NCBI GenBank assembly: GCA_016218485.1
Contig: JACRDY010000041.1
Location: 1-57,857 of the forward strand
Origin: Candidatus Falkowbacteria bacterium
GTDB lineage: Bacteria; Patescibacteriota; Patescibacteriia; JACRDY01
Direction of reading: 5' to 3'
Length of the DNA stretch: 57,857 nucleotides
Part shown: one piece after another, positions 1-57,857 of the stretch
Layout of the letters: each line of letters begins with the position of its first letter
How positions within the stretch are numbered: the first letter of the stretch is position 1
The notes under the pieces: model-generated
Told to the model about the DNA's origin: nothing
The model's database searches: none
What the model saw: the letters and a program-made list of their open reading frames with translations, nothing else
Made by a program: the position numbers and the translations under genes

Positions 1-202
1 ACAAAGCTGTGTGACAACTGCTTTAAGCTTTTTGAAGATTAAGAGCTTCATAGACTTAGACAGTTCTAAAAAGACACCTGAGGGTGTCATTTTTAGTATA
101 TCAAGTTTTAGTTAATTGGGGGAGTTTCGTAATTCACAGCCCCTAGACAATCCTTTTATTTTCCGATAAAATAAGGGTACTAGAGTTTTTTATTTTCTTG
201 GT

Positions 203-871
203 ATGTCTGAAGCGATTAAAAAAAGACTGCCGCTCCTCATTGTGGCTATAATTTTTGTGGTGCTCATTGGCGTGTTTGTGTGGAAATCAAATATTAAGGA
301 GGAAAAATTTGACTGGGCGTCGTATGCTGATTTAACGCTCAGCGAGCAGGAAAAGACGACCTATCAAGAGGCGGCGGATAAATTATCCAAGAATAATAAT
401 GACGCTGATTCGCTGTTGAGTCTCGCGCGTTTGCGTGATTACGGCGGTGATCCGGAAGGCGCGCTCCGGCTGTATGAGAAAGTCCTAGAACAACGACCGC
501 AAGATATTGTGATTCTGAATAACATGGCGGTGATTTACTATTCCATTGGCGAGTATGAGCAGGCGGAAGGGAAATATCAGCAGATCCTGGCAGTGACGCC
601 GAAATGGACGAACGCCTATCGCGAGCTGGTGAATCTGTACCGCTACAAGCTGACGGATAAATACTCAACCGTGCCCGAGCTGTTGCAGAAAGGTTTTGAC
701 GCGACGCCGGAGGCTAAAGAAGATTTTTACGCTCTGTTCGCCGTGTACTATGAAGACGTGGATGACCTGCAGCAGGCCATAGAATACTATAATAAAGTCT
801 TAGAGGTGAATCCGAATAATACCGGCGCAGCGTCGGCTCTGGATTCTCTCTGGCAGCGTCTTCAATCCTAG
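203..871 (+). CDS. Membrane-anchored tetratricopeptide-repeat (TPR) protein
   Basis: N-terminal hydrophobic anchor, then TPR-like repeats (ALRLYEKVLEQRP, AEGKYQQILAVTP, AIEYYNKVLEVNPNN). Confidence 0.85.
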   Translation: MSEAIKKRLPLLIVAIIFVVLIGVFVWKSNIKEEKFDWASYADLTLSEQEKTTYQEAADKLSKNNNDADSLLSLARLRDYGGDPEGALRLYEKVLEQRPQDIVILNNMAVIYYSIGEYEQAEGKYQQILAVTPKWTNAYRELVNLYRYKLTDKYSTVPELLQKGFDATPEAKEDFYALFAVYYEDVDDLQQAIEYYNKVLEVNPNNTGAASALDSLWQRLQS

Positions 872-942
872 AGCTGGTTACCAAACTATTCCTGCTGCAA
901 TTTGCCATTTTTGCCCGAACGGAATAGTTTGGTAACTATCTC
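871..942. mobile_element. 72-bp internally deleted MITE-like element, related to the 178-bp elements at 38183 and 40115
   Basis: Terminal inverted repeats GAGCTGGTTACCAAACTATTCC / GGAATAGTTTGGTAACTATCTC, flanked by CTA on both sides; internal GCTGCAATTTG shared with the 38183 copy. Confidence 0.6.
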
Positions 943-958
943 CTAATCAGTCAATCGT

Positions 959-2416
959 ATGTACAAACAACTACTGCTCATTGCCTGGTTCTTAACCATG
1001 CCATCACTGGCGGCCGCCGCCAGTGACACGACGAATAATGGCGCGACCGGGGACTTTTTTTACCCCGCCACGTTGGATAATCTAGCCCTGGATATCAGCC
1101 TGAAGAGTTCGGAGAGCTATGACAAGCTCCTGGCCCTGACCGTGAAAAATAACGGCACCGCGGGCAGTATCTATGAGATCGCGGGACTCAAACTTTGGCA
1201 GGATAGCGGCGCGGCGGGCTGGCAGGGCTGGGGCGTGGATACGGAGTTAGGCAGCGCGAGCTACTTCAATGGCGGATGGTATTTTAATAATCTTGACGCG
1301 ATTATCCCAGCTGAAGGACTGCGGGTGTTCGTCACGCTCGACACCAACCGCAGCATTGTCACCAAGCGGACGGTGCAGCTGTACATCCCGGTGCTGGAGG
1401 ACGCGGGCACGGTAGGCATCTTTGACGTCGGCGACCAGGGAATTTTTACCATGAGTAAGCTCAATGGTCCGACCGTGAACTCGGTGATGAATGAGAAGGT
1501 CCAGGCGATCAACACGCAGACGGCGGATATCTTCAAGCCGGAAGGATTTATCAGTAACCTGAAGGATGGTACTACGCTTGGCAATACAACAAGTTTTACC
1601 ATTACCGGCAAAGCGCGGGATCAGGGCCGCGGCCATGTCAGCGCTGTTCAGCTGAGCGTGACGCAGGGCGCGAATCAGCAGCAGTGGTTCTCCGCCACGA
1701 GTACGGGGTCAGATTTTGCCACTTGGGAATATAAGATCCAGAATATTATTCCCGGTAATTATCATTTTTCCATTGAAGTCCGTGATGACTCCGGGAACAC
1801 GACTGGCGAGATCAATTCAATGTTTGTGAAAGTGGCCGAGCCGGCGAGGCCGAATCAGCCCACCACGCCGGCATTGGGTGAGGGGGTACTGGCTCGTCAG
1901 GCTAATGGTTCACCGGTTTACCTGATTCAGAACGGCAAGAAGCGGCTGATTGACTTGGTAACGATTTTTGATTCTTGGGGCTATGATTGGGCTGATGTGG
2001 TGAACGCGGACATTTCAGCTTATCCTGATGGCACGCCGCTCGGATTCCGCGACGGCTATCTGATTAAGGCGGATAATGACAGTAAGGTCTATGTCATTGC
2101 CGGGGGGAGCCGATACTGGATTCCGACCGCGGCAGTGTTTGAGGATTTAGGTTACCGGTGGCATCAGATCAAGGTGGTCAGCGCCGAGTTTGTGGCCCGT
2201 CATCCGGACGGCGGCAGCTGGACCAAGAGCTATGTCCACCCAGACGGCACGTTGTTCAAGTATCAGACGTATCCCAAAGTGTACCTCTTAGAGAATAATA
2301 CCCGGCGCTGGATCATCAATGAAGCCACCTTCCTCGGACGGGGCTATAAGTGGGAGAATATTATTACCCTGCCAGACTGGGAAGGCTATTCGCTGGGGGC
2401 GGATATTACCTTGTAA
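959..2416 (+). CDS. Secreted surface protein with an Ig-like domain and three C-terminal CPR-type repeats
   Basis: Signal peptide; Ig-like segment (FTITGKARD...PGNYHFSIEVRDDSGN); three repeats of G-x-L-x-K...VY-x-I...R-x-WI...F-x-x-x-GY-x-W. Confidence 0.7.
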   Translation: MYKQLLLIAWFLTMPSLAAAASDTTNNGATGDFFYPATLDNLALDISLKSSESYDKLLALTVKNNGTAGSIYEIAGLKLWQDSGAAGWQGWGVDTELGSASYFNGGWYFNNLDAIIPAEGLRVFVTLDTNRSIVTKRTVQLYIPVLEDAGTVGIFDVGDQGIFTMSKLNGPTVNSVMNEKVQAINTQTADIFKPEGFISNLKDGTTLGNTTSFTITGKARDQGRGHVSAVQLSVTQGANQQQWFSATSTGSDFATWEYKIQNIIPGNYHFSIEVRDDSGNTTGEINSMFVKVAEPARPNQPTTPALGEGVLARQANGSPVYLIQNGKKRLIDLVTIFDSWGYDWADVVNADISAYPDGTPLGFRDGYLIKADNDSKVYVIAGGSRYWIPTAAVFEDLGYRWHQIKVVSAEFVARHPDGGSWTKSYVHPDGTLFKYQTYPKVYLLENNTRRWIINEATFLGRGYKWENIITLPDWEGYSLGADITL

Positions 2417-2479
2417 CGTGGTTGATATTTTAAAAAACGGCTGGAGTGTTCCGGCCGTTTTTGGTTGAGGATTCCAATA

Positions 2480-3046
2480 TTAATTTAAATAATTCCGGTC
2501 CTGTGCCCACTTCCCCGGGTTATTTTTCATATAACCACAAATATTTACATAGTCCCGATCATCCCTGATAATCCGTTCGTAATAATTCCGTTGCCACACC
2601 GGGTTCCCCTGCCGCTGTAACAAACAATTAATCTGTTTTGCTGAATTCATTTTGAAATACCCAATAATTTTGGATAAGGTCATCTGACGTCGTTGATCGC
2701 GTAACGGTATTATGGACGATAAACGCTGGTGTAGGGGCGATTCATGAATCGCCCCTACGGGTGCGATGATTTCAATGATACCGTGGATATGGTTGGGCAT
2801 AATGATATAATCGTCCAAAATCACATTATTAAAACGTTTCGGGATACGTACCCATTGGTGTTTGATGATTTTGCCACAATCGCTTAAAACCATCCGTTCG
2901 TTGTTAATGTCCCCAAACAAACATTGTTTATTATCCGTACTACAAATGGTAATGAAATACCACCCTTCACCTGAATAATCATAGGCGGGGAGGCGAATGG
3001 AACGGCGTCGGTGGTGATTGGGGTTATAGGGCATATACCCCACCAT
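2480..3046 (-). CDS. REP-associated tyrosine transposase (RAYT, Y1/HUH, IS200-like)
   Basis: RRSIRLPAYDYS, YFITIC, HUH motif MPNHIHGII, WQRNYYERIIR, YMKNNP. Confidence 0.9.
   Translation of the reverse strand: MVGYMPYNPNHHRRRSIRLPAYDYSGEGWYFITICSTDNKQCLFGDINNERMVLSDCGKIIKHQWVRIPKRFNNVILDDYIIMPNHIHGIIEIIAPVGAIHESPLHQRLSSIIPLRDQRRQMTLSKIIGYFKMNSAKQINCLLQRQGNPVWQRNYYERIIRDDRDYVNICGYMKNNPGKWAQDRNYLN
2731..2758. repeat. Perfect 28-bp GTAG-type REP palindrome inside the RAYT gene
   Basis: GTAGGGGCGATTCA|TGAATCGCCCCTAC; translated as VGAIHESPL. Confidence 0.85.
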
Positions 3047-3160
3047 AACATTTGAAGGATTAAATATTTCTAAATTTTTTATGAATATTTTTTAAATTTA
3101 TAACCATGTGACTAGGTGGTAATGTGACAATATCCGTTTTTTCTGCTAAAATAAAGCTAT

Positions 3161-5302
3161 ATGTTTCATAGCCGGTTACCTAAAAGTACGATTGTCCTCG
3201 TTATTTTTTTAATCAACTTGTTTATCATATCGCCGGCCTTCGCGCTCAAGCCCAATGACCCCGATTATTTTTTGCAGTGGTACATTGAGACGATGCGCCT
3301 GCCGCAGGCTTGGGATTATACCCAAGGCTCGGAGGACGTGATCGTCGCTGTCCTAGACACCGGTCTGGACCTGGATCACCCTGATCTGGCGGCTAACGTT
3401 TGGGTCAATAGCGATGAGATCGGCGGGGACGGCGTTGATAATGATCACAACGGCTATAGTGATGACGTGCATGGCTATGATTTCGTTGATAATGATGCTG
3501 ATCCGAGCCCAGACTTCAGTATCGGCTATGACCCGAAAGCCCTGACCCATGGGACGATCGTCTCCGGTTTGATCGGCGCGGTGGGGGACAATCTCTGGGG
3601 CATTAGCGGGGTGGCCTGGCGCGTGCGCCTGATGCCGGTGCGCGTTTTGGATAATTACGGCATGGCGGATATTGGCCCGACGCTTAAGGGTATTGATTAC
3701 GCGGTCGCCAATGGCGCTGATATTATTAACTTAAGTTTTCAGGGAAATTTTCCCTATGAGGATTTTGCCGCGGCGATTCAGCGCGCGTATCGAGCCGGCG
3801 TGGTGGTGACGGCCGCGGCGGGCAATGGCACCAGCGCCGTCAATGGCTTTGACTTGGATCAAACACAGTTTTACCCGGTGTGCTATGGTTTTGACAACGC
3901 CGCCGATCTGGTGATCGGCGTTGGCGCGGTGGATACTCATGATGTTCGTTCACTCTTTTCTAATTTTGGCAGCCGGTGTTTGGATGTGACGGCGCCGGGC
4001 GAAGAGATCTACTCAACGCAAGTCTACCGTGGTCCGGGTACGGACTTGGCGGTGTACCAGGGCGGCTGGTGGCGGGGGACGTCACTGTCGGCGCCGATTG
4101 TGGCCGGCGTGGCCGCCCTGATCAAGTCCGTTAATAAAAATTTTTCTCCCAATCTCGTCTACAAATTTTTGACTGACACCGCCGTGCCGATTGACAGCTT
4201 GAATGAAGAGCGTGTGCGCGGCAAACTCGGCCGGGGGCGGGTGGACGCCGGCGCGGCAGTCAAAGCGGCGGTTGACTACAATCAGACGCAGGGGCGGCTG
4301 GTGGATACATTGCCTAAGTTTGTGGCGCCTGCGCCAACATTGAATCTCACCAGTGGTGTCGTCGTCGCGCCTGGCGCCGGCTACCAACCGGAAGTGAAAT
4401 TATTTAATACTCAACTGCAGGATGAGGGAAAATTTTTGGCTTATGACAGCAAGTTCACCGGCGGCGTCAACCTGGCGGTGGCTGACATTAATCACGATGG
4501 CCGGCAGGAAGTCATCACCGCGCCGGGTCGTGGCGGCGGACCGCACGTGCGGATCTTCACCCAAGACGGCACCGTGCTGCAGCAGTTTATGGCCTATGAT
4601 CCCAAGTTCACCGGCGGGGTGAACGTGGCCATCGGCGACGTTGATGGTGATAAAATTTTAGATATCATCATTGCGCCGGGTCGCGGCGACGGGCTAGCCT
4701 CGCCGAGTCTAGGCGGGCCGAACGTTCGCGTCTTTGATTACCAGGGCAATATCAAGTATCAATTCATGGCCTACGACAGCAAGTTCACCGGCGGGGTCAA
4801 CCTGGCGGTGGGCGACCTCAATTTGGACGGCGTTGATGAGATAGTAACGGCGCCGCAGAGCGGCAGTCAGCCGGTGCGGGTATTTAATTTTAAGGGCCAG
4901 CAGCAGTCTTCTTTCACTCCCTATGCCGCCAATTTTAAGGGCGGCGTGCGGCTGGCGGTGGGTGACCTGGACGGCGATTATCAACCCGAGATTATTACCG
5001 GGCCACAGGGGAGCGGTGGGCCGCACGTCAGAGTGTTTGATTCGCTCGGTAAAGTGAAAAATCAATTTTTTGTTTTTTATGAAAAATATCTGGGCGGCGT
5101 GCGGCTGGCGGTAGGCGATTATAATTTTGACGGGCGCGATGAACTGTTGGTGGCGCGTGGTTCGGGTGATAGCCAGGTGAAAGTATTGACACTGCAGGGG
5201 CCAGCCTCGCCGAGTTTAGGTTGGCAAGAAATCGCCCAGTTTTCCGCTTTTAGTCAAGGTTACACGGCAGGGGTAAATGTTGCTATAATAGAAGTACGGT
5301 AA
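3161..5302 (+). CDS. Secreted subtilisin-like S8 serine protease with C-terminal FG-GAP repeats
   Basis: Catalytic motifs VAVLDTG, HGT, GTSLSAP; repeats GGVNLAVGD-x-x-x-DG...GPHVRVF. Confidence 0.92.
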   Translation: MFHSRLPKSTIVLVIFLINLFIISPAFALKPNDPDYFLQWYIETMRLPQAWDYTQGSEDVIVAVLDTGLDLDHPDLAANVWVNSDEIGGDGVDNDHNGYSDDVHGYDFVDNDADPSPDFSIGYDPKALTHGTIVSGLIGAVGDNLWGISGVAWRVRLMPVRVLDNYGMADIGPTLKGIDYAVANGADIINLSFQGNFPYEDFAAAIQRAYRAGVVVTAAAGNGTSAVNGFDLDQTQFYPVCYGFDNAADLVIGVGAVDTHDVRSLFSNFGSRCLDVTAPGEEIYSTQVYRGPGTDLAVYQGGWWRGTSLSAPIVAGVAALIKSVNKNFSPNLVYKFLTDTAVPIDSLNEERVRGKLGRGRVDAGAAVKAAVDYNQTQGRLVDTLPKFVAPAPTLNLTSGVVVAPGAGYQPEVKLFNTQLQDEGKFLAYDSKFTGGVNLAVADINHDGRQEVITAPGRGGGPHVRIFTQDGTVLQQFMAYDPKFTGGVNVAIGDVDGDKILDIIIAPGRGDGLASPSLGGPNVRVFDYQGNIKYQFMAYDSKFTGGVNLAVGDLNLDGVDEIVTAPQSGSQPVRVFNFKGQQQSSFTPYAANFKGGVRLAVGDLDGDYQPEIITGPQGSGGPHVRVFDSLGKVKNQFFVFYEKYLGGVRLAVGDYNFDGRDELLVARGSGDSQVKVLTLQGPASPSLGWQEIAQFSAFSQGYTAGVNVAIIEVR

Positions 5303-5724
5303 TGTTCATAACCAAACTGTCTGGCGGTACCGTTCGCCAGCTCCTGAAGTTTTGCCTGGTAGGCGCGGTCAATACCGCGGTGGACTTTATAATGTACATC
5401 AGCCTGACGCGGGGCTGGAGCTGGTGGGCGGCGCAGTATCTGCTCGCCAATGCGATTGCATTTTTGACGGCCAATATTTTTAGTTTTATTGTCAATAAAT
5501 CGTGGACGTTTGACGATTTTGCCAATCAGTCTTACCATTGGCAGTACCTCAAGTTTTTCCTTGTCAGTGTGACGGCATTACTGTTGGTTGAGGGCGTGCT
5601 GTTTATCACCGTTTACTGGTTCGACGGTTACGATTTGGTGGGTAAGGCGTTGGGTACAGTACTGGCGATCATTTGGAGCTTTGTGCTGCACCGTCGCTGG
5701 ACGTTTCAATCAGTTGAAAGTTAA
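5302..5724 (+). CDS. GtrA-family membrane protein (putative flippase)
   Basis: QLLKFCLVGAVNTAVD, four hydrophobic helices, C-terminal RRWTF. Confidence 0.88.
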   Translation: MFITKLSGGTVRQLLKFCLVGAVNTAVDFIMYISLTRGWSWWAAQYLLANAIAFLTANIFSFIVNKSWTFDDFANQSYHWQYLKFFLVSVTALLLVEGVLFITVYWFDGYDLVGKALGTVLAIIWSFVLHRRWTFQSVES

Positions 5725-5787
5725 AAGCTATCAAGTTGAAAGTTTTGTACTTTTAACTTTATAACTTTTAACTTTATAACTTTAAAC
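5712..5787. repeat. Inverted heptamer array, AAAGTT(A/G) family
   Basis: Left arm gttgaaa/gttaaaa, right arm (aactttt/aacttta)n; same family at 14507 and 31561. Confidence 0.8.
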
Positions 5788-5794
5788 TAACTGT

Positions 5795-6793
5795 ATGGCT
5801 GACAATAAAAAGAATATCGTCGTGCTCGGCGGAGCGGGTTTCGTCGGCTCTCACCTGTGTGATGAGCTGGTCAAGTACCACCATGTCATCTGTGTTGATG
5901 ACTTTATTTCCGGTGAGCAGAAAAATATCGATCACCTGCTGCGCGATCCGAATTTTGAATTTATTAAGCACAATATGGTGGAGCCGCTGGAGCTGGAGAC
6001 TTTGCCGGAGCTGGAACGTTTCAAGCTCAAAGTTTACGGCGTGGCGGAAGTCTACAACCTCGCCTGTCCGACTTCAGTCAAAGATTTTGAGAAAGATCGC
6101 ATCATCACCCTGGAGACGAACGGCTGGGGCACGCGCAACGGCTTGGAAATCGCCCGCCAGTACAAGTCCAAGTTTTTGCATTTTTCTTCTTCAGTTGTCT
6201 ATGGCGGCCGGACGGATGACGTCAAAGTGTTTACCGAAGACTACTGGGGGCATGTGGATTTCCTCTCACCGCGGGCTTGCTATGATGAGGGTCGCCGCTT
6301 TGCCGAGACGCAGGTGGTGACGTACCGTGATGTCTACGGACTTGATGCTAAGATCGTGCGGGTGTTTCGCGCCTATGGCCCGCGGATGAAGCTCTTTGAC
6401 GGTCAGATGCTGCCCGACTTTATTACCGACGCGCTGGAGAATAAGGAATTGGTCATCTACGGTGACAAAACATTTTCCACTTCACTGGTGTACGTCTCTG
6501 ACGTGGTGGATGCAGCCATCAAACTAATGGAGTCTGAAGAACATGGGCCGATCAATATCGGCGGTGTGGATGATTATAACTTGTACGAGGTGGCGCAGCA
6601 GATTGTGACCATGACGGGGTCACGGTCCAGTATTCTGTTTAAAGATCCGCTGTTGTTTATGACGCCGCTCGGTATTCCCGATATCAGTCGCGCCAAAGAT
6701 CTGCTCGGCTGGCTGCCGGTGGTGAGCCTGGCAGAAGGACTGCGCCAGACTATTGATTACACGCAGGCGGAAAAGGGGATGGTGAGGAATTGA
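5795..6793 (+). CDS. NAD-dependent epimerase/dehydratase, UDP-glucuronate decarboxylase-like
   Basis: GGAGFVGSHL, YNLACP, CYDEGRRFAET, YGPRM. Confidence 0.88.
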   Translation: MADNKKNIVVLGGAGFVGSHLCDELVKYHHVICVDDFISGEQKNIDHLLRDPNFEFIKHNMVEPLELETLPELERFKLKVYGVAEVYNLACPTSVKDFEKDRIITLETNGWGTRNGLEIARQYKSKFLHFSSSVVYGGRTDDVKVFTEDYWGHVDFLSPRACYDEGRRFAETQVVTYRDVYGLDAKIVRVFRAYGPRMKLFDGQMLPDFITDALENKELVIYGDKTFSTSLVYVSDVVDAAIKLMESEEHGPINIGGVDDYNLYEVAQQIVTMTGSRSSILFKDPLLFMTPLGIPDISRAKDLLGWLPVVSLAEGLRQTIDYTQAEKGMVRN

Positions 6794-6800
6794 TGATGAT

Positions 6801-6874
6801 TTCAGATTGCAGATTTCAGATCGCAGATTTGTATCGTAGTAACGTTTAATGTCAGCCCAATCTGCAATCTACAA
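6801..6874. repeat. Inverted heptamer array, TGCAGAT/ATCTGCA family (no gene inside)
   Basis: ttcagat tgcagat ttcagat cgcagat ... aatctgc aatctac. Confidence 0.8.
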
Positions 6875-6879
6875 TTTTT

Positions 6880-7545
6880 ATGAATATTTATATCGTTGTT
6901 CCGGCGTATAATGAAGCGCGGCATATTAGTCAAACAGTGGGGGACTTGAAAAAACAGTTCCCGCCGAAAAATATCGTGGTGGTGGATGACGGTTCGGTTG
7001 ACGATACGTTTACACTGGCGCAGACTCTTGGCGTGGTGGCGCTGCGGCACAGGATTAATCGGGGACAGGGCGCGGCCTTGCAGACCGGGAATGAGTATGC
7101 CTTGAGTCACGGCGCAGAGGCGATCGTCCACTTTGATGCGGATGGGCAGCACCAGGCCAGTGAAGTCGGCCAGTGGATTGCGCCGATTATTGCCGGTACT
7201 GCCGATGTTGTACTTGGCTCACGTTTTCTTGGCACGCAGTCGAATATCCCCTTGAGTAAGAAGGTTTTTTTCAAGATCATTATTCCTCTGCACAATCTGT
7301 TTATTGGTTTACGCCTGACTGACCTACACAATGGCACCCGCGTGTTGAGTCGGGCGGCCGCCGAGAAAATCCGGATTACCCAGGACGGTATGGCCCACAA
7401 TTCCGAGATTTCCGGGCAAATCAGCAAGTTTCAGCTGCGCTACACTGAAGTGCCGGTAACGGTTACTTATAGTGAATATGGCCAGGGTCTGCGCGGGGCA
7501 GTGAAGATTTTTAAGGATTTAATGAAACGGGGAGTGGTGGGGTGA
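6880..7545 (+). CDS. GT2 glycosyltransferase (DPM1-like)
   Basis: VVPAYNE, VVDDGSVD, NRGQGAAL, FDADGQH. Confidence 0.92.
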   Translation: MNIYIVVPAYNEARHISQTVGDLKKQFPPKNIVVVDDGSVDDTFTLAQTLGVVALRHRINRGQGAALQTGNEYALSHGAEAIVHFDADGQHQASEVGQWIAPIIAGTADVVLGSRFLGTQSNIPLSKKVFFKIIIPLHNLFIGLRLTDLHNGTRVLSRAAAEKIRITQDGMAHNSEISGQISKFQLRYTEVPVTVTYSEYGQGLRGAVKIFKDLMKRGVVG

Positions 7546-7554
7546 TTGTTAGTG

Positions 7555-7617
7555 GCTGGTAATCAGTAACTAGTAATCAGTAACTAGGAATACAAATTAC
7601 CAGTTACCAGTTACCAA
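7555..7617. repeat. Inverted heptamer array, CTGGTAA/TTACCAG family
   Basis: gctggta atcagta actagta atcagta ... ttaccag ttaccag ttaccaa. Confidence 0.8.
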
Positions 7618-7622
7618 TTTAT

Positions 7623-7949
7623 ATGGCGATCAAAATAATTCTCTTAATCTTTATCCTCTTCGTGGTGCTGCGAACCGTTTTTCGTTTTACCAAAAAAGAA
7701 ATTCGCGGGCGAGAGCTCGTGGCTTGGCTGGTGTTTTGGGTACTCGTCGGTTCGGCCGTAGCGCTGCCGCAGACGACTGACGTACTGGCCGGTAAAGTCG
7801 GGGTCAGCCGCGGAGCCGATCTGCTCGTCTATATTTCCGTGCTAGTGTTGTTCTACTTAGTCTTTAAAGTATTGGTCAAGCTGGAAAAAATTGAGCGGCA
7901 GATGACGGAGGTGGTACGAGAAAAAGCGTTGAAGGAAAAAGGTGATTAA
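7623..7949 (+). CDS. DUF2304-like small membrane protein
   Basis: WLVFW, GVSRGADLLVY, C-terminal KIERQMTEVVR; typical position after a GT2 gene. Confidence 0.8.
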   Translation: MAIKIILLIFILFVVLRTVFRFTKKEIRGRELVAWLVFWVLVGSAVALPQTTDVLAGKVGVSRGADLLVYISVLVLFYLVFKVLVKLEKIERQMTEVVREKALKEKGD

Positions 7950-8140
7950 ATCCCAATACCTAAAAGTTCAAAATCCTAAGCTCAAAGTTTAAATCAAGTT
8001 CAAAATTCTAAGTTCAAAATATCCAACATTGCTACTCTTTGAACTTTGTCATTTGGCATTGATTTGAACTTTGCCTTTCGGCCTTGAGCTCAGGGCCGAA
8101 GGGGGTTTTGAACTTTGAACTTAAGGCCTTGAATTTTTTG
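7949..8140. repeat. Dispersed ~150-190 bp inverted array, AAGTTCAA/TTGAACTT family, with an inserted hairpin
   Basis: Core tttgaactttgtcatttggcattgatttgaacttt shared with 16264 and 54376, and in reverse with 15524 and 17331; hairpin cctttcggccttgagctcagggccgaaggg at 8074-8103. Confidence 0.85.
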
Positions 8141-8148
8141 TTTAAACT

Positions 8149-9264
8149 ATGATTAAAAAAATTGCTATCATCCTCGCCCCGAACTGGCGTGATTACGCCG
8201 AGCGGTATTTGGCCGACTGTGTCCGGGCGATTCGGGCGCAAGACTGGACGGGCGAGTACAAAATTTTTTTGACTGATAATTCCTCAACGCCGGAGAGCGT
8301 TGCTTTTATTAGACAGACAGCGCCGGAAATTGATTTAATTACTAACGCCGCCAATGACGGTTTCTGTAAAGGTAATAATGACGCGCTGCGGCGAGCGATG
8401 CAACAGGGGTTTGAATATTTCGTGCTCCTCAACATGGACACGGAGGTGGCGCCGGATTGGCTGCGGCAGCTCGTTTCAGCAGCTGATCGTTTGAATAGCT
8501 GGGGCGCGGTGCAGTCGCGGCTGATGCTGTTTGATGACAAGACGAAAATTAACAGTCTGGGGAATGATTTGCACTATTTGGGGTTTGGGTTTTCACATGG
8601 GGAAGGGCAGGAATGGGAAATTAGAAATCGGAAATTAGAAATTGGAAACTCACCTCGCTTCGCGGGCGAAGCGGGTGGACAAGGGGAAGGAAATAACGAG
8701 GTAACATATTTTAGTGGTGCGGCAGTATTATTGCGCAAAGATGTATTAGACGCGGTCGGGTTGTTTGACGAGGAGTTCTGGATGTACCATGAAGATCTGG
8801 ATTTGTCCTGGCGGATACGGTTGGCGGGCTACCCCTTATGTCTGGCGCCGGATTCAGTGGCGTACCACAAGTACCAATTCGCCAAGAGCATCAGGCAGTA
8901 TTACTGGATGGAGCGCAACCGCGCTATTTGCCTCCTGACCCTCTACCGCTGGCCGACGATACTCTTGATCTACCCGATGTGGCTGGTGATGGACGCGGCG
9001 CTGTTACTGTTTGCCATCAAAAATGGCTTTTGGTGGGAAAAAATCAAAGCCTGCTGTTGGCTGATGCTGCCGACCACCTGGGTCTATTTGACAAAACGTC
9101 GCCAACAGATTAAAAAGCTAAGACGCGTGGGAGATCGCGAAATTGTCCGTTTATTCGTCGCAGAAATTAAATTCCAGCCGGTGGATAATTGGCTGCTGCG
9201 GCGGGTAGGCAATCCGGTGATGCGGCTGTACTGGCGGGTCGTTTTGCCATTGATTATTTGGTAG
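8149..9264 (+). CDS. GT2 glycosyltransferase (rhamnosyltransferase-like) with an in-frame repeat insertion
   Basis: DNSS, GFCKGNN, LLNMDT, SGAAVLLR, FWMYHEDLDLSWR; insertion WEIRNRKLEIGNSPRFAGEAGG. Confidence 0.9.
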   Translation: MIKKIAIILAPNWRDYAERYLADCVRAIRAQDWTGEYKIFLTDNSSTPESVAFIRQTAPEIDLITNAANDGFCKGNNDALRRAMQQGFEYFVLLNMDTEVAPDWLRQLVSAADRLNSWGAVQSRLMLFDDKTKINSLGNDLHYLGFGFSHGEGQEWEIRNRKLEIGNSPRFAGEAGGQGEGNNEVTYFSGAAVLLRKDVLDAVGLFDEEFWMYHEDLDLSWRIRLAGYPLCLAPDSVAYHKYQFAKSIRQYYWMERNRAICLLTLYRWPTILLIYPMWLVMDAALLLFAIKNGFWWEKIKACCWLMLPTTWVYLTKRRQQIKKLRRVGDREIVRLFVAEIKFQPVDNWLLRRVGNPVMRLYWRVVLPLIIW

Positions 9265-9271
9265 TGAGGAG

Positions 9272-9352
9272 GTATGTCGTATATGGTATGTGATATGTGG
9301 GGCCACCCACTACCCCCCATATACCATATACGACATACCATATACTAGATAC
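9272..9352. repeat. Inverted heptamer array, GTATATG/CATATAC family
   Basis: gtatgtc gtatatg gtatgtg ... catatac catatac gacatac catatac. Confidence 0.85.
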
Positions 9353-9359
9353 TTATTTT

Positions 9360-10514
9360 ATGAAAATCGCTCAAGTAACCTGCGTCTTTCCTCCATACAA
9401 AGGCGGCATGGGTAATGTGGCCTTCCATTACAGTTGGGAACTGGCCAAACTCGGCCACCAGATTACCGTCTTCACGCCGCACTACCGGACACGGACGGAG
9501 CAGTTCAAAGATTTCACCATCAAGAGTCTGGTGCCATGGCTCAAATACGGTCACGGGTATTTTTTGCCGCAGCTGCTGTGGGAACTGCGGCAGTTTGACA
9601 TTGTCCACTTGCACTATCCGTTTCTCGGCAGCGAGCTGCCGGTCGGCCTCTTGAAACAGCTGCGACCAAACAAAACCAAGCTGGTGGTGACGTATCACAT
9701 GGACTTGATTGGCAGCGGCTGGCTGGCCAAGTATTTCGCTTGGCACGTCCGCCATTTCACCCCCTGGATTATGAAGCTGGCCGACAAGGTGATCGTGACT
9801 TCACGGGATTATGTGGCGACATCTCAAATAGCCCCACTCTTGGGCACGTACGTTGATAAAATTGTGGAAATACCGCTGGGCGCCGATACCTGGATTCTGC
9901 AGCCCGCGCCCAAAGATAAAGAATTGCTGCATCACCATCGTCTGACCCCGGGAACTAAAGTCATTCTCTTTGTCGCGGCACTGGATCGCGCGCATTACTT
10001 CAAGGGGCTGGATAATCTCTTGCAGGCCATGACCCGGCTGCAGGATGTACCACCAGTGCGGCTGATGGTCATCGGCCGCGGTCATCTGCGCGAGACCTAT
10101 GAACAGCGGGCGGCCGAGCTGAATCTGGGAGATGCGGTAGAGTTCGTCGGCTATGTCGGCGACTGGGACTTGGTGAAGTATTACAACTTGTGTGATCTCT
10201 TTGTCCTGCCGTCAACGGATCGGTCGGAAGCCTTTGGCCTGGTCTATACCGAGGCCATGGCCTGCGCTAAGCCGGTGATTGGTTCAAATTTGGCGGGCGT
10301 GCGCAGCGTGATTGAGGATGGGGTCAACGGCCTCTTGGTTGAGCCGAATAATATTGAAGATCTGGCGCAGAAGATGAGAACTATTTTAACGAATGATGAT
10401 CTGGCGGCGCGGTTCGGCGCGGCCGGCCTGAAGAAAGTTCAGGAAAAGTATAATTGGCGCTCAATCGCGGGGCAGCTTGATCAGCTCTACCAGCAGGTGC
10501 GTTCATCTCTATGA
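9360..10514 (+). CDS. GT4 glycosyltransferase
   Basis: MKIAQV start (the ORF-track extension lies in the repeat); KGLDNLL, SEAFGLVYTEAMACAKPVIGS. Confidence 0.92.
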   Translation: MKIAQVTCVFPPYKGGMGNVAFHYSWELAKLGHQITVFTPHYRTRTEQFKDFTIKSLVPWLKYGHGYFLPQLLWELRQFDIVHLHYPFLGSELPVGLLKQLRPNKTKLVVTYHMDLIGSGWLAKYFAWHVRHFTPWIMKLADKVIVTSRDYVATSQIAPLLGTYVDKIVEIPLGADTWILQPAPKDKELLHHHRLTPGTKVILFVAALDRAHYFKGLDNLLQAMTRLQDVPPVRLMVIGRGHLRETYEQRAAELNLGDAVEFVGYVGDWDLVKYYNLCDLFVLPSTDRSEAFGLVYTEAMACAKPVIGSNLAGVRSVIEDGVNGLLVEPNNIEDLAQKMRTILTNDDLAARFGAAGLKKVQEKYNWRSIAGQLDQLYQQVRSSL

Positions 10515-11608
10515 AAATTTGCGTCATCAATAGCCTCTATCCGCCCTTTGTGCGTGGCGGAGCAGAAGTCGTGGCCCAGGAGGATGTCGCTCGACACCGC
10601 GCCAAGGGCGACGATGTTTTTGTGATTACGGTCAAGCCGTGGGGCGGGTGGCGTTCGCTCTGCGCTCGGCTCGAGAATCAGCAGGGTGTCCGGGTTTACC
10701 GATTTTACCCGTTGAATATTTTTTCTTTTATTACTATTGATCGCCATAGTTGGCTGACGCGGATCGTTTGGCATTTTATGGATTTTTTTAATCTGCAGAG
10801 CTATTTTTGCATTAAGAAAATTTTACAGAAAGAGCAGCCAGACTTGGTCGTCAGCCATAATGTCAAAGGTCTCGGCTATTTGACCTGGTCAGCGATTCGG
10901 CATAGTGGCTGCCGCTATCAGCAGGTGATGCACGATGTGCAGCTGGCGGTGCCGTCCGGCCTGCTCCATTGGGGCCAAGAAAAGAAATTGTCCGGATCGG
11001 TCTATCGTCTGTACGCGGCGCTCTGTCGCCGCCTGATCGGCTCGCCCGGCGAAGTGATCTGTCCCTCACAGTGGCTGATGGACTTCTATACCAGCAGAGG
11101 ATTTTTCCCGCGCTCCAAAAAGACTGTCAGCGTGGCGTTTGGGGCGCTGCCGCCCATCACCCCGCTGTCGGTTCCGCCGAACTTAGATACACTCCGGCTC
11201 GTGTACGTGGGGCAGATGGCGGCGCACAAGGGCATTGAGTGGCTGATTCACGCTTTGCAGGAGGGTTTGCGCGTTCAGTGGACGCTGGATATTGTTGGCG
11301 ATGGACCGCGGCTCGGCGCAGTGCAGACATTAGCCGCGGCAGATTCTCGGCTGCGCGTCCATGGCCGGCTTGACGGCGCGGCGCGCGATGAGGTGATTCG
11401 CGCCGGGCAGATTACGGTCGTGCCGTCGCTGGTCTATGAGAATTCGCCGACGATTATTCCCTTCAGTTTGTCGCTCGGCCGGCCGGTGCTGGCCGCCACT
11501 ATCGGCGGTATTCCGGAGATGATTGCGCCGGGAGTCAACGGTTGGCTGTTTAGGCCGGGGGATAAAAATGATTTTTTACGCTGTTTGATACAGATGATTA
11601 GTGGGTAA
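10511..11608 (+). CDS. GT4 glycosyltransferase
   Basis: MKICVINSLYPP..GGAE, HKGIEWL, YENSP...GRPVLAATIGGIPE; ATGA overlap with the preceding gene. Confidence 0.9.
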   Translation: MKICVINSLYPPFVRGGAEVVAQEDVARHRAKGDDVFVITVKPWGGWRSLCARLENQQGVRVYRFYPLNIFSFITIDRHSWLTRIVWHFMDFFNLQSYFCIKKILQKEQPDLVVSHNVKGLGYLTWSAIRHSGCRYQQVMHDVQLAVPSGLLHWGQEKKLSGSVYRLYAALCRRLIGSPGEVICPSQWLMDFYTSRGFFPRSKKTVSVAFGALPPITPLSVPPNLDTLRLVYVGQMAAHKGIEWLIHALQEGLRVQWTLDIVGDGPRLGAVQTLAAADSRLRVHGRLDGAARDEVIRAGQITVVPSLVYENSPTIIPFSLSLGRPVLAATIGGIPEMIAPGVNGWLFRPGDKNDFLRCLIQMISG

Positions 11609-11664
11609 GATTTTGTTTTTACTGTTGGTTGTTGTTGTGTTAAAATATAACTGCTATTCTTTAG

Positions 11665-11930
11665 CTAAAAATTATTAATACCTATGAATCTACGAATAAA
11701 GCCGAAATAGCCCGTTCCTCTCCAATCCATCAGAGAGGCCAGGTGAGGTTGCCGGAGTTTTAGTTAGGTAATACGGCTCCCACCCCCTCTCGCCTCCGTA
11801 AGCTTCGGCTCTACCCCGAAGTATCGGGGCAGAGACCTCAGCAACGGAGGCGTCTCCCCCCGCATTGTGCGGGGCAGGGGGAGTTACGGTGGGTAATTCG
11901 TACATTTGTACGGATTCGTAATTCGTAGGA
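11665..11930. other. Nested multi-hairpin intergenic element bounded by TACGAAT/ATTCGTA repeats
   Basis: Stems cgcctccgt/acggaggcg, ctctaccccga/tcggggcagag and ctccccc/gggggag. Confidence 0.5.
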
Positions 11931-11939
11931 TATAATAGT

Positions 11940-12182
11940 ATGGATGATGAAATGAAAAAAATGCTGATTGACTACTTGGCCAAGACCGACGCCATGTCCG
12001 CTGATATCAAGAAAATCAAGCGGTATATCTTGATAGATCAGATCATGTCAGTGCTGAAGATTTTTTTGATTCTCATTCCGCTGATTGTGGCGATCATTTA
12101 TCTGCCGCCGTTTCTCCGTACTGCGTTGGAACAAGTCCAGTCTCTCTATAATCTTGGCGGGAGCGGGGATCTGTCTTTCTAA
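11940..12182 (+). CDS. Small membrane protein, function unknown
   Basis: 80 aa with one hydrophobic segment; TATAAT at 11931-11936 just upstream. Confidence 0.7.
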   Translation: MDDEMKKMLIDYLAKTDAMSADIKKIKRYILIDQIMSVLKIFLILIPLIVAIIYLPPFLRTALEQVQSLYNLGGSGDLSF

Positions 12183-12184
12183 CT

Positions 12185-12242
12185 TTAGCCTGGGTTTTTC
12201 AACCCAAGGCAGATCCGCCTTTGGCGGAAAAACCCAGGCTAA
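12185..12242. repeat. Palindrome TTAGCCTGGGTTTTTC/GAAAAACCCAGGCTAA with a nested TCCGCCTTTGGCGGA hairpin
   Basis: 16-bp perfect inverted repeat; related palindromes at 42183-42210 and 56298-56319. Confidence 0.75.
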
Positions 12243-12258
12243 CCAACCATTTCTAAAT

Positions 12259-12579
12259 ATGACTGATTTTTCGGAGCGCGTGTATCGTCTAGTCGCCACC
12301 ATTCCGACGGGTCGCGTCAGCACCTATGGCACGCTCGCCTCTGCTCTGGGTGGAAGGCAGTATGCGCGCGCGGTTGGTATGGCTCTCAAAAACAACACTC
12401 ACCCCTTTGTTCACCCCGGCGCCAAACACTGCGTTCCGTGCCATCGAGTCGTTTGCGCTGACGGCCGTCTGGGTGGATTTAATCGGGGACGAGCCGCCAA
12501 ACGGAAGTTATTGGTGGCTGAAGGAGTAGTAATTAAAAAGGGTAAAATTAATTTTGATCAGTATTTGTTTAGGGGTTAG
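12259..12579 (+). CDS. MGMT/Ogt-family DNA alkyltransferase-like protein
   Basis: FSERVYRLVATIPTGRVSTYG, ARAVG, active-site VPCHRVV, GGF. Confidence 0.88.
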   Translation: MTDFSERVYRLVATIPTGRVSTYGTLASALGGRQYARAVGMALKNNTHPFVHPGAKHCVPCHRVVCADGRLGGFNRGRAAKRKLLVAEGVVIKKGKINFDQYLFRG

Positions 12580-12611
12580 GAGGTTATAGGGTTAATTTAA
12601 TCTATGTCATT

Positions 12612-13277
12612 TTGAAGGCGGACCATCAGGTAGCCAAAGCAGCTATTCCGCAAGACACTCGGATCTTTGGTATTCATGGTCCAGAAGAAGGTCTGACACT
12701 GAGAGAGGATGGTAGTGTGGCAAAACAAAAAATCGGGGGTGAAGCTCTCTGGAATTTTGGCGGGCCAGGACTCTGTTTACCCAACGCGGTTTTAGTTGAT
12801 CATCAGTCGGCGGTTGATTATTATTTTAACCAAACGGCTGATATTCATTCAATGGTTGGCCATGAGCGGCGACGAGTTGTTGAGCGGCTGACAGAACAAT
12901 ACGGCCAAGAGACTGTCAATATCTGGCTGGATCCGGATGACGACAATCCCTTGCGGTTTATGAATCATTCGTGTGATCCGAGTGCGCTCCGTTTCGGAGC
13001 CTTCGCGGTCTTTGCCAAAACTGATATTGCGCCCGGGCAGGCGGTAATGATTGATTATTCTACGCTGGAAGCTAATCCTGATTGGCAGATGGAATGCCAC
13101 TGCGGCGCCCTGAATTGCCGGGGGATTATTCGCAGTCTTCAATTTTTGCCGCCGGCGGACATTGATCAGTATTGGCTGAAGCTGCCCAATTTTATGAGAG
13201 CCATTTATCCAGCACCTTCCAGAATACCCCGTCAGCTTGCTGCGGGTTATTCTGGAAGGTGCTGGATAAATGGCTGA
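12612..13277 (+). CDS. SET-domain lysine methyltransferase with post-SET motif
   Basis: RFMNHSCDP, DIAPGQAVMIDY, post-SET CHCGALNCRG; TTG start uncertain; C-terminus supplied by a MITE. Confidence 0.82.
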   Translation: MKADHQVAKAAIPQDTRIFGIHGPEEGLTLREDGSVAKQKIGGEALWNFGGPGLCLPNAVLVDHQSAVDYYFNQTADIHSMVGHERRRVVERLTEQYGQETVNIWLDPDDDNPLRFMNHSCDPSALRFGAFAVFAKTDIAPGQAVMIDYSTLEANPDWQMECHCGALNCRGIIRSLQFLPPADIDQYWLKLPNFMRAIYPAPSRIPRQLAAGYSGRCWING

Positions 13278-13330
13278 GAGAGTATGTCTGTAGAGTGTAA
13301 TACCCCGACAGGAAGGTGCTGGATTTATTT
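13203..13330. mobile_element. MITE/REPIN-like element, ATCCAGCAC family, copy 1
   Basis: atttatccagcaccttccagaatacccc...ttattctggaaggtgctggataaat...gacaggaaggtgctggatttattt. Confidence 0.8.
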
Positions 13331-13421
13331 AGAGACGGCTCAACAGAAATATCATTCGCCGACTGATCAAAAGATTTTAACTAGATTAAAAAAGTCACCA
13401 AGCGGGGATTAAGCGAACAAT

Positions 13422-14531
13422 ATGAAAGAATCAGCAGTTGTCAGCAGCATTATTGCCCTGCAAACCAAGATTGCCGAGACTTGGCGGCTGTTGGATTTGG
13501 ATACCACAAAAAGAAAAATTGCCGCCTTGGAAAGTCAAACCAGCCAGCCGGATTTTTGGTCTGATCAAGAGAATGCTAAAAAAGTTTCTCAAGGGCTGGC
13601 CGCGCTACAGACAGAATGGCACCAGTGGAATACATTGAAGCAAGAGGTGGCTGATTTGGTGGAGATCGCTCGCCTGGACAAAGATGATCAGGGCGTTAAT
13701 CTTAAGGCGGAAACTGAAGAGAAATATTTTGAGCTGGCAAAACGATTCAGCGAGCTGGAGTTCACCATACTGTTTAACGGCGAGTATGACCGCGACAACG
13801 CGGTGGTGGCCATTCACGCCGGGGCTGGTGGAGTGGACGCGCAGGATTGGGCGGAGATGCTGCAGCGGATGATTTTGAAGTTTTGCGAACAGAAAAATTT
13901 TACTGTCACCATCCTTGACACGGCGCGGGGCGCGGAAGCCGGCATCAAGGGTGTGGTGATGGAAGTAGTTGGCCGCTATGCGTATGGCTGTCTCAAAAGC
14001 GAGAGCGGCGTGCACCGGCTGGTGCGCATTTCACCCTTTGACGCCGAGAAAATGCGCCATACCTCGTTTGCCATGGTGGAAGTGATTCCAGAGCTGGACG
14101 ACGTGGCCGACGTGAATATTAAGGATGAGGATCTGCGGATTGACGTGTTCCGCTCTGGGGGCAAAGGCGGTCAGAGTGTCAACACTACGGACTCGGCGGT
14201 CAGGATCGTGCACATTCCCACGGGCATTACGGTCAACTGTCAGAACGAGCGCAGCCAGCGGCAGAATAAAGAGCACGCGCTCAAAATTTTGAAGTCTAAA
14301 CTGCACCAGTACTACCAGACGGAAGTGGAAGAGGAGCGGCAGCGTCTGCGCGGCCAATTCACCGCCGCGGCCTGGGGCAACCAAGCGCGCTCGTACGTGT
14401 TACAACCCTACAAACTAGTGAAAGATCACCGGAGTGGATATGAAACCAATGACGTGGAGGGGGTTTTAGCGGGAGAGCTGCAGTTGTTCGTGGAAGCTTA
14501 TTTAAAAAAGTTGAAAGTTATAAAGTTATAA
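13422..14531 (+). CDS. prfB: Peptide chain release factor 2
   Basis: GAGGVDAQDWAEML, ESGVHRLVRISPF (SPF), GGKGGQ; continuous reading frame. Confidence 0.96.
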   Translation: MKESAVVSSIIALQTKIAETWRLLDLDTTKRKIAALESQTSQPDFWSDQENAKKVSQGLAALQTEWHQWNTLKQEVADLVEIARLDKDDQGVNLKAETEEKYFELAKRFSELEFTILFNGEYDRDNAVVAIHAGAGGVDAQDWAEMLQRMILKFCEQKNFTVTILDTARGAEAGIKGVVMEVVGRYAYGCLKSESGVHRLVRISPFDAEKMRHTSFAMVEVIPELDDVADVNIKDEDLRIDVFRSGGKGGQSVNTTDSAVRIVHIPTGITVNCQNERSQRQNKEHALKILKSKLHQYYQTEVEEERQRLRGQFTAAAWGNQARSYVLQPYKLVKDHRSGYETNDVEGVLAGELQLFVEAYLKKLKVIKL

Positions 14532-14586
14532 AGTTGAAAGTCAAATTAATCAACTTTATAACTTTCAACTTTATAACTTTATAACT
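14507..14586. repeat. Inverted heptamer array, AAAGTT(A/G) family
   Basis: (aaagttg/aaagtta)n followed by (aacttta/aactttc)n; overlaps the prfB stop codon. Confidence 0.85.
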
Positions 14587-15510
14587 ATGAAAATTATCGT
14601 TACCGGCGGCGCCGGCTTTATTGCTTCGCATCTGGTGGATCGTCTCATTCATCTGGGGCACCGGGTGGTGGTCGTAGATGACTTGTCTACGGGTAAAAGA
14701 AAAAATCTCAACCCGCGGGCCAAATTTTACCGGCTGGATATTGGTAGTGCTAAACTCGCCGCGGTCTTTAAAAAAGAGCGCCCCCAGGTGGTATTCCACC
14801 TCGCGGCGCAGATGAGCGTGCGACAGTCGGTGGCCGATCCGCTGTTTGACAGCCGGGTCAATATTCTTGGTTCCATTAATCTTTTAGAGCAGTGCAAAAA
14901 ATATAAAGTGAAAAAAATAATTTTTTCGTCCACCGGCGGGGCGCTGTACGGTGAGGCGCCGCGGCAGTTTCTACCAACGCGCGAGAGCTACCCGGCGCAG
15001 CCGCTGTCACCCTATGGTATCGCCAAATTATCGGTGGAGTATTACTTAAATTATTATTACGAAATTTTCGGTTTGCGGTTTGTGGCGCTCCGCTTCAGTA
15101 ATGTCTACGGGCCGCGGCAGAATGCTCATGGCGAAGCTGGGGTGGTAGCAATTTTCTGCGACGCAGTCCTACATCAGCGCCGTGCGGTGATCAACGGCAC
15201 CGGGCAGCAGACGCGGGATTATGTTTTTGTCGGCGACGTGGTCAACGCCGCCATTCTTGCCATGCGCAAAAATGTCGTCGGCAGTTTCAATATCGGCACC
15301 GGCAAGGAAACGAGTGTCAATGATATTTTTAAGAAAATCGTCAAAGCGGCCGGGGTTCAAATTTCACCAAAATACGGGGCGGCCAAAGAGGGCGAGCAGC
15401 GGCGCAGCGCACTGCACTGCGGCCGAGCGCGGCAGCAACTGGGCTGGCAGCCGCAGGTGAGCCTGGAGCAGGGGATTGGGAAGACGGTTCGGTGGTTCGC
15501 GGAGCAATAA
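14587..15510 (+). CDS. galE: UDP-glucose 4-epimerase-like SDR enzyme
   Basis: GGAGFIASH, FHLAAQ, SSTGGALYG, YGIAK, NVYGPRQ. Confidence 0.85.
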   Translation: MKIIVTGGAGFIASHLVDRLIHLGHRVVVVDDLSTGKRKNLNPRAKFYRLDIGSAKLAAVFKKERPQVVFHLAAQMSVRQSVADPLFDSRVNILGSINLLEQCKKYKVKKIIFSSTGGALYGEAPRQFLPTRESYPAQPLSPYGIAKLSVEYYLNYYYEIFGLRFVALRFSNVYGPRQNAHGEAGVVAIFCDAVLHQRRAVINGTGQQTRDYVFVGDVVNAAILAMRKNVVGSFNIGTGKETSVNDIFKKIVKAAGVQISPKYGAAKEGEQRRSALHCGRARQQLGWQPQVSLEQGIGKTVRWFAEQ

Positions 15511-15523
15511 GTTTTAAAATCCT

Positions 15524-15690
15524 CATTATGAATAAATCCCAAATTCCAAGTTTCAAATCCCAATGAGTGAAAATGCCAAAGTTCAAAATCCAAATGTCCA
15601 ATCAATGCCTAATGACAAAGTTCAAATGGTGAGTTTATTTGACATTTGAGCTTTGAACTTGATTTGTCATTTGGATTTTGAACTTTGGAA
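15524..15690. repeat. Dispersed inverted array, AAGTTCAA family
   Basis: Shares aatcaatgcctaatgacaaagttcaaa and gtgagtttatttgacatt with 17331. Confidence 0.8.
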
Positions 15691-15705
15691 TTTTTTGTAA
15701 AGTAT

Positions 15706-16263
15706 ATGTTGGTAGTCAAAAACAATCAAGCCGGTTTAAAAAAGGCGGCAGCTGTTTTACGAGCCGGCGGCGTGGCACTCTGGCCCAGTGACACCACCTA
15801 TATTCTGGCTGGGGTGTTTGATAATCCCGCGGCAATCAAAAAAATTTTGCAAATCAAACAGCGGCGCAGTGAGCGGTTTATCCTAATTGCCGCTAGTTTA
15901 GCGCAAGTCAAAAAATTTTTTAGATTCAGCGCGGCGCAGGAGCAATTAGCCAAAAAATTCTGGCCCGGGCCGCTGTCTATTGCCATTGGCAGCACGTTCG
16001 CGGTGCGGGTGCCGGCTGACACAGCGGCACGCGATTTGGCCGCGGCGGCGGGCAGTCCTCTGATTGCCACGTCGGCTAATCGCAGCGGCCGGCCGCCGCG
16101 ATACAGTTTCAATACCGCCAGCAGAGAGTTTTCCCGACAGAAATATCAGCCGGATGTGGCCTTGAACGCAGGGCAACTGCCCAAGGTGCTGCCGTCCACG
16201 GTCGTGAAAGTTGCGCGGGGTAGGGTGACGGTGCTGCGACAGGGACCGATTGTAATACGATGA
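15706..16263 (+). CDS. tsaC: L-threonylcarbamoyladenylate synthase (Sua5/YrdC/TsaC family)
   Basis: PSDTTY, KILQIKQR, FWPGPLS, AVRVP, ATSANRSG, PSTVV. Confidence 0.85.
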   Translation: MLVVKNNQAGLKKAAAVLRAGGVALWPSDTTYILAGVFDNPAAIKKILQIKQRRSERFILIAASLAQVKKFFRFSAAQEQLAKKFWPGPLSIAIGSTFAVRVPADTAARDLAAAAGSPLIATSANRSGRPPRYSFNTASREFSRQKYQPDVALNAGQLPKVLPSTVVKVARGRVTVLRQGPIVIR

Positions 16264-16433
16264 CCAAGTTTTAAATTGTAAATTTAAAAATGCCAAAGTT
16301 CAAAATCTCAAGTTCAAAGTTCAAATCAAGTTCAAAATCCCAAGTTCAAACCATCCACCGTTGGTACTGTTTGAACTTTGTCATTGGGCATTGATTTGAA
16401 CTTTGAACTTGAGATTTTGAACTTTGAACTTAA
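16264..16433. repeat. Dispersed inverted array, AAGTTCAA family
   Basis: Central tccaccgttggta spacer and right-arm core shared with 54376. Confidence 0.85.
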
Positions 16434-16439
16434 ACCATT

Positions 16440-17279
16440 ATGGATCTCACCGACATCAATATCATTCATCAGCTGTTAGACAAGTACGCCCTGACTCCCA
16501 CCAAGAGCAAGGGTCAGAATTTTTTGATTGATCGTGGAGCGCTGGCAGAGGTCATGGCGGCGGCAGAGTTGACGCCTGATGACGCGGTCTTGGAAATCGG
16601 GCCGGGGCTGGGCGTGTTGACGCGGGAGCTGGCGGCTACTGCCAAGACAGTATTGAGCGTGGAAGTGGACGCGCCGGCAGTGCGCGCGCTGCGTCATACG
16701 CTGGCCGACTTGGCGAACGTAGAAGTCCTTCAAGCCGATATCTTGAAATTGAAAAATCAAGAGATCAGCGACCGTCTCGGCGGGCCGTACCAGCTGGTGG
16801 CCAATCTGCCCTACAATATCACGGGGCGGGTACTGCGCAAATTTTTGAGCTATCCGCCGCGGCCAACGAGCGTGACCCTGATGGTGCAGAAAGAAGTGGC
16901 CGAGCGCCTGACCGCGTTGCCGGGCAAGATGAGTATTTTGGCAGTAGCGGCGCAGGTCTATGGTACGGTGGAGCTGGTCGCCGTGGTCAGTCGCCAGAGT
17001 TTTTACCCGGCGCCGGAGGTGGATTCGGCCATCGTGCATCTGGCCGGTTTTGGGCAAGACCGGCTGAATCTTAAAGGGGTGGATGAGCAGCGCTTTTGGC
17101 AGCTGGTCAAAATCGGTTTTTCCTCACGGCGCAAACAGCTGCAGAACAACCTGTCCGCGGGCCTAAAAATGACGAAAGACGCGGTAAAAGAGCATCTTAT
17201 CGCGGCCGGGCTGGATCCGCAGATCAGAGCCCAGGACTTGTCTATAGATGACTGGCTACGGCTCGCGAAAAAATTTTGA
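16440..17279 (+). CDS. rsmA: 16S rRNA m6(2)A1518/1519 dimethyltransferase
   Basis: KSKGQNFL, VLEIGPGLG, VANLPYNI, MVQKEVAER, FYPAPEVDS. Confidence 0.96.
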   Translation: MDLTDINIIHQLLDKYALTPTKSKGQNFLIDRGALAEVMAAAELTPDDAVLEIGPGLGVLTRELAATAKTVLSVEVDAPAVRALRHTLADLANVEVLQADILKLKNQEISDRLGGPYQLVANLPYNITGRVLRKFLSYPPRPTSVTLMVQKEVAERLTALPGKMSILAVAAQVYGTVELVAVVSRQSFYPAPEVDSAIVHLAGFGQDRLNLKGVDEQRFWQLVKIGFSSRRKQLQNNLSAGLKMTKDAVKEHLIAAGLDPQIRAQDLSIDDWLRLAKKF

Positions 17280-17330
17280 CCGGCAGGTCAATTTTTTGTA
17301 TAATTACATTGTTCCAATAGTAAGTTATAT

Positions 17331-17466
17331 CCCAAGCACCAAGCCTTAATAAAGTTCAAAGTTCAAAACCAAAAGTTCAAATCAATGCCTAATGACAAAG
17401 TTCAAAGGGTGAGTTTATTTGACATTAGAGCTTTGAACTTTGAATTTTGAACTTTGGAATTGAACT
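17331..17466. repeat. Dispersed inverted array, AAGTTCAA family
   Basis: aaagttcaaatcaatgcctaatgacaaagttcaaa ... (ttgaact)n. Confidence 0.8.
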
Positions 17467-17478
17467 ATTTTTCCTAAT

Positions 17479-18498
17479 ATGCCCCAACGTTTCAGCCTTG
17501 ACGAACCAGACGAGATCCCGATCAGCGATGCTCTGGGGAGTTTGTTGTTGCCGGATCGGCGGCGCCGTCGTTTAACGATGGCCCTCTCCGCGCTGGCAGG
17601 GTTTATTGTCATCCTTGGGATTTGGCATTTTTTGCGTCAGATTAATTTACCAGCCGAAGAGCAGCTGGCCAAGTGGCAGGCCCAGTCCCAAGATGCCGGT
17701 CTGACTAATTTTAACCTAAACGCCGATCAGGATCTCTTGGCGCTCAATAGCGCCGACACCGACAGTGATGGCTTGAGCGACTACGAAGAAATATATATCT
17801 ATAGTACGAGCATTTACCTGGCCGACACCGACAGTGATGGCGAGAGTGACGCGGTTGAAACCCAGAATGGTACTGATCCGCTGTGTCCGAAAGGGGAGGA
17901 GTGTGTGGCGTCGCCGCCGACCACCACCACCACTGCCAGCGCCACTGACCATGGCACGCTCCTGGACGCGCTAGACAGCGGATCGTCTGACATTACCACG
18001 GACCAGAGTAACGGCAATATTCTGGCCGACTCCATCCGGAGCGTGATGATTGAGCAGGGGATATCAGCGGCGGAGCTGAATAAGTACACCAATGAGCAGC
18101 TGGTGGCGCTGTACCAACAGTATCAGAATCAGACCGCTGGCGGCACGAATACCGTGCCGGCAGCCACTACTGGTACCGGGGGCACGCCGTCGCCTGATGA
18201 GCTGCGAGCGCTGCTGCTGCAAGCCGGGTTCTCCCAGTCGCAGGTAGATAACTATAGCGACAAGCAGCTCCTGGAGGTGTATCAAAAAATCAGCACGGGG
18301 GAGGGTACGACGGGCGCCACCACCAACAGTAATACCAATATCAGCGCTGACACACAAAAACTCCGTGATTCCTTGAGCGCCATGACTGGAGCGCAGATTC
18401 GCCAGCTGCTGCAGCAGAGCGGTTTTAATAAGGATATTTTGGCTAAATATACGGATGAACAGCTCCGGGCGCTGTTGCTAGAGGTTTCAGCGCAGTAA
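17479..18498 (+). CDS. Membrane-anchored protein with DxDxDG calcium-binding motifs and three helical repeats
   Basis: TM segment; DTDSDGLSD, DTDSDGESD; repeats ending Y(T/S)x(E/K)QL. Confidence 0.75.
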   Translation: MPQRFSLDEPDEIPISDALGSLLLPDRRRRRLTMALSALAGFIVILGIWHFLRQINLPAEEQLAKWQAQSQDAGLTNFNLNADQDLLALNSADTDSDGLSDYEEIYIYSTSIYLADTDSDGESDAVETQNGTDPLCPKGEECVASPPTTTTTASATDHGTLLDALDSGSSDITTDQSNGNILADSIRSVMIEQGISAAELNKYTNEQLVALYQQYQNQTAGGTNTVPAATTGTGGTPSPDELRALLLQAGFSQSQVDNYSDKQLLEVYQKISTGEGTTGATTNSNTNISADTQKLRDSLSAMTGAQIRQLLQQSGFNKDILAKYTDEQLRALLLEVSAQ

Positions 18499-18536
18499 GG
18501 CAGGCAGGTTCTTTGCATATTTTAAATTTTTGTTTT

Positions 18537-18648
18537 ATAATAAATCCAGCACCTAAACCACAGAGGGGTGGCTTTTGTGGGCAATGTTCAGTATCCTATA
18601 CATCCCCGCATCAAGAGCAACGGGTAGGTTAAAAGGCGCTGGATAAAT
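18537..18648. mobile_element. ATCCAGCAC-family element, divergent copy in reverse orientation
   Basis: taaatccagcacct ... aggcgctggataaat. Confidence 0.55.
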
Positions 18649-18700
18649 CCACAACAACACATAATAATGGGCTGTCAGTTTTCTACAATCTACGGACACT

Positions 18701-21700
18701 ATGTTTGATAACCATCGTGGACAGTCAAGGTCTTTGAAGTCCCGAAAAATCGTGGGTGTTTTAGTATTGGTCAGTTTGTTGTTACCCGGTATACTTTTGT
18801 TTCTCCCTAAAACCGTCACTGCCCAAGAAGTAGTGACTGTAGGCGCTGATGTTCCAAGAGGTATTGAGAAGATTTTTACAACTGCGGCTAATGAAATAGA
18901 AAAATCCTTCCGTCTGGCTATTGCCAAATCAGCCATGATGTTTTCCCGGAAAGTGGCGCATAATTTGGCGGTTAAACTGGCGCGGCAGACTAAAGCCGGC
19001 ACTAAAGGTGGCAGTCTGGATTGGCGCGATATGGGACAAATTATGCAGGATGCGGGTTACGCCGCGTTTGGTGAAGCCGTGGGGACATTTTCCGAGAAAT
19101 TTTTTGGTGACGCGGCCTTTCTTTGTGATCCCAATCCGTACGTCCGCTTAGTCATCGGTTTAGCGCTACTTCAATCCATTGAGCCGACGCCTAAATGTGA
19201 CGGCCGGCAGGTGATTGAAAATTATAATGCCTTGAGCGCCGAGTGGAACTCGGGACAATTCCTGCGGCGTTTTTCCGCCAGCTTTGAGCCGACTCAGAGC
19301 GACCTTGGAACTTTTACCGAGGCATTGTCAAAAGTTGAACAACACAAAGCTGATGTCGTGCAGGCGAGAATTTTGGATAAACTATGGGGTAGCTCGCAGT
19401 GGTTTGACGTTTCTGACATTATCAGCGACCAGCGCATTAGCTCGCGTAACCAAATTGAAAAGTTCGTTAACGCTACCATGATTGAGGGTCCGGCCCAAGC
19501 CAATCAGTGGGAAGCCTTGTATTCATTGATGACCGGCGCGATCGCCTCGCCGTTTGTTTTTCAGTTTGCTGATTCGTTCGTGGCGGAAATGATGCAGCTG
19601 CACCTGTCCGGGCTGTTTGGCAACTACGACCTGTGTGACGCCAATATTCCGGGGCTGCCCAAGTGTAATCCTAAATCAGGACTGGACGGCAGCGAGTGGG
19701 GCAGCGGCACGCCGCGCGGGCAGTACTCCGAGCAGGAGATCCAGGAGCGGTTTGCCTCGCTGCTGACCCCCAAGATCGCCGTGGGCGGGGAGTATGATAT
19801 TGTCTCCGAGTTTGCCTCGTGTCCGGACGCGCAGCGTCCGAGCCAGAATACCTGTGTGATTGATCAGTCATTCTCTGAAGCCATCCTCAACCGCTATACC
19901 GTGCAGGAAGCGATTGACCAGGGCGTACTGCACGGTGACTGGAGTTTTGGCTACACGCAAGCCGGCGGGCTGTCGCAGCCGAGCTACGACAGCGGCTACC
20001 CGGCCAGCAGTATGAAGAAACTGCGCAAAGCGCGGATCATTCCGGTGGGCTGGGAGCTGGCGGCCGAGATCGTAGCCGGCGACACCACCTTGAGCGGGCC
20101 GGTAACGTTGCAGCAGATGGTCAACGCTTTTAACCAGACCGGTGACGATAAACAGTGCAATACCAATGACGTGAACGAGAGTCCGTTCTGCGGCTTAGTT
20201 GATCCTGACTGGGTGCTCAAGTCGCCGCAGCAGAAGTGTGAAGCCAATGCAGTCAGTCCGATGTTGGCCGAAGCGACTGTACGGCAAGACTGGTGCGCCG
20301 ACACTCGGAGCTGTATCAAAGAAAAAGCCGATGGTTCCTGCGAATCCTGGGGCTACTGCACCCGTGAAGCCAACACCTGGTGGTTCGGCGGGGAAGAGTG
20401 CCCGGCCGAGTACAACACTTGTCAAACATTTGTAAATAAAGATGATAATAGCCGCGGTACCTGGCTCAAGTCCAGCCTCAACTACCAGTCGTGCGACAGC
20501 ACTAACGCCGGCTGTACCTGGTACGCCCAAGCCCAGAATAGCGTCGGGGATTGGGTAGATACTCCCCAGAATCCGGCCAATGATTACAATATTTTAGCGC
20601 TCAATTCTATTTATTTTGATGGGGACGCGCAGCAGTGTAATGCGTCAGCCGCCGGTTGCAGTGAATTCATCAGGAGTTATTCTGGCTCGGGCACGAACTT
20701 GGTCAAGAACGGCAGTTTTGAAGACCACTACCGGATTACCAACAACCCGACGTACCCGGACGTGTTCTATGACTGGACAGTTAATCTTGGTACGGTAGAG
20801 ACGGTTGATGTCCAGTTTGGCGCCAGTGCAGTCGCCCTGAATAATGGCGGCAGTATCCGGCAGAGCGTGCCGGTGGGCTACGCTACCAGCCAGCGCACCT
20901 TTACATTATCGCTGTACGCCAAAGACTGCGCGGCTGATACGTCGGTGGTATTCGGGCCAGTCAGCCGTTCTCTCCAGGAGTTGGCCGGCGACGGCTATGA
21001 CCCGGCACAGCTGACGCAGTGGACAACGTATGCGTTAACCTACACTTTCCCGATCAACAGTAGTACGGACAGTATGGCGCTGACGCTAACACCGGGCAGC
21101 GGTTCTACGGCGTGCAAGTTTGACGGCCTGCAGGTGGAGGAAGGCGCGACCCCGACCTACTATGGTGAGTACGGCGCGGTTAATTTGGCCTACCTCAAGC
21201 AACCGCCGGCCTACCTCAACTGCAACGGCTCACCCAACCAGCCGGCAGACTGCAGCCAGTACGCGCCAGTCTGCGCCGCGGATCAAGTGGGCTGCCAGAA
21301 GTACACTGATTTGGCTGACAACACGGTGGTGCCCGGCATTATCAAGCCGGAAGACATCTGTCCGGCCGAGTGCAGCGGCTACAGTACGTACAAACAGGAC
21401 GCTTCAAATTTTTACCAAGAAAAGTTTCCGCTCTATTTCATCCCCTCTACCGCCGACTCCTGCCAGTGGGAGGACAGTGGCTGTGAATCGTTTACCAATT
21501 TGGACAGCGTGGCGGCCGGCGGCGAAGGCGTGGAGTCGTATTCGTTCCTCCGCCGCTGTCAGGCTCCGGCGCCGACCAGCGGCGACTGCCGTCCGTTCTA
21601 CACTTGGGAGGGCAGCGACAGTACCGGCTATCAGCTCAAACTCTATACCTTGAAGATGGATCCGGCGAGCGGAGCCGCGCCACTGACGATTCGTCAGTTC

Positions 21701-24700
21701 CCCGGTACGCCGCAGCCCGGCGACCCCTACAGCTGTCAGACGGTCTATGGCAAGAATCCGGGTGATCCGGGTTATGATCCGCAGCTGACCCCTGGCTGCA
21801 AGGAGTTTTATTTTGCTAACCCCACGAGCGGCCCGTTTACCCCCAGCTATACTATTTCGTACCGGCTGCTCGCGGACACCGTGCTCTGCACCGAGGACTG
21901 CCATCCGTACCGGCTGAACAGCGGCCGTGGGCTGTCACTCGTGCATTACACCAATAATACCGAGATTACCGGAGAGCAGATTACTGTCGGCGGCACCTAT
22001 GACGCCAGCCAGATTGCCTTTGTGGCGCCGGATGCTTCGTGCAGTCAGAGTGGCGGGCTGTACACCCAGTGTGTGCCGGGCAGTAGTGTGACTATTCCTG
22101 CCGCCAGCAGCTATTGCCGTAGCCAGGGTGGTAGTTTCTCTAATAATATTTGTTACAACCTGAACGACCAGAGCGTCTGTACTACCTCTGTCCTGCAGGG
22201 CGAGTGGCAGATTCTGTCCGCCGAGTGCCGTTACCTGGGCACGCCGCAGGAGAGTACGGCCTGCACGAGCCCGGGCTGCCAGACGTATCGGGGGAATTTC
22301 TCGGGCAATCGGTATTTGTTGTTTGATGATAGTTTTGAAGCCAATGCCAATGGTTGGCTGACGCCGACACCGCCGCCGGCCTATGTCATTGACGCGCCGG
22401 GCCAACTGGCCGGGGAAAGTTTCTCGGTCGCCGGGCACTCCTTCACACCCATCAGCACCGGCAGTATCACCCTGCCCAACCCGCCGGGCGGCACACTGCC
22501 GGCCATGAGCTTGGCGCGTTCGCTCATGGTGGACAGCGGTAATGGCCCTGAGTCGCTGGTGCGCCAGAACAAGGCCTACATCTTGTCATTCTGGGCCAAA
22601 TCGCAACAGAGCGGCGGTAACAACCTGCGGGTGATGTTTGACGGTGTGCTGTACACGAGCGACTCGCCTGACAATTACTTCAGCCATGACCGCAGCCTGG
22701 ATACTAACTGGCAGTACTACCGTTTCGGTCCGGTCTTCGTGGATTGGGCTGAGCCTAACCAGTACTTGCTGTTCAGCTCGCAGGATAATAAGAAGTTCTA
22801 TCTGGATAATGTCCGGCTGGAAGAGGTGACCGATATGGAATTCCTGGTCCGTGACAGCTGGGAGACGCCAGCGAGCTGCGACCAGAATCAGGCTGGCGCG
22901 CCGGCGCCGCAGTACATGCTCGGCTGCACCGCCTACCAAGACGTCAACAACCAGGTGCAGTACCTCAAGTCATTCTCCAACCTCTGTGAAGAGTCGGCGA
23001 TCGGCTGTGAGGCGGTGATTGATACGCGCAATTCAGCCGCGCCTCGCGAGGAAATTTATAATTATATTTGCAGTTTGAGCGCGGCTTGCGTGCCGGCGCC
23101 CGGTCAGACTACCTGCGACTGTCAGTATGCTGATAGCGATAGTAATACTTTCAGCGCCTGCGCCGTGGCGCCGGGGGAGACTGATTGTAAGTTCACCTTA
23201 GATCAGCCGGAGAGTCAGACGGTAAAGGAGAGCGTGCTCGGTCTGGTACCCGACACCGCGTTGGTGCCCGCTGATCGGTTTACCTACCTCGTCAATCGGC
23301 CGGAGTTTTCCTGCGCCGCGGCTGACAAGGGCTGTACCGCCATGGCGCGTCCACAGCTGGACGTGGACAATCAAGTGATAGATTACCTCAAACCAAACAG
23401 CCAGGACGAGAATGTCCTGTACCTGCGCAGCAATCCTGATCAGTATGCTACCGCTCTCTGTACCGCGCCGGCGCTCGGCTGTACCGCCTACGACGGCGGC
23501 GGTGAGCTGAACCCGGTCTATTTCCATGATCCGGCGGAGCGCGTCTGCGAGTATCGTGCGGAGTCCGGCACCGGCACTTTTGCCTGGTTTGAGAAGGGCA
23601 GCGATACTGCCTGTCCCGATCACGGCGACCCCACCAGCAGGTCCTATGAAGATCCGGAGCCGCTGTCGGCATCACTCTTTGGCTATACCACCTGGTCGCG
23701 CTCCTGCCCGGCCAACTACAGCTCCTGCACCCAGTTCATTGATCCGGCGGGCGCGCCCGGCAATAACATTTACTACTACCAGGATGATCAGAATCTTGAC
23801 CGGACGGCGTGTAATGGCCTGGCCTCCCAGAAGAAAGGCTGCGTCCTCTTTGAGAACGACAACAAAATTAAATGGGCGGCGGCGCAGCAGGCCAGCTGGA
23901 ATCCGGCTGATTGGTCGCCGGAGCTCACCTACAGCAGCGCGGCGACGTACGCCCGCAGTGAAGCCAGCAACAACGCGGCCGTCTCGCCGATTAACTGCAC
24001 CTCTAGCCAGCTGGCGCCCGATGAGCAGATTCTCTGTAACAGTGTCGGCGGCGGCAATGACGCCAATGATCTCTTGAGCGTGCGGCGCGATCGCGTCTGC
24101 GCCGAGTGGATTTCGTGTCAGCGCTCCTACCAGGTGTTTGACCCGCAGATCAATGCCTACCGGACCATTTGTTTGGATCTGGACCCCTGCACCAAGTTTG
24201 GGGCCAATTCCACCGAGTGTATTCAGTCGCGGCAGATCAGCGATCCGGGGGCCATTGCTTCAGACAGCTATTTGTCGCTGGATAAGTACCTCCAGCGCTC
24301 GCGCGACTGGAGCGGCTATGAGTATTCCGGCTATTCCATCCCGCATCTGTACCCGGTCTGGAGCCTGTCCGAGTATGACTACGGCACCTGCAGTGATAGT
24401 GATATTCTGTGTCTGTCCGACAGCGGCTGTCCGGGCACGCAGACCTGTGACTTTAGAGATGTCAATTATCGGGTCAGCCGCGTCAATGTTACCGGCAACA
24501 CCCTGACTGATCTCTGTCTCGGGAAATACGACGTTACCGGTGGTTTTAGTCAGATCGGCTGTCCGCTAGGGGCTATTTCGCGGGCCGGCAAGAGCTGCCG
24601 CGGCTACCCTGAGTCTGACGCGCCGTTTGCGGCCAATACTACCGTGGGGCCGTTCAGCGACGCCAACCATTGTCAGGCCTATGGTGATGCCGATTGCGAT

Positions 24701-27217
24701 TGCCATTATGAGAAGCTGGTGACGGGTAATGGCGTCCGCTCCTACTTTGATTATCCTGAAGCCACCAGTGGCGGATTGACGGTCGGCGTACCGCAACGGA
24801 TTTGTTCTATAGCTGATGATGCCCACCCCGGTATGCTCGGTAAAGCCTGCGGTGACGGATCAGGGCCGGATAATGACGACCGTGATTGTATTGATAAAGA
24901 ACATGAGCCCAATTTTCTAGCTCCTGAACAGGGCAGCTATATTGGCAACCCGTTTAATGACGGCACGCCGTCGGAGAATGACGTGTGTATTCGTCCGACT
25001 GGTCAGACCACATATCTCGGCTGGCGCGGGTATTGTCTGGAATATGACGACAGTATCCATATCAACGGCAGCACCAAAGACAAAGCCTGTCTGACCTGGA
25101 TGCCGATTGACCTGGCCTCGGGCGAGCCGGATATTTACAGCAACAAGCCGACAGCCGGGTTTGCTTTCGGCAGTTACTCCACTCCCTACGAGTACTGCGC
25201 CGCTAATTCCGGCAGCAGAGGAGCGCTGGGGTATCGTCTGGATGATCGTCCTGCCAATCATGTTCGGCAGGATCAGAGGGTCCCGGAGAGCGCTGATTTT
25301 CCCGACCCTGCCTATGATTATATTTTCGTGGACCTAAACTGTCCGTTCTTTTCCGCCTGTAATTTACCAGGCACCGCATATCAGAGCGGTAATCCGACCA
25401 TCTGGCTGGGGGATAAGGAATATGGAGGTTTAGGCGCGTTGTGCGGCGCTGACTTCTGCCGTGAAGGTTTTGAGATCAGTTCCGGCATCCGCCGCATACC
25501 GGCCACGCCCCGTGAACGCGAGATTAATCAGAATGATCTCAAATATATTGAAATTATTCCCAATAATACCGGTCCTACTGCCGGTGACAGATTACGGACG
25601 CCATTCCGTTTGACTAATGAACTAGGGCTGGGTGGTGATTGGAGCTGGGGTTGGTGCGGTTACTCCGGGTGGGTTGATCCGCAAAGCGGTCAAGAAAGTA
25701 GAAATTATCCTTCAGCTAATAATTGTACCGGCAGTAGCGGCACAAACTTCTTCTACGATGGTGAGTTTACTGGTAATAATATTGATGATATTTTCCGTAA
25801 CAAAGATCATGCTTGTGAAAATTTTGCTCCCTTTAACGCCTTTGCTATTCAGGCGCATTTTGACAACAACGGTTTCCTGGATTACTGGCAGACCGGGTAC
25901 TGTGACGGCAGTCAGGATGGCAGCTACCTTGACATCGCTGATGTTAAATTTATTATGAAGGAGACCTGTGAGGAAACTGTTCTGGTGGCTAAAAGTGAAA
26001 ATACCGACCCGCAGAATTTCGGCAATAGCTTCTTTAATACCAATCGGGTCTGGGCGGACGGCGGGTATGACTTTGGCGGTCAGCTGGGATTTGCTACCGC
26101 GGATCCGCCATTTGGTAAGTATGGAAACTCAACGATTAGCTTTGCCAAAAAAATAGAAATTGGCAATCAGCAGGATGAAACCACGCTCTTTGGCACCGGT
26201 TTTCGCTGTTTGAGCGGCGACTGTCGCACAGGGTCAACCCGTGGCAGCTGTATTAACAATGCGTTTGACGCCTATCCGGGTACGGGGTTGGATTTTGCCG
26301 ACTTGGATTCGTGCGATCCGAGTTTAGAATCAGATCCGAGCTGTGATAACGACAGCGATAATCCTCAAGTGTACTGCGCCGGCACCGCCGGAGTCTGGAA
26401 CAGCGGCAGCGGTTCGGACCGGCTGCAGCAGCTCTTCGTGGTCAGTTTTAATTACCATGTTTGGAGTAATGGCGATGATAAGTATAATGTTGATTTGGCT
26501 AAAACATGGGGGCTGCCAACCACGAGCGTGTCGGTACGCCGCAGTCAAGCGCAGGCGCCGAAAGTCTGGGCCGCCATCTTTGACAGCATCATTGGCGACT
26601 ATACCACGGGCGAGCCGGGCACGGTGGCGATTAATGGTCAGACCCGTCCCACGGACGTCTACTATGGGGACAGTATTACCACGGTGATGAGCTTCTACGC
26701 GGCCAATGACAATGGCGCCCAGATGCCGTTGCGGCGGTTCCTGGTTGACTGGGGTGATGGCGCGGGGGCGATTGAACTGCCGGCCGGGCTGGACACCACC
26801 ACCTCGTATGCCAACTACAAAGAGAAGTGCAATGATACGGCCGGTAACTTCGGGGATCAGCGTGATCAGTCCTGCGTGGAAGCTCACTTTGAAGCTAAGA
26901 ACGTCTATACCTGTACGGCCAGTCAGGGTAGCGCCTACCAGACGTCCTGCAGCGCGTACAGCGTGACCCTGCCGGGTGAGAGCGCTCCCTATACCGGTCC
27001 CTGCTGCGTTTACACTCCGCGGGTAACCGTAGTAGACAACTGGGGAGCCTGTGCCAATGGTTGCTCGGGCGGCGCCTGTTTGGTGCTTAGCGTGTCTGAT
27101 GAAGACGCCAGTAGCAGTAATGAATGCTACTACCGTTCCGGTACTAAATTACTCTTGAAGAAAGCCACTGCCACTTACCCCGGCAAAATCGTGATTATCC
27201 CCAGCAGTGAACTGTAA
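18701..27217 (+). CDS. Giant (2838 aa) secreted Cys-rich surface protein with CBM-like and PKD-like modules
   Basis: Signal/TM segment at the N-terminus; about 110 Cys by hand count; NLVKNGSFE...YTLSLYAK and LSFWAK...FYLDNVRLEE modules; C-terminal LVDWGDG. Confidence 0.8.
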   Translation: MFDNHRGQSRSLKSRKIVGVLVLVSLLLPGILLFLPKTVTAQEVVTVGADVPRGIEKIFTTAANEIEKSFRLAIAKSAMMFSRKVAHNLAVKLARQTKAGTKGGSLDWRDMGQIMQDAGYAAFGEAVGTFSEKFFGDAAFLCDPNPYVRLVIGLALLQSIEPTPKCDGRQVIENYNALSAEWNSGQFLRRFSASFEPTQSDLGTFTEALSKVEQHKADVVQARILDKLWGSSQWFDVSDIISDQRISSRNQIEKFVNATMIEGPAQANQWEALYSLMTGAIASPFVFQFADSFVAEMMQLHLSGLFGNYDLCDANIPGLPKCNPKSGLDGSEWGSGTPRGQYSEQEIQERFASLLTPKIAVGGEYDIVSEFASCPDAQRPSQNTCVIDQSFSEAILNRYTVQEAIDQGVLHGDWSFGYTQAGGLSQPSYDSGYPASSMKKLRKARIIPVGWELAAEIVAGDTTLSGPVTLQQMVNAFNQTGDDKQCNTNDVNESPFCGLVDPDWVLKSPQQKCEANAVSPMLAEATVRQDWCADTRSCIKEKADGSCESWGYCTREANTWWFGGEECPAEYNTCQTFVNKDDNSRGTWLKSSLNYQSCDSTNAGCTWYAQAQNSVGDWVDTPQNPANDYNILALNSIYFDGDAQQCNASAAGCSEFIRSYSGSGTNLVKNGSFEDHYRITNNPTYPDVFYDWTVNLGTVETVDVQFGASAVALNNGGSIRQSVPVGYATSQRTFTLSLYAKDCAADTSVVFGPVSRSLQELAGDGYDPAQLTQWTTYALTYTFPINSSTDSMALTLTPGSGSTACKFDGLQVEEGATPTYYGEYGAVNLAYLKQPPAYLNCNGSPNQPADCSQYAPVCAADQVGCQKYTDLADNTVVPGIIKPEDICPAECSGYSTYKQDASNFYQEKFPLYFIPSTADSCQWEDSGCESFTNLDSVAAGGEGVESYSFLRRCQAPAPTSGDCRPFYTWEGSDSTGYQLKLYTLKMDPASGAAPLTIRQFPGTPQPGDPYSCQTVYGKNPGDPGYDPQLTPGCKEFYFANPTSGPFTPSYTISYRLLADTVLCTEDCHPYRLNSGRGLSLVHYTNNTEITGEQITVGGTYDASQIAFVAPDASCSQSGGLYTQCVPGSSVTIPAASSYCRSQGGSFSNNICYNLNDQSVCTTSVLQGEWQILSAECRYLGTPQESTACTSPGCQTYRGNFSGNRYLLFDDSFEANANGWLTPTPPPAYVIDAPGQLAGESFSVAGHSFTPISTGSITLPNPPGGTLPAMSLARSLMVDSGNGPESLVRQNKAYILSFWAKSQQSGGNNLRVMFDGVLYTSDSPDNYFSHDRSLDTNWQYYRFGPVFVDWAEPNQYLLFSSQDNKKFYLDNVRLEEVTDMEFLVRDSWETPASCDQNQAGAPAPQYMLGCTAYQDVNNQVQYLKSFSNLCEESAIGCEAVIDTRNSAAPREEIYNYICSLSAACVPAPGQTTCDCQYADSDSNTFSACAVAPGETDCKFTLDQPESQTVKESVLGLVPDTALVPADRFTYLVNRPEFSCAAADKGCTAMARPQLDVDNQVIDYLKPNSQDENVLYLRSNPDQYATALCTAPALGCTAYDGGGELNPVYFHDPAERVCEYRAESGTGTFAWFEKGSDTACPDHGDPTSRSYEDPEPLSASLFGYTTWSRSCPANYSSCTQFIDPAGAPGNNIYYYQDDQNLDRTACNGLASQKKGCVLFENDNKIKWAAAQQASWNPADWSPELTYSSAATYARSEASNNAAVSPINCTSSQLAPDEQILCNSVGGGNDANDLLSVRRDRVCAEWISCQRSYQVFDPQINAYRTICLDLDPCTKFGANSTECIQSRQISDPGAIASDSYLSLDKYLQRSRDWSGYEYSGYSIPHLYPVWSLSEYDYGTCSDSDILCLSDSGCPGTQTCDFRDVNYRVSRVNVTGNTLTDLCLGKYDVTGGFSQIGCPLGAISRAGKSCRGYPESDAPFAANTTVGPFSDANHCQAYGDADCDCHYEKLVTGNGVRSYFDYPEATSGGLTVGVPQRICSIADDAHPGMLGKACGDGSGPDNDDRDCIDKEHEPNFLAPEQGSYIGNPFNDGTPSENDVCIRPTGQTTYLGWRGYCLEYDDSIHINGSTKDKACLTWMPIDLASGEPDIYSNKPTAGFAFGSYSTPYEYCAANSGSRGALGYRLDDRPANHVRQDQRVPESADFPDPAYDYIFVDLNCPFFSACNLPGTAYQSGNPTIWLGDKEYGGLGALCGADFCREGFEISSGIRRIPATPREREINQNDLKYIEIIPNNTGPTAGDRLRTPFRLTNELGLGGDWSWGWCGYSGWVDPQSGQESRNYPSANNCTGSSGTNFFYDGEFTGNNIDDIFRNKDHACENFAPFNAFAIQAHFDNNGFLDYWQTGYCDGSQDGSYLDIADVKFIMKETCEETVLVAKSENTDPQNFGNSFFNTNRVWADGGYDFGGQLGFATADPPFGKYGNSTISFAKKIEIGNQQDETTLFGTGFRCLSGDCRTGSTRGSCINNAFDAYPGTGLDFADLDSCDPSLESDPSCDNDSDNPQVYCAGTAGVWNSGSGSDRLQQLFVVSFNYHVWSNGDDKYNVDLAKTWGLPTTSVSVRRSQAQAPKVWAAIFDSIIGDYTTGEPGTVAINGQTRPTDVYYGDSITTVMSFYAANDNGAQMPLRRFLVDWGDGAGAIELPAGLDTTTSYANYKEKCNDTAGNFGDQRDQSCVEAHFEAKNVYTCTASQGSAYQTSCSAYSVTLPGESAPYTGPCCVYTPRVTVVDNWGACANGCSGGACLVLSVSDEDASSSNECYYRSGTKLLLKKATATYPGKIVIIPSSEL

Positions 27218-27223
27218 ACCACT

Positions 27224-36291: not shown

Positions 36292-38181
36292 ATGGCTTTC
36301 TGGTCACGCAAAAAATCAAATACTGACAGTATCGCGCCGCCGCGGCTCAATGATGACGCCGAGAGTAAAGAGCTCTTGGAGGCGGAGTTGCACTACCGCG
36401 CCGGGGTGACGTCGGTCATTGACCTGATCGCGCCGGCCTCACTGCAGGTCAGCGCCACCTACCTGCGGCTGGGAACCAAGTTTGTCCGGACGCTCTTCGT
36501 CATCACCTATCCGCGCTATATTTCCGTGGGTTGGTTTTCACCGATCATTCATTTTAATAACGCGCTGGACATTTCCATGTTCTTCTATCCGGTTAAGTCA
36601 GCGGCGATTCTCAAAGACCTGAAAAAGCGCGCCGGTAACCTGGAGGCGGAAATCATGGCTGACAAAGACAAGGGCGCGCCGCGCGACCCGATCAAAGAAA
36701 CCGCGCTGCGTGATATTGAGAAACTGCGTGATGATCTGACGCAGGGCACGGAGCACTTTTTCCAGTACTCGCTCTATATCACGGTTTACGCCGACACGGA
36801 AGAGCAATTGGATGAGCTGACCGCTGACATTGAGGACATGTTCGGTTCACGCCTCGTCTACTCCAAGAAAGTACTGTACCAAGCCGAGCAGGGCTTTAAT
36901 TCCACGCTGCCGATGGGTAACGACGAGCTGGCGGTGCTCTTTAACATGAACACCTCGCCGGCCGCTTCATCTTTCCCCTTTATTTCTTTTGAGCTAACGA
37001 GCGACGACGGTATCATGTACGGCATTAACCGCCATAATAACAGCGTTATTCTGTTTGATAGATTTTCTCTGCAGAACGCCAACATGGTGGTCTTTGCCAC
37101 CTCCGGCGCCGGCAAGAGTTATGCCATCAAGCTGGAAATTCTGCGCAGCATGATGCTCGGGACTGACGTCATTGTCATTGATCCGGAAAAAGAGTATGTG
37201 CACCTGTCAGAAGCCGTGGGCGGCACCTACATCAATATTTCTCTGGCTTCGGACAGCAAGGTCAACCCGTTTGATCTGCCGCTGCCGACTGAGGAGGATG
37301 CCAAGACCGAGGATATTATCAGGAGCGCGGTTATCACCCTTAAAGGTCTCGTCAAACTGATGGTGGGCACATTAACATCTGAAGAAGATTCTATCGTGGA
37401 CCGGGCGCTCCTGGAAACGTACGCCAAGAAAGATATTACCGCTGAGTCAAACTTGAAGGATATTGAGCCGCCGATCATGCAGGATTTCCTGGAAGTGCTG
37501 GAAGGTATGGAGGGCGGGGCTGACCTAGTGCTCCGTCTGAAGAAATACACGGAGGGGACCTTTGCCGGCTTCGTCAATAATCCGACGAACGTGGACGTGA
37601 ATAATCAACTGGTGATCTTTTCCGTGCGTGATCTGGAAGATGAGCTGCGCCCCATTGCCATTTACAACCTCGTCAACTATATTTGGAATGTGGTCAGGTC
37701 TGAACGCAAGAAACGCCTGCTGGTGATTGATGAGGCCTGGTGGCTGATGCAGAATGAAGACTCGGCCAAGTTTATTTTCGCCCTGGTCAAGCGGTGCCGC
37801 AAATACTACCTCGGGGTCACCACCATTACCCAGGATGTCAACGATTTCCTCCAGTCAGAGTATGGCAAAGCTATTGTCAGTAACTCGGCGCTCCAGATTT
37901 TGATGAAACAGTCGCCGTCTTCCATTGATCAGGTGCAGAAAACTTTCCTCTTGACTGAAGGGGAAAAATACCTCTTGCTGGAGTGCGGCGTCGGGGAGGG
38001 GATATTCTTTGCCGGCAGCCGGCACGCCGCTATTCGCGTGGTAGCCTCGTACGCCGAAGATCAGCTGATTACCACTGACCCTAAACAGCTGCTGGAGATT
38101 GAAGCGGCCAAGCGCGATTTCGCCGAGCAGCGCGAGGCTGAACTGGCCGGTGCTTCGCCCGCCGAAGAGGGCAACGTTTAA
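36292..38181 (+). CDS. VirB4-like ATPase
   Basis: Walker A ATSGAGKS, VIVIDPEKEY, Walker B LLVIDEAW, RCRKYYLG, TQDVNDF. Confidence 0.9.
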   Translation: MAFWSRKKSNTDSIAPPRLNDDAESKELLEAELHYRAGVTSVIDLIAPASLQVSATYLRLGTKFVRTLFVITYPRYISVGWFSPIIHFNNALDISMFFYPVKSAAILKDLKKRAGNLEAEIMADKDKGAPRDPIKETALRDIEKLRDDLTQGTEHFFQYSLYITVYADTEEQLDELTADIEDMFGSRLVYSKKVLYQAEQGFNSTLPMGNDELAVLFNMNTSPAASSFPFISFELTSDDGIMYGINRHNNSVILFDRFSLQNANMVVFATSGAGKSYAIKLEILRSMMLGTDVIVIDPEKEYVHLSEAVGGTYINISLASDSKVNPFDLPLPTEEDAKTEDIIRSAVITLKGLVKLMVGTLTSEEDSIVDRALLETYAKKDITAESNLKDIEPPIMQDFLEVLEGMEGGADLVLRLKKYTEGTFAGFVNNPTNVDVNNQLVIFSVRDLEDELRPIAIYNLVNYIWNVVRSERKKRLLVIDEAWWLMQNEDSAKFIFALVKRCRKYYLGVTTITQDVNDFLQSEYGKAIVSNSALQILMKQSPSSIDQVQKTFLLTEGEKYLLLECGVGEGIFFAGSRHAAIRVVASYAEDQLITTDPKQLLEIEAAKRDFAEQREAELAGASPAEEGNV

Positions 38182-38182
38182 T

Positions 38183-38360
38183 GAGATGGTTGCAAAACTC
38201 CTTTAGCTGCAATTTGTCCTTTTCGTCCGAGACTTCGTCAAGGAGTCGGCATAATGATTGTCACCGTAGCCCGGCTACGCCACCAATCATTGTGCCGCCC
38301 TTTCCTCGTCTCGAACGAAAAGTCCTACATTTCGCTTAAAAGTAGTTTTGCAACCATCTC
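38183..38360. mobile_element. 178-bp MITE-like element, GAGATGGTTGCAAAAC family
   Basis: Perfect terminal IR gagatggttgcaaaac/gttttgcaaccatctc, flanked by AAT on both sides; interior is self-complementary. Confidence 0.8.
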
Positions 38361-38381
38361 AATCATTATCATCTCAACACT

Positions 38382-38993
38382 ATGCCGAGAAATGTAAAAA
38401 TGATTCTTTTGATCATCGGCGCGCTGATCGTCTTGGCGCTGATTGTTTGGCTGGTGGTTTTTGTTACCACTGATCGTCCCAACCTCACCGATCAGTCGGC
38501 TGTCAATGCTGCCGGGGCGGATAATGGCGATAGTTTGCCGGTGCCGAATCGGCTGGTGGTGAATGACAATACGACCGTGCCTGAGACGGTGGCGACGGCG
38601 CCGGTCTTAGACAGCGCTCAAGCGGAAAGCATCGCTCTGGAGCAGTTGGCGCGCACCTTTGCGGCGCGGTTTGGCAGCTATTCCAATCAGAGTAATTTTG
38701 AGAATATTAAGGATCTGCAGCAGTTCATGACACCGTCCATGCGCGCTTGGTCAGATCAGTATATTGCCGACAATAGCGCCGGCGCGGCCAGCAGTCACTG
38801 GGGGGTGATCACCAACGCGTTGGCTATTGCCTCATCCGCTATCGGAGCAGACAGCGCCACGATTGTGGTGACCACCCGGCGCAAAGAGATCAACGGTCAG
38901 TCCGGCGAGTACAAGACGTACAATCAGGATTTGAAGCTGATGTTCAAGTCAAGCAGTCAAATGTGGCTGGTGGATGGGGCATATTGGCAGTAA
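38382..38993 (+). CDS. Bitopic VirB8/NTF2-like protein
   Basis: N-terminal TM, low-complexity linker, FAARFGSYS...DLQQFMT, C-terminal WLVDGAYW; follows VirB4. Confidence 0.55.
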   Translation: MPRNVKMILLIIGALIVLALIVWLVVFVTTDRPNLTDQSAVNAAGADNGDSLPVPNRLVVNDNTTVPETVATAPVLDSAQAESIALEQLARTFAARFGSYSNQSNFENIKDLQQFMTPSMRAWSDQYIADNSAGAASSHWGVITNALAIASSAIGADSATIVVTTRRKEINGQSGEYKTYNQDLKLMFKSSSQMWLVDGAYWQ

Positions 38994-39027
38994 AAAGCAG
39001 CTTTTTAACAATTTTTAATCTTTCCTG

Positions 39028-39036
39028 TGCTACACT
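39028..39036 (+). promoter_or_regulatory. Extended -10 element (TGnTACACT), probably a leaderless comF promoter
   Basis: TGCTACACT ends 7 nt before the ATG at 39044. Confidence 0.5.
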
Positions 39037-39043
39037 CGGAGGC

Positions 39044-39763
39044 ATGAAGATCAGTGTTGCCGCACAATGGCTGTGGGAAGTGTTGTTCCCGACATACTGT
39101 CTTGGCTGTCGCCGGCCGGGGCAATATTTCTGCGCTGACTGCTGGCAGTCTTTGAGCAGCGCGCCGGCCTTCGGCTCTGATTCAGGCCCTGAATGGGAGC
39201 GTGTGCAGATTGACGCGCGGCCGGTCTACCTAGATAGCGTGATTGCCCTCGCTGATTATGGCACTCCGCTCGTACGTCAGGCCGTGCATTATTTTAAGTA
39301 CCGGTTCGTGCTAGCGCTGGGGCAGGAGCTGATGGTCGCGCTCGTTTCTCGGCAGCCGCACTGTCCCTGGCCCGGCGCGCTGCTCGTGCCGATTCCCTTG
39401 CATCGTAAAAAGTTGAAACGTCGCGGATTCAATCAAGCGGCTATTTTGGCCCAAGCAGTGGGATTACAGTGGCAGCTGCCCGTTTGTACTACGGCCTTGT
39501 ATCGTTGTCGGCAGCAGGTGGCGCAGATGACCCTGAACAGGCAGCAGCGCCTGGAGAACATTCACAATATTTTTGCCGTTCAACCGGGACAATTGCCCGC
39601 GGGCGGCACGATAGTTTTAGTTGATGACGTGGTGACCACCGGCGCTACGCTCAATGAGGCGGCCAGAGTTCTGAAAACTGCCGGAGCGCGGCGGGTGGTG
39701 GCAGTCGTTCTGGCGCACGAAAAAACAGCCCTGGGTAATATAGAGTTTAAAAATATTTTATAA
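39044..39763 (+). CDS. comF: ComF-family competence protein (zinc ribbon plus PRTase domain)
   Basis: CLGC/CADC, VPIPLH...RGFNQA, VLVDDVVTTGATL. Confidence 0.92.
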   Translation: MKISVAAQWLWEVLFPTYCLGCRRPGQYFCADCWQSLSSAPAFGSDSGPEWERVQIDARPVYLDSVIALADYGTPLVRQAVHYFKYRFVLALGQELMVALVSRQPHCPWPGALLVPIPLHRKKLKRRGFNQAAILAQAVGLQWQLPVCTTALYRCRQQVAQMTLNRQQRLENIHNIFAVQPGQLPAGGTIVLVDDVVTTGATLNEAARVLKTAGARRVVAVVLAHEKTALGNIEFKNIL

Positions 39764-39775
39764 TCACATTACCCT

Positions 39776-40102
39776 ATGAAATTACCAGATTTTCGTCGTT
39801 CACCAGAATTAACTCAATCTGATGCTTCCGGTTGGCGATCCTATCTTCGTAGTACAGTAAATATTCCGGAGGATTCTGCTGCTTTAATGGATCACATTGC
39901 GGAGTTGCTGACCATTGACGATATTGAAAGGAAGTTCAAAGAAATTTATGATGTTCAAGTAGCCGGTAATACAACGTATCATTTGGATATACCACCAAGA
40001 GAGGGATTCAAAATATCAGCCATGGTTGAATTGGCGCGAGAACGTGGAATCATTACCGCAGAAGAAAAAAGATTAGGACTGACAGTTTGTATCTTAGCTT
40101 AA
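39776..40102 (+). CDS. Hypothetical protein (108 aa), AT-rich
   Basis: Open frame with ATG between comF and a MITE; no recognisable motif. Confidence 0.55.
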   Translation: MKLPDFRRSPELTQSDASGWRSYLRSTVNIPEDSAALMDHIAELLTIDDIERKFKEIYDVQVAGNTTYHLDIPPREGFKISAMVELARERGIITAEEKRLGLTVCILA

Positions 40103-40114
40103 TTATTGTATCAT

Positions 40115-40292
40115 GAGATGGTTGCAAAACCATTTCTCCTACGATTGGTTATTTTTGCCCCGGGTCTTCGTCAGGCGCTATAAAATGATTGGCACCGTAC
40201 TGCCAGTACGGCTCCATCATTTTCCGTCGCTTATCCTCGCCCGGCGGCAAAAATACCTAAATCTCGCTACGAAATGGTTTTGCAACAATCTC
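40115..40292. mobile_element. 178-bp MITE-like element, second full copy
   Basis: gagatggttgcaaaaccatttc / gaaatggttttgcaacaatctc; same length and colinear stems as the 38183 copy. Confidence 0.8.
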
Positions 40293-40340
40293 ACTGTTCA
40301 TTCATAACAAAAAACAACCTCGTTACTTTGGTTGTTTTCT

Positions 40341-40425
40341 TGGCGGAGAGGGTGGTCCGCCCAAGGCGGATCGCTCCACGAGATTCTTTCAGCGCTATTA
40401 GGTATATAACCGGATAACGGTTTTT
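40341..40425 (-). pseudogene. Decayed tRNA-Ser-like remnant with the T-arm replaced by a palindrome
   Basis: 3' end CCACCCTCTCCGCCA; TCCGCCCAAGGCGGA at the T-loop; cggataacggtttt shared with tRNA-Ser(TGA). Confidence 0.55.
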
Positions 40426-40444
40426 CTGCGACTCCGCGACAGAG

Positions 40445-40531
40445 CGGAGGGAGTGGGATTCGAACCCACGATCCGCGTGAACGGATAACGGTTTTCAAGA
40501 CCGTCGCCTTCAACCACTCGGCCATCCCTCC
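40445..40531 (-). tRNA. tRNA-Ser(TGA)
   Basis: GGAGGGATGGCCGAGTGG...GACGGTCT-TGA-AAACCGT, long variable arm, GGTTCGAATCC. Confidence 0.95.
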
Positions 40532-40616
40532 GCTCTAGCGCGGGTTAAGTCGTTTTTCCGCCCTAGACGGAGTACCTTTCTTCAGTCGTACCTTGAAATT
40601 TTTTTCAAGATACGAC

Positions 40617-40697
40617 TGGCGGAAGGAGAGGGATTCGAACCCTCGATACGGATTTAAACCCGTATAACAGGTTAGCAACCTGCCGCCTTCAGCCACT
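40617..40697 (-). pseudogene. Exact 81-bp duplicate of the tRNA-Ser(GCT) 3' part, D-arm interrupted by hairpins
   Basis: Identical to 40871-40951; followed by hairpins tccgctca...tgagcgga and cccgctcg...cgagcggg. Confidence 0.85.
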
Positions 40698-40870
40698 TCC
40701 GCTCATAGCCTTTCAGGCTTGAGCGGACCCGCTCGCGAAGACGAGCGGGCGACCACCCCTCTTCAGTCGCGACCCGAGATTACCCGAAGCGCTATCAGGA
40801 ATTGAATTGCTAACCATCTGCCCGCTTACGCTTCACCGTTACTTTGTTTCATGAAGCTCCAGCGAGGCGA

Positions 40871-40964
40871 TGGCGGAAGGAGAGGGATTCGAACCCTCGA
40901 TACGGATTTAAACCCGTATAACAGGTTAGCAACCTGCCGCCTTCAGCCACTCGGCCATCCTTCC
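40871..40964 (-). tRNA. tRNA-Ser(GCT), CCA encoded
   Basis: GGAAGGATGGCCGAGTGG...CAGGTT-GCT-AACCTG, long variable arm, GGTTCGAATCCCTCTCCTTCCGCCA. Confidence 0.95.
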
Positions 40965-40982
40965 AAAAGTATTTTCCATTTT

Positions 40983-41225
40983 TTAAAGATCCAATTTTTT
41001 CTTTATCTGTCTACGGCCTTGACCTGTTTTGTAGAATATTTCCGTTTTTCGTGCTAATATCTCTTCAGAGTAAGCTTCATAGTAAACCAACTTCCATGGT
41101 CTGTAAAGCTTTGTAGAGGTAACACGTCCAGTATTATGTTCTTTTATTCTAGTAGCTAAGTTTTTACTAAATCCAGTATATAGTTTATTATTTTTTGTAC
41201 TTTTGATAATATATACATAATACAT
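40983..41225 (-). CDS. Small GIY-YIG nuclease
   Basis: YYVYIIKS...LYTGFS, RIKEHN, TKLYRPWKLVYYE; AT-rich. Confidence 0.9.
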   Translation of the reverse strand: MYYVYIIKSTKNNKLYTGFSKNLATRIKEHNTGRVTSTKLYRPWKLVYYEAYSEEILARKTEIFYKTGQGRRQIKKKLDL

Positions 41226-41334
41226 ATATTTGTAATTTTGTCACTTCCGCTCATAGCCCTTCGGGCTTGAGTTGTACAAAAAATTTACAAAATTTATCTA
41301 GAGTATACTATTCTTAATAATAAAAGTCAATCAT

Positions 41335-41820
41335 ATGGCCAGCAATAAATATGGTGAGGAATTAGCCTCGTGGGAGTTTCCGGAATTCGTCGCTCACGAG
41401 CGGAGCCGGGCGTGGTACGTCATCGCGATCATCATCGGCGGCCTGCTGCTCCTGTACGCCGTCCTGGCCGCGAATTTTCTGTTTGCGGTGATTATTCTAG
41501 TGGCCGCGGTGGTGATCTTTTTGCGCAGCTCGCAGCCGCCCCAGAGCGTACCGTTTGCCCTGTATGAAGACGGCATTCGTATCGGCCAGAAGTTTTATGA
41601 TTTTAGCGAGGTCAAGAGTTTTTGTATCATTTATAACCCGCCCGAGGTCAAGAGCCTGTACTTTAATTTTAACAGCCTGTGGCAGCCCCGGATGCGTATC
41701 CCGCTGGATGACGTTGATCCGCTGTCGCTCCGCGATCTCCTCTTGGAGTATTTGGCAGAAGACCTGGATCAAGAGGATGAGCCGTTTTCCGACGGTATCA
41801 GTCGTTTATTCAAACTCTGA
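41335..41820 (+). CDS. Conserved CPR-type membrane protein (two TM helices plus a PH-like domain)
   Basis: WEFPEF...ERSRAWY, two TM helices, GIRIGQKFYDF. Confidence 0.7.
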   Translation: MASNKYGEELASWEFPEFVAHERSRAWYVIAIIIGGLLLLYAVLAANFLFAVIILVAAVVIFLRSSQPPQSVPFALYEDGIRIGQKFYDFSEVKSFCIIYNPPEVKSLYFNFNSLWQPRMRIPLDDVDPLSLRDLLLEYLAEDLDQEDEPFSDGISRLFKL

Positions 41821-41983
41821 CATTCAAACTCTGACTCTGGACAAATCAGTACTGATTTGTTAAACTGTTGGCACTGTTAGGCGCGTCGTCGCTCCCCGCA
41901 TACGCCTTCGGCTCCTGCGGGGCAGGCAGATGAATAAAGCGATCCGATGGATCGGGGTCGGACGCGAATAGGTTAATACGTAT

Positions 41984-42058
<75 letters not shown>

Positions 42059-42069
42059 TTATTTTTCAA

Positions 42070-42136
42070 TTCAGAATTGATAGAGCGCCCCGATGGATCG
42101 GAGAGGTCGTCCGCCGCGGCGGGCCGGGCGCGTTTT
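42070..42136 (+). pseudogene. Decayed duplicate of tRNA-Arg with both arms replaced by palindromes
   Basis: tcag..gatagagcg, aggtcg and gccgggcgcgttt retained; ccgatggatcgg and tccgccgcggcgg substituted. Confidence 0.65.
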
Positions 42137-42137
42137 A

Positions 42138-42257
42138 AAATTAGAAATTGGAAATTAGATATTAGAAATTAAAGACACGGCTTTAACCAGGGTTTTAAAA
42201 CCCTGGTTAACGAAAACGTTGCTGGTAGACAATTTCCAATATCTAATTTCCAATTTC
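42138..42257. repeat. Inverted heptamer array GAAATT(A/G) with a central 28-bp perfect palindrome
   Basis: (gaaatta/g)n ... ttaaccagggtttt|aaaaccctggttaa ... (aatttcc/aatatct)n. Confidence 0.85.
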
Positions 42258-42270
42258 TTTTTTGATTTTT

Positions 42271-44358
42271 ATGGATTTACATACTCCGGTATTGGCGCTG
42301 CATCCCATAGCTAAAAAAATTGGCAGCGCATTAAAAAGAATAGGTATTGAGACGGTCGCCGATCTCATTTTTTATTATCCGGCGCGGTATGATGATTTTA
42401 GTACGTTCGTGCCCATTGCCGCGCTTCGGCCCGGAGTGGTGGCGACGGTGCGCGGCACTATTCAGCTGATGCGCAATCAGCGAGCCTGGAAGAAGCGGCT
42501 GCTGGTGACCGAGGCGATTATTCAGGATAGCAGCGGTTCGGTCAAGGCGGTCTGGTTTGGCCAGTACTATGTGTCAAAAATTCTTAAACCGGGGGACGAG
42601 GTCTATTTGGCCGGACGGGTGGACGCCGATCGGGGAGTAGTCTTCTATTCACCCAGTTTTGAGAAGGTGACTAAGGCCAAAGAGGGCGGCGGCACGCACA
42701 CCGGTCGGCTGGTGCCGGTCTACAGTCTGACCAAAGGCATCAGTTCCAAGCAGCTTCGCTATTTAGTTTCTCTGGCCTGGAAAGCTCTGCCGGCGCTAGC
42801 CGATTACCTGCCGGCGGCGCTGGTGCGGCAATTACATTTCCCGGCGCTGTCCGCGGCGGTGCGGCAGATCCATTTCCCCGACAGTCAGGTCAGCCTGGAG
42901 CGCGCTCGGCAGCGGCTGCAGTTTGAAGAAATTTTTTTGTTACAGCTCAAGAATCAGCTGGTTCGCCGCCGTCTCCGGCAGCTGCCGGCCTCGCCGGTGT
43001 CATTTCACGAGGCGGAGATTAAACGTTTTGTCAGTAGTTTGCCGTTTGTCCTGACTCCGGCGCAGCGCCGGAGCGCTTGGGAAATCGTTAAAGACTTGGG
43101 CCGGCCGTACCCCATGAATCGCCTCTTGGAGGGCGACGTGGGGAGTGGCAAGACCGTGGTGGCGAGTTTGGCGTTGCTCAATACCGCGCTTGGCGGCGCG
43201 CAAGCCGCGCTGATGGCGCCGACCGAGATTTTGGCCAGACAGCACTATACAACCATCCGGCAGTTACTTCAGGGTCAGAAGTTTTTGATTGGTCTCTTGA
43301 CACGGACGGAGAGCCGGGTCAATGATACACTGGTGGATAAGCGCGAGCTGATCGCCGGGCTCAAGGATGGCCGGGTCAAAGTGGTGGTGGGCACACACGC
43401 GTTGATTCAGGGTAAGATTCAATTTCATCATTTGGCGCTGGCGGTGGTGGACGAGCAGCATCGTTTTGGCGTGGCACAGCGTCAGGCCTTGCAGGATAAG
43501 TCGGGCGAGACTTCGCGCGTGCCGCACTTTCTCTCTATGACCGCCACGCCGATTCCGCGTTCGTTGGCTTTGACGCTCTACGGCGACCTGGATCTGTCTA
43601 TTTTGGACACGCTGCCCGCGGGACGCAAAAAAATTATTACCAAGATTGTCAGTCCGGCTGATCGGGCCAAGGCCTATGATTTTATTCGCCAGCAGGTGGC
43701 GGCCGGCCCCAACGGGGCCCCGTTGGGGCAGGCGTTTGTTATTTGCCCGCTGATTGATCCGTCTGACAAACTGGGTGTCAGGTCAGTCACCGAGGAACAC
43801 AAAAAACTGGATACGGAGGTATTTCCCGATTTAGTCATCGGCTGTCTGCACGGTCGGCTCAAGTCGGCAGAGCGAGAGCGGGTGATGGCGGATTTTGTCG
43901 CCGGCAAGGTCAAAATTCTCGTGGCCACCTCGGTGGTGGAGGTGGGGGTGGATGTGCCAAACGCCAGCGTGATGATGATTGAGGGGGCGGAGCGGTTTGG
44001 CCTGGCACAGCTGCATCAGTTTCGGGGGCGGGTGGGCCGCAGCAGCCACCAGTCGTACTGCTTCCTCTTCACCGACACCGAGAGCGAGAACAGCCGCGCG
44101 CGCCTGCAGACCCTGGTGGACAGCAATGACGGTTTTGCCTTGGCCGAAGCTGATTTACGTTTCCGCGGCGCCGGGGAGATGTTCGGGACGTCCCAGAGCG
44201 GCGAGTCCGATCTGAAGTTGGCAAATTTGTTTGACGTTCAGCGGATTAAGCAGGCACAGCAGTGGGTGGGGAGAGTGATGGCGGAAGATCCGGATTTGGC
44301 CAATCACCCGTTATTACGGGCTAAAATTGGGGAACTGGGACGAGCGCATTTGGAGTGA
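42271..44358 (+). CDS. recG: ATP-dependent DNA helicase RecG
   Basis: LLEGDVGSGKT, MAPTEILA, VDEQHRFG, MTATPIPR, QLHQFRGRVGR, DLRFRGAGE. Confidence 0.97.
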   Translation: MDLHTPVLALHPIAKKIGSALKRIGIETVADLIFYYPARYDDFSTFVPIAALRPGVVATVRGTIQLMRNQRAWKKRLLVTEAIIQDSSGSVKAVWFGQYYVSKILKPGDEVYLAGRVDADRGVVFYSPSFEKVTKAKEGGGTHTGRLVPVYSLTKGISSKQLRYLVSLAWKALPALADYLPAALVRQLHFPALSAAVRQIHFPDSQVSLERARQRLQFEEIFLLQLKNQLVRRRLRQLPASPVSFHEAEIKRFVSSLPFVLTPAQRRSAWEIVKDLGRPYPMNRLLEGDVGSGKTVVASLALLNTALGGAQAALMAPTEILARQHYTTIRQLLQGQKFLIGLLTRTESRVNDTLVDKRELIAGLKDGRVKVVVGTHALIQGKIQFHHLALAVVDEQHRFGVAQRQALQDKSGETSRVPHFLSMTATPIPRSLALTLYGDLDLSILDTLPAGRKKIITKIVSPADRAKAYDFIRQQVAAGPNGAPLGQAFVICPLIDPSDKLGVRSVTEEHKKLDTEVFPDLVIGCLHGRLKSAERERVMADFVAGKVKILVATSVVEVGVDVPNASVMMIEGAERFGLAQLHQFRGRVGRSSHQSYCFLFTDTESENSRARLQTLVDSNDGFALAEADLRFRGAGEMFGTSQSGESDLKLANLFDVQRIKQAQQWVGRVMAEDPDLANHPLLRAKIGELGRAHLE

Positions 44359-44439
44359 CGAATTGAGTTCCGCCAGCCCTGCCGTGAGGCGGGCGCAGCG
44401 GGACGAAATTCGTTACTGTTAATAGAGTGAGCAAAAATA

Positions 44440-44468
44440 TTGACGAATCGGGGTATCGGGTGTATGAT
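44440..44468 (+). promoter_or_regulatory. Sigma70-type promoter
   Basis: TTGACG, 17-nt spacer ending in TG, then TATGAT. Confidence 0.7.
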
Positions 44469-44484
44469 TTTTTTATATCCGGCA

Positions 44485-44847
44485 ATGGTGTCAGATATTC
44501 ATTACCAGCTCTGGAAAGGAGGGCATGAGAGTTGGTTTATCAACGTTGGTTACAAGGCAGTGCGTGGGCATAAACATCCTATCTCTCGCGGTTCCCGTGA
44601 GAACCGCGAACGGTTGAGGGGTATCATGGATAGGAAATGTGTGGTGAGTGTCACCGGAGTAGGTGCCGACATGCAGGGCGAAATCGCGAGACATCTCAAA
44701 AGGTACTGCGGAGCCGTCAGCCGGCAAGGTACGGATTTGCACGTATCCCTTCAGGCAGGGCAAACCGCGGTGGTCATCGCGGATGAGCTCGGAGAGGTTT
44801 TCGGCCAGATTTTCGCTGTCAACAAAGACGGCGTTGTCACGGTTTGA
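44485..44847 (+). CDS. Orphan hypothetical protein (120 aa)
   Basis: ATG 16 nt after a near-consensus promoter; the ORF-track TTG start is the -35 box. Confidence 0.6.
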   Translation: MVSDIHYQLWKGGHESWFINVGYKAVRGHKHPISRGSRENRERLRGIMDRKCVVSVTGVGADMQGEIARHLKRYCGAVSRQGTDLHVSLQAGQTAVVIADELGEVFGQIFAVNKDGVVTV

Positions 44848-45027
44848 AGACTTTGGAGAGTAGGGGATACATGTTCATTCTCGGTTGTTACGTTGGGTGA
44901 TAGTGTCTCGACGCAACAGCCAAGCGGCATACAATAACAACACGCGTCCGGACGTTGTGCACAAACGACACTATCGGACGCATTAGTTGTATCGTGGCTA
45001 TCGGTCCTGCCCCTCCGGTAGCCGTTT

Positions 45028-45155
45028 TTTTATCCAGCACATTCCTGTCGGGGTAGTACACGCCACAGGCATACTCTCTCAGCCATTCATCCAGCACCTT
45101 TCAGAATACCCCGTCAGCTTGCTGCGGGGTATTCTGAAAGGTGCTGGATTTATTT
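45028..45155. mobile_element. ATCCAGCAC-family element next to RAYT 2
   Basis: Halves match the 13203 and 56097 copies; hairpin gaataccccg...cggggtattc. Confidence 0.8.
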
Positions 45156-45202
45156 AAATAGTTTAGAATTATTTAATCTTTGGTGTGGTATGGTTTCGGG
45201 GT

Positions 45203-45901
45203 ATGGCGTATCCCCAAGATTATAATATCCACCGCCCGCCGCATCTCTACTCGGATGGTGAGATATATTTTATCACTTGCCGGACGGTGGATAAGAGGGA
45301 TTATTTTCATGGTTATGAAAATTTTATAGTCTCTAGTCTTAATTTAGCTAAAAATAAGTACCCTAGTAAATTATTTGCTTGGGCTATTCTTGGTAATCAT
45401 TACCATTTGTTATTAGAAGTGGTTAAAGGGAGAGACATTGCTAACATTATACGTTTTATTAATGGTCGTTCAGCGAAATTAATTCTTAATGAAATGAAAC
45501 GTGGGAGCGCACCCGGGAGCGACACGCCCTCTGGGCGTGTTACTGGGGTTCGGAACGACACAGCCTCCCCGGCCTCGTCAAGCGAAGCGGGGCGGGCTGG
45601 CGGTGTTATAGGTGGTATAGGTAAAACGATAACATGCCCAGAGGGCGTGTCGCTCCCCGGTAGACACTGCGTCTGGGAGCAGTATTTTGACCGATGTATT
45701 AGCACCGAGAAAGAATTTTACACCTATTTCAACTATATTAACCTTAACCCAATAAAGCACGGAAGAGTTAAAAACAAAAAGGAACTCCTAGAGTATCCCT
45801 TTTGCAGTTATCGGAATTGTGTAGATAAGTTCGGTCAGGCAGCAATGGATGATATCATTGCCCAGTATCCGGTGGAGGCGGGTGAGATGATGGGGGATTA
45901 A
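45203..45901 (+). CDS. REP-associated tyrosine transposase (RAYT) with an internal insertion
   Basis: YFITCRT, AWAILGNHYHLL (HUH), YFDRCI, NYINLNPIKHG, YPFCSY. Confidence 0.88.
   Translation: MAYPQDYNIHRPPHLYSDGEIYFITCRTVDKRDYFHGYENFIVSSLNLAKNKYPSKLFAWAILGNHYHLLLEVVKGRDIANIIRFINGRSAKLILNEMKRGSAPGSDTPSGRVTGVRNDTASPASSSEAGRAGGVIGGIGKTITCPEGVSLPGRHCVWEQYFDRCISTEKEFYTYFNYINLNPIKHGRVKNKKELLEYPFCSYRNCVDKFGQAAMDDIIAQYPVEAGEMMGD
45517..45655. repeat. Inverted REP doublet inside RAYT 2
   Basis: gagcgacacgccctctgggcgtgtta (45517-45542) and its near-perfect reverse complement (45630-45655). Confidence 0.85.
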
Positions 45902-45930
45902 AAGTAGATTAGATTATTTGAGAGAGGTAT

Positions 45931-47025
45931 TTATTGCCCAATATATTCAAAATGCATGGCATCACAGACGCTTTTAAAGTCTCCACCCCAGCGCCAACCT
46001 GCCGTTGATTTAAACGCGTTCATGACCGCATCGGGCAGATCATGGGGACAGACACCGGCCGGTTTTGGTTTCTTGTTAGGATTAGTGGATGGGTTAAAGT
46101 CGATTGCCAGACCATAAGAGTGTAGGCTCATTTTTTTCGGATTGTTGACATTGGGTCGGCAGTTGAATGTCCCGCCATTGATGAGTTTGTAGCCACCTAA
46201 TCCTGATGCATTAATTTTTGCAGCAACTTGACGTAAACTATCAGCGACTTTTTCGTTGATCATCAAGTATCCGTTACTAGTGGGGAAGTCAACCTTTGCT
46301 AATTTTACAGAGTCACAGACACCATAGGTGGTGGCGATTGATGCTTGATCAACGCTGCTAGTTGCTATTGGCTCCGAAGTTTCATTACCAGGAGTAATAT
46401 CTAGGGGTTCATACGCCACATACAGTATTTTTATCGGCTTGAGATTCACCAGCGCCGGATTGACGATTTTGAGCACCGTGTAACTGCCGAGCGCGATGAT
46501 GAGGCCGATGATTGCGCCGGTGATGTAGCCTTTGGCCGTGCCGATATTTTCCTGATTGCCGCCGGCGGTCAGCCAGATGAAGCCGCCGACCATGATCATG
46601 ATGACGGCCAGCACCCCGACAGCGGTCATGCCGAATTTGTACAGAGCGCCAATAAATTCAGCGATCCAGGGGATTTCGTAGTATTTAGCGCCGGATTCTT
46701 CCACAATCGGGACGTTGGAGGACAGCGTCAGACCCGGCAGCGGCGCCTCCAGCACCGGCGCGCTAAGCGGCGCGGTGGCTTTATCAGTGCCGGCTTTTTG
46801 GCAAGTGGCTATGTCACTGCAATTCTTTTTTTGGAAGTCGCCGCCCTTGCTGGCGCACTTCAGCTGATCAGTGCTGGTCCACGATTCCGGCATATCCTCG
46901 CACTGCGCTTTGAAGATACAGCAGCCGGGCGTGGCGGCTAGAGACATGAAAGGTAAGAATAACAAGTATCCTAGTGTTATGACTGTTATGAGCAGCTTAT
47001 GTCTCATACACAACTCGTTTATCAT
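45931..47025 (-). CDS. VirB2/TrbC pilin-like module fused to a C-terminal M15 Zn-peptidase
   Basis: Pilin-like hairpin MVGGFIWLTAGGNQE...GLIIALGSY; M15 motifs TFNCR, SLHSYGLAIDF, WGGDF, DAMHFE. Confidence 0.85.
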   Translation of the reverse strand: MINELCMRHKLLITVITLGYLLFLPFMSLAATPGCCIFKAQCEDMPESWTSTDQLKCASKGGDFQKKNCSDIATCQKAGTDKATAPLSAPVLEAPLPGLTLSSNVPIVEESGAKYYEIPWIAEFIGALYKFGMTAVGVLAVIMIMVGGFIWLTAGGNQENIGTAKGYITGAIIGLIIALGSYTVLKIVNPALVNLKPIKILYVAYEPLDITPGNETSEPIATSSVDQASIATTYGVCDSVKLAKVDFPTSNGYLMINEKVADSLRQVAAKINASGLGGYKLINGGTFNCRPNVNNPKKMSLHSYGLAIDFNPSTNPNKKPKPAGVCPHDLPDAVMNAFKSTAGWRWGGDFKSVCDAMHFEYIGQ

Positions 47026-48147
47026 TTAGTAGCCTACGGGATTAGGTCCGCCGATAAAGCACCATTGCTGCATGCAAACTTGTTTTGTCTGTGTCCAGCC
47101 AATACCGGTAAATAGCCCATTGCAAACTTCATATTTAGTTTTATGATTTTCAGATATTTTTGCTGCCAGCTCTCCACTGATAATGTTGTAAGTATTTTGA
47201 TCACACCAGTAACAACCATCTGTTGGCAGTGTGTTAGTAATATCCGCTTTAGCCAGCAGATCACTCAACCATTTGATATTAATCCAGACGCAGCTGCCGC
47301 GTTCATCATTCGCTAAACTTGTGATGCGAGCCTTAGGGTTTGTCGTAATACCGTCATTAATTTTTTGGCACGTAGATTGTTCTTCGGGTAGACCAGCCTT
47401 ACTCGTAAAGTCATCATTGAAATTTTTGCATGCCCCAGAGGGGAGCTGGTTGTCAAAGATTAGGTTGTTACTTTTGTCTGTTTGCGCCAGCGGTAAACAG
47501 AGTTTACCATTTGGACCAGTCATCCCGGTACAATTATTCTGATTATCACCCGAGCCGATTTGACAGCGCCAGCCGCATTTGATTTCATCACCACTTTTTA
47601 GGGTTACTTGTTGTCCTGTCGGATCAGTACAATTTATAGTTTCTTGGCTGGTGGGTACTTTTTCCGGACAAAAATCGCTAAGATAAGCTTGTTTAATCGC
47701 CGGGATGCGGAGCGGCGCGAAAATTACCAGTGACGGGTTAATAATCCGCATGACCGTGTAGCTGCCGAGCGCGATGATGAGGCCGATCAAAGCTCCAGTG
47801 ATGTAGCCCTTGGCCGTGCCGATATTCTCCTGGTTGCCCCCGGCGGTCAGCCAGATAAAACCGGCGACCATAATAACAATAACGGCCAGCACGCCAGCTG
47901 CGCCCACGCCAAAAGTATAGAGGTTTTCAATATATTTTGAAATATCTATTTTACCGCTGGTCAGTTGACCGAACGGAACCTCCAAGTCCAGTTCCGGCGC
48001 TTTGGCAATACAGGTATTGGCGTACCAGCGGTTGCCCGCTTGTTTGCATTCAGCTTCAGTCCAGCCGCCCTGGGCGAGCGCCGGGGTGACTATTAGAAAT
48101 GCCAGGCAGAAGAGGAAGAAAAATTGGAGGAGGTGTTTTTTGAACAT
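47026..48147 (-). CDS. VirB2/TrbC pilin-like module fused to a Cys-rich C-terminal domain
   Basis: Same module MVAGFIWLTAGGNQENIGTAKGYITG; Cys-rich tail; its TAA abuts the ATG of the next gene. Confidence 0.8.
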   Translation of the reverse strand: MFKKHLLQFFFLFCLAFLIVTPALAQGGWTEAECKQAGNRWYANTCIAKAPELDLEVPFGQLTSGKIDISKYIENLYTFGVGAAGVLAVIVIMVAGFIWLTAGGNQENIGTAKGYITGALIGLIIALGSYTVMRIINPSLVIFAPLRIPAIKQAYLSDFCPEKVPTSQETINCTDPTGQQVTLKSGDEIKCGWRCQIGSGDNQNNCTGMTGPNGKLCLPLAQTDKSNNLIFDNQLPSGACKNFNDDFTSKAGLPEEQSTCQKINDGITTNPKARITSLANDERGSCVWINIKWLSDLLAKADITNTLPTDGCYWCDQNTYNIISGELAAKISENHKTKYEVCNGLFTGIGWTQTKQVCMQQWCFIGGPNPVGY

Positions 48148-48165
48148 AGGGAAGGTGGTTCTCTA

Positions 48166-48243
48166 GAGTGACACAGCCTTTGGCTGTGTTATGACATAGC
48201 TCCAGCCGTGCTGTTTATAACACAGCCAGAGGCTGTGTCACTC
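48166..48243. repeat. Intergenic inverted REP doublet related to the one in RAYT 2
   Basis: gagtgacacagcctttggctgtgtta ... taacacagccagaggctgtgtcactc. Confidence 0.85.
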
Positions 48244-48255
48244 CCACGAACGTAT

Positions 48256-49497
48256 CTACTTCAGCTTAATCTGCTGCAAAGTACCGCTGAATGTATCAAC
48301 AAAAGAGAGCGTGCCGCCGTCTTGGCTGACCACCAGGTTCTGGCCGTTGTATTCGCCCTCGGGTACGGCCAAGAGCGCGGTGGTGTCGTTCGTCAGATCA
48401 ATCCGGTAAAAGTCATCCGGCACGCCGGCGGCGTATTCCGGCACCAGGCCGCTGCCGCGCTCCAGCTGCTTTGGTACGGCGCAGTAGACAGTATTCGTGT
48501 CCGCAAACGTGCATTTATCAGCCCAGGTCTGGATGTTCAAGGGAGTGCGGTTGGCGCCAATACTGTCGCCGGCGGCATCCACGATCCAGAGTGAGGGGTT
48601 GAGGTTGGTGGCGCTGTGGTAGACGCTGTACAGCAGGCGGTTGCCATCCGGTGCCCAGCGCTGCCGGAAGTCGCGGCCTTCAATAATAGAAACATTGAAC
48701 CGTTCTTTGTTCTGGCCGATGAAGTAGAGGTATTGCTGTTCCAGGTTGATACTCTCATTGAAGGTGGCGATGATCTGCTGATTGGGCGACCAGTCCACGT
48801 GAACGTTTTCATCTTGTGCTCCGAGTGTTTCAATCCGGCGGAAGCCGGAGCCGTCATCGTTGGCGGTGGAGAGGTACCGATCCGCCTCATCCACCGTCCA
48901 GTTTTTGAAGACCAGCTGGTCATTATTCGGCGAAAAGGCAAAGTCTTTCCACTGTTTAGGCAGTGTCACCTGTTTTTTGTTGGTGAAATTGTAGACGATA
49001 TTGGCGCCATCGGGGTATTCCAGCACCACCTTGTCGCGCTGCGGCGACCAGGTGACGGTCTGGACGTTACTGAAGACTTTGTCATCAAGCGCGATTGCCA
49101 CGCCGGCGCGCTCAACGCGGTAAAATTTGCCATCGCCGGGGTTGTAGTAGACAATGCCGTTGCCGTCGGCGCTGGGTACCGCGCTACTGGCCGGGCCGCT
49201 GGCGAGGCTGGTGACACGCGTCAATCCGCCATTGGCCACCGCCGCGGCGCCGGAGGGAGCGGCCGTGGGGACGTTCTGCGCCGGTACCAGCTTGCCATTG
49301 ACATTAATGTAAATCGGGCGGTTAAGGTTGGCGCCGGCGCTGGGCAGGCCGTTGACAATACCCTCATTGACGGCGTTGAGCGGCGCGCCTGGCTCAATGG
49401 TCGGCCGCAGGAACAGGTAGTAGAGCAGGTAGCCGAGAATCAGCGTCAGGGCAATAAAGACAATAATGAAAATGATTTTTTTAGCGCGGTCTGACAT
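48256..49497 (-). CDS. Membrane-anchored beta-propeller (TolB/WD40-like) protein
   Basis: N-terminal TM; repeated blades VTWSPQRD, FAFSPNND, VDWSPNQQ, RWAPDGN. Confidence 0.78.
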   Translation of the reverse strand: MSDRAKKIIFIIVFIALTLILGYLLYYLFLRPTIEPGAPLNAVNEGIVNGLPSAGANLNRPIYINVNGKLVPAQNVPTAAPSGAAAVANGGLTRVTSLASGPASSAVPSADGNGIVYYNPGDGKFYRVERAGVAIALDDKVFSNVQTVTWSPQRDKVVLEYPDGANIVYNFTNKKQVTLPKQWKDFAFSPNNDQLVFKNWTVDEADRYLSTANDDGSGFRRIETLGAQDENVHVDWSPNQQIIATFNESINLEQQYLYFIGQNKERFNVSIIEGRDFRQRWAPDGNRLLYSVYHSATNLNPSLWIVDAAGDSIGANRTPLNIQTWADKCTFADTNTVYCAVPKQLERGSGLVPEYAAGVPDDFYRIDLTNDTTALLAVPEGEYNGQNLVVSQDGGTLSFVDTFSGTLQQIKLK

Positions 49498-49513
49498 AGG
49501 TCAATGTTAGCGG

Positions 49514-51055
49514 TTAAAAGCAATTGAAGGGGATAAGGGTGGTCAGCTTAATACCTGAACCAATAACACCACCGATTGAATCACCCATCGCCGCGCGTCC
49601 GGCGCAGCTGAACATCGTACTGATGGATAAGATGGCAATAGCGATTACCAAGAGCAGGATGATATCTACTAGCACCAGGCCGGCGATTTCAAAAATTTCT
49701 ATTGGTTTACTCTCAATTTCCTTGGCTTTCATGGCAGCGTCAGAATTACTGCCCGCGCCTAGGCTTTTGATATTTGATTCAATAAACCACTCCATCCCCG
49801 GCCTGACAAAAGCTTTTTTAAAGGGACCACCGTAATAGTACATGGTAAAATGAAAGTTGATGTAGAGAATCGTCAGACCGAAACTGTCCAGTATGTTTAT
49901 CCATGACAGTTTGAGCAGGTAGGCGGTGGCCAGTTGGGTGGCTTGCTTGGCCACGGCGACTTTGGTCTGTGCGGACTCTTTCATTTTTTTCAGTCTGGCT
50001 TTTTCTGCGCGCAGGCGATTGGCCACTGCTTTTTGGCCTGCATTGACTTTGCCGACGCCGGTCTTGGCCGCGCTGCCGACTTTCTTGGCGCCCCGCCCGA
50101 GGCTGGTATTCCCCGCCCAGTCACCAGCCTTTTTGGCGCCACCTTTGACTTTATCACCGACGAACTGCTTACCCTTGTTGATGGTGTCACTGGCGGCTTG
50201 TTTTCTCTTGTTGAGGCCTTGTCCGATATTACCGGCGGTATCTCTGGCAAATTGCGCTCCTCGGTTCAGGCCGCTTTTGGCGGCATTTATACCTTGTCCG
50301 ACTCGTGCCGCGCCAGCTCGCGCTTTTTGACCGGCGGCGGTGTCTCCCAGCCGCCGTCCGAGGTTGGCCGCGCCTTTGCCGGCTAGTTTACCCGCGCCTT
50401 TCAGACCTTGACCCGCCAGTCTGCCGGCGCCTTTAACACCCCGATCAATAATGTCGTTATTCTTGTTAAGGGCTCTGCCAACGTTGCCGAGTTTTTGCGC
50501 GCCCCGCCCGGCCAGAGCGCCGGCTTTTTTGGCGCCCCGCCCGACACTAGTGTTACCCGCCCAGTTGGCGGCCTGACCCGCTCCTCGTTTGACTGCCTGC
50601 TTGCCCTGGTTAATTTTACCGCCCACCGCCTGTTTGGCTTGGCCGACACCCTGGCGAACGCCCGCCGCGGTGTTTCTCGCGGCATTGTAGCCTTGTCCGG
50701 CCACGTTAGCGGCTTTTTTAGCTCCACGTCCGGCAGCGGTATTTCCCGCCCAGTTGGCCGCTTGTCCGGCGCCTTGTTTCACTGCTTGTTTACCGCGGGT
50801 GGCCGCGCCGCCGACGAACTGTTTACCCTTGTTGATGGTGTCGCCGACCGCTTGTTTTCTCCGATTAAGGCCTTCTTTGGCGGCCGCGGTTTTTGCTCTG
50901 GCGGCTTGTCCCAGCTGCTGGGCTCGTTGTCCGGTTTGCTGGAGACGACGAAAGGCTTCCGGCACCGGATCGTCTGCCGCGTGACGGTAGCTCCTGGCGC
51001 GACGCAGAGCCCGGCGTCGAGCCCGATCATCCGGTTGTACGGTATCAACAACCAT
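49514..51055 (-). CDS. Gly/Ala/Lys-rich repeat protein with C-terminal membrane segments
   Basis: Three WAGNT..GRGAKK repeats, two DTINKGKQFVG repeats, hydrophobic C-terminus. Confidence 0.75.
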   Translation of the reverse strand: MVVDTVQPDDRARRRALRRARSYRHAADDPVPEAFRRLQQTGQRAQQLGQAARAKTAAAKEGLNRRKQAVGDTINKGKQFVGGAATRGKQAVKQGAGQAANWAGNTAAGRGAKKAANVAGQGYNAARNTAAGVRQGVGQAKQAVGGKINQGKQAVKRGAGQAANWAGNTSVGRGAKKAGALAGRGAQKLGNVGRALNKNNDIIDRGVKGAGRLAGQGLKGAGKLAGKGAANLGRRLGDTAAGQKARAGAARVGQGINAAKSGLNRGAQFARDTAGNIGQGLNKRKQAASDTINKGKQFVGDKVKGGAKKAGDWAGNTSLGRGAKKVGSAAKTGVGKVNAGQKAVANRLRAEKARLKKMKESAQTKVAVAKQATQLATAYLLKLSWINILDSFGLTILYINFHFTMYYYGGPFKKAFVRPGMEWFIESNIKSLGAGSNSDAAMKAKEIESKPIEIFEIAGLVLVDIILLLVIAIAILSISTMFSCAGRAAMGDSIGGVIGSGIKLTTLIPFNCF

Positions 51056-51064
51056 AAAAATAGT

Positions 51065-53551
51065 TTAGACTAAGATTATGGTACCGCGCGCCACGGTCAG
51101 TTTGATTGTACCATTTTTTTTGACTTTTTTCTCTAACAGCAGCTCCGACAGGGGATTTTCCACCAGTTCCTGAATGTTTTTGCGGATTTGGCGCGCTCCC
51201 TGCTGGGGGTCAAAGTCTTTTTGAGCTAAGCAGGCAATGGCTTTGGCCGTGGTTTGGAGTTTGACCTTTTGCTGCTTGAGGCGGGTATTGAGCGCGGAGA
51301 GCTGCAGAGTGACGATGGTTTGCAGGTGCGTTTTACCCAGCGGGCGGAAGAAGATGATCTTGTCAATGCGGTTGAGGAACTCCGGGCGGAATTGGTCGGC
51401 CAGGCTTTTTTCTAAATACCCCTTCATTTCTTCATACAGGTCGGCGTTGCCGGACAGGTCGTCAAAACCAATTTTTTTGGCGGTGACAAAGTCCTTGAGG
51501 CCGACGTTACTGGTCATGATAATGATGGTGTTCTTGAAGTTGATTTTTTTGCCCGTGGCGTCTGTCAGTTCGCCGTCTTCCATAACTTGTAAGAGAATAT
51601 TAAAAATTTCCGGGTGTGCCTTTTCAATCTCGTCAAACAGCACCACGCTGTAGGGACGGCGACGGACGGCTTCGGTCAGCGCGCCGCTCTCGCGGTAGCC
51701 AACGTAGCCGGGGGGCGAGCCGATCAGCTTACTGACGTTGAAGCTCTCGCGGAATTCTGACATGTCTATTTTGATCAGGGCGTCGTGGTCTTCAAACAGC
51801 TCTTCGGCCAGCACCTTGGCCAGTTCCGTCTTGCCGACGCCGGAGGGGCCGAGGAAGATGAATGAGCCGATGGGGCGTTTTTCTAGGGCGATGCCGGCAC
51901 GGGTGCGGCGAATAGCTTGGGCGAGCTCGGTGATTGCTTCATCTTGTCCGATGATGTGCGCTTTGAGGTGCTGTTCCAAGTGCAGAATTTTGTCTTTTTC
52001 ACTCTCCACCAGTTCGGACAGGGGAATGCCGGTCATTTTGGCGACGAGCTCGGCAATGTCCCGGTCGGTGATTTTGCCCAGGGACTTCTTCTGCTGCTTC
52101 TGCCATTCTTCGCGAGCCGCCCGCAGCTCTTCTTTGGCGGCGACTTCCTGGTCTTTGTACTCCAGCGCTTCAGTGTACTGCTCGCTGATGATGGCCTGCC
52201 GCTTGTTGCGCTCCAAAAGATCCAGTCCGCGTTCGATTTTTTTTATCTTCTGGACCAGGCCTTGGCTATCCTGCTGGACGCGGATGCGCGCCGCCGCCTC
52301 ATCCAGGAGATCAATGGCTTTGTCGGGCAGGAAGCGGTCGGCAATGTAGCGAGCCGACAGGCGCACGGCCGCGGTAATGGCCTCGTCGCCGATTTCCACG
52401 TGGTGGAATTTTTCATAATTCCCCTTGATACCCTGGAGAATGGCGATGGTTTTGTCTTTACTCGGCTCTTTGACCTGCACTGGCTGGAAACGGCGCTCCA
52501 GCGCGGCATCAGACTCAATATGCTTGCGGTATTCTTCCAGTGTGGTGGCGCCAATACAGCGGATCTCGCCCCGGGCCAGCGCCGGCTTGAGGATATTGGC
52601 GGCGTCCATGGAGCCGGGGGCGGCGCCGGCGCCGGTCAGCGTGTGGACTTCATCAATAAACAGGATAATCTCGGGATCGCGTTTAATTTCCACTACCATA
52701 TTCTTGAGCCGCTGTTCAAATTCGCCGCGGTACATGGTGCCGGCGAGCATCAAGCCCAAGTCCAGGTTGAGAATCCGTTTGTCCAGGAGAATGTCTGGCA
52801 CGTCGCCGTGGAGGATTTTTTTGGCCAGGCCTTCCACAATGGCGGTTTTGCCCACGCCCGGGTCGCCGAGCAGCACAGGGTTGTTTTTGTTGCGTCGGGA
52901 CAGCACCTGGATGACCCGTTCGATCTCTTCCTCGCGGCCGATGACCGGGTCAATATCCTGCTGGGTAGTCTCATCAGTTAGGTCGGTGGTGAAGAGCTCG
53001 AGGATGCTGCCTTGATTGCCGGCGCCGGCAATCATGACCTTTTCCATGTCTTCCGGTCCGCCAAAGTCTTTAGCCGAATCAAACGCCTTGGTGATATCGG
53101 GAAACTTTGAGGTGCTGCGCAGGATGATACTCAATTGCTGCTGGATGTCCCCGAGATTGATACTATTTTTAGTGAGCGCTTCTTTGACCAGCGCATGACC
53201 GGACTCCAAGAGCGCGCTAAGCAGGTGCTCGGTACCGACGTAGCGATGGTTGAAGAGGTTGGCGGTCAGGACCGCGCGTTGGATGATTTTTTTCGTTTCT
53301 TCAGACAGGCGGGGTACTGCATCGGTGGTCATGATGGGATTTTTTTCTTGGATAGTCTGGCGCAGCGCCTCTTCCTTGAGCTGGAATTTATTGAGAATTT
53401 CCGAGCTGACACTGCCGCGGTACGCCAGCAGGCCGTAGAGCAGGTGCTCCGGGTTGACGGTCGGTTGCTTCAGTTCCCACGCCAAATCATGGGCTCGGCT
53501 CAACGTCTGCTTGAGGTTGTCGGTGAATTTTTCCTGCAGCGGATTGCTCAT
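51065..53551 (-). CDS. clpC: Clp ATPase, ClpC type
   Basis: Clp-N repeats, [17 protein letters not shown]-like middle domain, [17 protein letters not shown]. Confidence 0.93.
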
Positions 53552-53564
53552 TGGGTCTGAGAGG

Positions 53565-54302
53565 TTAGACAGCGGCGGCCGGGGCGTGGGTATCGTGGAG
53601 ACTGGCGTAGAGGCGGTAGGTGTAGATGACCGCGAAAGGCGAGAAGAATAGATTAAAGATGAGAGAGAGCAGGGTAGCGAGCTGTTTGAGATTTGATGGC
53701 AGTAGCCAGGTGAGCGCGATGGTCATGGCGTAGAGTACGAGTCCGAGGAGACCAATGACGAGCAATCGGCCGAACACGGCCCACCAGCGGCCTTTGATCA
53801 GCGCCCAGCTGGTTGCGGCGGCGCGGAAGCCTTTGATCTGTTGATCAATCATGACGTAGGAGTACAGGCTGTAGTAGACGCCGACGATGATGCCGGGAAT
53901 GATCAGGAGCAGCGCCGCCAGCATAGTGATGATGCCGACCACCAGTCCGACCCAGAAGAATGACCAGAGCAGGCTGACGTTTTGATTAAAAGCGTCGCTG
54001 ATCGTCAGGCTGCGATTGTTATTCTTGATGTAGGTGATGAGCGCGACCGAACCCCAGATACCGGTGACAATAGAGAGGAGGGCGAAGAGGAATATCAGGC
54101 TGCCGAGGAGCGTTTGTGGCGCGCTGGGGAGGTCAGAGAGCGTGGCGAGACCAATATTAATGAGAGAGGGCGCCACCATGACCAGGGTGATCTTTAGCAG
54201 CGGACTGAAGTGTTCTCTGAACAGTTGCCAGCTGGCGCGCAGGAGATCGCTGGGGGCAGGTAATGGTTTGCTGGCGGCGACTGGGGGGGTTAGTTCGGGC
54301 AT
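53565..54302 (-). CDS. Polytopic membrane protein, function unknown
   Basis: About six hydrophobic helices; LLLIIPGIIVGVYYSL...SWALIKGRWWAVFGR. Confidence 0.75.
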   Translation of the reverse strand: MPELTPPVAASKPLPAPSDLLRASWQLFREHFSPLLKITLVMVAPSLINIGLATLSDLPSAPQTLLGSLIFLFALLSIVTGIWGSVALITYIKNNNRSLTISDAFNQNVSLLWSFFWVGLVVGIITMLAALLLIIPGIIVGVYYSLYSYVMIDQQIKGFRAAATSWALIKGRWWAVFGRLLVIGLLGLVLYAMTIALTWLLPSNLKQLATLLSLIFNLFFSPFAVIYTYRLYASLHDTHAPAAAV

Positions 54303-54375
54303 AGGAGGTTGGTTAGAAATTATCAGCTTGGGGCTGATCCGCCTTGGGCGGAGATATTAGAAATTTAGGGAAAAT

Positions 54376-54510
54376 AGTTCAAAGTTCAAAATCCCCCTCC
54401 CGAGGCGGGCAGGCAAGTTCAAAATCCCAAGTTCAAAAGGTCCACCGTTGGTATCTTTTGAACTTTGTCATTGGGCATTGATTTGAACTTTAGGTTTTGA
54501 ACTTTGAACT
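54376..54510. repeat. Dispersed inverted array, AAGTTCAA family, with nested cccgaggcgggcaggc
   Basis: Near-identical core to 16264-16433. Confidence 0.82.
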
Positions 54511-54528
54511 TTATTTATCATTTTCCTG

Positions 54529-55413
54529 TCAGGCCATCCCGCGCAGCAGTTTAATCCGCTCCTCAATCGGCGGGTGGGTCGCAAAGGCGTTTCCCAGAAA
54601 TTTTTTGCCGCCGCTGAAGGGGTTGGCGATGAAGAGGTGGGCGGTGGCGGCGCTGGCTCGCTGCAGCGGTTGGTTCTGGCGGGCGATTTTTTCGAGGGCG
54701 CGGGCTAACCCTTCCGGGTAGCGGGTCAAGAGCGCGCCGGAGGCGTCCGCCAGGTATTCCCGTTTGCGCGAGACGGCCAGCTTGATCAGATTGGCAATCA
54801 GCGGCGAGAGGATGAGGAGAATAATGCCGACGAGCATCAAAATACCGCCGCCTTGGCTATTGCCCGAACGTCGGCCGCCGCCGTACCAGCGGGCGCGCAG
54901 CATAAAGTCGGTCAGGAGCGCGATAATACCGACGAGGATAATGACGATGGTCATCAGTCGGATGTCGTAGTTCTTGATGTGCGACAGTTCGTGGGCAATG
55001 ACGCCTTCTAACTCCTCATTCTCGAGCTGGTTGATCGCGCCTTCGGTAATCGCGATTGAGGCGTGAGCCGGGTCCCGGCCGCAAGCAAAGGCGTTGATGG
55101 CCGTGTCAGCGATAATGTGCACTTTGGGCATTGGCAGCCCGGCGGTGATGCAGAGGTTCTCCACCATCCGGTAGACGTATGGATTATCAGTGGCGCTGAT
55201 TGGCTTGGCTCCCGAGCTCCACAGCGCCACGCTGTCGCCGCGGTAGTAGCCGAACAGGCTCATGATCATAGAAATCATGGCTGCCACGACCAGGCCGGCG
55301 TAGCCGAAGTTATACAGATAGCCAAACAGCCAGCCCAAAAACACAATAAACGCCACAAAGATGACGATCAAGAGGACGGTTTTGCGTTTATTGGCGTCGA
55401 TTTGGTTGTACAT
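54529..55413 (-). CDS. htpX: M48 zinc metalloprotease HtpX
   Basis: NAFACG, AHELSHIKNYD, SRKREYLADASG, THPPIEERI. Confidence 0.95.
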   Translation of the reverse strand: MYNQIDANKRKTVLLIVIFVAFIVFLGWLFGYLYNFGYAGLVVAAMISMIMSLFGYYRGDSVALWSSGAKPISATDNPYVYRMVENLCITAGLPMPKVHIIADTAINAFACGRDPAHASIAITEGAINQLENEELEGVIAHELSHIKNYDIRLMTIVIILVGIIALLTDFMLRARWYGGGRRSGNSQGGGILMLVGIILLILSPLIANLIKLAVSRKREYLADASGALLTRYPEGLARALEKIARQNQPLQRASAATAHLFIANPFSGGKKFLGNAFATHPPIEERIKLLRGMA

Positions 55414-55532
55414 AGCTTACTCACGCATGAAAACATTAAAACACAAGAACATGAAAACAAGTCTTGATTTTTGCTTTCACTCTGTTGTTTTAGTGTTCTT
55501 GTGTTTTAATGTTTTCATGCGTGATTCTGTGG

Positions 55533-56090
55533 TTAAAATTTCACCTCAACATTTTTCCGTTCAGCCTCATTTTCCACGGCGAAAAATTCATACTTGGTGA
55601 AGTGGAGCATACCGGCGAACGTATTGGTGGGGAAGACCTGCAGCTTGGTGTTGAAGTCCCGGACGTTGCCGTTGTAGAAGCGGCGCGCGGCCTGGACCTT
55701 GTTTTCCGTGTCCGACAGTTCGTCTTGCAATTTAGCGAAGTTGGCGGAGGCTTTCAGCTCGGGATAGCTCTCGGCCACGGCAAAGAGCGACTTGAGCGCG
55801 CCCGTCAGCATGTTTTCAGCTTGTCCTTTGTCCGCCATAGAGGTGGCGCCCATGGCCGCGGTGCGAGCCGCGGTGACTTTTTCAAAGGTTTGACTTTCGT
55901 GTTTGGCGTAACCTTTGATCGTCTCCACCAGGTTGGGGATGAGGTCGTGGCGGCGCTTGAGCTGGACGTCAATGTCCGAGGCCGCTTCGTCGGTGCGATT
56001 GCGCAGGCGAATGAGGCCGTTAAACACTCCAATCAACCAGAGAATGAGCAGAGCGACGACGATGAGAATAACCCAAAGAAAGGTATTCAT
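55533..56090 (-). CDS. lemA: LemA family protein
   Basis: FNGLIRLRN, IDVQLKRRHDLIPNLVETIKGYA, AVAESYPELKA, RRFYN. Confidence 0.95.
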   Translation of the reverse strand: MNTFLWVILIVVALLILWLIGVFNGLIRLRNRTDEAASDIDVQLKRRHDLIPNLVETIKGYAKHESQTFEKVTAARTAAMGATSMADKGQAENMLTGALKSLFAVAESYPELKASANFAKLQDELSDTENKVQAARRFYNGNVRDFNTKLQVFPTNTFAGMLHFTKYEFFAVENEAERKNVEVKF

Positions 56091-56096
56091 AATTAG

Positions 56097-56207
56097 ATTT
56101 ATCCAGCACCTTCCAGAATACCCCATCAGCGTGCTCTCGGGGATGAATGGCTGAGAGAGTATTTCTGCGGGGTGTACTACCCCGACAGGAATGTGCTGGA
56201 TTTATTT
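56097..56207. mobile_element. ATCCAGCAC-family element
   Basis: atttatccagcaccttccagaatacccc ... taccccgacaggaatgtgctggatttattt. Confidence 0.8.
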
Positions 56208-56297
56208 ATGATTTATTGTTATACTATTTACTCCGACACGACGATGGAGATTGTCTAAATTATAGAGAATTTTTCCCTGAAAGTCAAAGGGTTTTAA

Positions 56298-56319
56298 GCT
56301 TGGGTTTTAAAACCCAAGC
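56298..56319. repeat. Perfect 22-bp palindrome, GGGTTTT/AAAACCC family
   Basis: gcttgggtttt|aaaacccaagc. Confidence 0.7.
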
Positions 56320-56343
56320 GAACGTAAGCGTTACATTTTAACT

Positions 56344-56454
56344 GTATCCAGCACCTTCCAGAATACCCCACAGCAAGCTGCGGGGATGAATGGCTTAATA
56401 TAAATCTTCCTGCGGGATGTATAATACCCCGACAGGAAGGTGCTGGATTTATTT
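56344..56454. mobile_element. ATCCAGCAC-family element
   Basis: gtatccagcaccttccagaatacccc ... taccccgacaggaaggtgctggatttattt; ends 2 nt before the PMM ATG. Confidence 0.8.
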
Positions 56455-56456
56455 CT

Positions 56457-57857
56457 ATGCACCTCAATCCTCATATTTTTCGCGGGTACGACCTACGCGG
56501 CGAGGTTGACAAAGATCTCAACCCAGAAATCGCTGAACACCTGGGCCGAGCCTATGGCACCTACCTGCATCAGCAGGGCATCAGCCGAGCAGTGGTGGGG
56601 CGGGACTGCCGTCTGACCAGTCCGGATTACTCCGCGGCCTTAACCAAGGGTATTGCCGCCACCGGCGTGGCCGTGGTGGATATTGGTTTGACGCTCGTTG
56701 GTACGTTCTACTGGGCGCAGTACTATCTAGAGATCCAGGGCGGGGTGATGGTCACTGCCTCGCACAATCCCAAGGAGTATAACGGTTTTAAGTTTGCCAC
56801 CAATTTTTCCGAAACCATGGTGGCGCAAGAGTTGGAGCAGCTGCGGGTTTTGGTGGAGGCAGAAGATTATTTTTTGGTTAAAGAGCCCGCTAAGGTCACG
56901 CAGCAGGATGTCCTGCCAGCCTATTATCAGGATTTGGCCAATCGTTTTTCCATTAACAAGAAGTTTACCGTCGTGGTGGACCCGAGCCATGCCACGCCCG
57001 GCGCCATTGTGCCTGAATTGCTGCGTAAAGTTGGCTGTGAGGTAGTTGAAAAAAATACCAGCTTAGACGGCACGTTCCCTTTGGGTGTGGCTGACCCGAC
57101 CGAGACCACGGTGGCCAATCGGCTGGTGACTGAAGTACTGGAGGCTAAAGCCGACATCGGCTTTTCTTATGACGCCGATGGCGACCGGATTGGTATTGTT
57201 GATGAAACCGGGGGGATTATCTGGAATGACGTTCTCGTGGCGTTGTTTGCCGAGGATGTGCTCGCGCAGCATCCGGGCGCGACGATTATGTACAATACGC
57301 TGTGTTCCAAGGTGGTGGATGACACGATCAAGGCCAATGGCGGCAAGCCATACATGTGGCGGACCGGCCACTCGTTTCTCAAGCGCAAGAATCAAGAGGT
57401 CGGCGCCGCTTTTATTGGCGAGCTGTCCGGACATTTCTTTTTTTCGGCTGACTTCTATAACCATGATGACGGCTGCTACACCACGTTGCGTGTATTGGAT
57501 TATTTGTCACGGACCAAGCAGACGCTCTCACAGGCGGTGGGGCGTTTGCCGAAATATATCTCAAGCCCGGAGGTCAAAGTCGGCTGTCCGGACGACCAGA
57601 AAGCGCTCCTGATCAAGAAGCTGGGTAAAGTGCTCCGGACCGACTGGCCGGAGGCCGAAGTGATTGATGACGAGCGGGCCGGCGACGGGGTGCGGCTGGA
57701 AATGGTTGACTCCATGTTTGTGATTCGTTATTCCCAGAACGGGCCGTATTTGACGATCAAGTTTGAAGCCCACCATCAGGAGAAGTACGACGCCCTCAAA
57801 AAATACATTAATGACCTCCTGCACCAGTACTCGGAAGTAGACTGGAGTTTTGGGGTC
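56457..57857 (+). CDS. Phosphomannomutase/phosphoglucomutase, truncated by the window end (absent from the ORF track)
   Basis: Hand translation MHLNPHIFRGYDLRG, TASHNPKEYNGFK, YDADGDRI, GELSGHFF; frame stays open to the last base. Confidence 0.93.
   Translation, partial: MHLNPHIFRGYDLRGEVDKDLNPEIAEHLGRAYGTYLHQQGISRAVVGRDCRLTSPDYSAALTKGIAATGVAVVDIGLTLVGTFYWAQYYLEIQGGVMVTASHNPKEYNGFKFATNFSETMVAQELEQLRVLVEAEDYFLVKEPAKVTQQDVLPAYYQDLANRFSINKKFTVVVDPSHATPGAIVPELLRKVGCEVVEKNTSLDGTFPLGVADPTETTVANRLVTEVLEAKADIGFSYDADGDRIGIVDETGGIIWNDVLVALFAEDVLAQHPGATIMYNTLCSKVVDDTIKANGGKPYMWRTGHSFLKRKNQEVGAAFIGELSGHFFFSADFYNHDDGCYTTLRVLDYLSRTKQTLSQAVGRLPKYISSPEVKVGCPDDQKALLIKKLGKVLRTDWPEAEVIDDERAGDGVRLEMVDSMFVIRYSQNGPYLTIKFEAHHQEKYDALKKYINDLLHQYSEVDWSFGV

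What the first reader, a model, noticed from the sequence alone, without database searches (positions are those of the whole stretch)
18701..27217. 2838-aa secreted protein with about 110 cysteines and a mosaic composition
Seen: a signal segment, a helical N-terminal region, recurrent paired-Cys modules, two CBM-like beta-sandwiches and a C-terminal DWGDG PKD-like end. The segment from about 24.8 to 26.4 kb looks more AT-rich than the middle of the gene (by eye). Inference: a disulfide-stapled stalk with an exchangeable host-recognition domain, a costly gene for a reduced genome.
Basis: partly seen in the sequence, partly recalled or inferred. Interest (0 to 1): 0.65.

Follow-up and report, generated by a model that had tools for sequence, protein, structure and literature searches.

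The report
Giant disulfide-rich surface protein beside T4SS
This is a real 2,838-residue exported protein, probably held together by about 56 disulfide bonds, from an unnamed family found in hundreds of ultra-small (Patescibacteria) bacteria; it sits at the head of their type IV secretion genes and carries a fast-evolving block that may decide which host surface the cell grips.

Summary
ORF 18701-27217 (+) encodes 2,838 aa with 112 Cys, a Sec signal peptide, a helical N-terminus and recurrent C-x6-C modules. It has two CBM4/16/22-type beta-sandwiches and an AT-shifted segment (GC3 0.51 against 0.71). Only the "PKD-like" label for the C-terminus fails.

The protein belongs to an unnamed family of 2,300-3,800-aa proteins found in at least 379 species genomes whose named records carry ABY1-type names. 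Mature-chain Cys counts are even in 148 of 158 members (p = 1e-32), and the genome encodes VKOR and two DsbA-like proteins. Near-complete disulfide pairing is therefore well supported.

Gene order is conserved: KsgA, then a TSP3 membrane protein (68 of 73 loci), then the giant. T4SS-like genes (VirB6-like, PrgI, VirB4) follow in 22 of 28 loci.

Residues 2156-2572 are the family's fastest-evolving block, and in the window they match only one other protein among 1.84 billion. Its AT shift is family-wide (25 of 27 orthologues), and GC3 tracks conservation along the gene (rho 0.61). So it marks low constraint, not foreign DNA, and cassette exchange is not demonstrated.

Best reading (0.5): a disulfide-braced, glycan-binding host-contact protein coupled to the Patescibacteria T4SS. 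I found no published description, but this scan has met the family several times.

The parts
17479..18498 (+). Partner gene: 339-aa single-pass membrane protein with two TSP3-type Ca-binding repeats, a Cys loop and three ~35-aa helical repeats
   Evidence: Pfam TSP3_bac E 1.6e-6 and a single TM at aa 34-52. A TSP3-like gene lies directly upstream of the giant in 68 of 73 loci. A second TSP3-giant pair lies on contig C61.
18512..18541 (+). Sigma-70-like promoter match upstream of the giant gene
   Evidence: TTTGCA-18-TATAAT, 10 of 12 positions. This is a consensus match only.
18701..27217 (+). Giant gene, 2,838 aa, 112 Cys
   Evidence: It has 130 homologues among 5.8 billion protein clusters and 379 species genomes with a relative.
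18701..18823 (+). Sec-type signal peptide (aa 1-41, TVTA|Q)
   Evidence: Hydrophobic core at aa 17-35. The same layout occurs in all 52 full-length relatives.
18824..19720 (+). N-terminal helical region (aa 42-340), weakly conserved, with GC3 about 0.51 over the first 300 codons
   Evidence: AF2 helices at low pLDDT. DUF4141 (which an earlier scan note, relates to VirB5) matches only 2 of 52 members, best E 0.003.
19784..20260 (+). Highly conserved alpha/beta domain (aa ~362-520; LRKARIIPVGWELAAE and LIDPNWVLK motifs), fold unassigned
   Evidence: pLDDT 91-96. Invariant R442, R445, E452, D501, W504, C374 and C385. No Pfam or PDB match.
20678..21145 (+). CBM4/16/22-type beta-sandwich 1 (aa ~660-815)
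22292..22738 (+). CBM4/22-type beta-sandwich 2 (aa ~1198-1346)
   Evidence: Family profile against 4xup E 2.4e-12 and against 1gui E 7.7e-10.
22877..25165 (+). Cys-rich conserved core (aa 1393-2155) with many invariant Cys and C-x6-C hairpin modules
   Evidence: The part of this core that was modelled (aa 1640-2155) is beta-rich.
25166..26416 (+). Fast-evolving, AT-shifted block (aa 2156-2572). A small conserved skeleton lies around C2423. The first ~110 aa have no detectable relative at all.
   Evidence: AF2 pLDDT is mostly below 50.
26417..27214 (+). Conserved C-terminal Cys-containing beta domain (aa 2573-2838; VDWGDG and DNWG.C motifs)
   Evidence: pLDDT about 90 for aa ~2609-2790. All-pairs BLAST hits across the family. 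No PDB or BFVD match at E <= 1e-3. PKD membership not met.
27224..30091 (+). Extended VirB6/TrbL-like polytopic membrane protein (955 aa). Its start lies 6 nt after the giant's stop codon.
   Evidence: Pfam TrbL E 3.7e-5, just below the cut-off (24.0 against 25.9 bits). About 8 TM segments, then a charged tail. No terminator-like site in the gap.
30126..31562 (+). 478-aa unknown protein, often conserved downstream of the VirB6-like gene
33252..38181 (+). Rest of the T4SS-like cluster: 489-aa unknown, PrgI (VirB3-like), TraC-like, and VirB4-type ATPase (36292-38181)
   Evidence: Pfam PrgI E 2.7e-8 and P-loop_TraG E 1.3e-27. Found downstream of the giant in 22 of 28 loci that have at least 9 kb of flank.

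Best explanation
The gene encodes a Sec-exported giant extracellular protein that is folded oxidatively outside the cytoplasm into a disulfide-braced multi-domain body of about 56 disulfides.

Its layout is as follows:
- a helical N-terminal region;
- a strictly conserved alpha/beta domain of unknown fold;
- runs of small Cys-stapled beta modules, interrupted by two CBM4/16/22-type (glycan-binding type) beta-sandwiches;
- a fast-evolving sub-terminal block;
- a conserved C-terminal beta domain.

It has no membrane or wall anchor of its own. I infer that it is held at the cell surface by the single-pass TSP3/Ca-binding membrane protein encoded just upstream, and/or by the extended VirB6-like protein with which it appears co-transcribed.

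I also infer that it serves as the host-contact (adhesin or lectin-like) part of the chromosomal monoderm-type T4SS of these episymbiotic bacteria, with the fast-evolving block tuning specificity.

Shown here: export signal, disulfide signature, CBM-type folds, family-wide synteny, and the hypervariability and AT shift of the block.

Inferred only: surface retention, binding to a host glycan, physical coupling to the T4SS, and a role in specificity.
For: Export. A signal peptide is present in all 52 full-length relatives, with no other strong TM segment.

Disulfides.
- Even Cys counts in 148 of 158 members, p = 1.2e-32.
- Cys columns are 85-100% conserved at about 27% overall identity, and lineage-specific Cys appear as neighbouring pairs with matching frequencies, such as 312/322, 1114/1124 and 2214/2220.
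- The genome has VKOR (E 1.5e-20) and two membrane-anchored DsbA-like proteins.

Glycan-binding-type folds.

Linkage.
- A TSP3 gene lies directly upstream in 68 of 73 loci, and KsgA in 55 of 67.
- T4SS-like genes lie downstream on the same strand in 22 of 28 loci.
- There is a 6-nt gap and no terminator before the VirB6-like gene.
- The same genome holds a second TSP3-giant pair and a Cys-rich giant fused to a T4SS-pilin anchor.

Fast-evolving block.
- Pairs that are 55-62% identical in both flanks are only 26-37% identical in the block.
- In the window the block matches one protein among 1.84 billion representatives.

Literature. The 2025 survey of Patescibacteria T4SS found no PrgB-type adhesin and reports ksgA, comF and recG near ABY1 T4SS loci, as seen here (PMC12102498).
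Against: - There is no direct evidence of a physical or functional link to the T4SS. The upstream neighbours are housekeeping genes, so part of the synteny may be a frozen chromosomal neighbourhood.
- In 6 of 28 loci no T4SS-like gene was detected within about 10 kb, and VirB6-like is immediately adjacent in only 6 of 46 loci.
- No anchor motif was found: no LPXTG and no C-terminal TM.
- Ligand-binding residues of the CBMs were not examined.
- Most of the protein, including the conserved alpha/beta domain and the C-terminal domain, has no recognisable fold relative. An enzymatic or structural role therefore cannot be excluded.
- Fast evolution of the block could reflect relaxed constraint rather than diversifying selection.
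Confidence: 0.5

Rival explanations
1. It is a general surface adhesin or envelope protein of ABY1 bacteria, paired with the TSP3 protein but functionally independent of the T4SS. The linkage would reflect a conserved chromosomal neighbourhood (RF-epimerase-Sua5-KsgA-...).
For: The tightest linkage is to the TSP3 gene and to housekeeping KsgA. Unrelated genes, up to about 8 kb of them, separate the giant from the VirB6-like gene in many loci, and 6 of 28 loci show no T4SS gene nearby. A second TSP3-giant pair lies on another contig; its T4SS context could not be assessed, because the contig holds only ~6.9 kb and the paralogue runs off its end.
Against: The giants in these loci are only about 27% identical, yet T4SS genes still follow on the same strand in 22 of 28. 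In the window's clade the giant and the VirB6-like gene are 6-140 nt apart.
Confidence: 0.25
2. It is a structural wall-spanning or S-layer-like scaffold of the cell envelope rather than a recognition protein.
For: It is very large, disulfide-braced and beta-rich. The best (weak) fold hit of the C-terminal half is the Deinococcus HPI S-layer protein, E 0.026, probability 0.51.
Against: The fold match is not significant. The two lectin-type modules and a hypervariable block suit recognition better than a lattice. No self-assembly features were tested.
Confidence: 0.1
3. It is a secreted glycan- or wall-processing enzyme. The conserved alpha/beta domain (aa 362-520) would be an unrecognised catalytic domain that the CBMs target to a polysaccharide.
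For: CBM4/16/22 modules normally accompany glycoside hydrolases. The aa 362-520 domain has invariant Arg, Glu and Asp residues and very high model confidence.
Against: No Pfam or PDB profile match was found for that domain. About 2,000 further residues have no enzymatic signature.
Confidence: 0.08
4. The aa 2156-2572 block is a cassette swapped between lineages by recombination or gene transfer, or diversified by a retroelement (DGR).
For: There is a discontinuity among the closest relatives. The window and L086 share one cassette type (E 6e-36) and L087 and L001 share another (E 1e-16), with no cross-similarity although the cores are 42-56% identical. BLAST alignments break sharply at aa 2153-2159 in most relatives.
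Against: L001 is the outgroup in every partition and the trio is unresolved (AU p > 0.18), so one change on a window+L086 stem explains the pattern. Elsewhere cassettes are homologous along their length and simply faster evolving. The AT shift occurs in 25 of 27 orthologues, and GC3 tracks conservation along the gene, rho 0.61. No template-repeat copy of the gene exists in the window or the genome.
Confidence: 0.15

Closest known systems
PrgB (aggregation substance) and other surface adhesins of monoderm conjugative T4SS (MPF-FATA class)
   Same: It is a large Sec-exported surface protein encoded with a monoderm-type T4SS, presumed to mediate cell-cell contact. The Patescibacteria T4SS is MPF-FATA-related (PMC12102498).
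   Different: There is no sequence or fold similarity and no LPXTG anchor. It is 2-3 times larger, has about 56 disulfides and carries CBM-type modules. The 2025 survey detected no PrgB homologue in Patescibacteria.
Patescibacteria chromosomal T4SS locus (Quinonero-Coronel et al. 2025, PMC12102498)
   Same: The window carries VirB4, PrgI/VirB3 and VirB6-like genes, with ksgA, comF and recG nearby, as described for class ABY1.
   Different: My term searches of that paper found no mention of this giant family, and genes without Pfam or NCBIfam hits are left unannotated there.
CBM4 / CBM16 / CBM22 carbohydrate-binding modules (Pfam CBM_4_9)
   Same: Two modules match by family profile and one also by fold.
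   Different: Here they are embedded in a non-enzymatic, Cys-rich giant. Their ligand is unknown.
Giant surface proteins of other CPR bacteria (Vampirococcus lugosii, PMC8080830; FhaB-domain giants of Patescibacterium danicum, PMC11809585)
   Same: These are very large membrane or surface proteins in reduced episymbiont genomes, proposed to recognise and bind the host and thought to evolve rapidly.
   Different: The domain content differs (WD40, PKD, saposin or FhaB there). In Patescibacterium the authors found no full-length homologues, whereas this family is colinear across at least 379 species and is Cys-rich.
VirB5 / DUF4141-type T4SS tip proteins
   Same: A helical, Sec-exported N-terminus encoded with the T4SS. 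This is a lead taken from an earlier scan note.
   Different: Only 2 of 52 members hit DUF4141 (best E 0.003), the window's protein does not, and there is no PDB match.

Membership tests
CBM_4_9-type carbohydrate-binding module (CBM4/16/22) | Sequence-profile match to the family | tested here: met
   Module 1: family profile against 2zew E 1.3e-6. The single sequence against Pfam is only E 0.004, below the cut-off. Module 2: profile against 4xup E 2.4e-12. Many relatives carry precomputed PF02018.
CBM_4_9-type carbohydrate-binding module (CBM4/16/22) | Beta-jelly-roll fold superposable on solved CBMs | tested here: met
   Module 1: Foldseek 2zey TM 0.74, rmsd 2.8-3.1 A, probability 1.00. Module 2 was not modelled.
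CBM_4_9-type carbohydrate-binding module (CBM4/16/22) | Conserved aromatic or polar ligand cleft and measurable glycan binding | not tested
   No coordinates were available to me. Binding needs glycan arrays.
PKD domain | Pfam PKD/PKD_4 match at or above the cut-off | tested here: not met
   0 hits for the window. 1 of 49 relatives hits at E 0.0046. The DWGDG motif is present. No significant fold match.
PrgB-type / LPXTG-anchored T4SS adhesin | C-terminal LPXTG sorting signal with a hydrophobic tail | tested here: not met
   No LPXTG-like motif and no C-terminal TM segment.
PrgB-type / LPXTG-anchored T4SS adhesin | Homology to PrgB adhesin domains | tested here: not met
   No such Pfam or PDB hits. 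The literature reports none in the phylum.
Patescibacteria MPF-FATA-like T4SS locus (context) | VirB4 ATPase plus VirB3/PrgI and VirB6-like genes in one same-strand cluster | tested here: met
   P-loop_TraG E 1.3e-27, PrgI E 2.7e-8, and TrbL E 3.7e-5 (just below the cut-off).
VirB5 / DUF4141 T4SS tip protein | Profile match of the N-terminal helical region | tested here: inconclusive
   2 of 52 members match, best E 0.003. The window's protein has no hit, and the PDB profile search found nothing.
DGR (diversity-generating retroelement) target protein | Template repeat nearly identical to the variable region, plus a reverse transcriptase nearby | tested here: not met
   No repeat of the gene in the window or in the 981-kb assembly.
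Polymorphic toxin / CDI-type protein | Variable extreme C-terminal toxin domain followed by an immunity gene | tested here: not met
   The last ~265 aa are conserved in all pairs. The variable block is internal, and the next gene is the VirB6-like gene.
Disulfide-rich extracytoplasmic protein | Export signal, even and pairwise-conserved Cys, and an oxidative folding system in the genome | tested here: met
   Actual bond formation cannot be tested with these tools.

The most novel reading that the evidence does not exclude
The TSP3 membrane protein, the giant and the extended VirB6-like protein together form the missing extracellular half of the Patescibacteria T4SS. On this reading the assembly is a Ca-dependent, disulfide-braced, lectin-bearing structure that replaces the VirB5/pilus-tip or PrgB function. 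Its fast-evolving aa 2156-2572 block would be the determinant of host range in ABY1-class episymbionts.
Probability: 0.25. Interest if true: 0.8.

Novelty: new variant of a known kind. Interest (0 to 1): 0.55.

Why it matters
T4SS genes are essential for epibiotic growth in the one Patescibacteria class where this was tested (Saccharimonadia). However, the system lacks a relaxase and any recognised adhesin, so how it touches the host is open (PMC12102498).

A colinear giant family that sits at the head of that locus in hundreds of species gives a concrete candidate. It is exported, disulfide-braced and carries lectin-type modules.

It also gives a defined 400-residue block to test for host specificity. 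The parity test offers a simple way to recognise fully disulfide-bonded giant proteins from sequence alone.

Tried and rejected
- Foreign origin of the AT-rich block: rejected as the main explanation. The shift is family-wide (25 of 27 orthologues, p = 1e-5), and GC3 follows conservation along the gene.
- DGR diversification: no template repeat found.
- Cassette made of known domains: Pfam found nothing in the C-terminal parts of 9 diverse relatives, nor in the window.
- Recombination tests on region trees: the trio is unresolved (AU p > 0.18), so nothing can be concluded.
- VirB5-like N-terminus: inconclusive.
- PKD label: not met.
- Fold searches of the C-terminal half against PDB and BFVD: no match at E <= 1e-3.
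- The N-half fold search was dominated by the CBM, so the conserved aa 362-520 domain could not be queried alone. All structure and fold jobs are now used.
- The search for related loci with the 34-sequence alignment failed because no conserved stretch was found. A 10-sequence alignment worked.
Because of this I did three things differently:
  - VKOR and DsbA were found by motif and TM screening of ORFs followed by Pfam.
  - Co-occurrence with T4SS across genomes could not be measured.
  - Population polymorphism and expression could not be examined.
- Two literature searches for a description of the family found none.
Full report
**What is there**

ORF 18701-27217 (+) is the longest in the window. 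It translates without stops into 2,838 aa with 112 Cys (3.9%). The genome's crude set of ORFs of 150 aa or more averages about 1.3% Cys. The window is contig C27 of a 981-kb, 69-contig assembly with 50.8% GC. The gene takes up 0.87% of that assembly.

**Export**

The N-terminus has a basic n-region, a hydrophobic core (aa 17-35) and TVTA|Q. All 52 full-length relatives I assembled show the same layout: n-region, h-region and A-x-A|Q. None has a further strong hydrophobic segment. There is no LPXTG-like motif and no C-terminal anchor. The protein is therefore a Sec substrate that ends up outside the membrane without an anchor of its own.

**Family**

A word-indexed search of 5.8 billion protein clusters found 130 relatives, of which the 120 listed are 1,854-3,595 aa long. 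The few that carry names are 'hypothetical' or named after a single domain. The named ones come from Uhr-, Falkow-, Magasanik-, Komeili- and Buchananbacteria and from 'Patescibacteria group' MAGs.

A scan of one genome per species found 379 species that encode a relative. The nearest relative is only 44% identical, so no close strain is available.

The named lineages all carry ABY1-type names. The window also shows the ksgA, comF and recG context that the literature describes for ABY1 T4SS loci.

**Disulfides**

- In a 121-sequence alignment at about 27% mean identity, most Cys columns are 85-100% conserved.
- The lineage-specific Cys of the window appear as neighbouring pairs with matching frequencies: 312/322, 743/805, 1114/1124, 1463/1474, 2214/2220 and 2319/2342.
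- After removal of the signal peptide, the Cys count is even in 148 of 158 family members, over a range of about 80-154 Cys (binomial p = 1.2e-32). This is what one expects if Cys are gained and lost in bonded pairs.
I therefore screened the genome's ORFs by CxxC motif and TM count and confirmed candidates with Pfam. This gave one VKOR (C40:4913-5320, E 1.5e-20) and two membrane-anchored DsbA/Thioredoxin_4 proteins (C47:829-1566 and C55:12768-13523).
- The recurrent module is 'Y[LF]..C-x4-[AS]-G-C-x2-[FY]'. There are 11 C-x6-C motifs against 4.4 in shuffles, with a shuffle maximum of 13, so this count alone is only suggestive.

**Domains**

| Region (aa) | Finding |
|---|---|
| 42-360 | Helical, low confidence (pLDDT 30-60) |
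| ~362-520 | Very confident alpha/beta domain (pLDDT 91-96) with invariant R442, R445, E452, D501, W504; no Pfam or PDB-profile match |
| ~660-815 | CBM16/CBM4-type jelly roll (profile E 1.3e-6; Foldseek TM 0.74) |
| ~1198-1346 | CBM22/CBM4 match by family profile (E 2.4e-12) |
| 2156-2572 | Mostly below pLDDT 50 |
| ~2609-2790 | Confident beta domain (pLDDT about 90) |

The N-half model (aa 42-1200, 52-sequence alignment) has mean pLDDT 70. The C-half model (aa 1640-2838) has mean pLDDT 63 and pTM 0.65.

Neither PDB nor BFVD holds a fold match at E <= 1e-3 for the C-terminal half. The best, non-significant hits are Ig-like sandwiches of S-layer, fimbrial and pilin proteins. The 'PKD-like' label fails: 1 of 49 members hits PKD_4 at E 0.0046. 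The VDWGDG motif is nevertheless conserved across the family.

**Context**

The upstream gene (17479-18498) encodes a single-pass membrane protein. It has two TSP3 Ca-binding repeats and three helical repeats.

The giant's stop codon is 6 nt from the start of a 955-aa VirB6/TrbL-like polytopic protein, with no terminator-like site between them. A promoter-like site lies at 18512-18541. Further downstream come a 478-aa unknown, MetK, a 489-aa unknown, PrgI (VirB3-like), a TraC-like protein and VirB4, followed by ComF-like and RecG genes.

Across the fetched loci:
- a TSP3-like gene lies directly upstream of the giant in 68 of 73 eligible loci;
- KsgA lies upstream in 55 of 67;
- among 28 loci with at least 9 kb of downstream DNA, 22 carry T4SS-like genes on the same strand;
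- VirB6-like is immediately adjacent in only 6 of 46.

The same genome also holds two related features. One is a second, truncated paralogue (C61, E 4e-48) preceded by its own TSP3 gene. The other is a different 3,258-aa protein with 163 Cys whose N-terminus is a T4SS-pilin domain.

**The mosaic block**

BLAST of the window protein against 120 relatives is colinear over aa 1-2155 and aa ~2575-2835. Residues ~2160-2570 match only P0002. A full phmmer pass over 1.84 billion representatives with aa 2140-2590 again finds only P0002 (E 6e-32, from aa ~2275 onward). The first ~110 residues of the block therefore have no known relative.

Across the family the block is 350-580 aa long. It is homologous where it can be compared, but it evolves much faster than its flanks. 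Pairs that are 55-62% identical in both flanks are only 26-37% identical in the block. Only 38% of block pairs are detectable at all, against 100% for the core and the C-terminus. Pfam finds no known domain in the corresponding regions of nine diverse relatives.

**Composition**

- GC3 is 0.511 in the block against 0.714 in aa 301-2000. The genome mean is 0.62 with sd 0.08.
- A permutation that shuffles synonymous codons within the gene expects 0.622 +/- 0.021, giving z = -5.2.
- This is not peculiar to the window. The block has lower GC3 than the core in 25 of 27 orthologues, mean -0.068, Wilcoxon p = 1e-5. Those genomes range in GC3 from 0.27 to 0.95.
- Along the window gene, GC3 correlates with protein conservation. 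Spearman rho is 0.61 (p = 7e-7), and still 0.44 when the block is excluded.
- The weakly conserved first 300 codons are also AT-shifted.

The 'mosaic composition' is therefore a correlate of low constraint, not a sign of imported DNA. The mechanism is open. Possibilities include codon selection at conserved sites or GC-biased repair where homologous recombination is possible.

**Exchange or divergence?**

Among the four closest proteins, the window and L086 share one block type (E 6e-36) and L087 and L001 share another (E 1e-16). There is no cross-similarity between the two types.

L001 is the outgroup in all four region trees (support 93-100). The relationship among the window, L086 and L087 is unresolved in every partition (AU p > 0.18). 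One replacement, or one burst of divergence, on a window+L086 stem would explain the pattern.

No DGR-type template repeat exists in the window or the genome. Exchange is therefore possible but not shown.

**Interpretation**

The most economical reading is a disulfide-braced surface protein that carries lectin-type modules. It would be retained by its TSP3 and/or VirB6-like partners and would act as the host-contact component of the Patescibacteria T4SS.

That system is related to monoderm conjugation machines, usually lacks a relaxase, and had no adhesin detected in the 2025 survey (PMC12102498). Giant surface proteins have been proposed as host-recognition factors in other CPR bacteria (PMC8080830, PMC11809585). 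I found no description of this family in four literature searches.

After I had formed this reading, the scan's own notes showed at least eight earlier follow-ups on relatives in other genomes with the same T4SS-partner interpretation. These are AI notes and not independent evidence. One lead from them, a VirB5-like N-terminus, I tested and found inconclusive.

- the Cys parity test;
- VKOR and DsbA in the genome;
- delimitation of the fast-evolving block;
- the finding that the AT shift is family-wide and tracks constraint;
- the second TSP3-giant pair in the same genome.

**Limits**

- There were no model coordinates, so disulfide geometry and overall shape could not be checked.
- The two structure jobs left aa 1200-1640 unmodelled.
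- Binding, anchoring and coupling to the T4SS are inferences.

Noticed in passing
genome contig C3:8656-18429 (-), outside the window: A second giant Cys-rich protein (3,258 aa, 163 Cys, 5.0%). Its N-terminus is a signal peptide plus a T4SS_pilin (VirB2/TrbC-like) hairpin (Pfam E 1.9e-8), followed by DUF4215 Cys-rich repeats and IPT/TIG domains. It shows no BLAST similarity to the window's giant. A pilin anchor fused to a 3,000-aa ectodomain is unusual.
   Followed up: partly
genome contig C61:22-1842 (-) and the gene just upstream of it (about 1.9-2.6 kb): A paralogue of the window's giant (26% identity over aa 2-619, E 4e-48) that runs off the contig end. It is preceded by its own TSP3_bac membrane protein (E 3.8e-7). 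The TSP3-giant pair is therefore duplicated in this genome, and the rest of the paralogue is missing from the assembly.
   Followed up: partly
genome contigs C40:4913-5320 (+), C47:829-1566 (-), C55:12768-13523 (-): A 135-aa stand-alone VKOR and two membrane-anchored DsbA/Thioredoxin_4 proteins with a CPFC motif. Together they form an extracytoplasmic disulfide-forming system in a genome of about 1 Mb.
   Followed up: partly
genome contig C55:7140-7745 (+): A 201-aa T4SS_pilin protein (E 1.7e-10) with a Cys-rich pre-pilin region (CWACGDCNVC).
   Followed up: no
window 18701-19600 and L087: The weakly conserved N-terminal region (aa 42-340) is 68% identical to L087, while the rest of the gene is about 50% identical. 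The AU test does not reach significance (p 0.49). This could be a local recombination tract or rate variation.
   Followed up: partly
window 27224-30091: The VirB6-like protein has about 8 TM segments in its first ~360 aa, then a ~600-aa Lys/Glu/Ala-rich tail. Its start codon is 6 nt after the giant's stop codon.
   Followed up: no
window 18537-18700, 13199-13331, 45032-45158, 56093-56455: A family of hairpin-containing intergenic repeats (ATCCAGCACCTTCC...). One related copy lies in the 202-nt gap just upstream of the giant gene, overlapping the promoter-like site. Two IS200/Y1-type transposase-like genes are nearby (45185-45901).
   Followed up: no
loci L008, L011, L027 and others: Many relatives sit in TPA assemblies labelled 'uncultured Gammaproteobacteria', 'Tangfeifania', 'Kapaibacterium' or 'Methylomirabilis'. 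Their gene order is typical of Patescibacteria, so these organism labels look wrong.
   Followed up: no

What the first reader, a model, noticed from the sequence alone, without database searches (positions are those of the whole stretch)
40617..41271. tRNA-Ser(GCT) plus GIY-YIG nuclease unit bounded by hairpin direct repeats, with an exact tRNA duplication
Seen: cacttccgctcatagcc(t/c)ttc(a/g)ggcttgag occurs at 40694-40723 and 41242-41271 with a compensatory stem change. Between them lie an intact tRNA and an AT-rich GIY-YIG gene. An identical 81-bp tRNA 3' copy ends exactly at the first repeat, and a degenerate 5' strand (cgaccacccctc) follows two hairpins. Inference: a tiny integrase-free element that invades the tRNA D-arm and restores an intact tRNA, possibly spread by nuclease-driven homing.
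Basis: partly seen in the sequence, partly recalled or inferred. Interest (0 to 1): 0.7.

Follow-up and report, generated by a model that had tools for sequence, protein, structure and literature searches.

The report
Tiny nuclease-hairpin parasite of tRNA genes
This stretch is a worn copy of a very small selfish DNA element, made of a double hairpin plus an 80-residue GIY-YIG nuclease gene, that lodges inside tRNA genes of ultra-small (CPR) bacteria while keeping an intact tRNA copy beside it; the family is widespread, and I found no description of it.

Summary
An exact 81-nt repeat (40617-40697 = 40871-40951) and a 30-nt hairpin repeat with a compensatory change flank an 80-aa GIY-YIG gene and an intact tRNA-Ser(GCT).

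The 30-nt repeat is part of a 52-nt double hairpin (HP). HP sits between nt 13 and 14 of a second, dead tRNA copy.

In 80 related loci, 60 have a same-strand tRNA touching the GIY gene. At least 32 of 43 loci with a tRNA just downstream carry a tRNA 5' fragment upstream, usually with an HP in a loop-coding position. Loci L005 and L087 repeat the window's layout. Syntenic loci L091 and L095 lack GIY, HP and the duplication.

The protein is UPF0213/SLX1-like and has no DNA-binding domain. Its subfamilies co-vary with hairpin type.

Best reading: a decayed member of an apparently undescribed family of tRNA-nested GIY-YIG/double-hairpin elements. The nuclease message probably rides on the tRNA precursor.

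The way it spreads (homing-like copying or recombination through tRNA homology) is inferred, not shown. The only public run with this organism lacks the spacer and right hairpin, so the duplication is unconfirmed by reads or is polymorphic.

The parts
41302..41330 (-). Promoter-like site TTGACT-17-TATACT, taken to be the native tRNA-Ser(GCT) promoter. It now lies upstream of R1, the GIY gene and the tRNA.
   Evidence: 10 of 12 consensus matches. The same TTGACT-17-TATACT lies about 35 nt before the tRNA in the empty relative L095.
41242..41271 (-). R1: the truncated left copy of the double hairpin. Only hairpin 2 and the following AGTG remain.
   Evidence: Alignment A2 shows that sequence upstream of CTCAAGCC is unrelated to the full module.
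41226..41241 (-). 16-nt AT-rich leader between the hairpin and the start codon.
   Evidence: Relatives have leaders of 1-17 nt.
40983..41225 (-). 80-aa single-domain GIY-YIG nuclease gene of the UPF0213/SLX1-like kind, AT-rich.
   Evidence: Catalytic residues Y5, Y16, G18, R26, H30 and E62 are invariant in 46 relatives. PDB sequence match to UPF0213 1zg2 at E=3e-12. Model pLDDT 95 with best fold matches to UPF0213 and SLX1.
40965..40982 (-). 18-nt gap between the stop codon and the tRNA 5' end.
   Evidence: Relatives have gaps from -1 to 14 nt as a rule.
40871..40964 (-). Intact tRNA-Ser(GCT), 94 nt (copy T1).
   Evidence: 59.4 bits.
40765..40870 (-). Unique part of spacer S, of unknown origin.
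   Evidence: No significant similarity to local intergenic DNA or to any fetched locus. Absent from the contigs of run X1.
40750..40764 (-). Degenerate remnant resembling a tRNA-Ser 5' region (GAAGAGGGGTGGTCG). It differs from the 5' end of T1.
   Evidence: By analogy with the short tRNA 5' pieces that precede the right-hand hairpin in L005, L021 and L063. The assignment is uncertain.
40698..40749 (-). Full double hairpin (HP): hairpin 1 at 40728-40749 and hairpin 2 at 40698-40727. It is inserted between tRNA nt 13 and 14. R2 of the finding is its 3' part.
   Evidence: The module is 92-96% identical to copies in L088, L087 and L083/L003.
40617..40697 (-). T2: tRNA-Ser(GCT) nt 14-94, 100% identical to T1. 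It is the dead, displaced copy.
   Evidence: Not a valid tRNA. With its upstream remnant and hairpins it cannot form an acceptor stem.
40444..40531 (-). tRNA-Ser(TGA), the next gene of the same operon.
40341..40370 (-). Older relic: half a double hairpin (tccgccttgggcgga) followed by a tRNA-Ser 3'-end remnant (CCACCCTCTCCGCCA), just after tRNA-Ser(TGA).
   Evidence: The layout matches the pattern 'intact tRNA, hairpin, 3' remnant' seen in L087, L085 and L084.

Best explanation
On the minus strand, the region is a decayed copy of a family of very small selfish elements that live inside tRNA genes of CPR/Patescibacteria.

The constant parts of the family are:
- a GC-rich double hairpin (HP) of about 30-60 nt;
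- 10-30 nt later, an AT-rich gene for an ~80-aa GIY-YIG nuclease of the UPF0213/SLX1 type, with no DNA-binding domain;
- an intact tRNA gene that starts 0-20 nt after the stop codon.

HP always sits at a loop-coding position (D, anticodon or T loop) of a second, partial copy of the same tRNA. That copy is thereby dead.

The order in the window is: native tRNA promoter, truncated HP (R1), GIY gene, intact tRNA-Ser(GCT), spacer S, degenerate 5' remnant, full HP between nt 13 and 14, tRNA nt 14-94 (T2).

Shown here: the anatomy, its recurrence in many genomes, its absence from syntenic relatives, and co-variation of nuclease subfamily with hairpin type.

Inferred:
- The nuclease message is co-transcribed with the tRNA from the tRNA's own promoter and released by tRNA processing.
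- The nuclease, like SLX1, recognises DNA structure (the extruded hairpins, or the folded single-stranded tRNA gene) rather than sequence.
- A break it makes is repaired by copying HP, GIY and tRNA sequence from an occupied allele, with the conserved tRNA sequence itself as homology. This is homing-like, and it leaves displaced tRNA fragments.
- The 254-bp unit (T + S + HP) can be lost or gained by recombination between the two 81-nt repeats.
For: Recurrence:
- Among 80 loci that encode relatives, 41 have a same-strand tRNA starting within -30 to +60 nt of the GIY end, against 0.34 expected. In 60 loci a tRNA is adjacent on one side or the other, and only 1 is on the opposite strand.
- Two or more GC-rich hairpins lie in the 110 nt upstream in 49% of loci, against 0.7% of control windows.
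- At least 32 of 43 loci with a tRNA just downstream carry a 5' fragment of the same isoacceptor upstream (18 identical, 14 divergent). In about 20 of them the tRNA sequence resumes right after the HP for 5-12 nt.

Same architecture elsewhere:
- L005 (Uhrbacteria) and L087 (the orthologous locus of a closer relative) both have the window's layout.
- L083 and L101 show a unit bounded by HP on both sides that carries GIY and a whole tRNA. In L101 it lies between mutually compatible 5' and 3' remnants of another allele.

Empty sites:
- Syntenic loci L091 and L095/L096 have tRNA-Ser(TGA), tRNA-Ser(GCT) and the promoter, but no GIY, no HP and no duplication.

Protein and hairpin:
- The HP module is 92-96% identical across unrelated metagenomes.
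- The nearest GIY neighbour has the same HP type in 30 of 30 cases, against 15.6 by permutation.
- The catalytic residues are invariant.
- The fold and sequence are closest to UPF0213 and SLX1.
- Composition is foreign to the host.
- The native promoter lies upstream.
Against: - No activity or movement has been observed.
- An 80-aa catalytic domain alone has no known way to find a target.
- Solo hairpins occur without GIY and away from tRNAs (window 54322-54352; L088), so the hairpin may move by other means.
- Upstream remnants are sometimes identical to the intact tRNA and sometimes a different allele. The direction of transfer, resident versus imported tRNA, is therefore unresolved.
- The empty relatives share only 59-65% identity in the neighbouring protein, so calling this an insertion rather than a deletion rests on parsimony.
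- In the window the left end is truncated and the expected resident 5' fragment is absent.
- The one accessible run lacks 40698-40870.
Confidence: 0.6

Rival explanations
1. The tandem arrangement in this contig is an assembly artefact. An 81-nt tRNA repeat let the assembler thread a spacer-plus-hairpin segment from another strain or organism into a locus that really has a single tRNA-Ser(GCT).
For: Contigs of run X1 cover both sides exactly at depth 10-14. They hold no word from 40698-40870 and no junction between T2 and R2. No indexed run holds that segment.
Against: Any source of the segment must itself carry 'tRNA 3' end, spacer, hairpin, tRNA nt 14 onward', so the architecture exists in some genome of the sample. 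The same architecture is found independently in L005 and L087. Logan's graph cleaning may have dropped a short, low-depth path between very high-depth tRNA nodes. The GIY gene, R1 and the intact tRNA are confirmed by contig L001.
Confidence: 0.12
2. The double hairpin is an independent element of the MITE or REP kind, moved by some other enzyme or by host recombination. The GIY-YIG gene is a separate free-standing homing endonuclease gene that happens to favour the same tRNA neighbourhoods.
For: Solo hairpins occur without GIY, in both orientations relative to the tRNA, and sometimes away from tRNAs.
Against: The spacing from hairpin to start codon is tight and fixed. Hairpin type co-varies perfectly with nuclease subfamily. 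No other candidate enzyme was seen near these loci.
Confidence: 0.15
3. This is an ordinary local duplication with decay. The GIY-YIG protein is a housekeeping factor (for example DNA repair or RNA processing) that is simply co-transcribed with tRNA-Ser genes, and the hairpins are transcript-processing or terminator signals.
For: The position just upstream of the tRNA is conserved. There is no DNA-binding domain. UPF0213 proteins occur as ordinary chromosomal genes in many bacteria.
Against: The gene is absent from syntenic relatives. Its composition is foreign to the host. It is found beside at least 9 tRNA species downstream and others upstream. Some loci carry two copies in tandem (L015, L101). 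Tandem tRNA fragments are interrupted exactly at loop positions.
Confidence: 0.08
4. The hairpin is an intervening sequence removed from the tRNA transcript, so the interrupted copy is still functional.
For: The hairpin lies in a loop position. Non-intron insertions at stem-loops are known in CPR rRNA genes (PMC11270868).
Against: An intact copy accompanies the interrupted one in the loci examined in detail. Here the 5' remnant cannot pair with the 3' acceptor strand. Most interrupted copies are truncated. No ribozyme or intron family matched.
Confidence: 0.03

Closest known systems
Free-standing GIY-YIG homing endonuclease genes of T4-like phages (Seg proteins; SegB lies in the T4 tRNA gene cluster, PMC2330249)
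   Same: They share the GIY-YIG catalytic domain. Both are selfish genes lodged between or next to tRNA genes. Spread of the Seg genes is by a break in the empty allele followed by copying of the gene with its flanking markers.
   Different: Seg proteins and I-TevI are 200-250 aa with a DNA-binding domain. This protein is the bare 80-aa catalytic domain and is closer to UPF0213/SLX1. The phage genes have no hairpin module and leave no partial duplication of the target. This family is nearly absent from phage collections.
UPF0213 / YhbQ small GIY-YIG proteins (PDB 1zg2, 1ywl) and the SLX1 structure-specific nuclease domain
   Same: These are the best sequence and fold matches, with the same size and catalytic residues. 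SLX1 cuts branched and stem-loop DNA, which suggests recognition of structure.
   Different: No tRNA or hairpin context is described for UPF0213 proteins. SLX1 needs its partner SLX4 and has a RING domain.
tRNA-integrating genomic islands and prophages (own knowledge)
   Same: They insert within a tRNA gene and carry a tRNA segment that restores an intact gene. This leaves a displaced fragment as a direct repeat.
   Different: Those elements use a tyrosine integrase, are kilobases long and target the 3' half. This element is 0.3-0.6 kb, has no integrase, has a hairpin at the junction, and replaces the 5' part, the 3' part or the whole tRNA.
Double-hairpin elements and GC clusters of fungal mitochondria (mentioned in PMC4618339 and PMC10085805; details from own knowledge)
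   Same: They are short GC-rich two-hairpin mobile units in AT-rich contexts. They co-occur with mobile endonuclease ORFs and with duplications of gene ends.
   Different: Those are organellar and are not known to be specific for tRNA loops. No sequence relation was tested.
REP elements with RAYT, and IS200/IS605 elements
   Same: A small single-domain enzyme is paired with hairpin sites in cis, and there are many enzyme-less solo copies.
   Different: Those enzymes are HUH/Y1 transposases that act on single-stranded DNA. No GIY-YIG enzyme is known in that role.
GIY-YIG-encoding non-intron insertions in CPR rRNA genes (PMC11270868)
   Same: They occur in the same phyla and encode GIY-YIG ORFs. 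They are insertions that are not group I or II introns, and most insertions surveyed there lie at the tops or bases of stem-loops of a structured-RNA gene.
   Different: They lie in rRNA genes. No tRNA association, hairpin module or rescue copy is described. Whether the proteins belong to the same subfamily was not tested.

Membership tests
GIY-YIG nuclease superfamily | The GIY...YIG motifs and the catalytic Arg, His/Tyr and Glu in a beta-beta-alpha-alpha-beta-alpha fold | tested here: met
   Pfam PF01541 at E=2.5e-15. Y5, Y16, G18, R26, H30 and E62 are invariant. The model has pLDDT 95 and matches UPF0213, SLX1 and I-TevI.
Homing endonuclease gene (functional class) | Presence/absence difference at an otherwise conserved site | tested here: met
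   Syntenic loci L091 and L095/L096 lack the gene. These relatives are distant, at 59-65% identity in the neighbouring protein.
Homing endonuclease gene (functional class) | Site-specific cleavage of the empty allele | not testable with these tools
   This needs biochemistry.
Homing endonuclease gene (functional class) | A DNA-binding domain attached to the catalytic domain, as in I-TevI and the Seg proteins | tested here: not met
   The protein is 80 aa and the catalytic domain fills residues 1-69. Nearly all relatives are 80-130 aa.
tRNA-integrating island or prophage | A tyrosine or serine integrase next to the att site | tested here: not met
   GIY is the only ORF with a family match between the repeats, which lie 548 bp apart.
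tRNA-integrating island or prophage | Direct repeats formed by a tRNA segment, with an intact tRNA restored | tested here: met
   The 81-nt exact repeat and the intact T1.
Group I intron in a tRNA gene | A ribozyme core, with the tRNA exons contiguous after removal | tested here: not met
   No intron family matched. The 5' remnant is incompatible with the 3' part, and an intact copy lies adjacent.
IS200/IS605 or REP-RAYT | An HUH/Y1 transposase | tested here: not met
   The only enzyme present is GIY-YIG.
MITE | Terminal inverted repeats with a short fixed target-site duplication | tested here: inconclusive
   The module is quasi-palindromic and occurs in both orientations. The flanking repeats are tRNA segments of very different lengths, from 5 to more than 80 nt.
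tRNA-nested GIY-YIG/double-hairpin element (family proposed here) | A double hairpin at a tRNA loop position, a GIY gene within 30 nt of a hairpin, and an intact tRNA of the same anticodon adjacent | tested here: met
   In the window, the full HP sits at nt 13/14 of T2, R1 lies 16 nt before the ATG, and T1 starts 18 nt after the stop. The left hairpin is truncated.

The most novel reading that the evidence does not exclude
The 80-aa SLX1-like GIY-YIG protein may itself be the mobility enzyme of a new class of prokaryotic mobile element, with the double hairpin as its only site in cis. It would find targets by structure: loop-coding positions of heavily transcribed structured-RNA genes (tRNA and perhaps rRNA), where the non-template strand can fold. 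It would survive in essential single-copy tRNA genes because each insertion comes with a rescue copy. In effect this would be a natural 'cleave-and-rescue' element.
Probability: 0.25. Interest if true: 0.9.

Novelty: new variant of a known kind. Interest (0 to 1): 0.7.

Why it matters
If this reading holds, CPR bacteria carry a large, unrecognised population of mobile elements. A profile search found 7,329 protein clusters at E<=1e-10.

At 0.3-0.6 kb these would be among the smallest protein-coding mobile elements known. They would rely on a bare GIY-YIG catalytic domain and a hairpin.

They repeatedly break and replace essential tRNA genes. That would explain the tRNA fragments, the tandem pseudo-tRNAs and part of the assembly breaks at tRNA loci in these genomes.

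They also offer a simple system for asking how a nuclease with no DNA-binding domain finds a target. For annotation, the hairpin-interrupted copies should not be called tRNAs, as ARAGORN does here.

Tried and rejected
- Spacer S as a diverged copy of local intergenic DNA. Local alignments score no better than shuffles. Outside the hairpin, S matches none of the fetched loci.
- Known RNA families. Only tRNAs and antisense-tRNA artefacts matched in the window. Nothing matched the 155-nt spacer of another architecture class.
- Read confirmation. Only Logan contigs of a 2020 run are available, and they lack 40698-40870. This is negative evidence and not decisive.
- DNA-level versus RNA-level role of the hairpins, judged from G-T pair frequency. 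The fraction is 10.9% in the upstream hairpins and 18.4% in chance hairpins, which is inconclusive.
- Phage origin. There are four weak phage hits and none in IMG/VR.
- Simple target-site-duplication model. It fits some solo hairpins (L087 has a 23-nt flanking repeat). It does not fit the pattern 'remnant, hairpin, short tRNA piece, GIY, tRNA'.
- Literature. Seven searches found no description of this association. The nearest papers are on T4 SegB and on CPR rRNA insertions.

Full report
**What is in the sequence.** All features lie on the minus strand.

Read in the sense of the tRNAs, the order is:
- a sigma-70-like promoter, TTGACT-17-TATACT (41330..41302);
- a 30-nt hairpin repeat, R1 (41271..41242);
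- a 16-nt leader;
- an 80-codon ORF (41225..40983);
- an 18-nt gap;
- a complete tRNA-Ser(GCT) (40964..40871, copy T1);
- a 147-nt spacer, S (40870..40724);
- the second hairpin repeat, R2 (40723..40694);
- overlapping R2 by 4 nt (AGTG), an exact copy of tRNA nt 14-94 (40697..40617, copy T2);
- 85 nt of spacer;
- tRNA-Ser(TGA) (40531..40444).

The 81-nt repeat is 100% identical. The 30-nt repeat differs at two positions, which together turn a T-A pair into a C-G pair. Shuffled sequence gives no such match.

T1 is a good tRNA at 59.4 bits. T2 is not, at 37 bits against the tRNA-Sec model, which is below threshold. ARAGORN's call of a tRNA lacking the D-arm is an artefact.

The ORF is a GIY-YIG domain (Pfam E=2.5e-15). 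It has 23-36% GC in a region of about 55%.

**The 30-nt repeat is part of a larger module.** R2 is the 3' part of a 52-nt double hairpin, called HP here (40749..40698). Hairpin 1 has the stem CCCGCTCG/CGAGCGGG. Hairpin 2 has the stem CCGCTCA/TGAGCGG with an inner stem AGCC(T/C)/(A/G)GGCT. Folded as DNA, the module gives -24.5 kcal/mol with z = -6.3.

R1 keeps only hairpin 2. The sequence upstream of it is unrelated (alignment A2).

HP is preceded by GAAGAGGGGTGGTCG. This resembles a tRNA-Ser 5' region but differs from the 5' end of T1. With it, T2 cannot form an acceptor stem.

T2 is thus a tRNA copy with a double hairpin inserted between nt 13 and 14, at the start of the D-loop.

**Relatives.** The protein has 241 relatives in the word-indexed search, almost all 80-130 aa and from CPR/Patescibacteria. 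A profile search found 7,329 clusters at E<=1e-10. The catalytic residues are invariant.

I fetched 80 loci from species-representative genomes.
- In 41 loci a same-strand tRNA starts within -30 to +60 nt of the GIY end, against 0.34 expected from the tRNA density of the flanks.
- In 60 loci a same-strand tRNA touches the gene on one side or the other. Only one is on the opposite strand.
- The downstream tRNAs are Ser (all four anticodons, 32 loci), His, Cys, Trp, Pro and Met.
- Two or more GC-rich hairpins lie in the 110 nt upstream in 49% of loci, against 0.7% of control windows.

**The recurrent architecture.** In the loci with a tRNA just downstream, the region upstream of GIY reads as follows:
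- tRNA nt 1..n;
- HP of 28-67 nt;
- tRNA nt n+1..n+5-12;
- a leader of 1-17 nt;
- the ATG.

After the stop codon comes the intact tRNA.

The position n falls in the D-loop region (about 12-24) or in the anticodon loop (35-37). Of 43 such loci, 18 carry a 5' fragment identical to the intact tRNA. Another 14 carry a different allele of the same isoacceptor.

Other classes place an intact tRNA upstream, then HP, GIY and a 3' remnant that starts in the T-loop. A further class has a conserved 155-nt two-hairpin spacer.

A metagenome scan for the window's hairpin motif found the same module, 92-96% identical, mostly as solo copies. These are flanked by tRNA 3'-end fragments and occur in both orientations.

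**Loci that repeat the window's layout.**
- L005 (Uhrbacteria) reads: GIY, 14 nt, intact tRNA-Ser(GCT), 29 nt ending in GTGGCTG, HP, then AGTGGTCG... to the 3' end, with a second hairpin in the T-loop.
- L087 is the orthologous locus of a closer relative. It has the same neighbouring gene and promoter. It reads: intact tRNA-Ser(GCT), 39 nt, a pseudo-copy with the same HP family after nt 21, then GIY. Hairpin-interrupted fragments lie around tRNA-Ser(TGA).
- L083 and L101 show HP, GIY, a whole tRNA, and HP again. In L101 this unit lies between 5' and 3' remnants that fit each other but not the intact tRNA.

The tandem 'intact plus interrupted' arrangement is therefore a recurrent biological form.

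**Empty sites.** Homologues of the neighbouring 161-aa protein led to syntenic loci. L091 shares 59% identity in that protein and L095/L096 share 65%.

L091 keeps the full order: ComF-like gene, tRNA-Ser(TGA), tRNA-Ser(GCT), promoter region, 161-aa gene, tRNA-Arg, RecG. The short contig L095 keeps the two tRNA-Ser genes, the promoter region, the 161-aa gene and tRNA-Arg. Neither has GIY, a hairpin or a duplication.

The promoter hexamers are the same as in the window. The GIY cassette thus sits between the native tRNA promoter and the tRNA. Co-transcription is inferred from this.

L093 keeps the synteny but shows hairpin-interrupted tRNA relics.

**The protein.** Sequence profile matches to solved structures are UPF0213 proteins (1zg2 at E=3e-12, and 1ywl), then SLX1, then weakly I-TevI.

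A confident model (pLDDT 95.4) superposes best on UPF0213 and on the SLX1 nuclease domain (TM 0.66-0.73, rmsd 1.5-2.3 A in the best cases). It fits I-TevI less well.

There is no room for a DNA-binding domain.

The C-terminal basic helix differs between subfamilies, and these differences track the hairpin type. The nearest protein neighbour has the same hairpin type in 30 of 30 cases, against 15.6 by permutation. Either the protein recognises the hairpin, or the two are inherited as one unit.

**Reads.** One groundwater run (X1) holds 80% of the words of 40300-41500. Its Logan contigs match 40000-40697 and 40928-42029 exactly at depth 10-14. This includes the 1102-nt contig L001 with R1, GIY and the tRNA 5' end.

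No contig holds S, the full HP or the junction between T2 and R2. No indexed run holds that segment.

There are two possible readings. That population may have the 254-bp-shorter form, which is what recombination between the two 81-nt repeats would give. Alternatively, the contig cleaning may have removed a short low-depth path between very deep tRNA nodes. I cannot tell which.

**How it most likely works.** The structural facts above are shown. The mechanism is inferred.

The element needs an essential, conserved, highly transcribed host gene. It avoids killing that gene by always leaving or bringing an intact copy.

The SLX1-like fold, the lack of a binding domain, the loop positions and the quasi-palindromic hairpins all point to recognition of structure. 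The candidate structures are extruded hairpins, or the folded non-template strand of a transcribed tRNA gene.

A break would be repaired from an occupied allele. The tRNA fragment left of HP and the intact tRNA right of GIY would serve as the homology arms, which reproduces the architecture. A single crossover between a small circle and the tRNA gene would give the same products.

Divergent remnants show that whole tRNA alleles are sometimes replaced.

In the window the left hairpin and the resident 5' fragment have been eroded. This copy is probably no longer complete.

**Comparison with what is known.** The closest systems are:
- free-standing GIY-YIG homing endonuclease genes, such as SegB in the T4 tRNA cluster (PMC2330249);
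- tRNA-integrating islands;
- hairpin-plus-enzyme systems such as REP/RAYT;
- the double-hairpin elements of fungal mitochondria;
- GIY-YIG ORFs in non-intron insertions of CPR rRNA genes (PMC11270868).

None of these combines a bare GIY-YIG domain, a double hairpin, insertion at tRNA loop positions and a rescue tRNA copy. Seven literature searches found no description of the association. The library is incomplete, so the novelty is provisional.

I am confident that this is a member of a widespread family of tRNA-nested GIY-YIG/double-hairpin elements. I am much less confident about the mechanism. Overall confidence in the best explanation is 0.6.

Interest is 0.7, and I rate it a new variant of a known kind. 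It would be categorically new if the small nuclease proves to be the mobility enzyme.

Noticed in passing
window 40113-40295: A rod-like imperfect hairpin of about 185 nt with internal loops. RNA folding gives -87.5 kcal/mol on the minus strand and -83.4 on the plus strand, with z about -10.5. It has a 6S-RNA-like shape but no Rfam match at E<=1. It is absent from the syntenic position in L091.
   Followed up: partly
window 39776-40102: A 108-aa ORF in an AT-rich stretch (37-41% GC) between the ComF-like gene and the tRNA operon. It has no Pfam or PHROG match. It is absent at this position in L091, so it may be another insertion.
   Followed up: partly
window 54322-54352: A solo double hairpin, tcagcttggggctga tccgccttgggcgga. 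It belongs to the other main hairpin family and lies in an intergenic region with no tRNA nearby.
   Followed up: partly
window 40341-40370: Half a double hairpin followed by a tRNA-Ser 3'-end remnant (CCACCCTCTCCGCCA), directly after tRNA-Ser(TGA) and before the operon terminator. It is a relic of an older event.
   Followed up: partly
L014, L039, L041, L052, L053, L059, L079 (about 2845-3000 in each): A conserved structured spacer of about 155 nt (ctgatattcg...cgaatatcag tcctgt...acagggca) lies between a tRNA 3' end (Leu, Glu or Phe) and a distinct GIY subfamily. No Rfam family matches it.
   Followed up: partly
L015 about 2900-3400; L101 1201-1979: Two GIY-YIG genes lie in tandem around one tRNA-Ser(CGA). 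The second belongs to a different subfamily or hairpin type, which points to nested or successive insertions.
   Followed up: no
L093 1960-2075 and 2185-2240: A syntenic relative without GIY still carries a tRNA pseudo-copy with a hairpin in its T-loop. It also has a 36-nt 5' remnant of tRNA-Ser(TGA) abutting the intact gene. These look like scars of past elements.
   Followed up: no
L089 3324-3569: Three tandem tRNA 3'-end fragments, each with a double hairpin in the T-loop position. The hairpins belong to two different families and lie antisense to the hairpin orientation seen elsewhere.
   Followed up: no

What the first reader, a model, noticed from the sequence alone, without database searches (positions are those of the whole stretch)
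46440..47900. Constant pilin module with swappable cargo in tandem genes
Seen: a 46-aa core differs at only about five residues between the two genes and is highly similar as DNA (about 46470-46630 vs 47735-47895). The flanking N- and C-terminal domains are unrelated and look more AT-rich, and the genes are coupled TAA-ATG. Inference: gene conversion or recombination at the constant module shuffles displayed domains, making a polymorphic pilin-cargo system.
Basis: partly seen in the sequence, partly recalled or inferred. Interest (0 to 1): 0.65.

Follow-up and report, generated by a model that had tools for sequence, protein, structure and literature searches.

The report
Pilin-hairpin proteins with swappable wall-cutting heads
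Two neighbouring genes of an ultrasmall (Patescibacteria/CPR) bacterium share the two-helix membrane core of a conjugation-type pilin, kept alike by gene conversion. One carries a cell-wall peptidase as its outer head, the other a cysteine-rich domain of unknown fold. In related genomes the same slot holds other wall-cutting enzymes.

Summary
Genes A (47026-48147, minus strand, 373 aa) and B (45931-47025, minus strand, 364 aa) abut as TAA-ATG. They share an 80-aa VirB2-like "T4SS_pilin" hairpin that is 74% identical (E=6e-36), with a 104-nt stretch 90% identical as DNA. Everything else is unrelated.

Only the C-terminal domains are AT-rich; the N-terminal ones are not. GC3 drops from 0.65-0.72 to 0.38-0.41 within 2-3 codons of the module's 3' edge.

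B's head is an intact M15 (LAS) zinc peptidase. A's head is a cysteine-rich 225-aa domain with no recognisable fold.

The locus is syntenic in eight related genomes and linked to virB4. Hairpins cluster by genome (60-100% identical within a genome, 34-69% between), including a 276-nt perfectly identical tract. A's head and N-domain are orthologous across genomes. This indicates gene conversion of the module.

The slot after A holds M15, VanY, Amidase_2 or M23 heads in different genera, and one genome has SLT and C39-like heads instead of A. Among 126 close module relatives there are 69 head clusters, and the recognisable ones are almost all peptidoglycan hydrolases.

Cargo turns over on an evolutionary timescale, but I found no evidence of an active shuffling switch. 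I found no paper describing this fusion architecture.

The parts
47026..48147 (-). Gene A, 373 aa: signal peptide, small Cys N-domain, VirB2-like hairpin, 225-aa Cys-rich head
   Evidence: ORF. PF18895 25.1 bits. Orthologues at 30-39% full-length identity (BLASTP) in G002, G004, G005, L039 and L042; G003 carries an A-type head.
48070..48147 (-). A signal peptide (MFKKHLLQFFFLFCLAFLIVTPALAQ), Sec type, cleavage site inferred
   Evidence: Read from the sequence. Helix 4-19 in the model.
47944..48069 (-). A N-domain (WTEAEC...WY...C motif), orthologous across genomes
   Evidence: BLAST 37-51% to P0022, P0027, P0018, P0033, P0011 and others. Alignment A4.
47704..47943 (-). A hairpin module (residues 69-148, two helices plus NQENIGTAKG loop)
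   Evidence: The AF2 model has helices 69-101 and 106-136.
47753..47856 (-). High-identity tract in A (104 nt, 90.4% to B 46475-46578)
47029..47703 (-). A head: 225 aa, about 11-15 invariant Cys, GC3 0.39, fold not recognised
   Evidence: Alignments A4/A5. Model pLDDT 83.5, pTM 0.77. No Foldseek hit with E<0.2 in PDB or BFVD. GC3 change point after codon 150.
45931..47025 (-). Gene B, 364 aa: signal peptide, Cys N-domain, hairpin, linker, M15 peptidase
   Evidence: ORF. Pfam. Syntenic orthologues L042 (44% over 376 aa) and G004 (37% over 334 aa).
46933..47025 (-). B signal peptide region (MINELCMRHKLLITVITLGYLLFLPFMSLAA). The true start may be Met1 or Met7. A public gene call starts at Met27 and loses it.
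   Evidence: (P0003, 338 aa).
46666..46932 (-). B N-domain (Cys-rich, then Pro/Ala linker and the YYEIPWIAE lead-in to the hairpin)
   Evidence: It belongs to the largest N-domain cluster (61 of 120 proteins), which pairs with 24 head clusters.
46426..46665 (-). B hairpin module (residues 121-200)
   Evidence: PF18895 27.5 bits..
46475..46578 (-). High-identity tract in B (partner of A 47753-47856)
45943..46140 (-). B Peptidase_M15_4 catalytic core (residues 296-361) with the SLHSYGLAID and DAMHFE motifs
   Evidence: PF13539 E=4e-16, 59.8 bits against a cut-off of 25. Aligned to Ply500 L-Ala-D-Glu peptidase 2vo9 with both motifs matching.
48148..48255 (.). Spacer between the PD40-like gene and A, with a compound palindrome (GTGACACAGCC...GGCTGTGTCAC). 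Possible terminator, regulator or REP-like element.
   Evidence: Read from the sequence. Copies on contigs C49 and C1.
48256..49497 (-). Conserved upstream partner: 413-aa N-terminally anchored beta-propeller (PD40-like) protein
   Evidence: Weak PF07676 match. 39-58% orthologues directly next to the array in all eight loci.
49514..51055 (-). 513-aa Ala/Gly/Lys-repeat protein with a C-terminal membrane region. Syntenic but variable in length (233-513 aa).
36292..38181 (+). VirB4-type ATPase of the monoderm-type T4SS, 7.7 kb from B
   Evidence: PF19044, PF12846. 67-81% orthologues lie 2-9 kb from the array in G002, G003, G004, G005 and G028.
27224..30091 (+). TrbL/VirB6-like 955-aa membrane protein (T4SS)
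   Evidence: PF04610 24 bits, just under the cut-off.
34725..35201 (+). PrgI (VirB3-like) protein (T4SS)
   Evidence: PF12666 34.7 bits.

Best explanation
A and B are Sec-exported membrane proteins built on the two-helix hairpin of the Patescibacterial VirB2-like pilin family.

Topology (inferred): the signal peptide is cleaved, the N-domain lies outside, helix 1 crosses inwards, a short cytoplasmic loop follows, helix 2 crosses outwards, and the C-terminal head lies outside.

Heads: B's is an active-looking LAS/M15 zinc peptidase that cuts peptidoglycan stem peptides. A's is a conserved disulfide-rich domain of unknown activity.

Setting: the pair is the local version of a conserved, virB4-linked locus (ClpC-like, repeat protein, PD40-like propeller, 2-4 hairpin-head genes, RecG) in ABY1-type Patescibacteria. 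The heads in this locus are drawn from many peptidoglycan-hydrolase families.

Function (inferred, not shown): the hairpin holds the enzymes at, or feeds them into, the T4SS/pilus apparatus. There they would open the cell wall of the bacterium itself and/or of its host cell.

Evolution (shown comparatively): the central part of the hairpin is repeatedly overwritten between neighbouring copies by gene conversion, so hairpins stay matched within a genome. Heads are replaced over genus-level time by recombination at the 3' border of the module.
For: - Module identity and hairpin.
- M15 motifs intact.
- Synteny in eight loci.
- virB4 linkage conserved, and nearly adjacent in G028.
- T4SS genes in the window.
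- Heads of 126 close module relatives fall into 69 BLAST clusters. Pfam-recognisable ones are SLT 15, M15_4 5, VanY 4, C39_2 4, Phage_lysozyme 3, M23 3, SLT_3 3, Amidase_2 2, NlpC/P60 2, 3D 2.
- The slot after A carries M15_4 (G000, L042, G004), VanY (G003), Amidase_2 (L039, G002) or M23 (G005). G001 carries SLT and C39-like instead.
- Hairpins cluster by genome: the ML tree needs 6 label changes, the minimum possible, against a shuffled mean of 12.6 (0 of 200 shuffles as low). Identity matrix.
- Conversion tracts: 276 nt at 100% in G003, 140 nt at 98% in L039.
- Excess synonymous identity in the window pair.
- A's N-domain and head are both orthologous across genomes while the hairpin between them follows the genome. 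This is the signature of an internal conversion tract.
- GC3 change points after codon 150 (A) and codon 197 (B), 0 of 500 permutations each.
- The own genome has no SLT-type hydrolase, so B is a candidate for the T4SS wall-opening function.
Against: - No experiment, expression data or localisation is available.
- A's Pfam score is just under the cut-off.
- The array lies 7.7 kb from virB4 with housekeeping genes (recG, a comF-like PRTase gene) in between, so co-regulation with the T4SS is not shown.
- A 19-25 kDa head on every subunit would be hard to fit into a VirB2-type filament, so polymerisation is doubtful for these proteins.
- In the window pair the conversion signal is old (about 90% over 104 nt, with many synonymous differences).
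- The low GC3 of the heads has other possible causes: fast evolution under AT-biased mutation, or lack of GC-biased conversion.
- Assemblies are MAGs.
Confidence: 0.62

Rival explanations
1. Generic anchor. The hairpin is only a convenient membrane anchor for housekeeping autolysins that remodel the bacterium's own wall during growth and division, with no role in the T4SS or a pilus.
For: - The heads are ordinary wall-hydrolase families.
- The locus sits among housekeeping genes (ClpC-like, recG).
- The neighbouring PD40-like propeller resembles envelope proteins.
Against: - The anchor is specifically the T4SS_pilin family rather than a simple single helix.
- Linkage to virB4 is kept across the family and is nearly direct in G028.
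- The same module builds the 11-gene short-pilin array and the giant surface proteins of this genome.
Confidence: 0.22
2. Birth and death instead of conversion. Each genome's hairpins are alike because the genes arose by recent tandem duplication in that lineage, followed by replacement of the head.
For: - Copy number varies from 2 to 4 per locus.
- Some neighbouring genes also share N-domains: G002 64%, G001 63%, G004 44%.
Against: - The A-type N-domain and A-type head flank the discordant hairpin in five or more genomes, at the same position next to the PD40-like gene.
- The G003 tract is 276 nt at 100% with sharp edges, and its flanks are at random similarity.
- The same head families would have had to be re-acquired in the same order many times.
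Confidence: 0.12
3. Selection only. The hairpins are alike within a genome because they must pack against each other or a common partner (co-evolution), without DNA exchange.
For: - Hairpins of interacting subunits are expected to co-vary.
- In the window pair many synonymous sites differ.
Against: - Synonymous codon identity exceeds expectation.
- Perfect or near-perfect DNA tracts occur in G003, L039 and G001.
- Selection on protein sequence cannot produce 276 identical nucleotides.
Confidence: 0.05
4. Delivered weapons. The heads are released, or presented on a filament, and act on the host cell's wall as effectors in the manner of a polymorphic toxin system. On this reading the variety of heads tracks host wall chemistry.
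For: - A constant N-terminal part with a highly variable C-terminal enzyme: 69 head clusters in 126 proteins, and one N-domain cluster paired with 24 head clusters.
- The epibiotic lifestyle and T4SS essentiality in Saccharibacteria (PMC10633639, PMC11665869).
- Heads are compositionally atypical.
Against: - No immunity-like gene follows either gene.
- No cleavage or release site is evident.
- A's head is conserved rather than variable.
- The host of this organism is unknown.
Confidence: 0.25

Closest known systems
VirB2-like pilins and pilin arrays of Patescibacteria (Pfam PF18895/PF04956; Quinonero-Coronel et al. 2025, PMC12102498; Wang et al. 2023, PMC10633639)
   Same: Same hairpin family, same phylum, tandem arrangement and linkage to a monoderm-type virB4 cluster. 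The own genome also has a classic array of 11 short pilins.
   Different: - Described pilins are small and sequence-divergent within arrays: mean 25% identity, maximum 54% (PMC12102498).
- Here the proteins are 330-480 aa with enzyme heads, and their hairpins are 60-100% identical within a genome.
- The paper infers that pilus biogenesis needs no VirB1 homologue. In the passages I searched it does not mention hydrolase fusions.
Cell-wall hydrolases of monoderm conjugation systems (PrgK of pCF10, CwlT of ICEBs1, TcpG)
   Same: Membrane-anchored peptidoglycan hydrolases encoded with a Gram-positive-type T4SS. The likely job, opening the wall for the apparatus, is the same.
   Different: Those use a plain N-terminal anchor and SLT, CHAP or NlpC domains in one multidomain protein. 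Here the anchor is a pilin hairpin, each gene carries one head, and the heads are exchangeable across genera. This comparison rests on my own knowledge plus the reference list of PMC12102498.
Modular type IV pilins (PilB/PilC of Streptococcus sanguinis; PMC8179133, PMC9934059)
   Same: A pilin module fused to a functional C-terminal module that the filament would display.
   Different: A different, unrelated pilin superfamily (type 4 filaments, with a prepilin-peptidase signal). Their modules are adhesive, not wall-degrading. Here display on a filament is not shown.
Polymorphic toxin systems and antibacterial T4SS effectors of Xanthomonas type (PMC8740702)
   Same: A constant trafficking part with variable C-terminal enzymes, among them peptidoglycan hydrolases, used in cell-cell contact.
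   Different: No immunity genes, no spare cassette arrays and no XVIPCD-type signal. Here the constant part is a membrane hairpin.
Phage endolysin Ply500 L-alanyl-D-glutamate peptidase (PDB 2vo9), M15/LAS family
   Same: B's head shares the SxHxxGxAxD and DxxH zinc and catalytic motifs.
   Different: About 30% local identity, E=0.001. Here it is fused behind a pilin hairpin rather than to a wall-binding domain.

Membership tests
Pfam PF18895 T4SS_pilin (Patescibacterial VirB2-like pilins) | Profile match at or above the curated cut-off (26.6 bits) | tested here: met
   B scores 27.5 bits. A scores 25.1 bits, just under, but its module is 74% identical to B's. 109 of 126 close relatives match.
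Pfam PF18895 T4SS_pilin (Patescibacterial VirB2-like pilins) | Signal peptide followed by two hydrophobic helices joined by a short polar loop | tested here: met
   Read from the sequence. The AF2 model has helices 69-101 and 106-136.
Pfam PF18895 T4SS_pilin (Patescibacterial VirB2-like pilins) | Small protein (about 100-200 aa) consisting of little more than the hairpin | tested here: not met
   A is 373 aa and B 364 aa, with 164-225-aa heads. They are fusion proteins that contain the module, not plain pilins.
Pfam PF18895 T4SS_pilin (Patescibacterial VirB2-like pilins) | Encoded near virB4 and other T4SS genes | tested here: met
   7.7 kb from virB4 in the window. 2-9 kb in G002, G003, G004, G005 and G028.
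Pfam PF18895 T4SS_pilin (Patescibacterial VirB2-like pilins) | Polymerises into a T4SS-dependent pilus | not testable with these tools
   Needs microscopy or biochemistry.
Peptidase M15 / LAS zinc peptidases (gene B head) | Profile match above the cut-off | tested here: met
   PF13539 scores 59.8 bits against a cut-off of 25, E=4e-16.
Peptidase M15 / LAS zinc peptidases (gene B head) | Zinc ligands H-x6-D and a distal H, with the acidic catalytic residue (D/E-x-x-H) | tested here: met
   SLHSYGLAID and DAMHFE align with SNHNYGVAVD and DYPHFE of 2vo9. The residue roles are from my knowledge of the family.
Peptidase M15 / LAS zinc peptidases (gene B head) | Hydrolysis of peptidoglycan stem peptide | not testable with these tools
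   Needs an enzyme assay.
Polymorphic toxin systems | Cognate immunity gene directly downstream of each toxin gene | tested here: not met
   A is followed at once by B. B is followed by a convergent IS200-like gene.
Polymorphic toxin systems | Constant N-terminal part with interchangeable C-terminal domains across relatives | tested here: met
   One N-domain cluster pairs with 24 head clusters; 69 head clusters in 126 proteins.
Pilin antigenic-variation systems (pilE/pilS type) | One expressed gene plus promoterless partial silent copies that donate sequence to the variable part | tested here: not met
   Both genes are complete, with their own signal peptides. The exchanged part is the constant module, not the variable one. 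No other close copies exist in the genome.
Modular type IV pilins (type 4 filament superfamily) | Class III signal peptide and N-terminal alpha-1 pilin helix | tested here: not met
   The signal peptides are Sec-type and the pilin part matches VirB2/TrbC-type profiles only.

The most novel reading that the evidence does not exclude
ABY1-type Patescibacteria build an enzymatically armed conjugative-type appendage. Hairpin-head proteins co-assemble with the short VirB2-like pilins at the T4SS and present interchangeable wall-cutting heads that breach the host's (or their own) peptidoglycan. Gene conversion keeps all hairpins of a genome mutually compatible, and recombination at the hairpin's 3' border lets lineages swap heads to match new host walls. 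This would also supply the 'missing VirB1' of the Patescibacterial T4SS.
Probability: 0.25. Interest if true: 0.85.

Novelty: new variant of a known kind. Interest (0 to 1): 0.62.

Why it matters
The T4SS and its pilin genes are essential for the epibiotic life of the one Patescibacterium tested genetically (PMC10633639), and their role is called completely unknown (PMC11665869).

A large family joins the pilin hairpin to peptidoglycan hydrolases and sits next to the T4SS genes: 22,439 representative clusters match the module, and most of the closest 150 carry heads. That gives a concrete, testable idea of how these cells get an appendage through a wall. It would also explain why most of these genomes seem to lack VirB1.

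The locus is also a clean natural example of a short internal conversion tract that keeps one module uniform while the domains on either side evolve independently. A sharp compositional break marks the junction.

Tried and rejected
- Word-indexed homologue search with A's head found only the query itself.
- Foldseek of the full-length A model and of the well-predicted head alone (pLDDT 83.5) found nothing with E<0.06 in PDB or BFVD. A PDB profile search with alignment A4 also found nothing. A's head therefore stays unassigned. Faint hits to kiwellin and cerato-platanin (double-psi barrels) are not significant, and I do not rely on them.
- A whole-genome search with B's head at per-genome E-values found almost nothing in 40 relatives. 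BLAST on the fetched syntenic loci later showed M15 orthologues in G004 and L042. The early impression that B's cargo is unique was wrong.
- A pilE/pilS-style antigenic variation system was rejected: there are no silent copies, and the exchanged segment is the constant one.
- A toxin-immunity pair was rejected because no immunity gene is present.
- Codon usage for expression level was rejected as the cause of the GC3 break, because the break lies inside single genes.
- The 276-nt identical tract could be an assembly artefact. I judge this unlikely, because both copies are assembled 1.2 kb apart on one contig, but it is not excluded.
Full report
**What is there**

Two minus-strand genes lie head to tail. 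Gene A is 47026-48147 (373 aa) and gene B is 45931-47025 (364 aa). A's TAA stop is directly followed by B's ATG.

BLASTP finds one significant match between them: 80 residues, 74% identical, E=6e-36 (A 69-148, B 121-200). The rest scores as noise. Within this match a 48-residue stretch differs at three positions.

At DNA level the module is about 74% identical over 240 nt. A 104-nt central segment is 90.4% identical (A 47753-47856, B 46475-46578).

Identical codons at identical residues number 33 of 57, against 21-24 expected from the genome's codon usage (P=0.001-0.008). The DNA likeness is therefore more than protein conservation explains.

**Composition**

The genome is 0.98 Mb with 50.8% GC. 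The median GC3 of long ORFs is 0.62 and the 5th percentile is 0.45.

| Region | Gene A GC3 | Gene B GC3 |
|---|---|---|
| N-domain | 0.62 | 0.67 |
| Hairpin module | 0.68 | 0.76 |
| C-terminal head | 0.39 | 0.42 |

(All values.)

- The N-domains and modules are typical of the genome.
- The heads lie in the lowest 2.5-3.5% of 190-codon windows.
- A maximum-likelihood change-point search puts the break after codon 150 in A (module ends at 148) and after codon 197 in B (module ends at 200). No permutation of 500 reached the observed value in either gene.

**What the parts are**

- The shared module matches Pfam PF18895 T4SS_pilin, the VirB2-like pilin family of Patescibacteria. B scores 27.5 bits and A 25.1 bits against a cut-off of 26.6. 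TrbC/VirB2 is a weaker second match.
- Both proteins start with Sec-type signal peptides.
- The AlphaFold model of A shows the module as a helical hairpin, helices 69-101 and 106-136.
- B's head matches Peptidase_M15_4 (E=4e-16). It aligns to the Listeria phage endolysin Ply500 L-Ala-D-Glu peptidase (2vo9), with the SxHxxGxAxD and DxxH motifs in place.
- A's head has about 11-15 invariant cysteines across ten homologues and models well on its own (pLDDT 83.5, pTM 0.77).
- A's head has no significant structural neighbour in PDB or BFVD, and no PDB sequence relative.

**Genomic setting**

- The window carries a monoderm-type T4SS cluster on the plus strand:
  - a 2838-aa protein (18701-27217)
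  - a TrbL/VirB6-like protein (27224-30091)
  - a PrgI/VirB3-like protein (34725-35201)
  - a VirB4-type ATPase (36292-38181)
- Record titles of related loci name Buchananbacteria, Uhrbacteria, Magasanikbacteria and Kerfeldbacteria, which are ABY1-type Patescibacteria.
- The own genome holds 16 genes with the module: A and B, a pair of giant proteins on contig C3 (723 and 3258 aa), eleven short pilins in tandem on C55, and one more on C59.
- The own genome has no SLT-type hydrolase.

**Comparative anatomy**

I fetched the syntenic locus from six genomes of the same family (G001-G006), one of another family (G028), and two metagenome contigs (L039, L042). G006's contig ends before the array, so eight loci were informative. 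RecG, ClpC and PD40-like identities place L039 and L042 at about the same distance as the family members.

The gene order is kept: ClpC-like, a repeat-rich membrane protein, a 413-aa PD40-like propeller, 2-4 hairpin-head genes, then recG. VirB4 orthologues (67-81% identical) lie 2-9 kb from the array in G002, G003, G004, G005 and G028.

Content of the slot after the PD40-like gene:

| Genome | Hairpin-head genes, in order |
|---|---|
| G000 (this window) | A-type, M15_4 |
| L042 | A-type, M15_4, unknown |
| L039 | A-type, Amidase_2 |
| G004 | A-type, A-like N-domain with unknown head, M15_4, 3D-like |
| G002 | A-type, Amidase_2, 3D-like type |
| G003 | A-type head, VanY |
| G005 | A-type, M23, unknown |
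| G001 | SLT, C39-like |

- Gene A is essentially fixed and orthologous. Both its N-domain and its head have orthologues.
- B has full-length orthologues in L042 (44% identity) and G004 (37%).
- The second and later positions hold different hydrolase families in different genera.

**Concerted evolution of the hairpin**

- Hairpins are 60-100% identical within a genome: 100% in G003, 99% in G001, 90% in L039, 74% in the window. Between genomes they are 34-69% identical.
- An ML tree of the 80-residue module groups copies by genome. It needs 6 label changes, the minimum possible, against 12.6 for shuffled labels (0 of 200 as low).
- A-type heads are spread over five of these genome groups.
- At DNA level the G003 pair (A-type head and VanY head) shares 276 consecutive identical nucleotides, from -18 to +257 of the module. 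The flanks are at random similarity.
- L039 has 140 nt at 98% and G001 has 293 nt at 89%.
- A's N-domain and head, which flank the module, both follow orthology while the module follows the genome. The simplest account is therefore repeated gene conversion of an internal tract, not fresh duplication in each lineage.
- In the window pair the tract covers the end of helix 1, the loop and helix 2. The module's last residues remain type-specific: PLRIP in A-type, KPIKI in B-type.
- The eleven short pilins of the same genome average 46% pairwise identity in the aligned module (inventory).

**Family-wide picture**

- An exhaustive profile-free search with B's module found 22,439 representative clusters at E<=0.001 and 3,425 at E<=1e-10.
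- Of the best 150, 126 have one module, a median 72-aa N-terminal part and a median 188-aa head. The other 24 are multi-module proteins.
- The heads fall into 69 BLAST clusters and average ten cysteines each.
- Pfam recognises about a third of the heads, and nearly all of those are peptidoglycan hydrolases: SLT 15, M15_4 5, VanY 4, C39_2 4, Phage_lysozyme 3, M23 3, SLT_3 3, Amidase_2 2, NlpC/P60 2, 3D 2.
- One N-domain cluster, the one B belongs to, pairs with 24 head clusters. A-type heads occur with both A-like and B-like N-domains.
- Domain recombination at the module has therefore happened many times in the family.

**Mechanism proposed**

Shown:
- the domain architecture
- an intact M15 active-site motif
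- conserved linkage to the T4SS genes
- module homogenisation by DNA exchange
- head turnover between genera
- a compositional break at the junction

Inferred:
- Both the N-domain and the head lie outside the membrane, as in VirB2-type pilins.
- The proteins sit at, or enter, the T4SS/pilus assembly.
- The heads cut peptidoglycan to let the apparatus through the bacterium's own wall and/or the host's.

Whether these large subunits polymerise is doubtful on steric grounds. A role as sparse, basal or tip subunits, or as anchored accessory enzymes, fits better.

The low GC3 of the heads may mean import from AT-richer relatives; several related loci have 40-43% GC. It may instead reflect fast evolution under AT-biased mutation, or GC-biased conversion acting only on the shared part. 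I cannot separate these.

**Comparison with what is known**

- VirB2-like pilin arrays in Patescibacteria are published. They are described as small, divergent (mean 25% identity, maximum 54%) and essential in Southlakia epibionticum (PMC12102498, PMC10633639, PMC12857230).
- PMC12102498 infers that the pilus needs no VirB1 homologue.
- In the texts I searched I found no mention of pilin-hydrolase fusions, nor of gene conversion among them.
- Pfam holds both domains, so the architecture is visible in databases.
- The closest functional analogues are the anchored hydrolases of Gram-positive conjugation systems and the modular type IV pilins of Streptococcus sanguinis (PMC8179133). Neither is a homologue of this arrangement.
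- Earlier notes of this scan describe the same architecture in another genome (e1-1104851) and the M15 fusion here (e1-5087127). I reached the same reading from my own searches before seeing them. They are not independent evidence.

**Verdict**

- Gene conversion at the constant module is well supported by the relatives.
- A "polymorphic cargo system" holds as a description of family-level evolution, not as a demonstrated shuffling mechanism in this organism.
- I class it as a new variant of a known kind, of moderate to high interest.

Noticed in passing
window 48148-48255; also G000 contig C49:60387-60458 and C1:10255-10305: The spacer between the PD40-like gene and gene A holds a compound palindrome (GTGACACAGCC..GGCTGTGTTAT....ATAACACAGCC..GGCTGTGTCAC). 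Near-identical arms recur on two other contigs. It could be a REP-like element or a bidirectional terminator.
   Followed up: partly
window 45185-45901 (+): A 238-aa IS200-like Y1 transposase ORF (PF01797, 25 bits) lies convergent to gene B. Its middle (about 45450-45700) is 57-63% GC inside 28-45% GC flanks and encodes a low-complexity Ser/Pro/Gly stretch, as if a GC-rich element were inserted. A 128-aa relative sits at the same place in G001 (L036:8307-8693).
   Followed up: no
window 18701-38181 (+): A monoderm-type T4SS cluster: a 2838-aa protein with no Pfam match, a VirB6-like protein, a PrgI-like protein and VirB4. It is interrupted by metK (31670-32851) and a 23S-rRNA-IVP/bAvd-like four-helix protein (35867-36259) directly upstream of virB4.
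   Followed up: partly
window 49514-51055 (-): A 513-aa protein made of Ala/Gly/Lys-rich repeats (GQGAANWAGNT..GRGAKKA) with a C-terminal membrane region. Its syntenic counterparts range from 233 to 408 aa and share only the C-terminal part.
   Followed up: partly
G000 contig C55:7140-12584 and C3:8653-20615: The same genome has eleven tandem short VirB2-like pilin genes (mean pairwise module identity 46%) and an adjacent pair of 723-aa and 3258-aa proteins that begin with the same module (67% identical to each other).
   Followed up: partly
window 46945-47025: A public gene call for B (P0003, 338 aa) starts at Met27 and drops the signal peptide. Met1 (abutting A's stop) or Met7 gives a normal Sec signal.
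   Followed up: partly
L038 (G028:C4:48000-60000): In a genome of another family the PD40-like gene lies between two hairpin-head genes (524 and 443 aa, heads unassigned). virB4 lies about 1.5 kb upstream, separated from the first hairpin-head gene only by the repeat-protein homologue. This is the tightest T4SS linkage seen.
   Followed up: partly
record titles: Many related MAG records are titled 'uncultured Gammaproteobacteria bacterium', although their content is plainly Patescibacterial. The titles look like placeholder labels.
   Followed up: no
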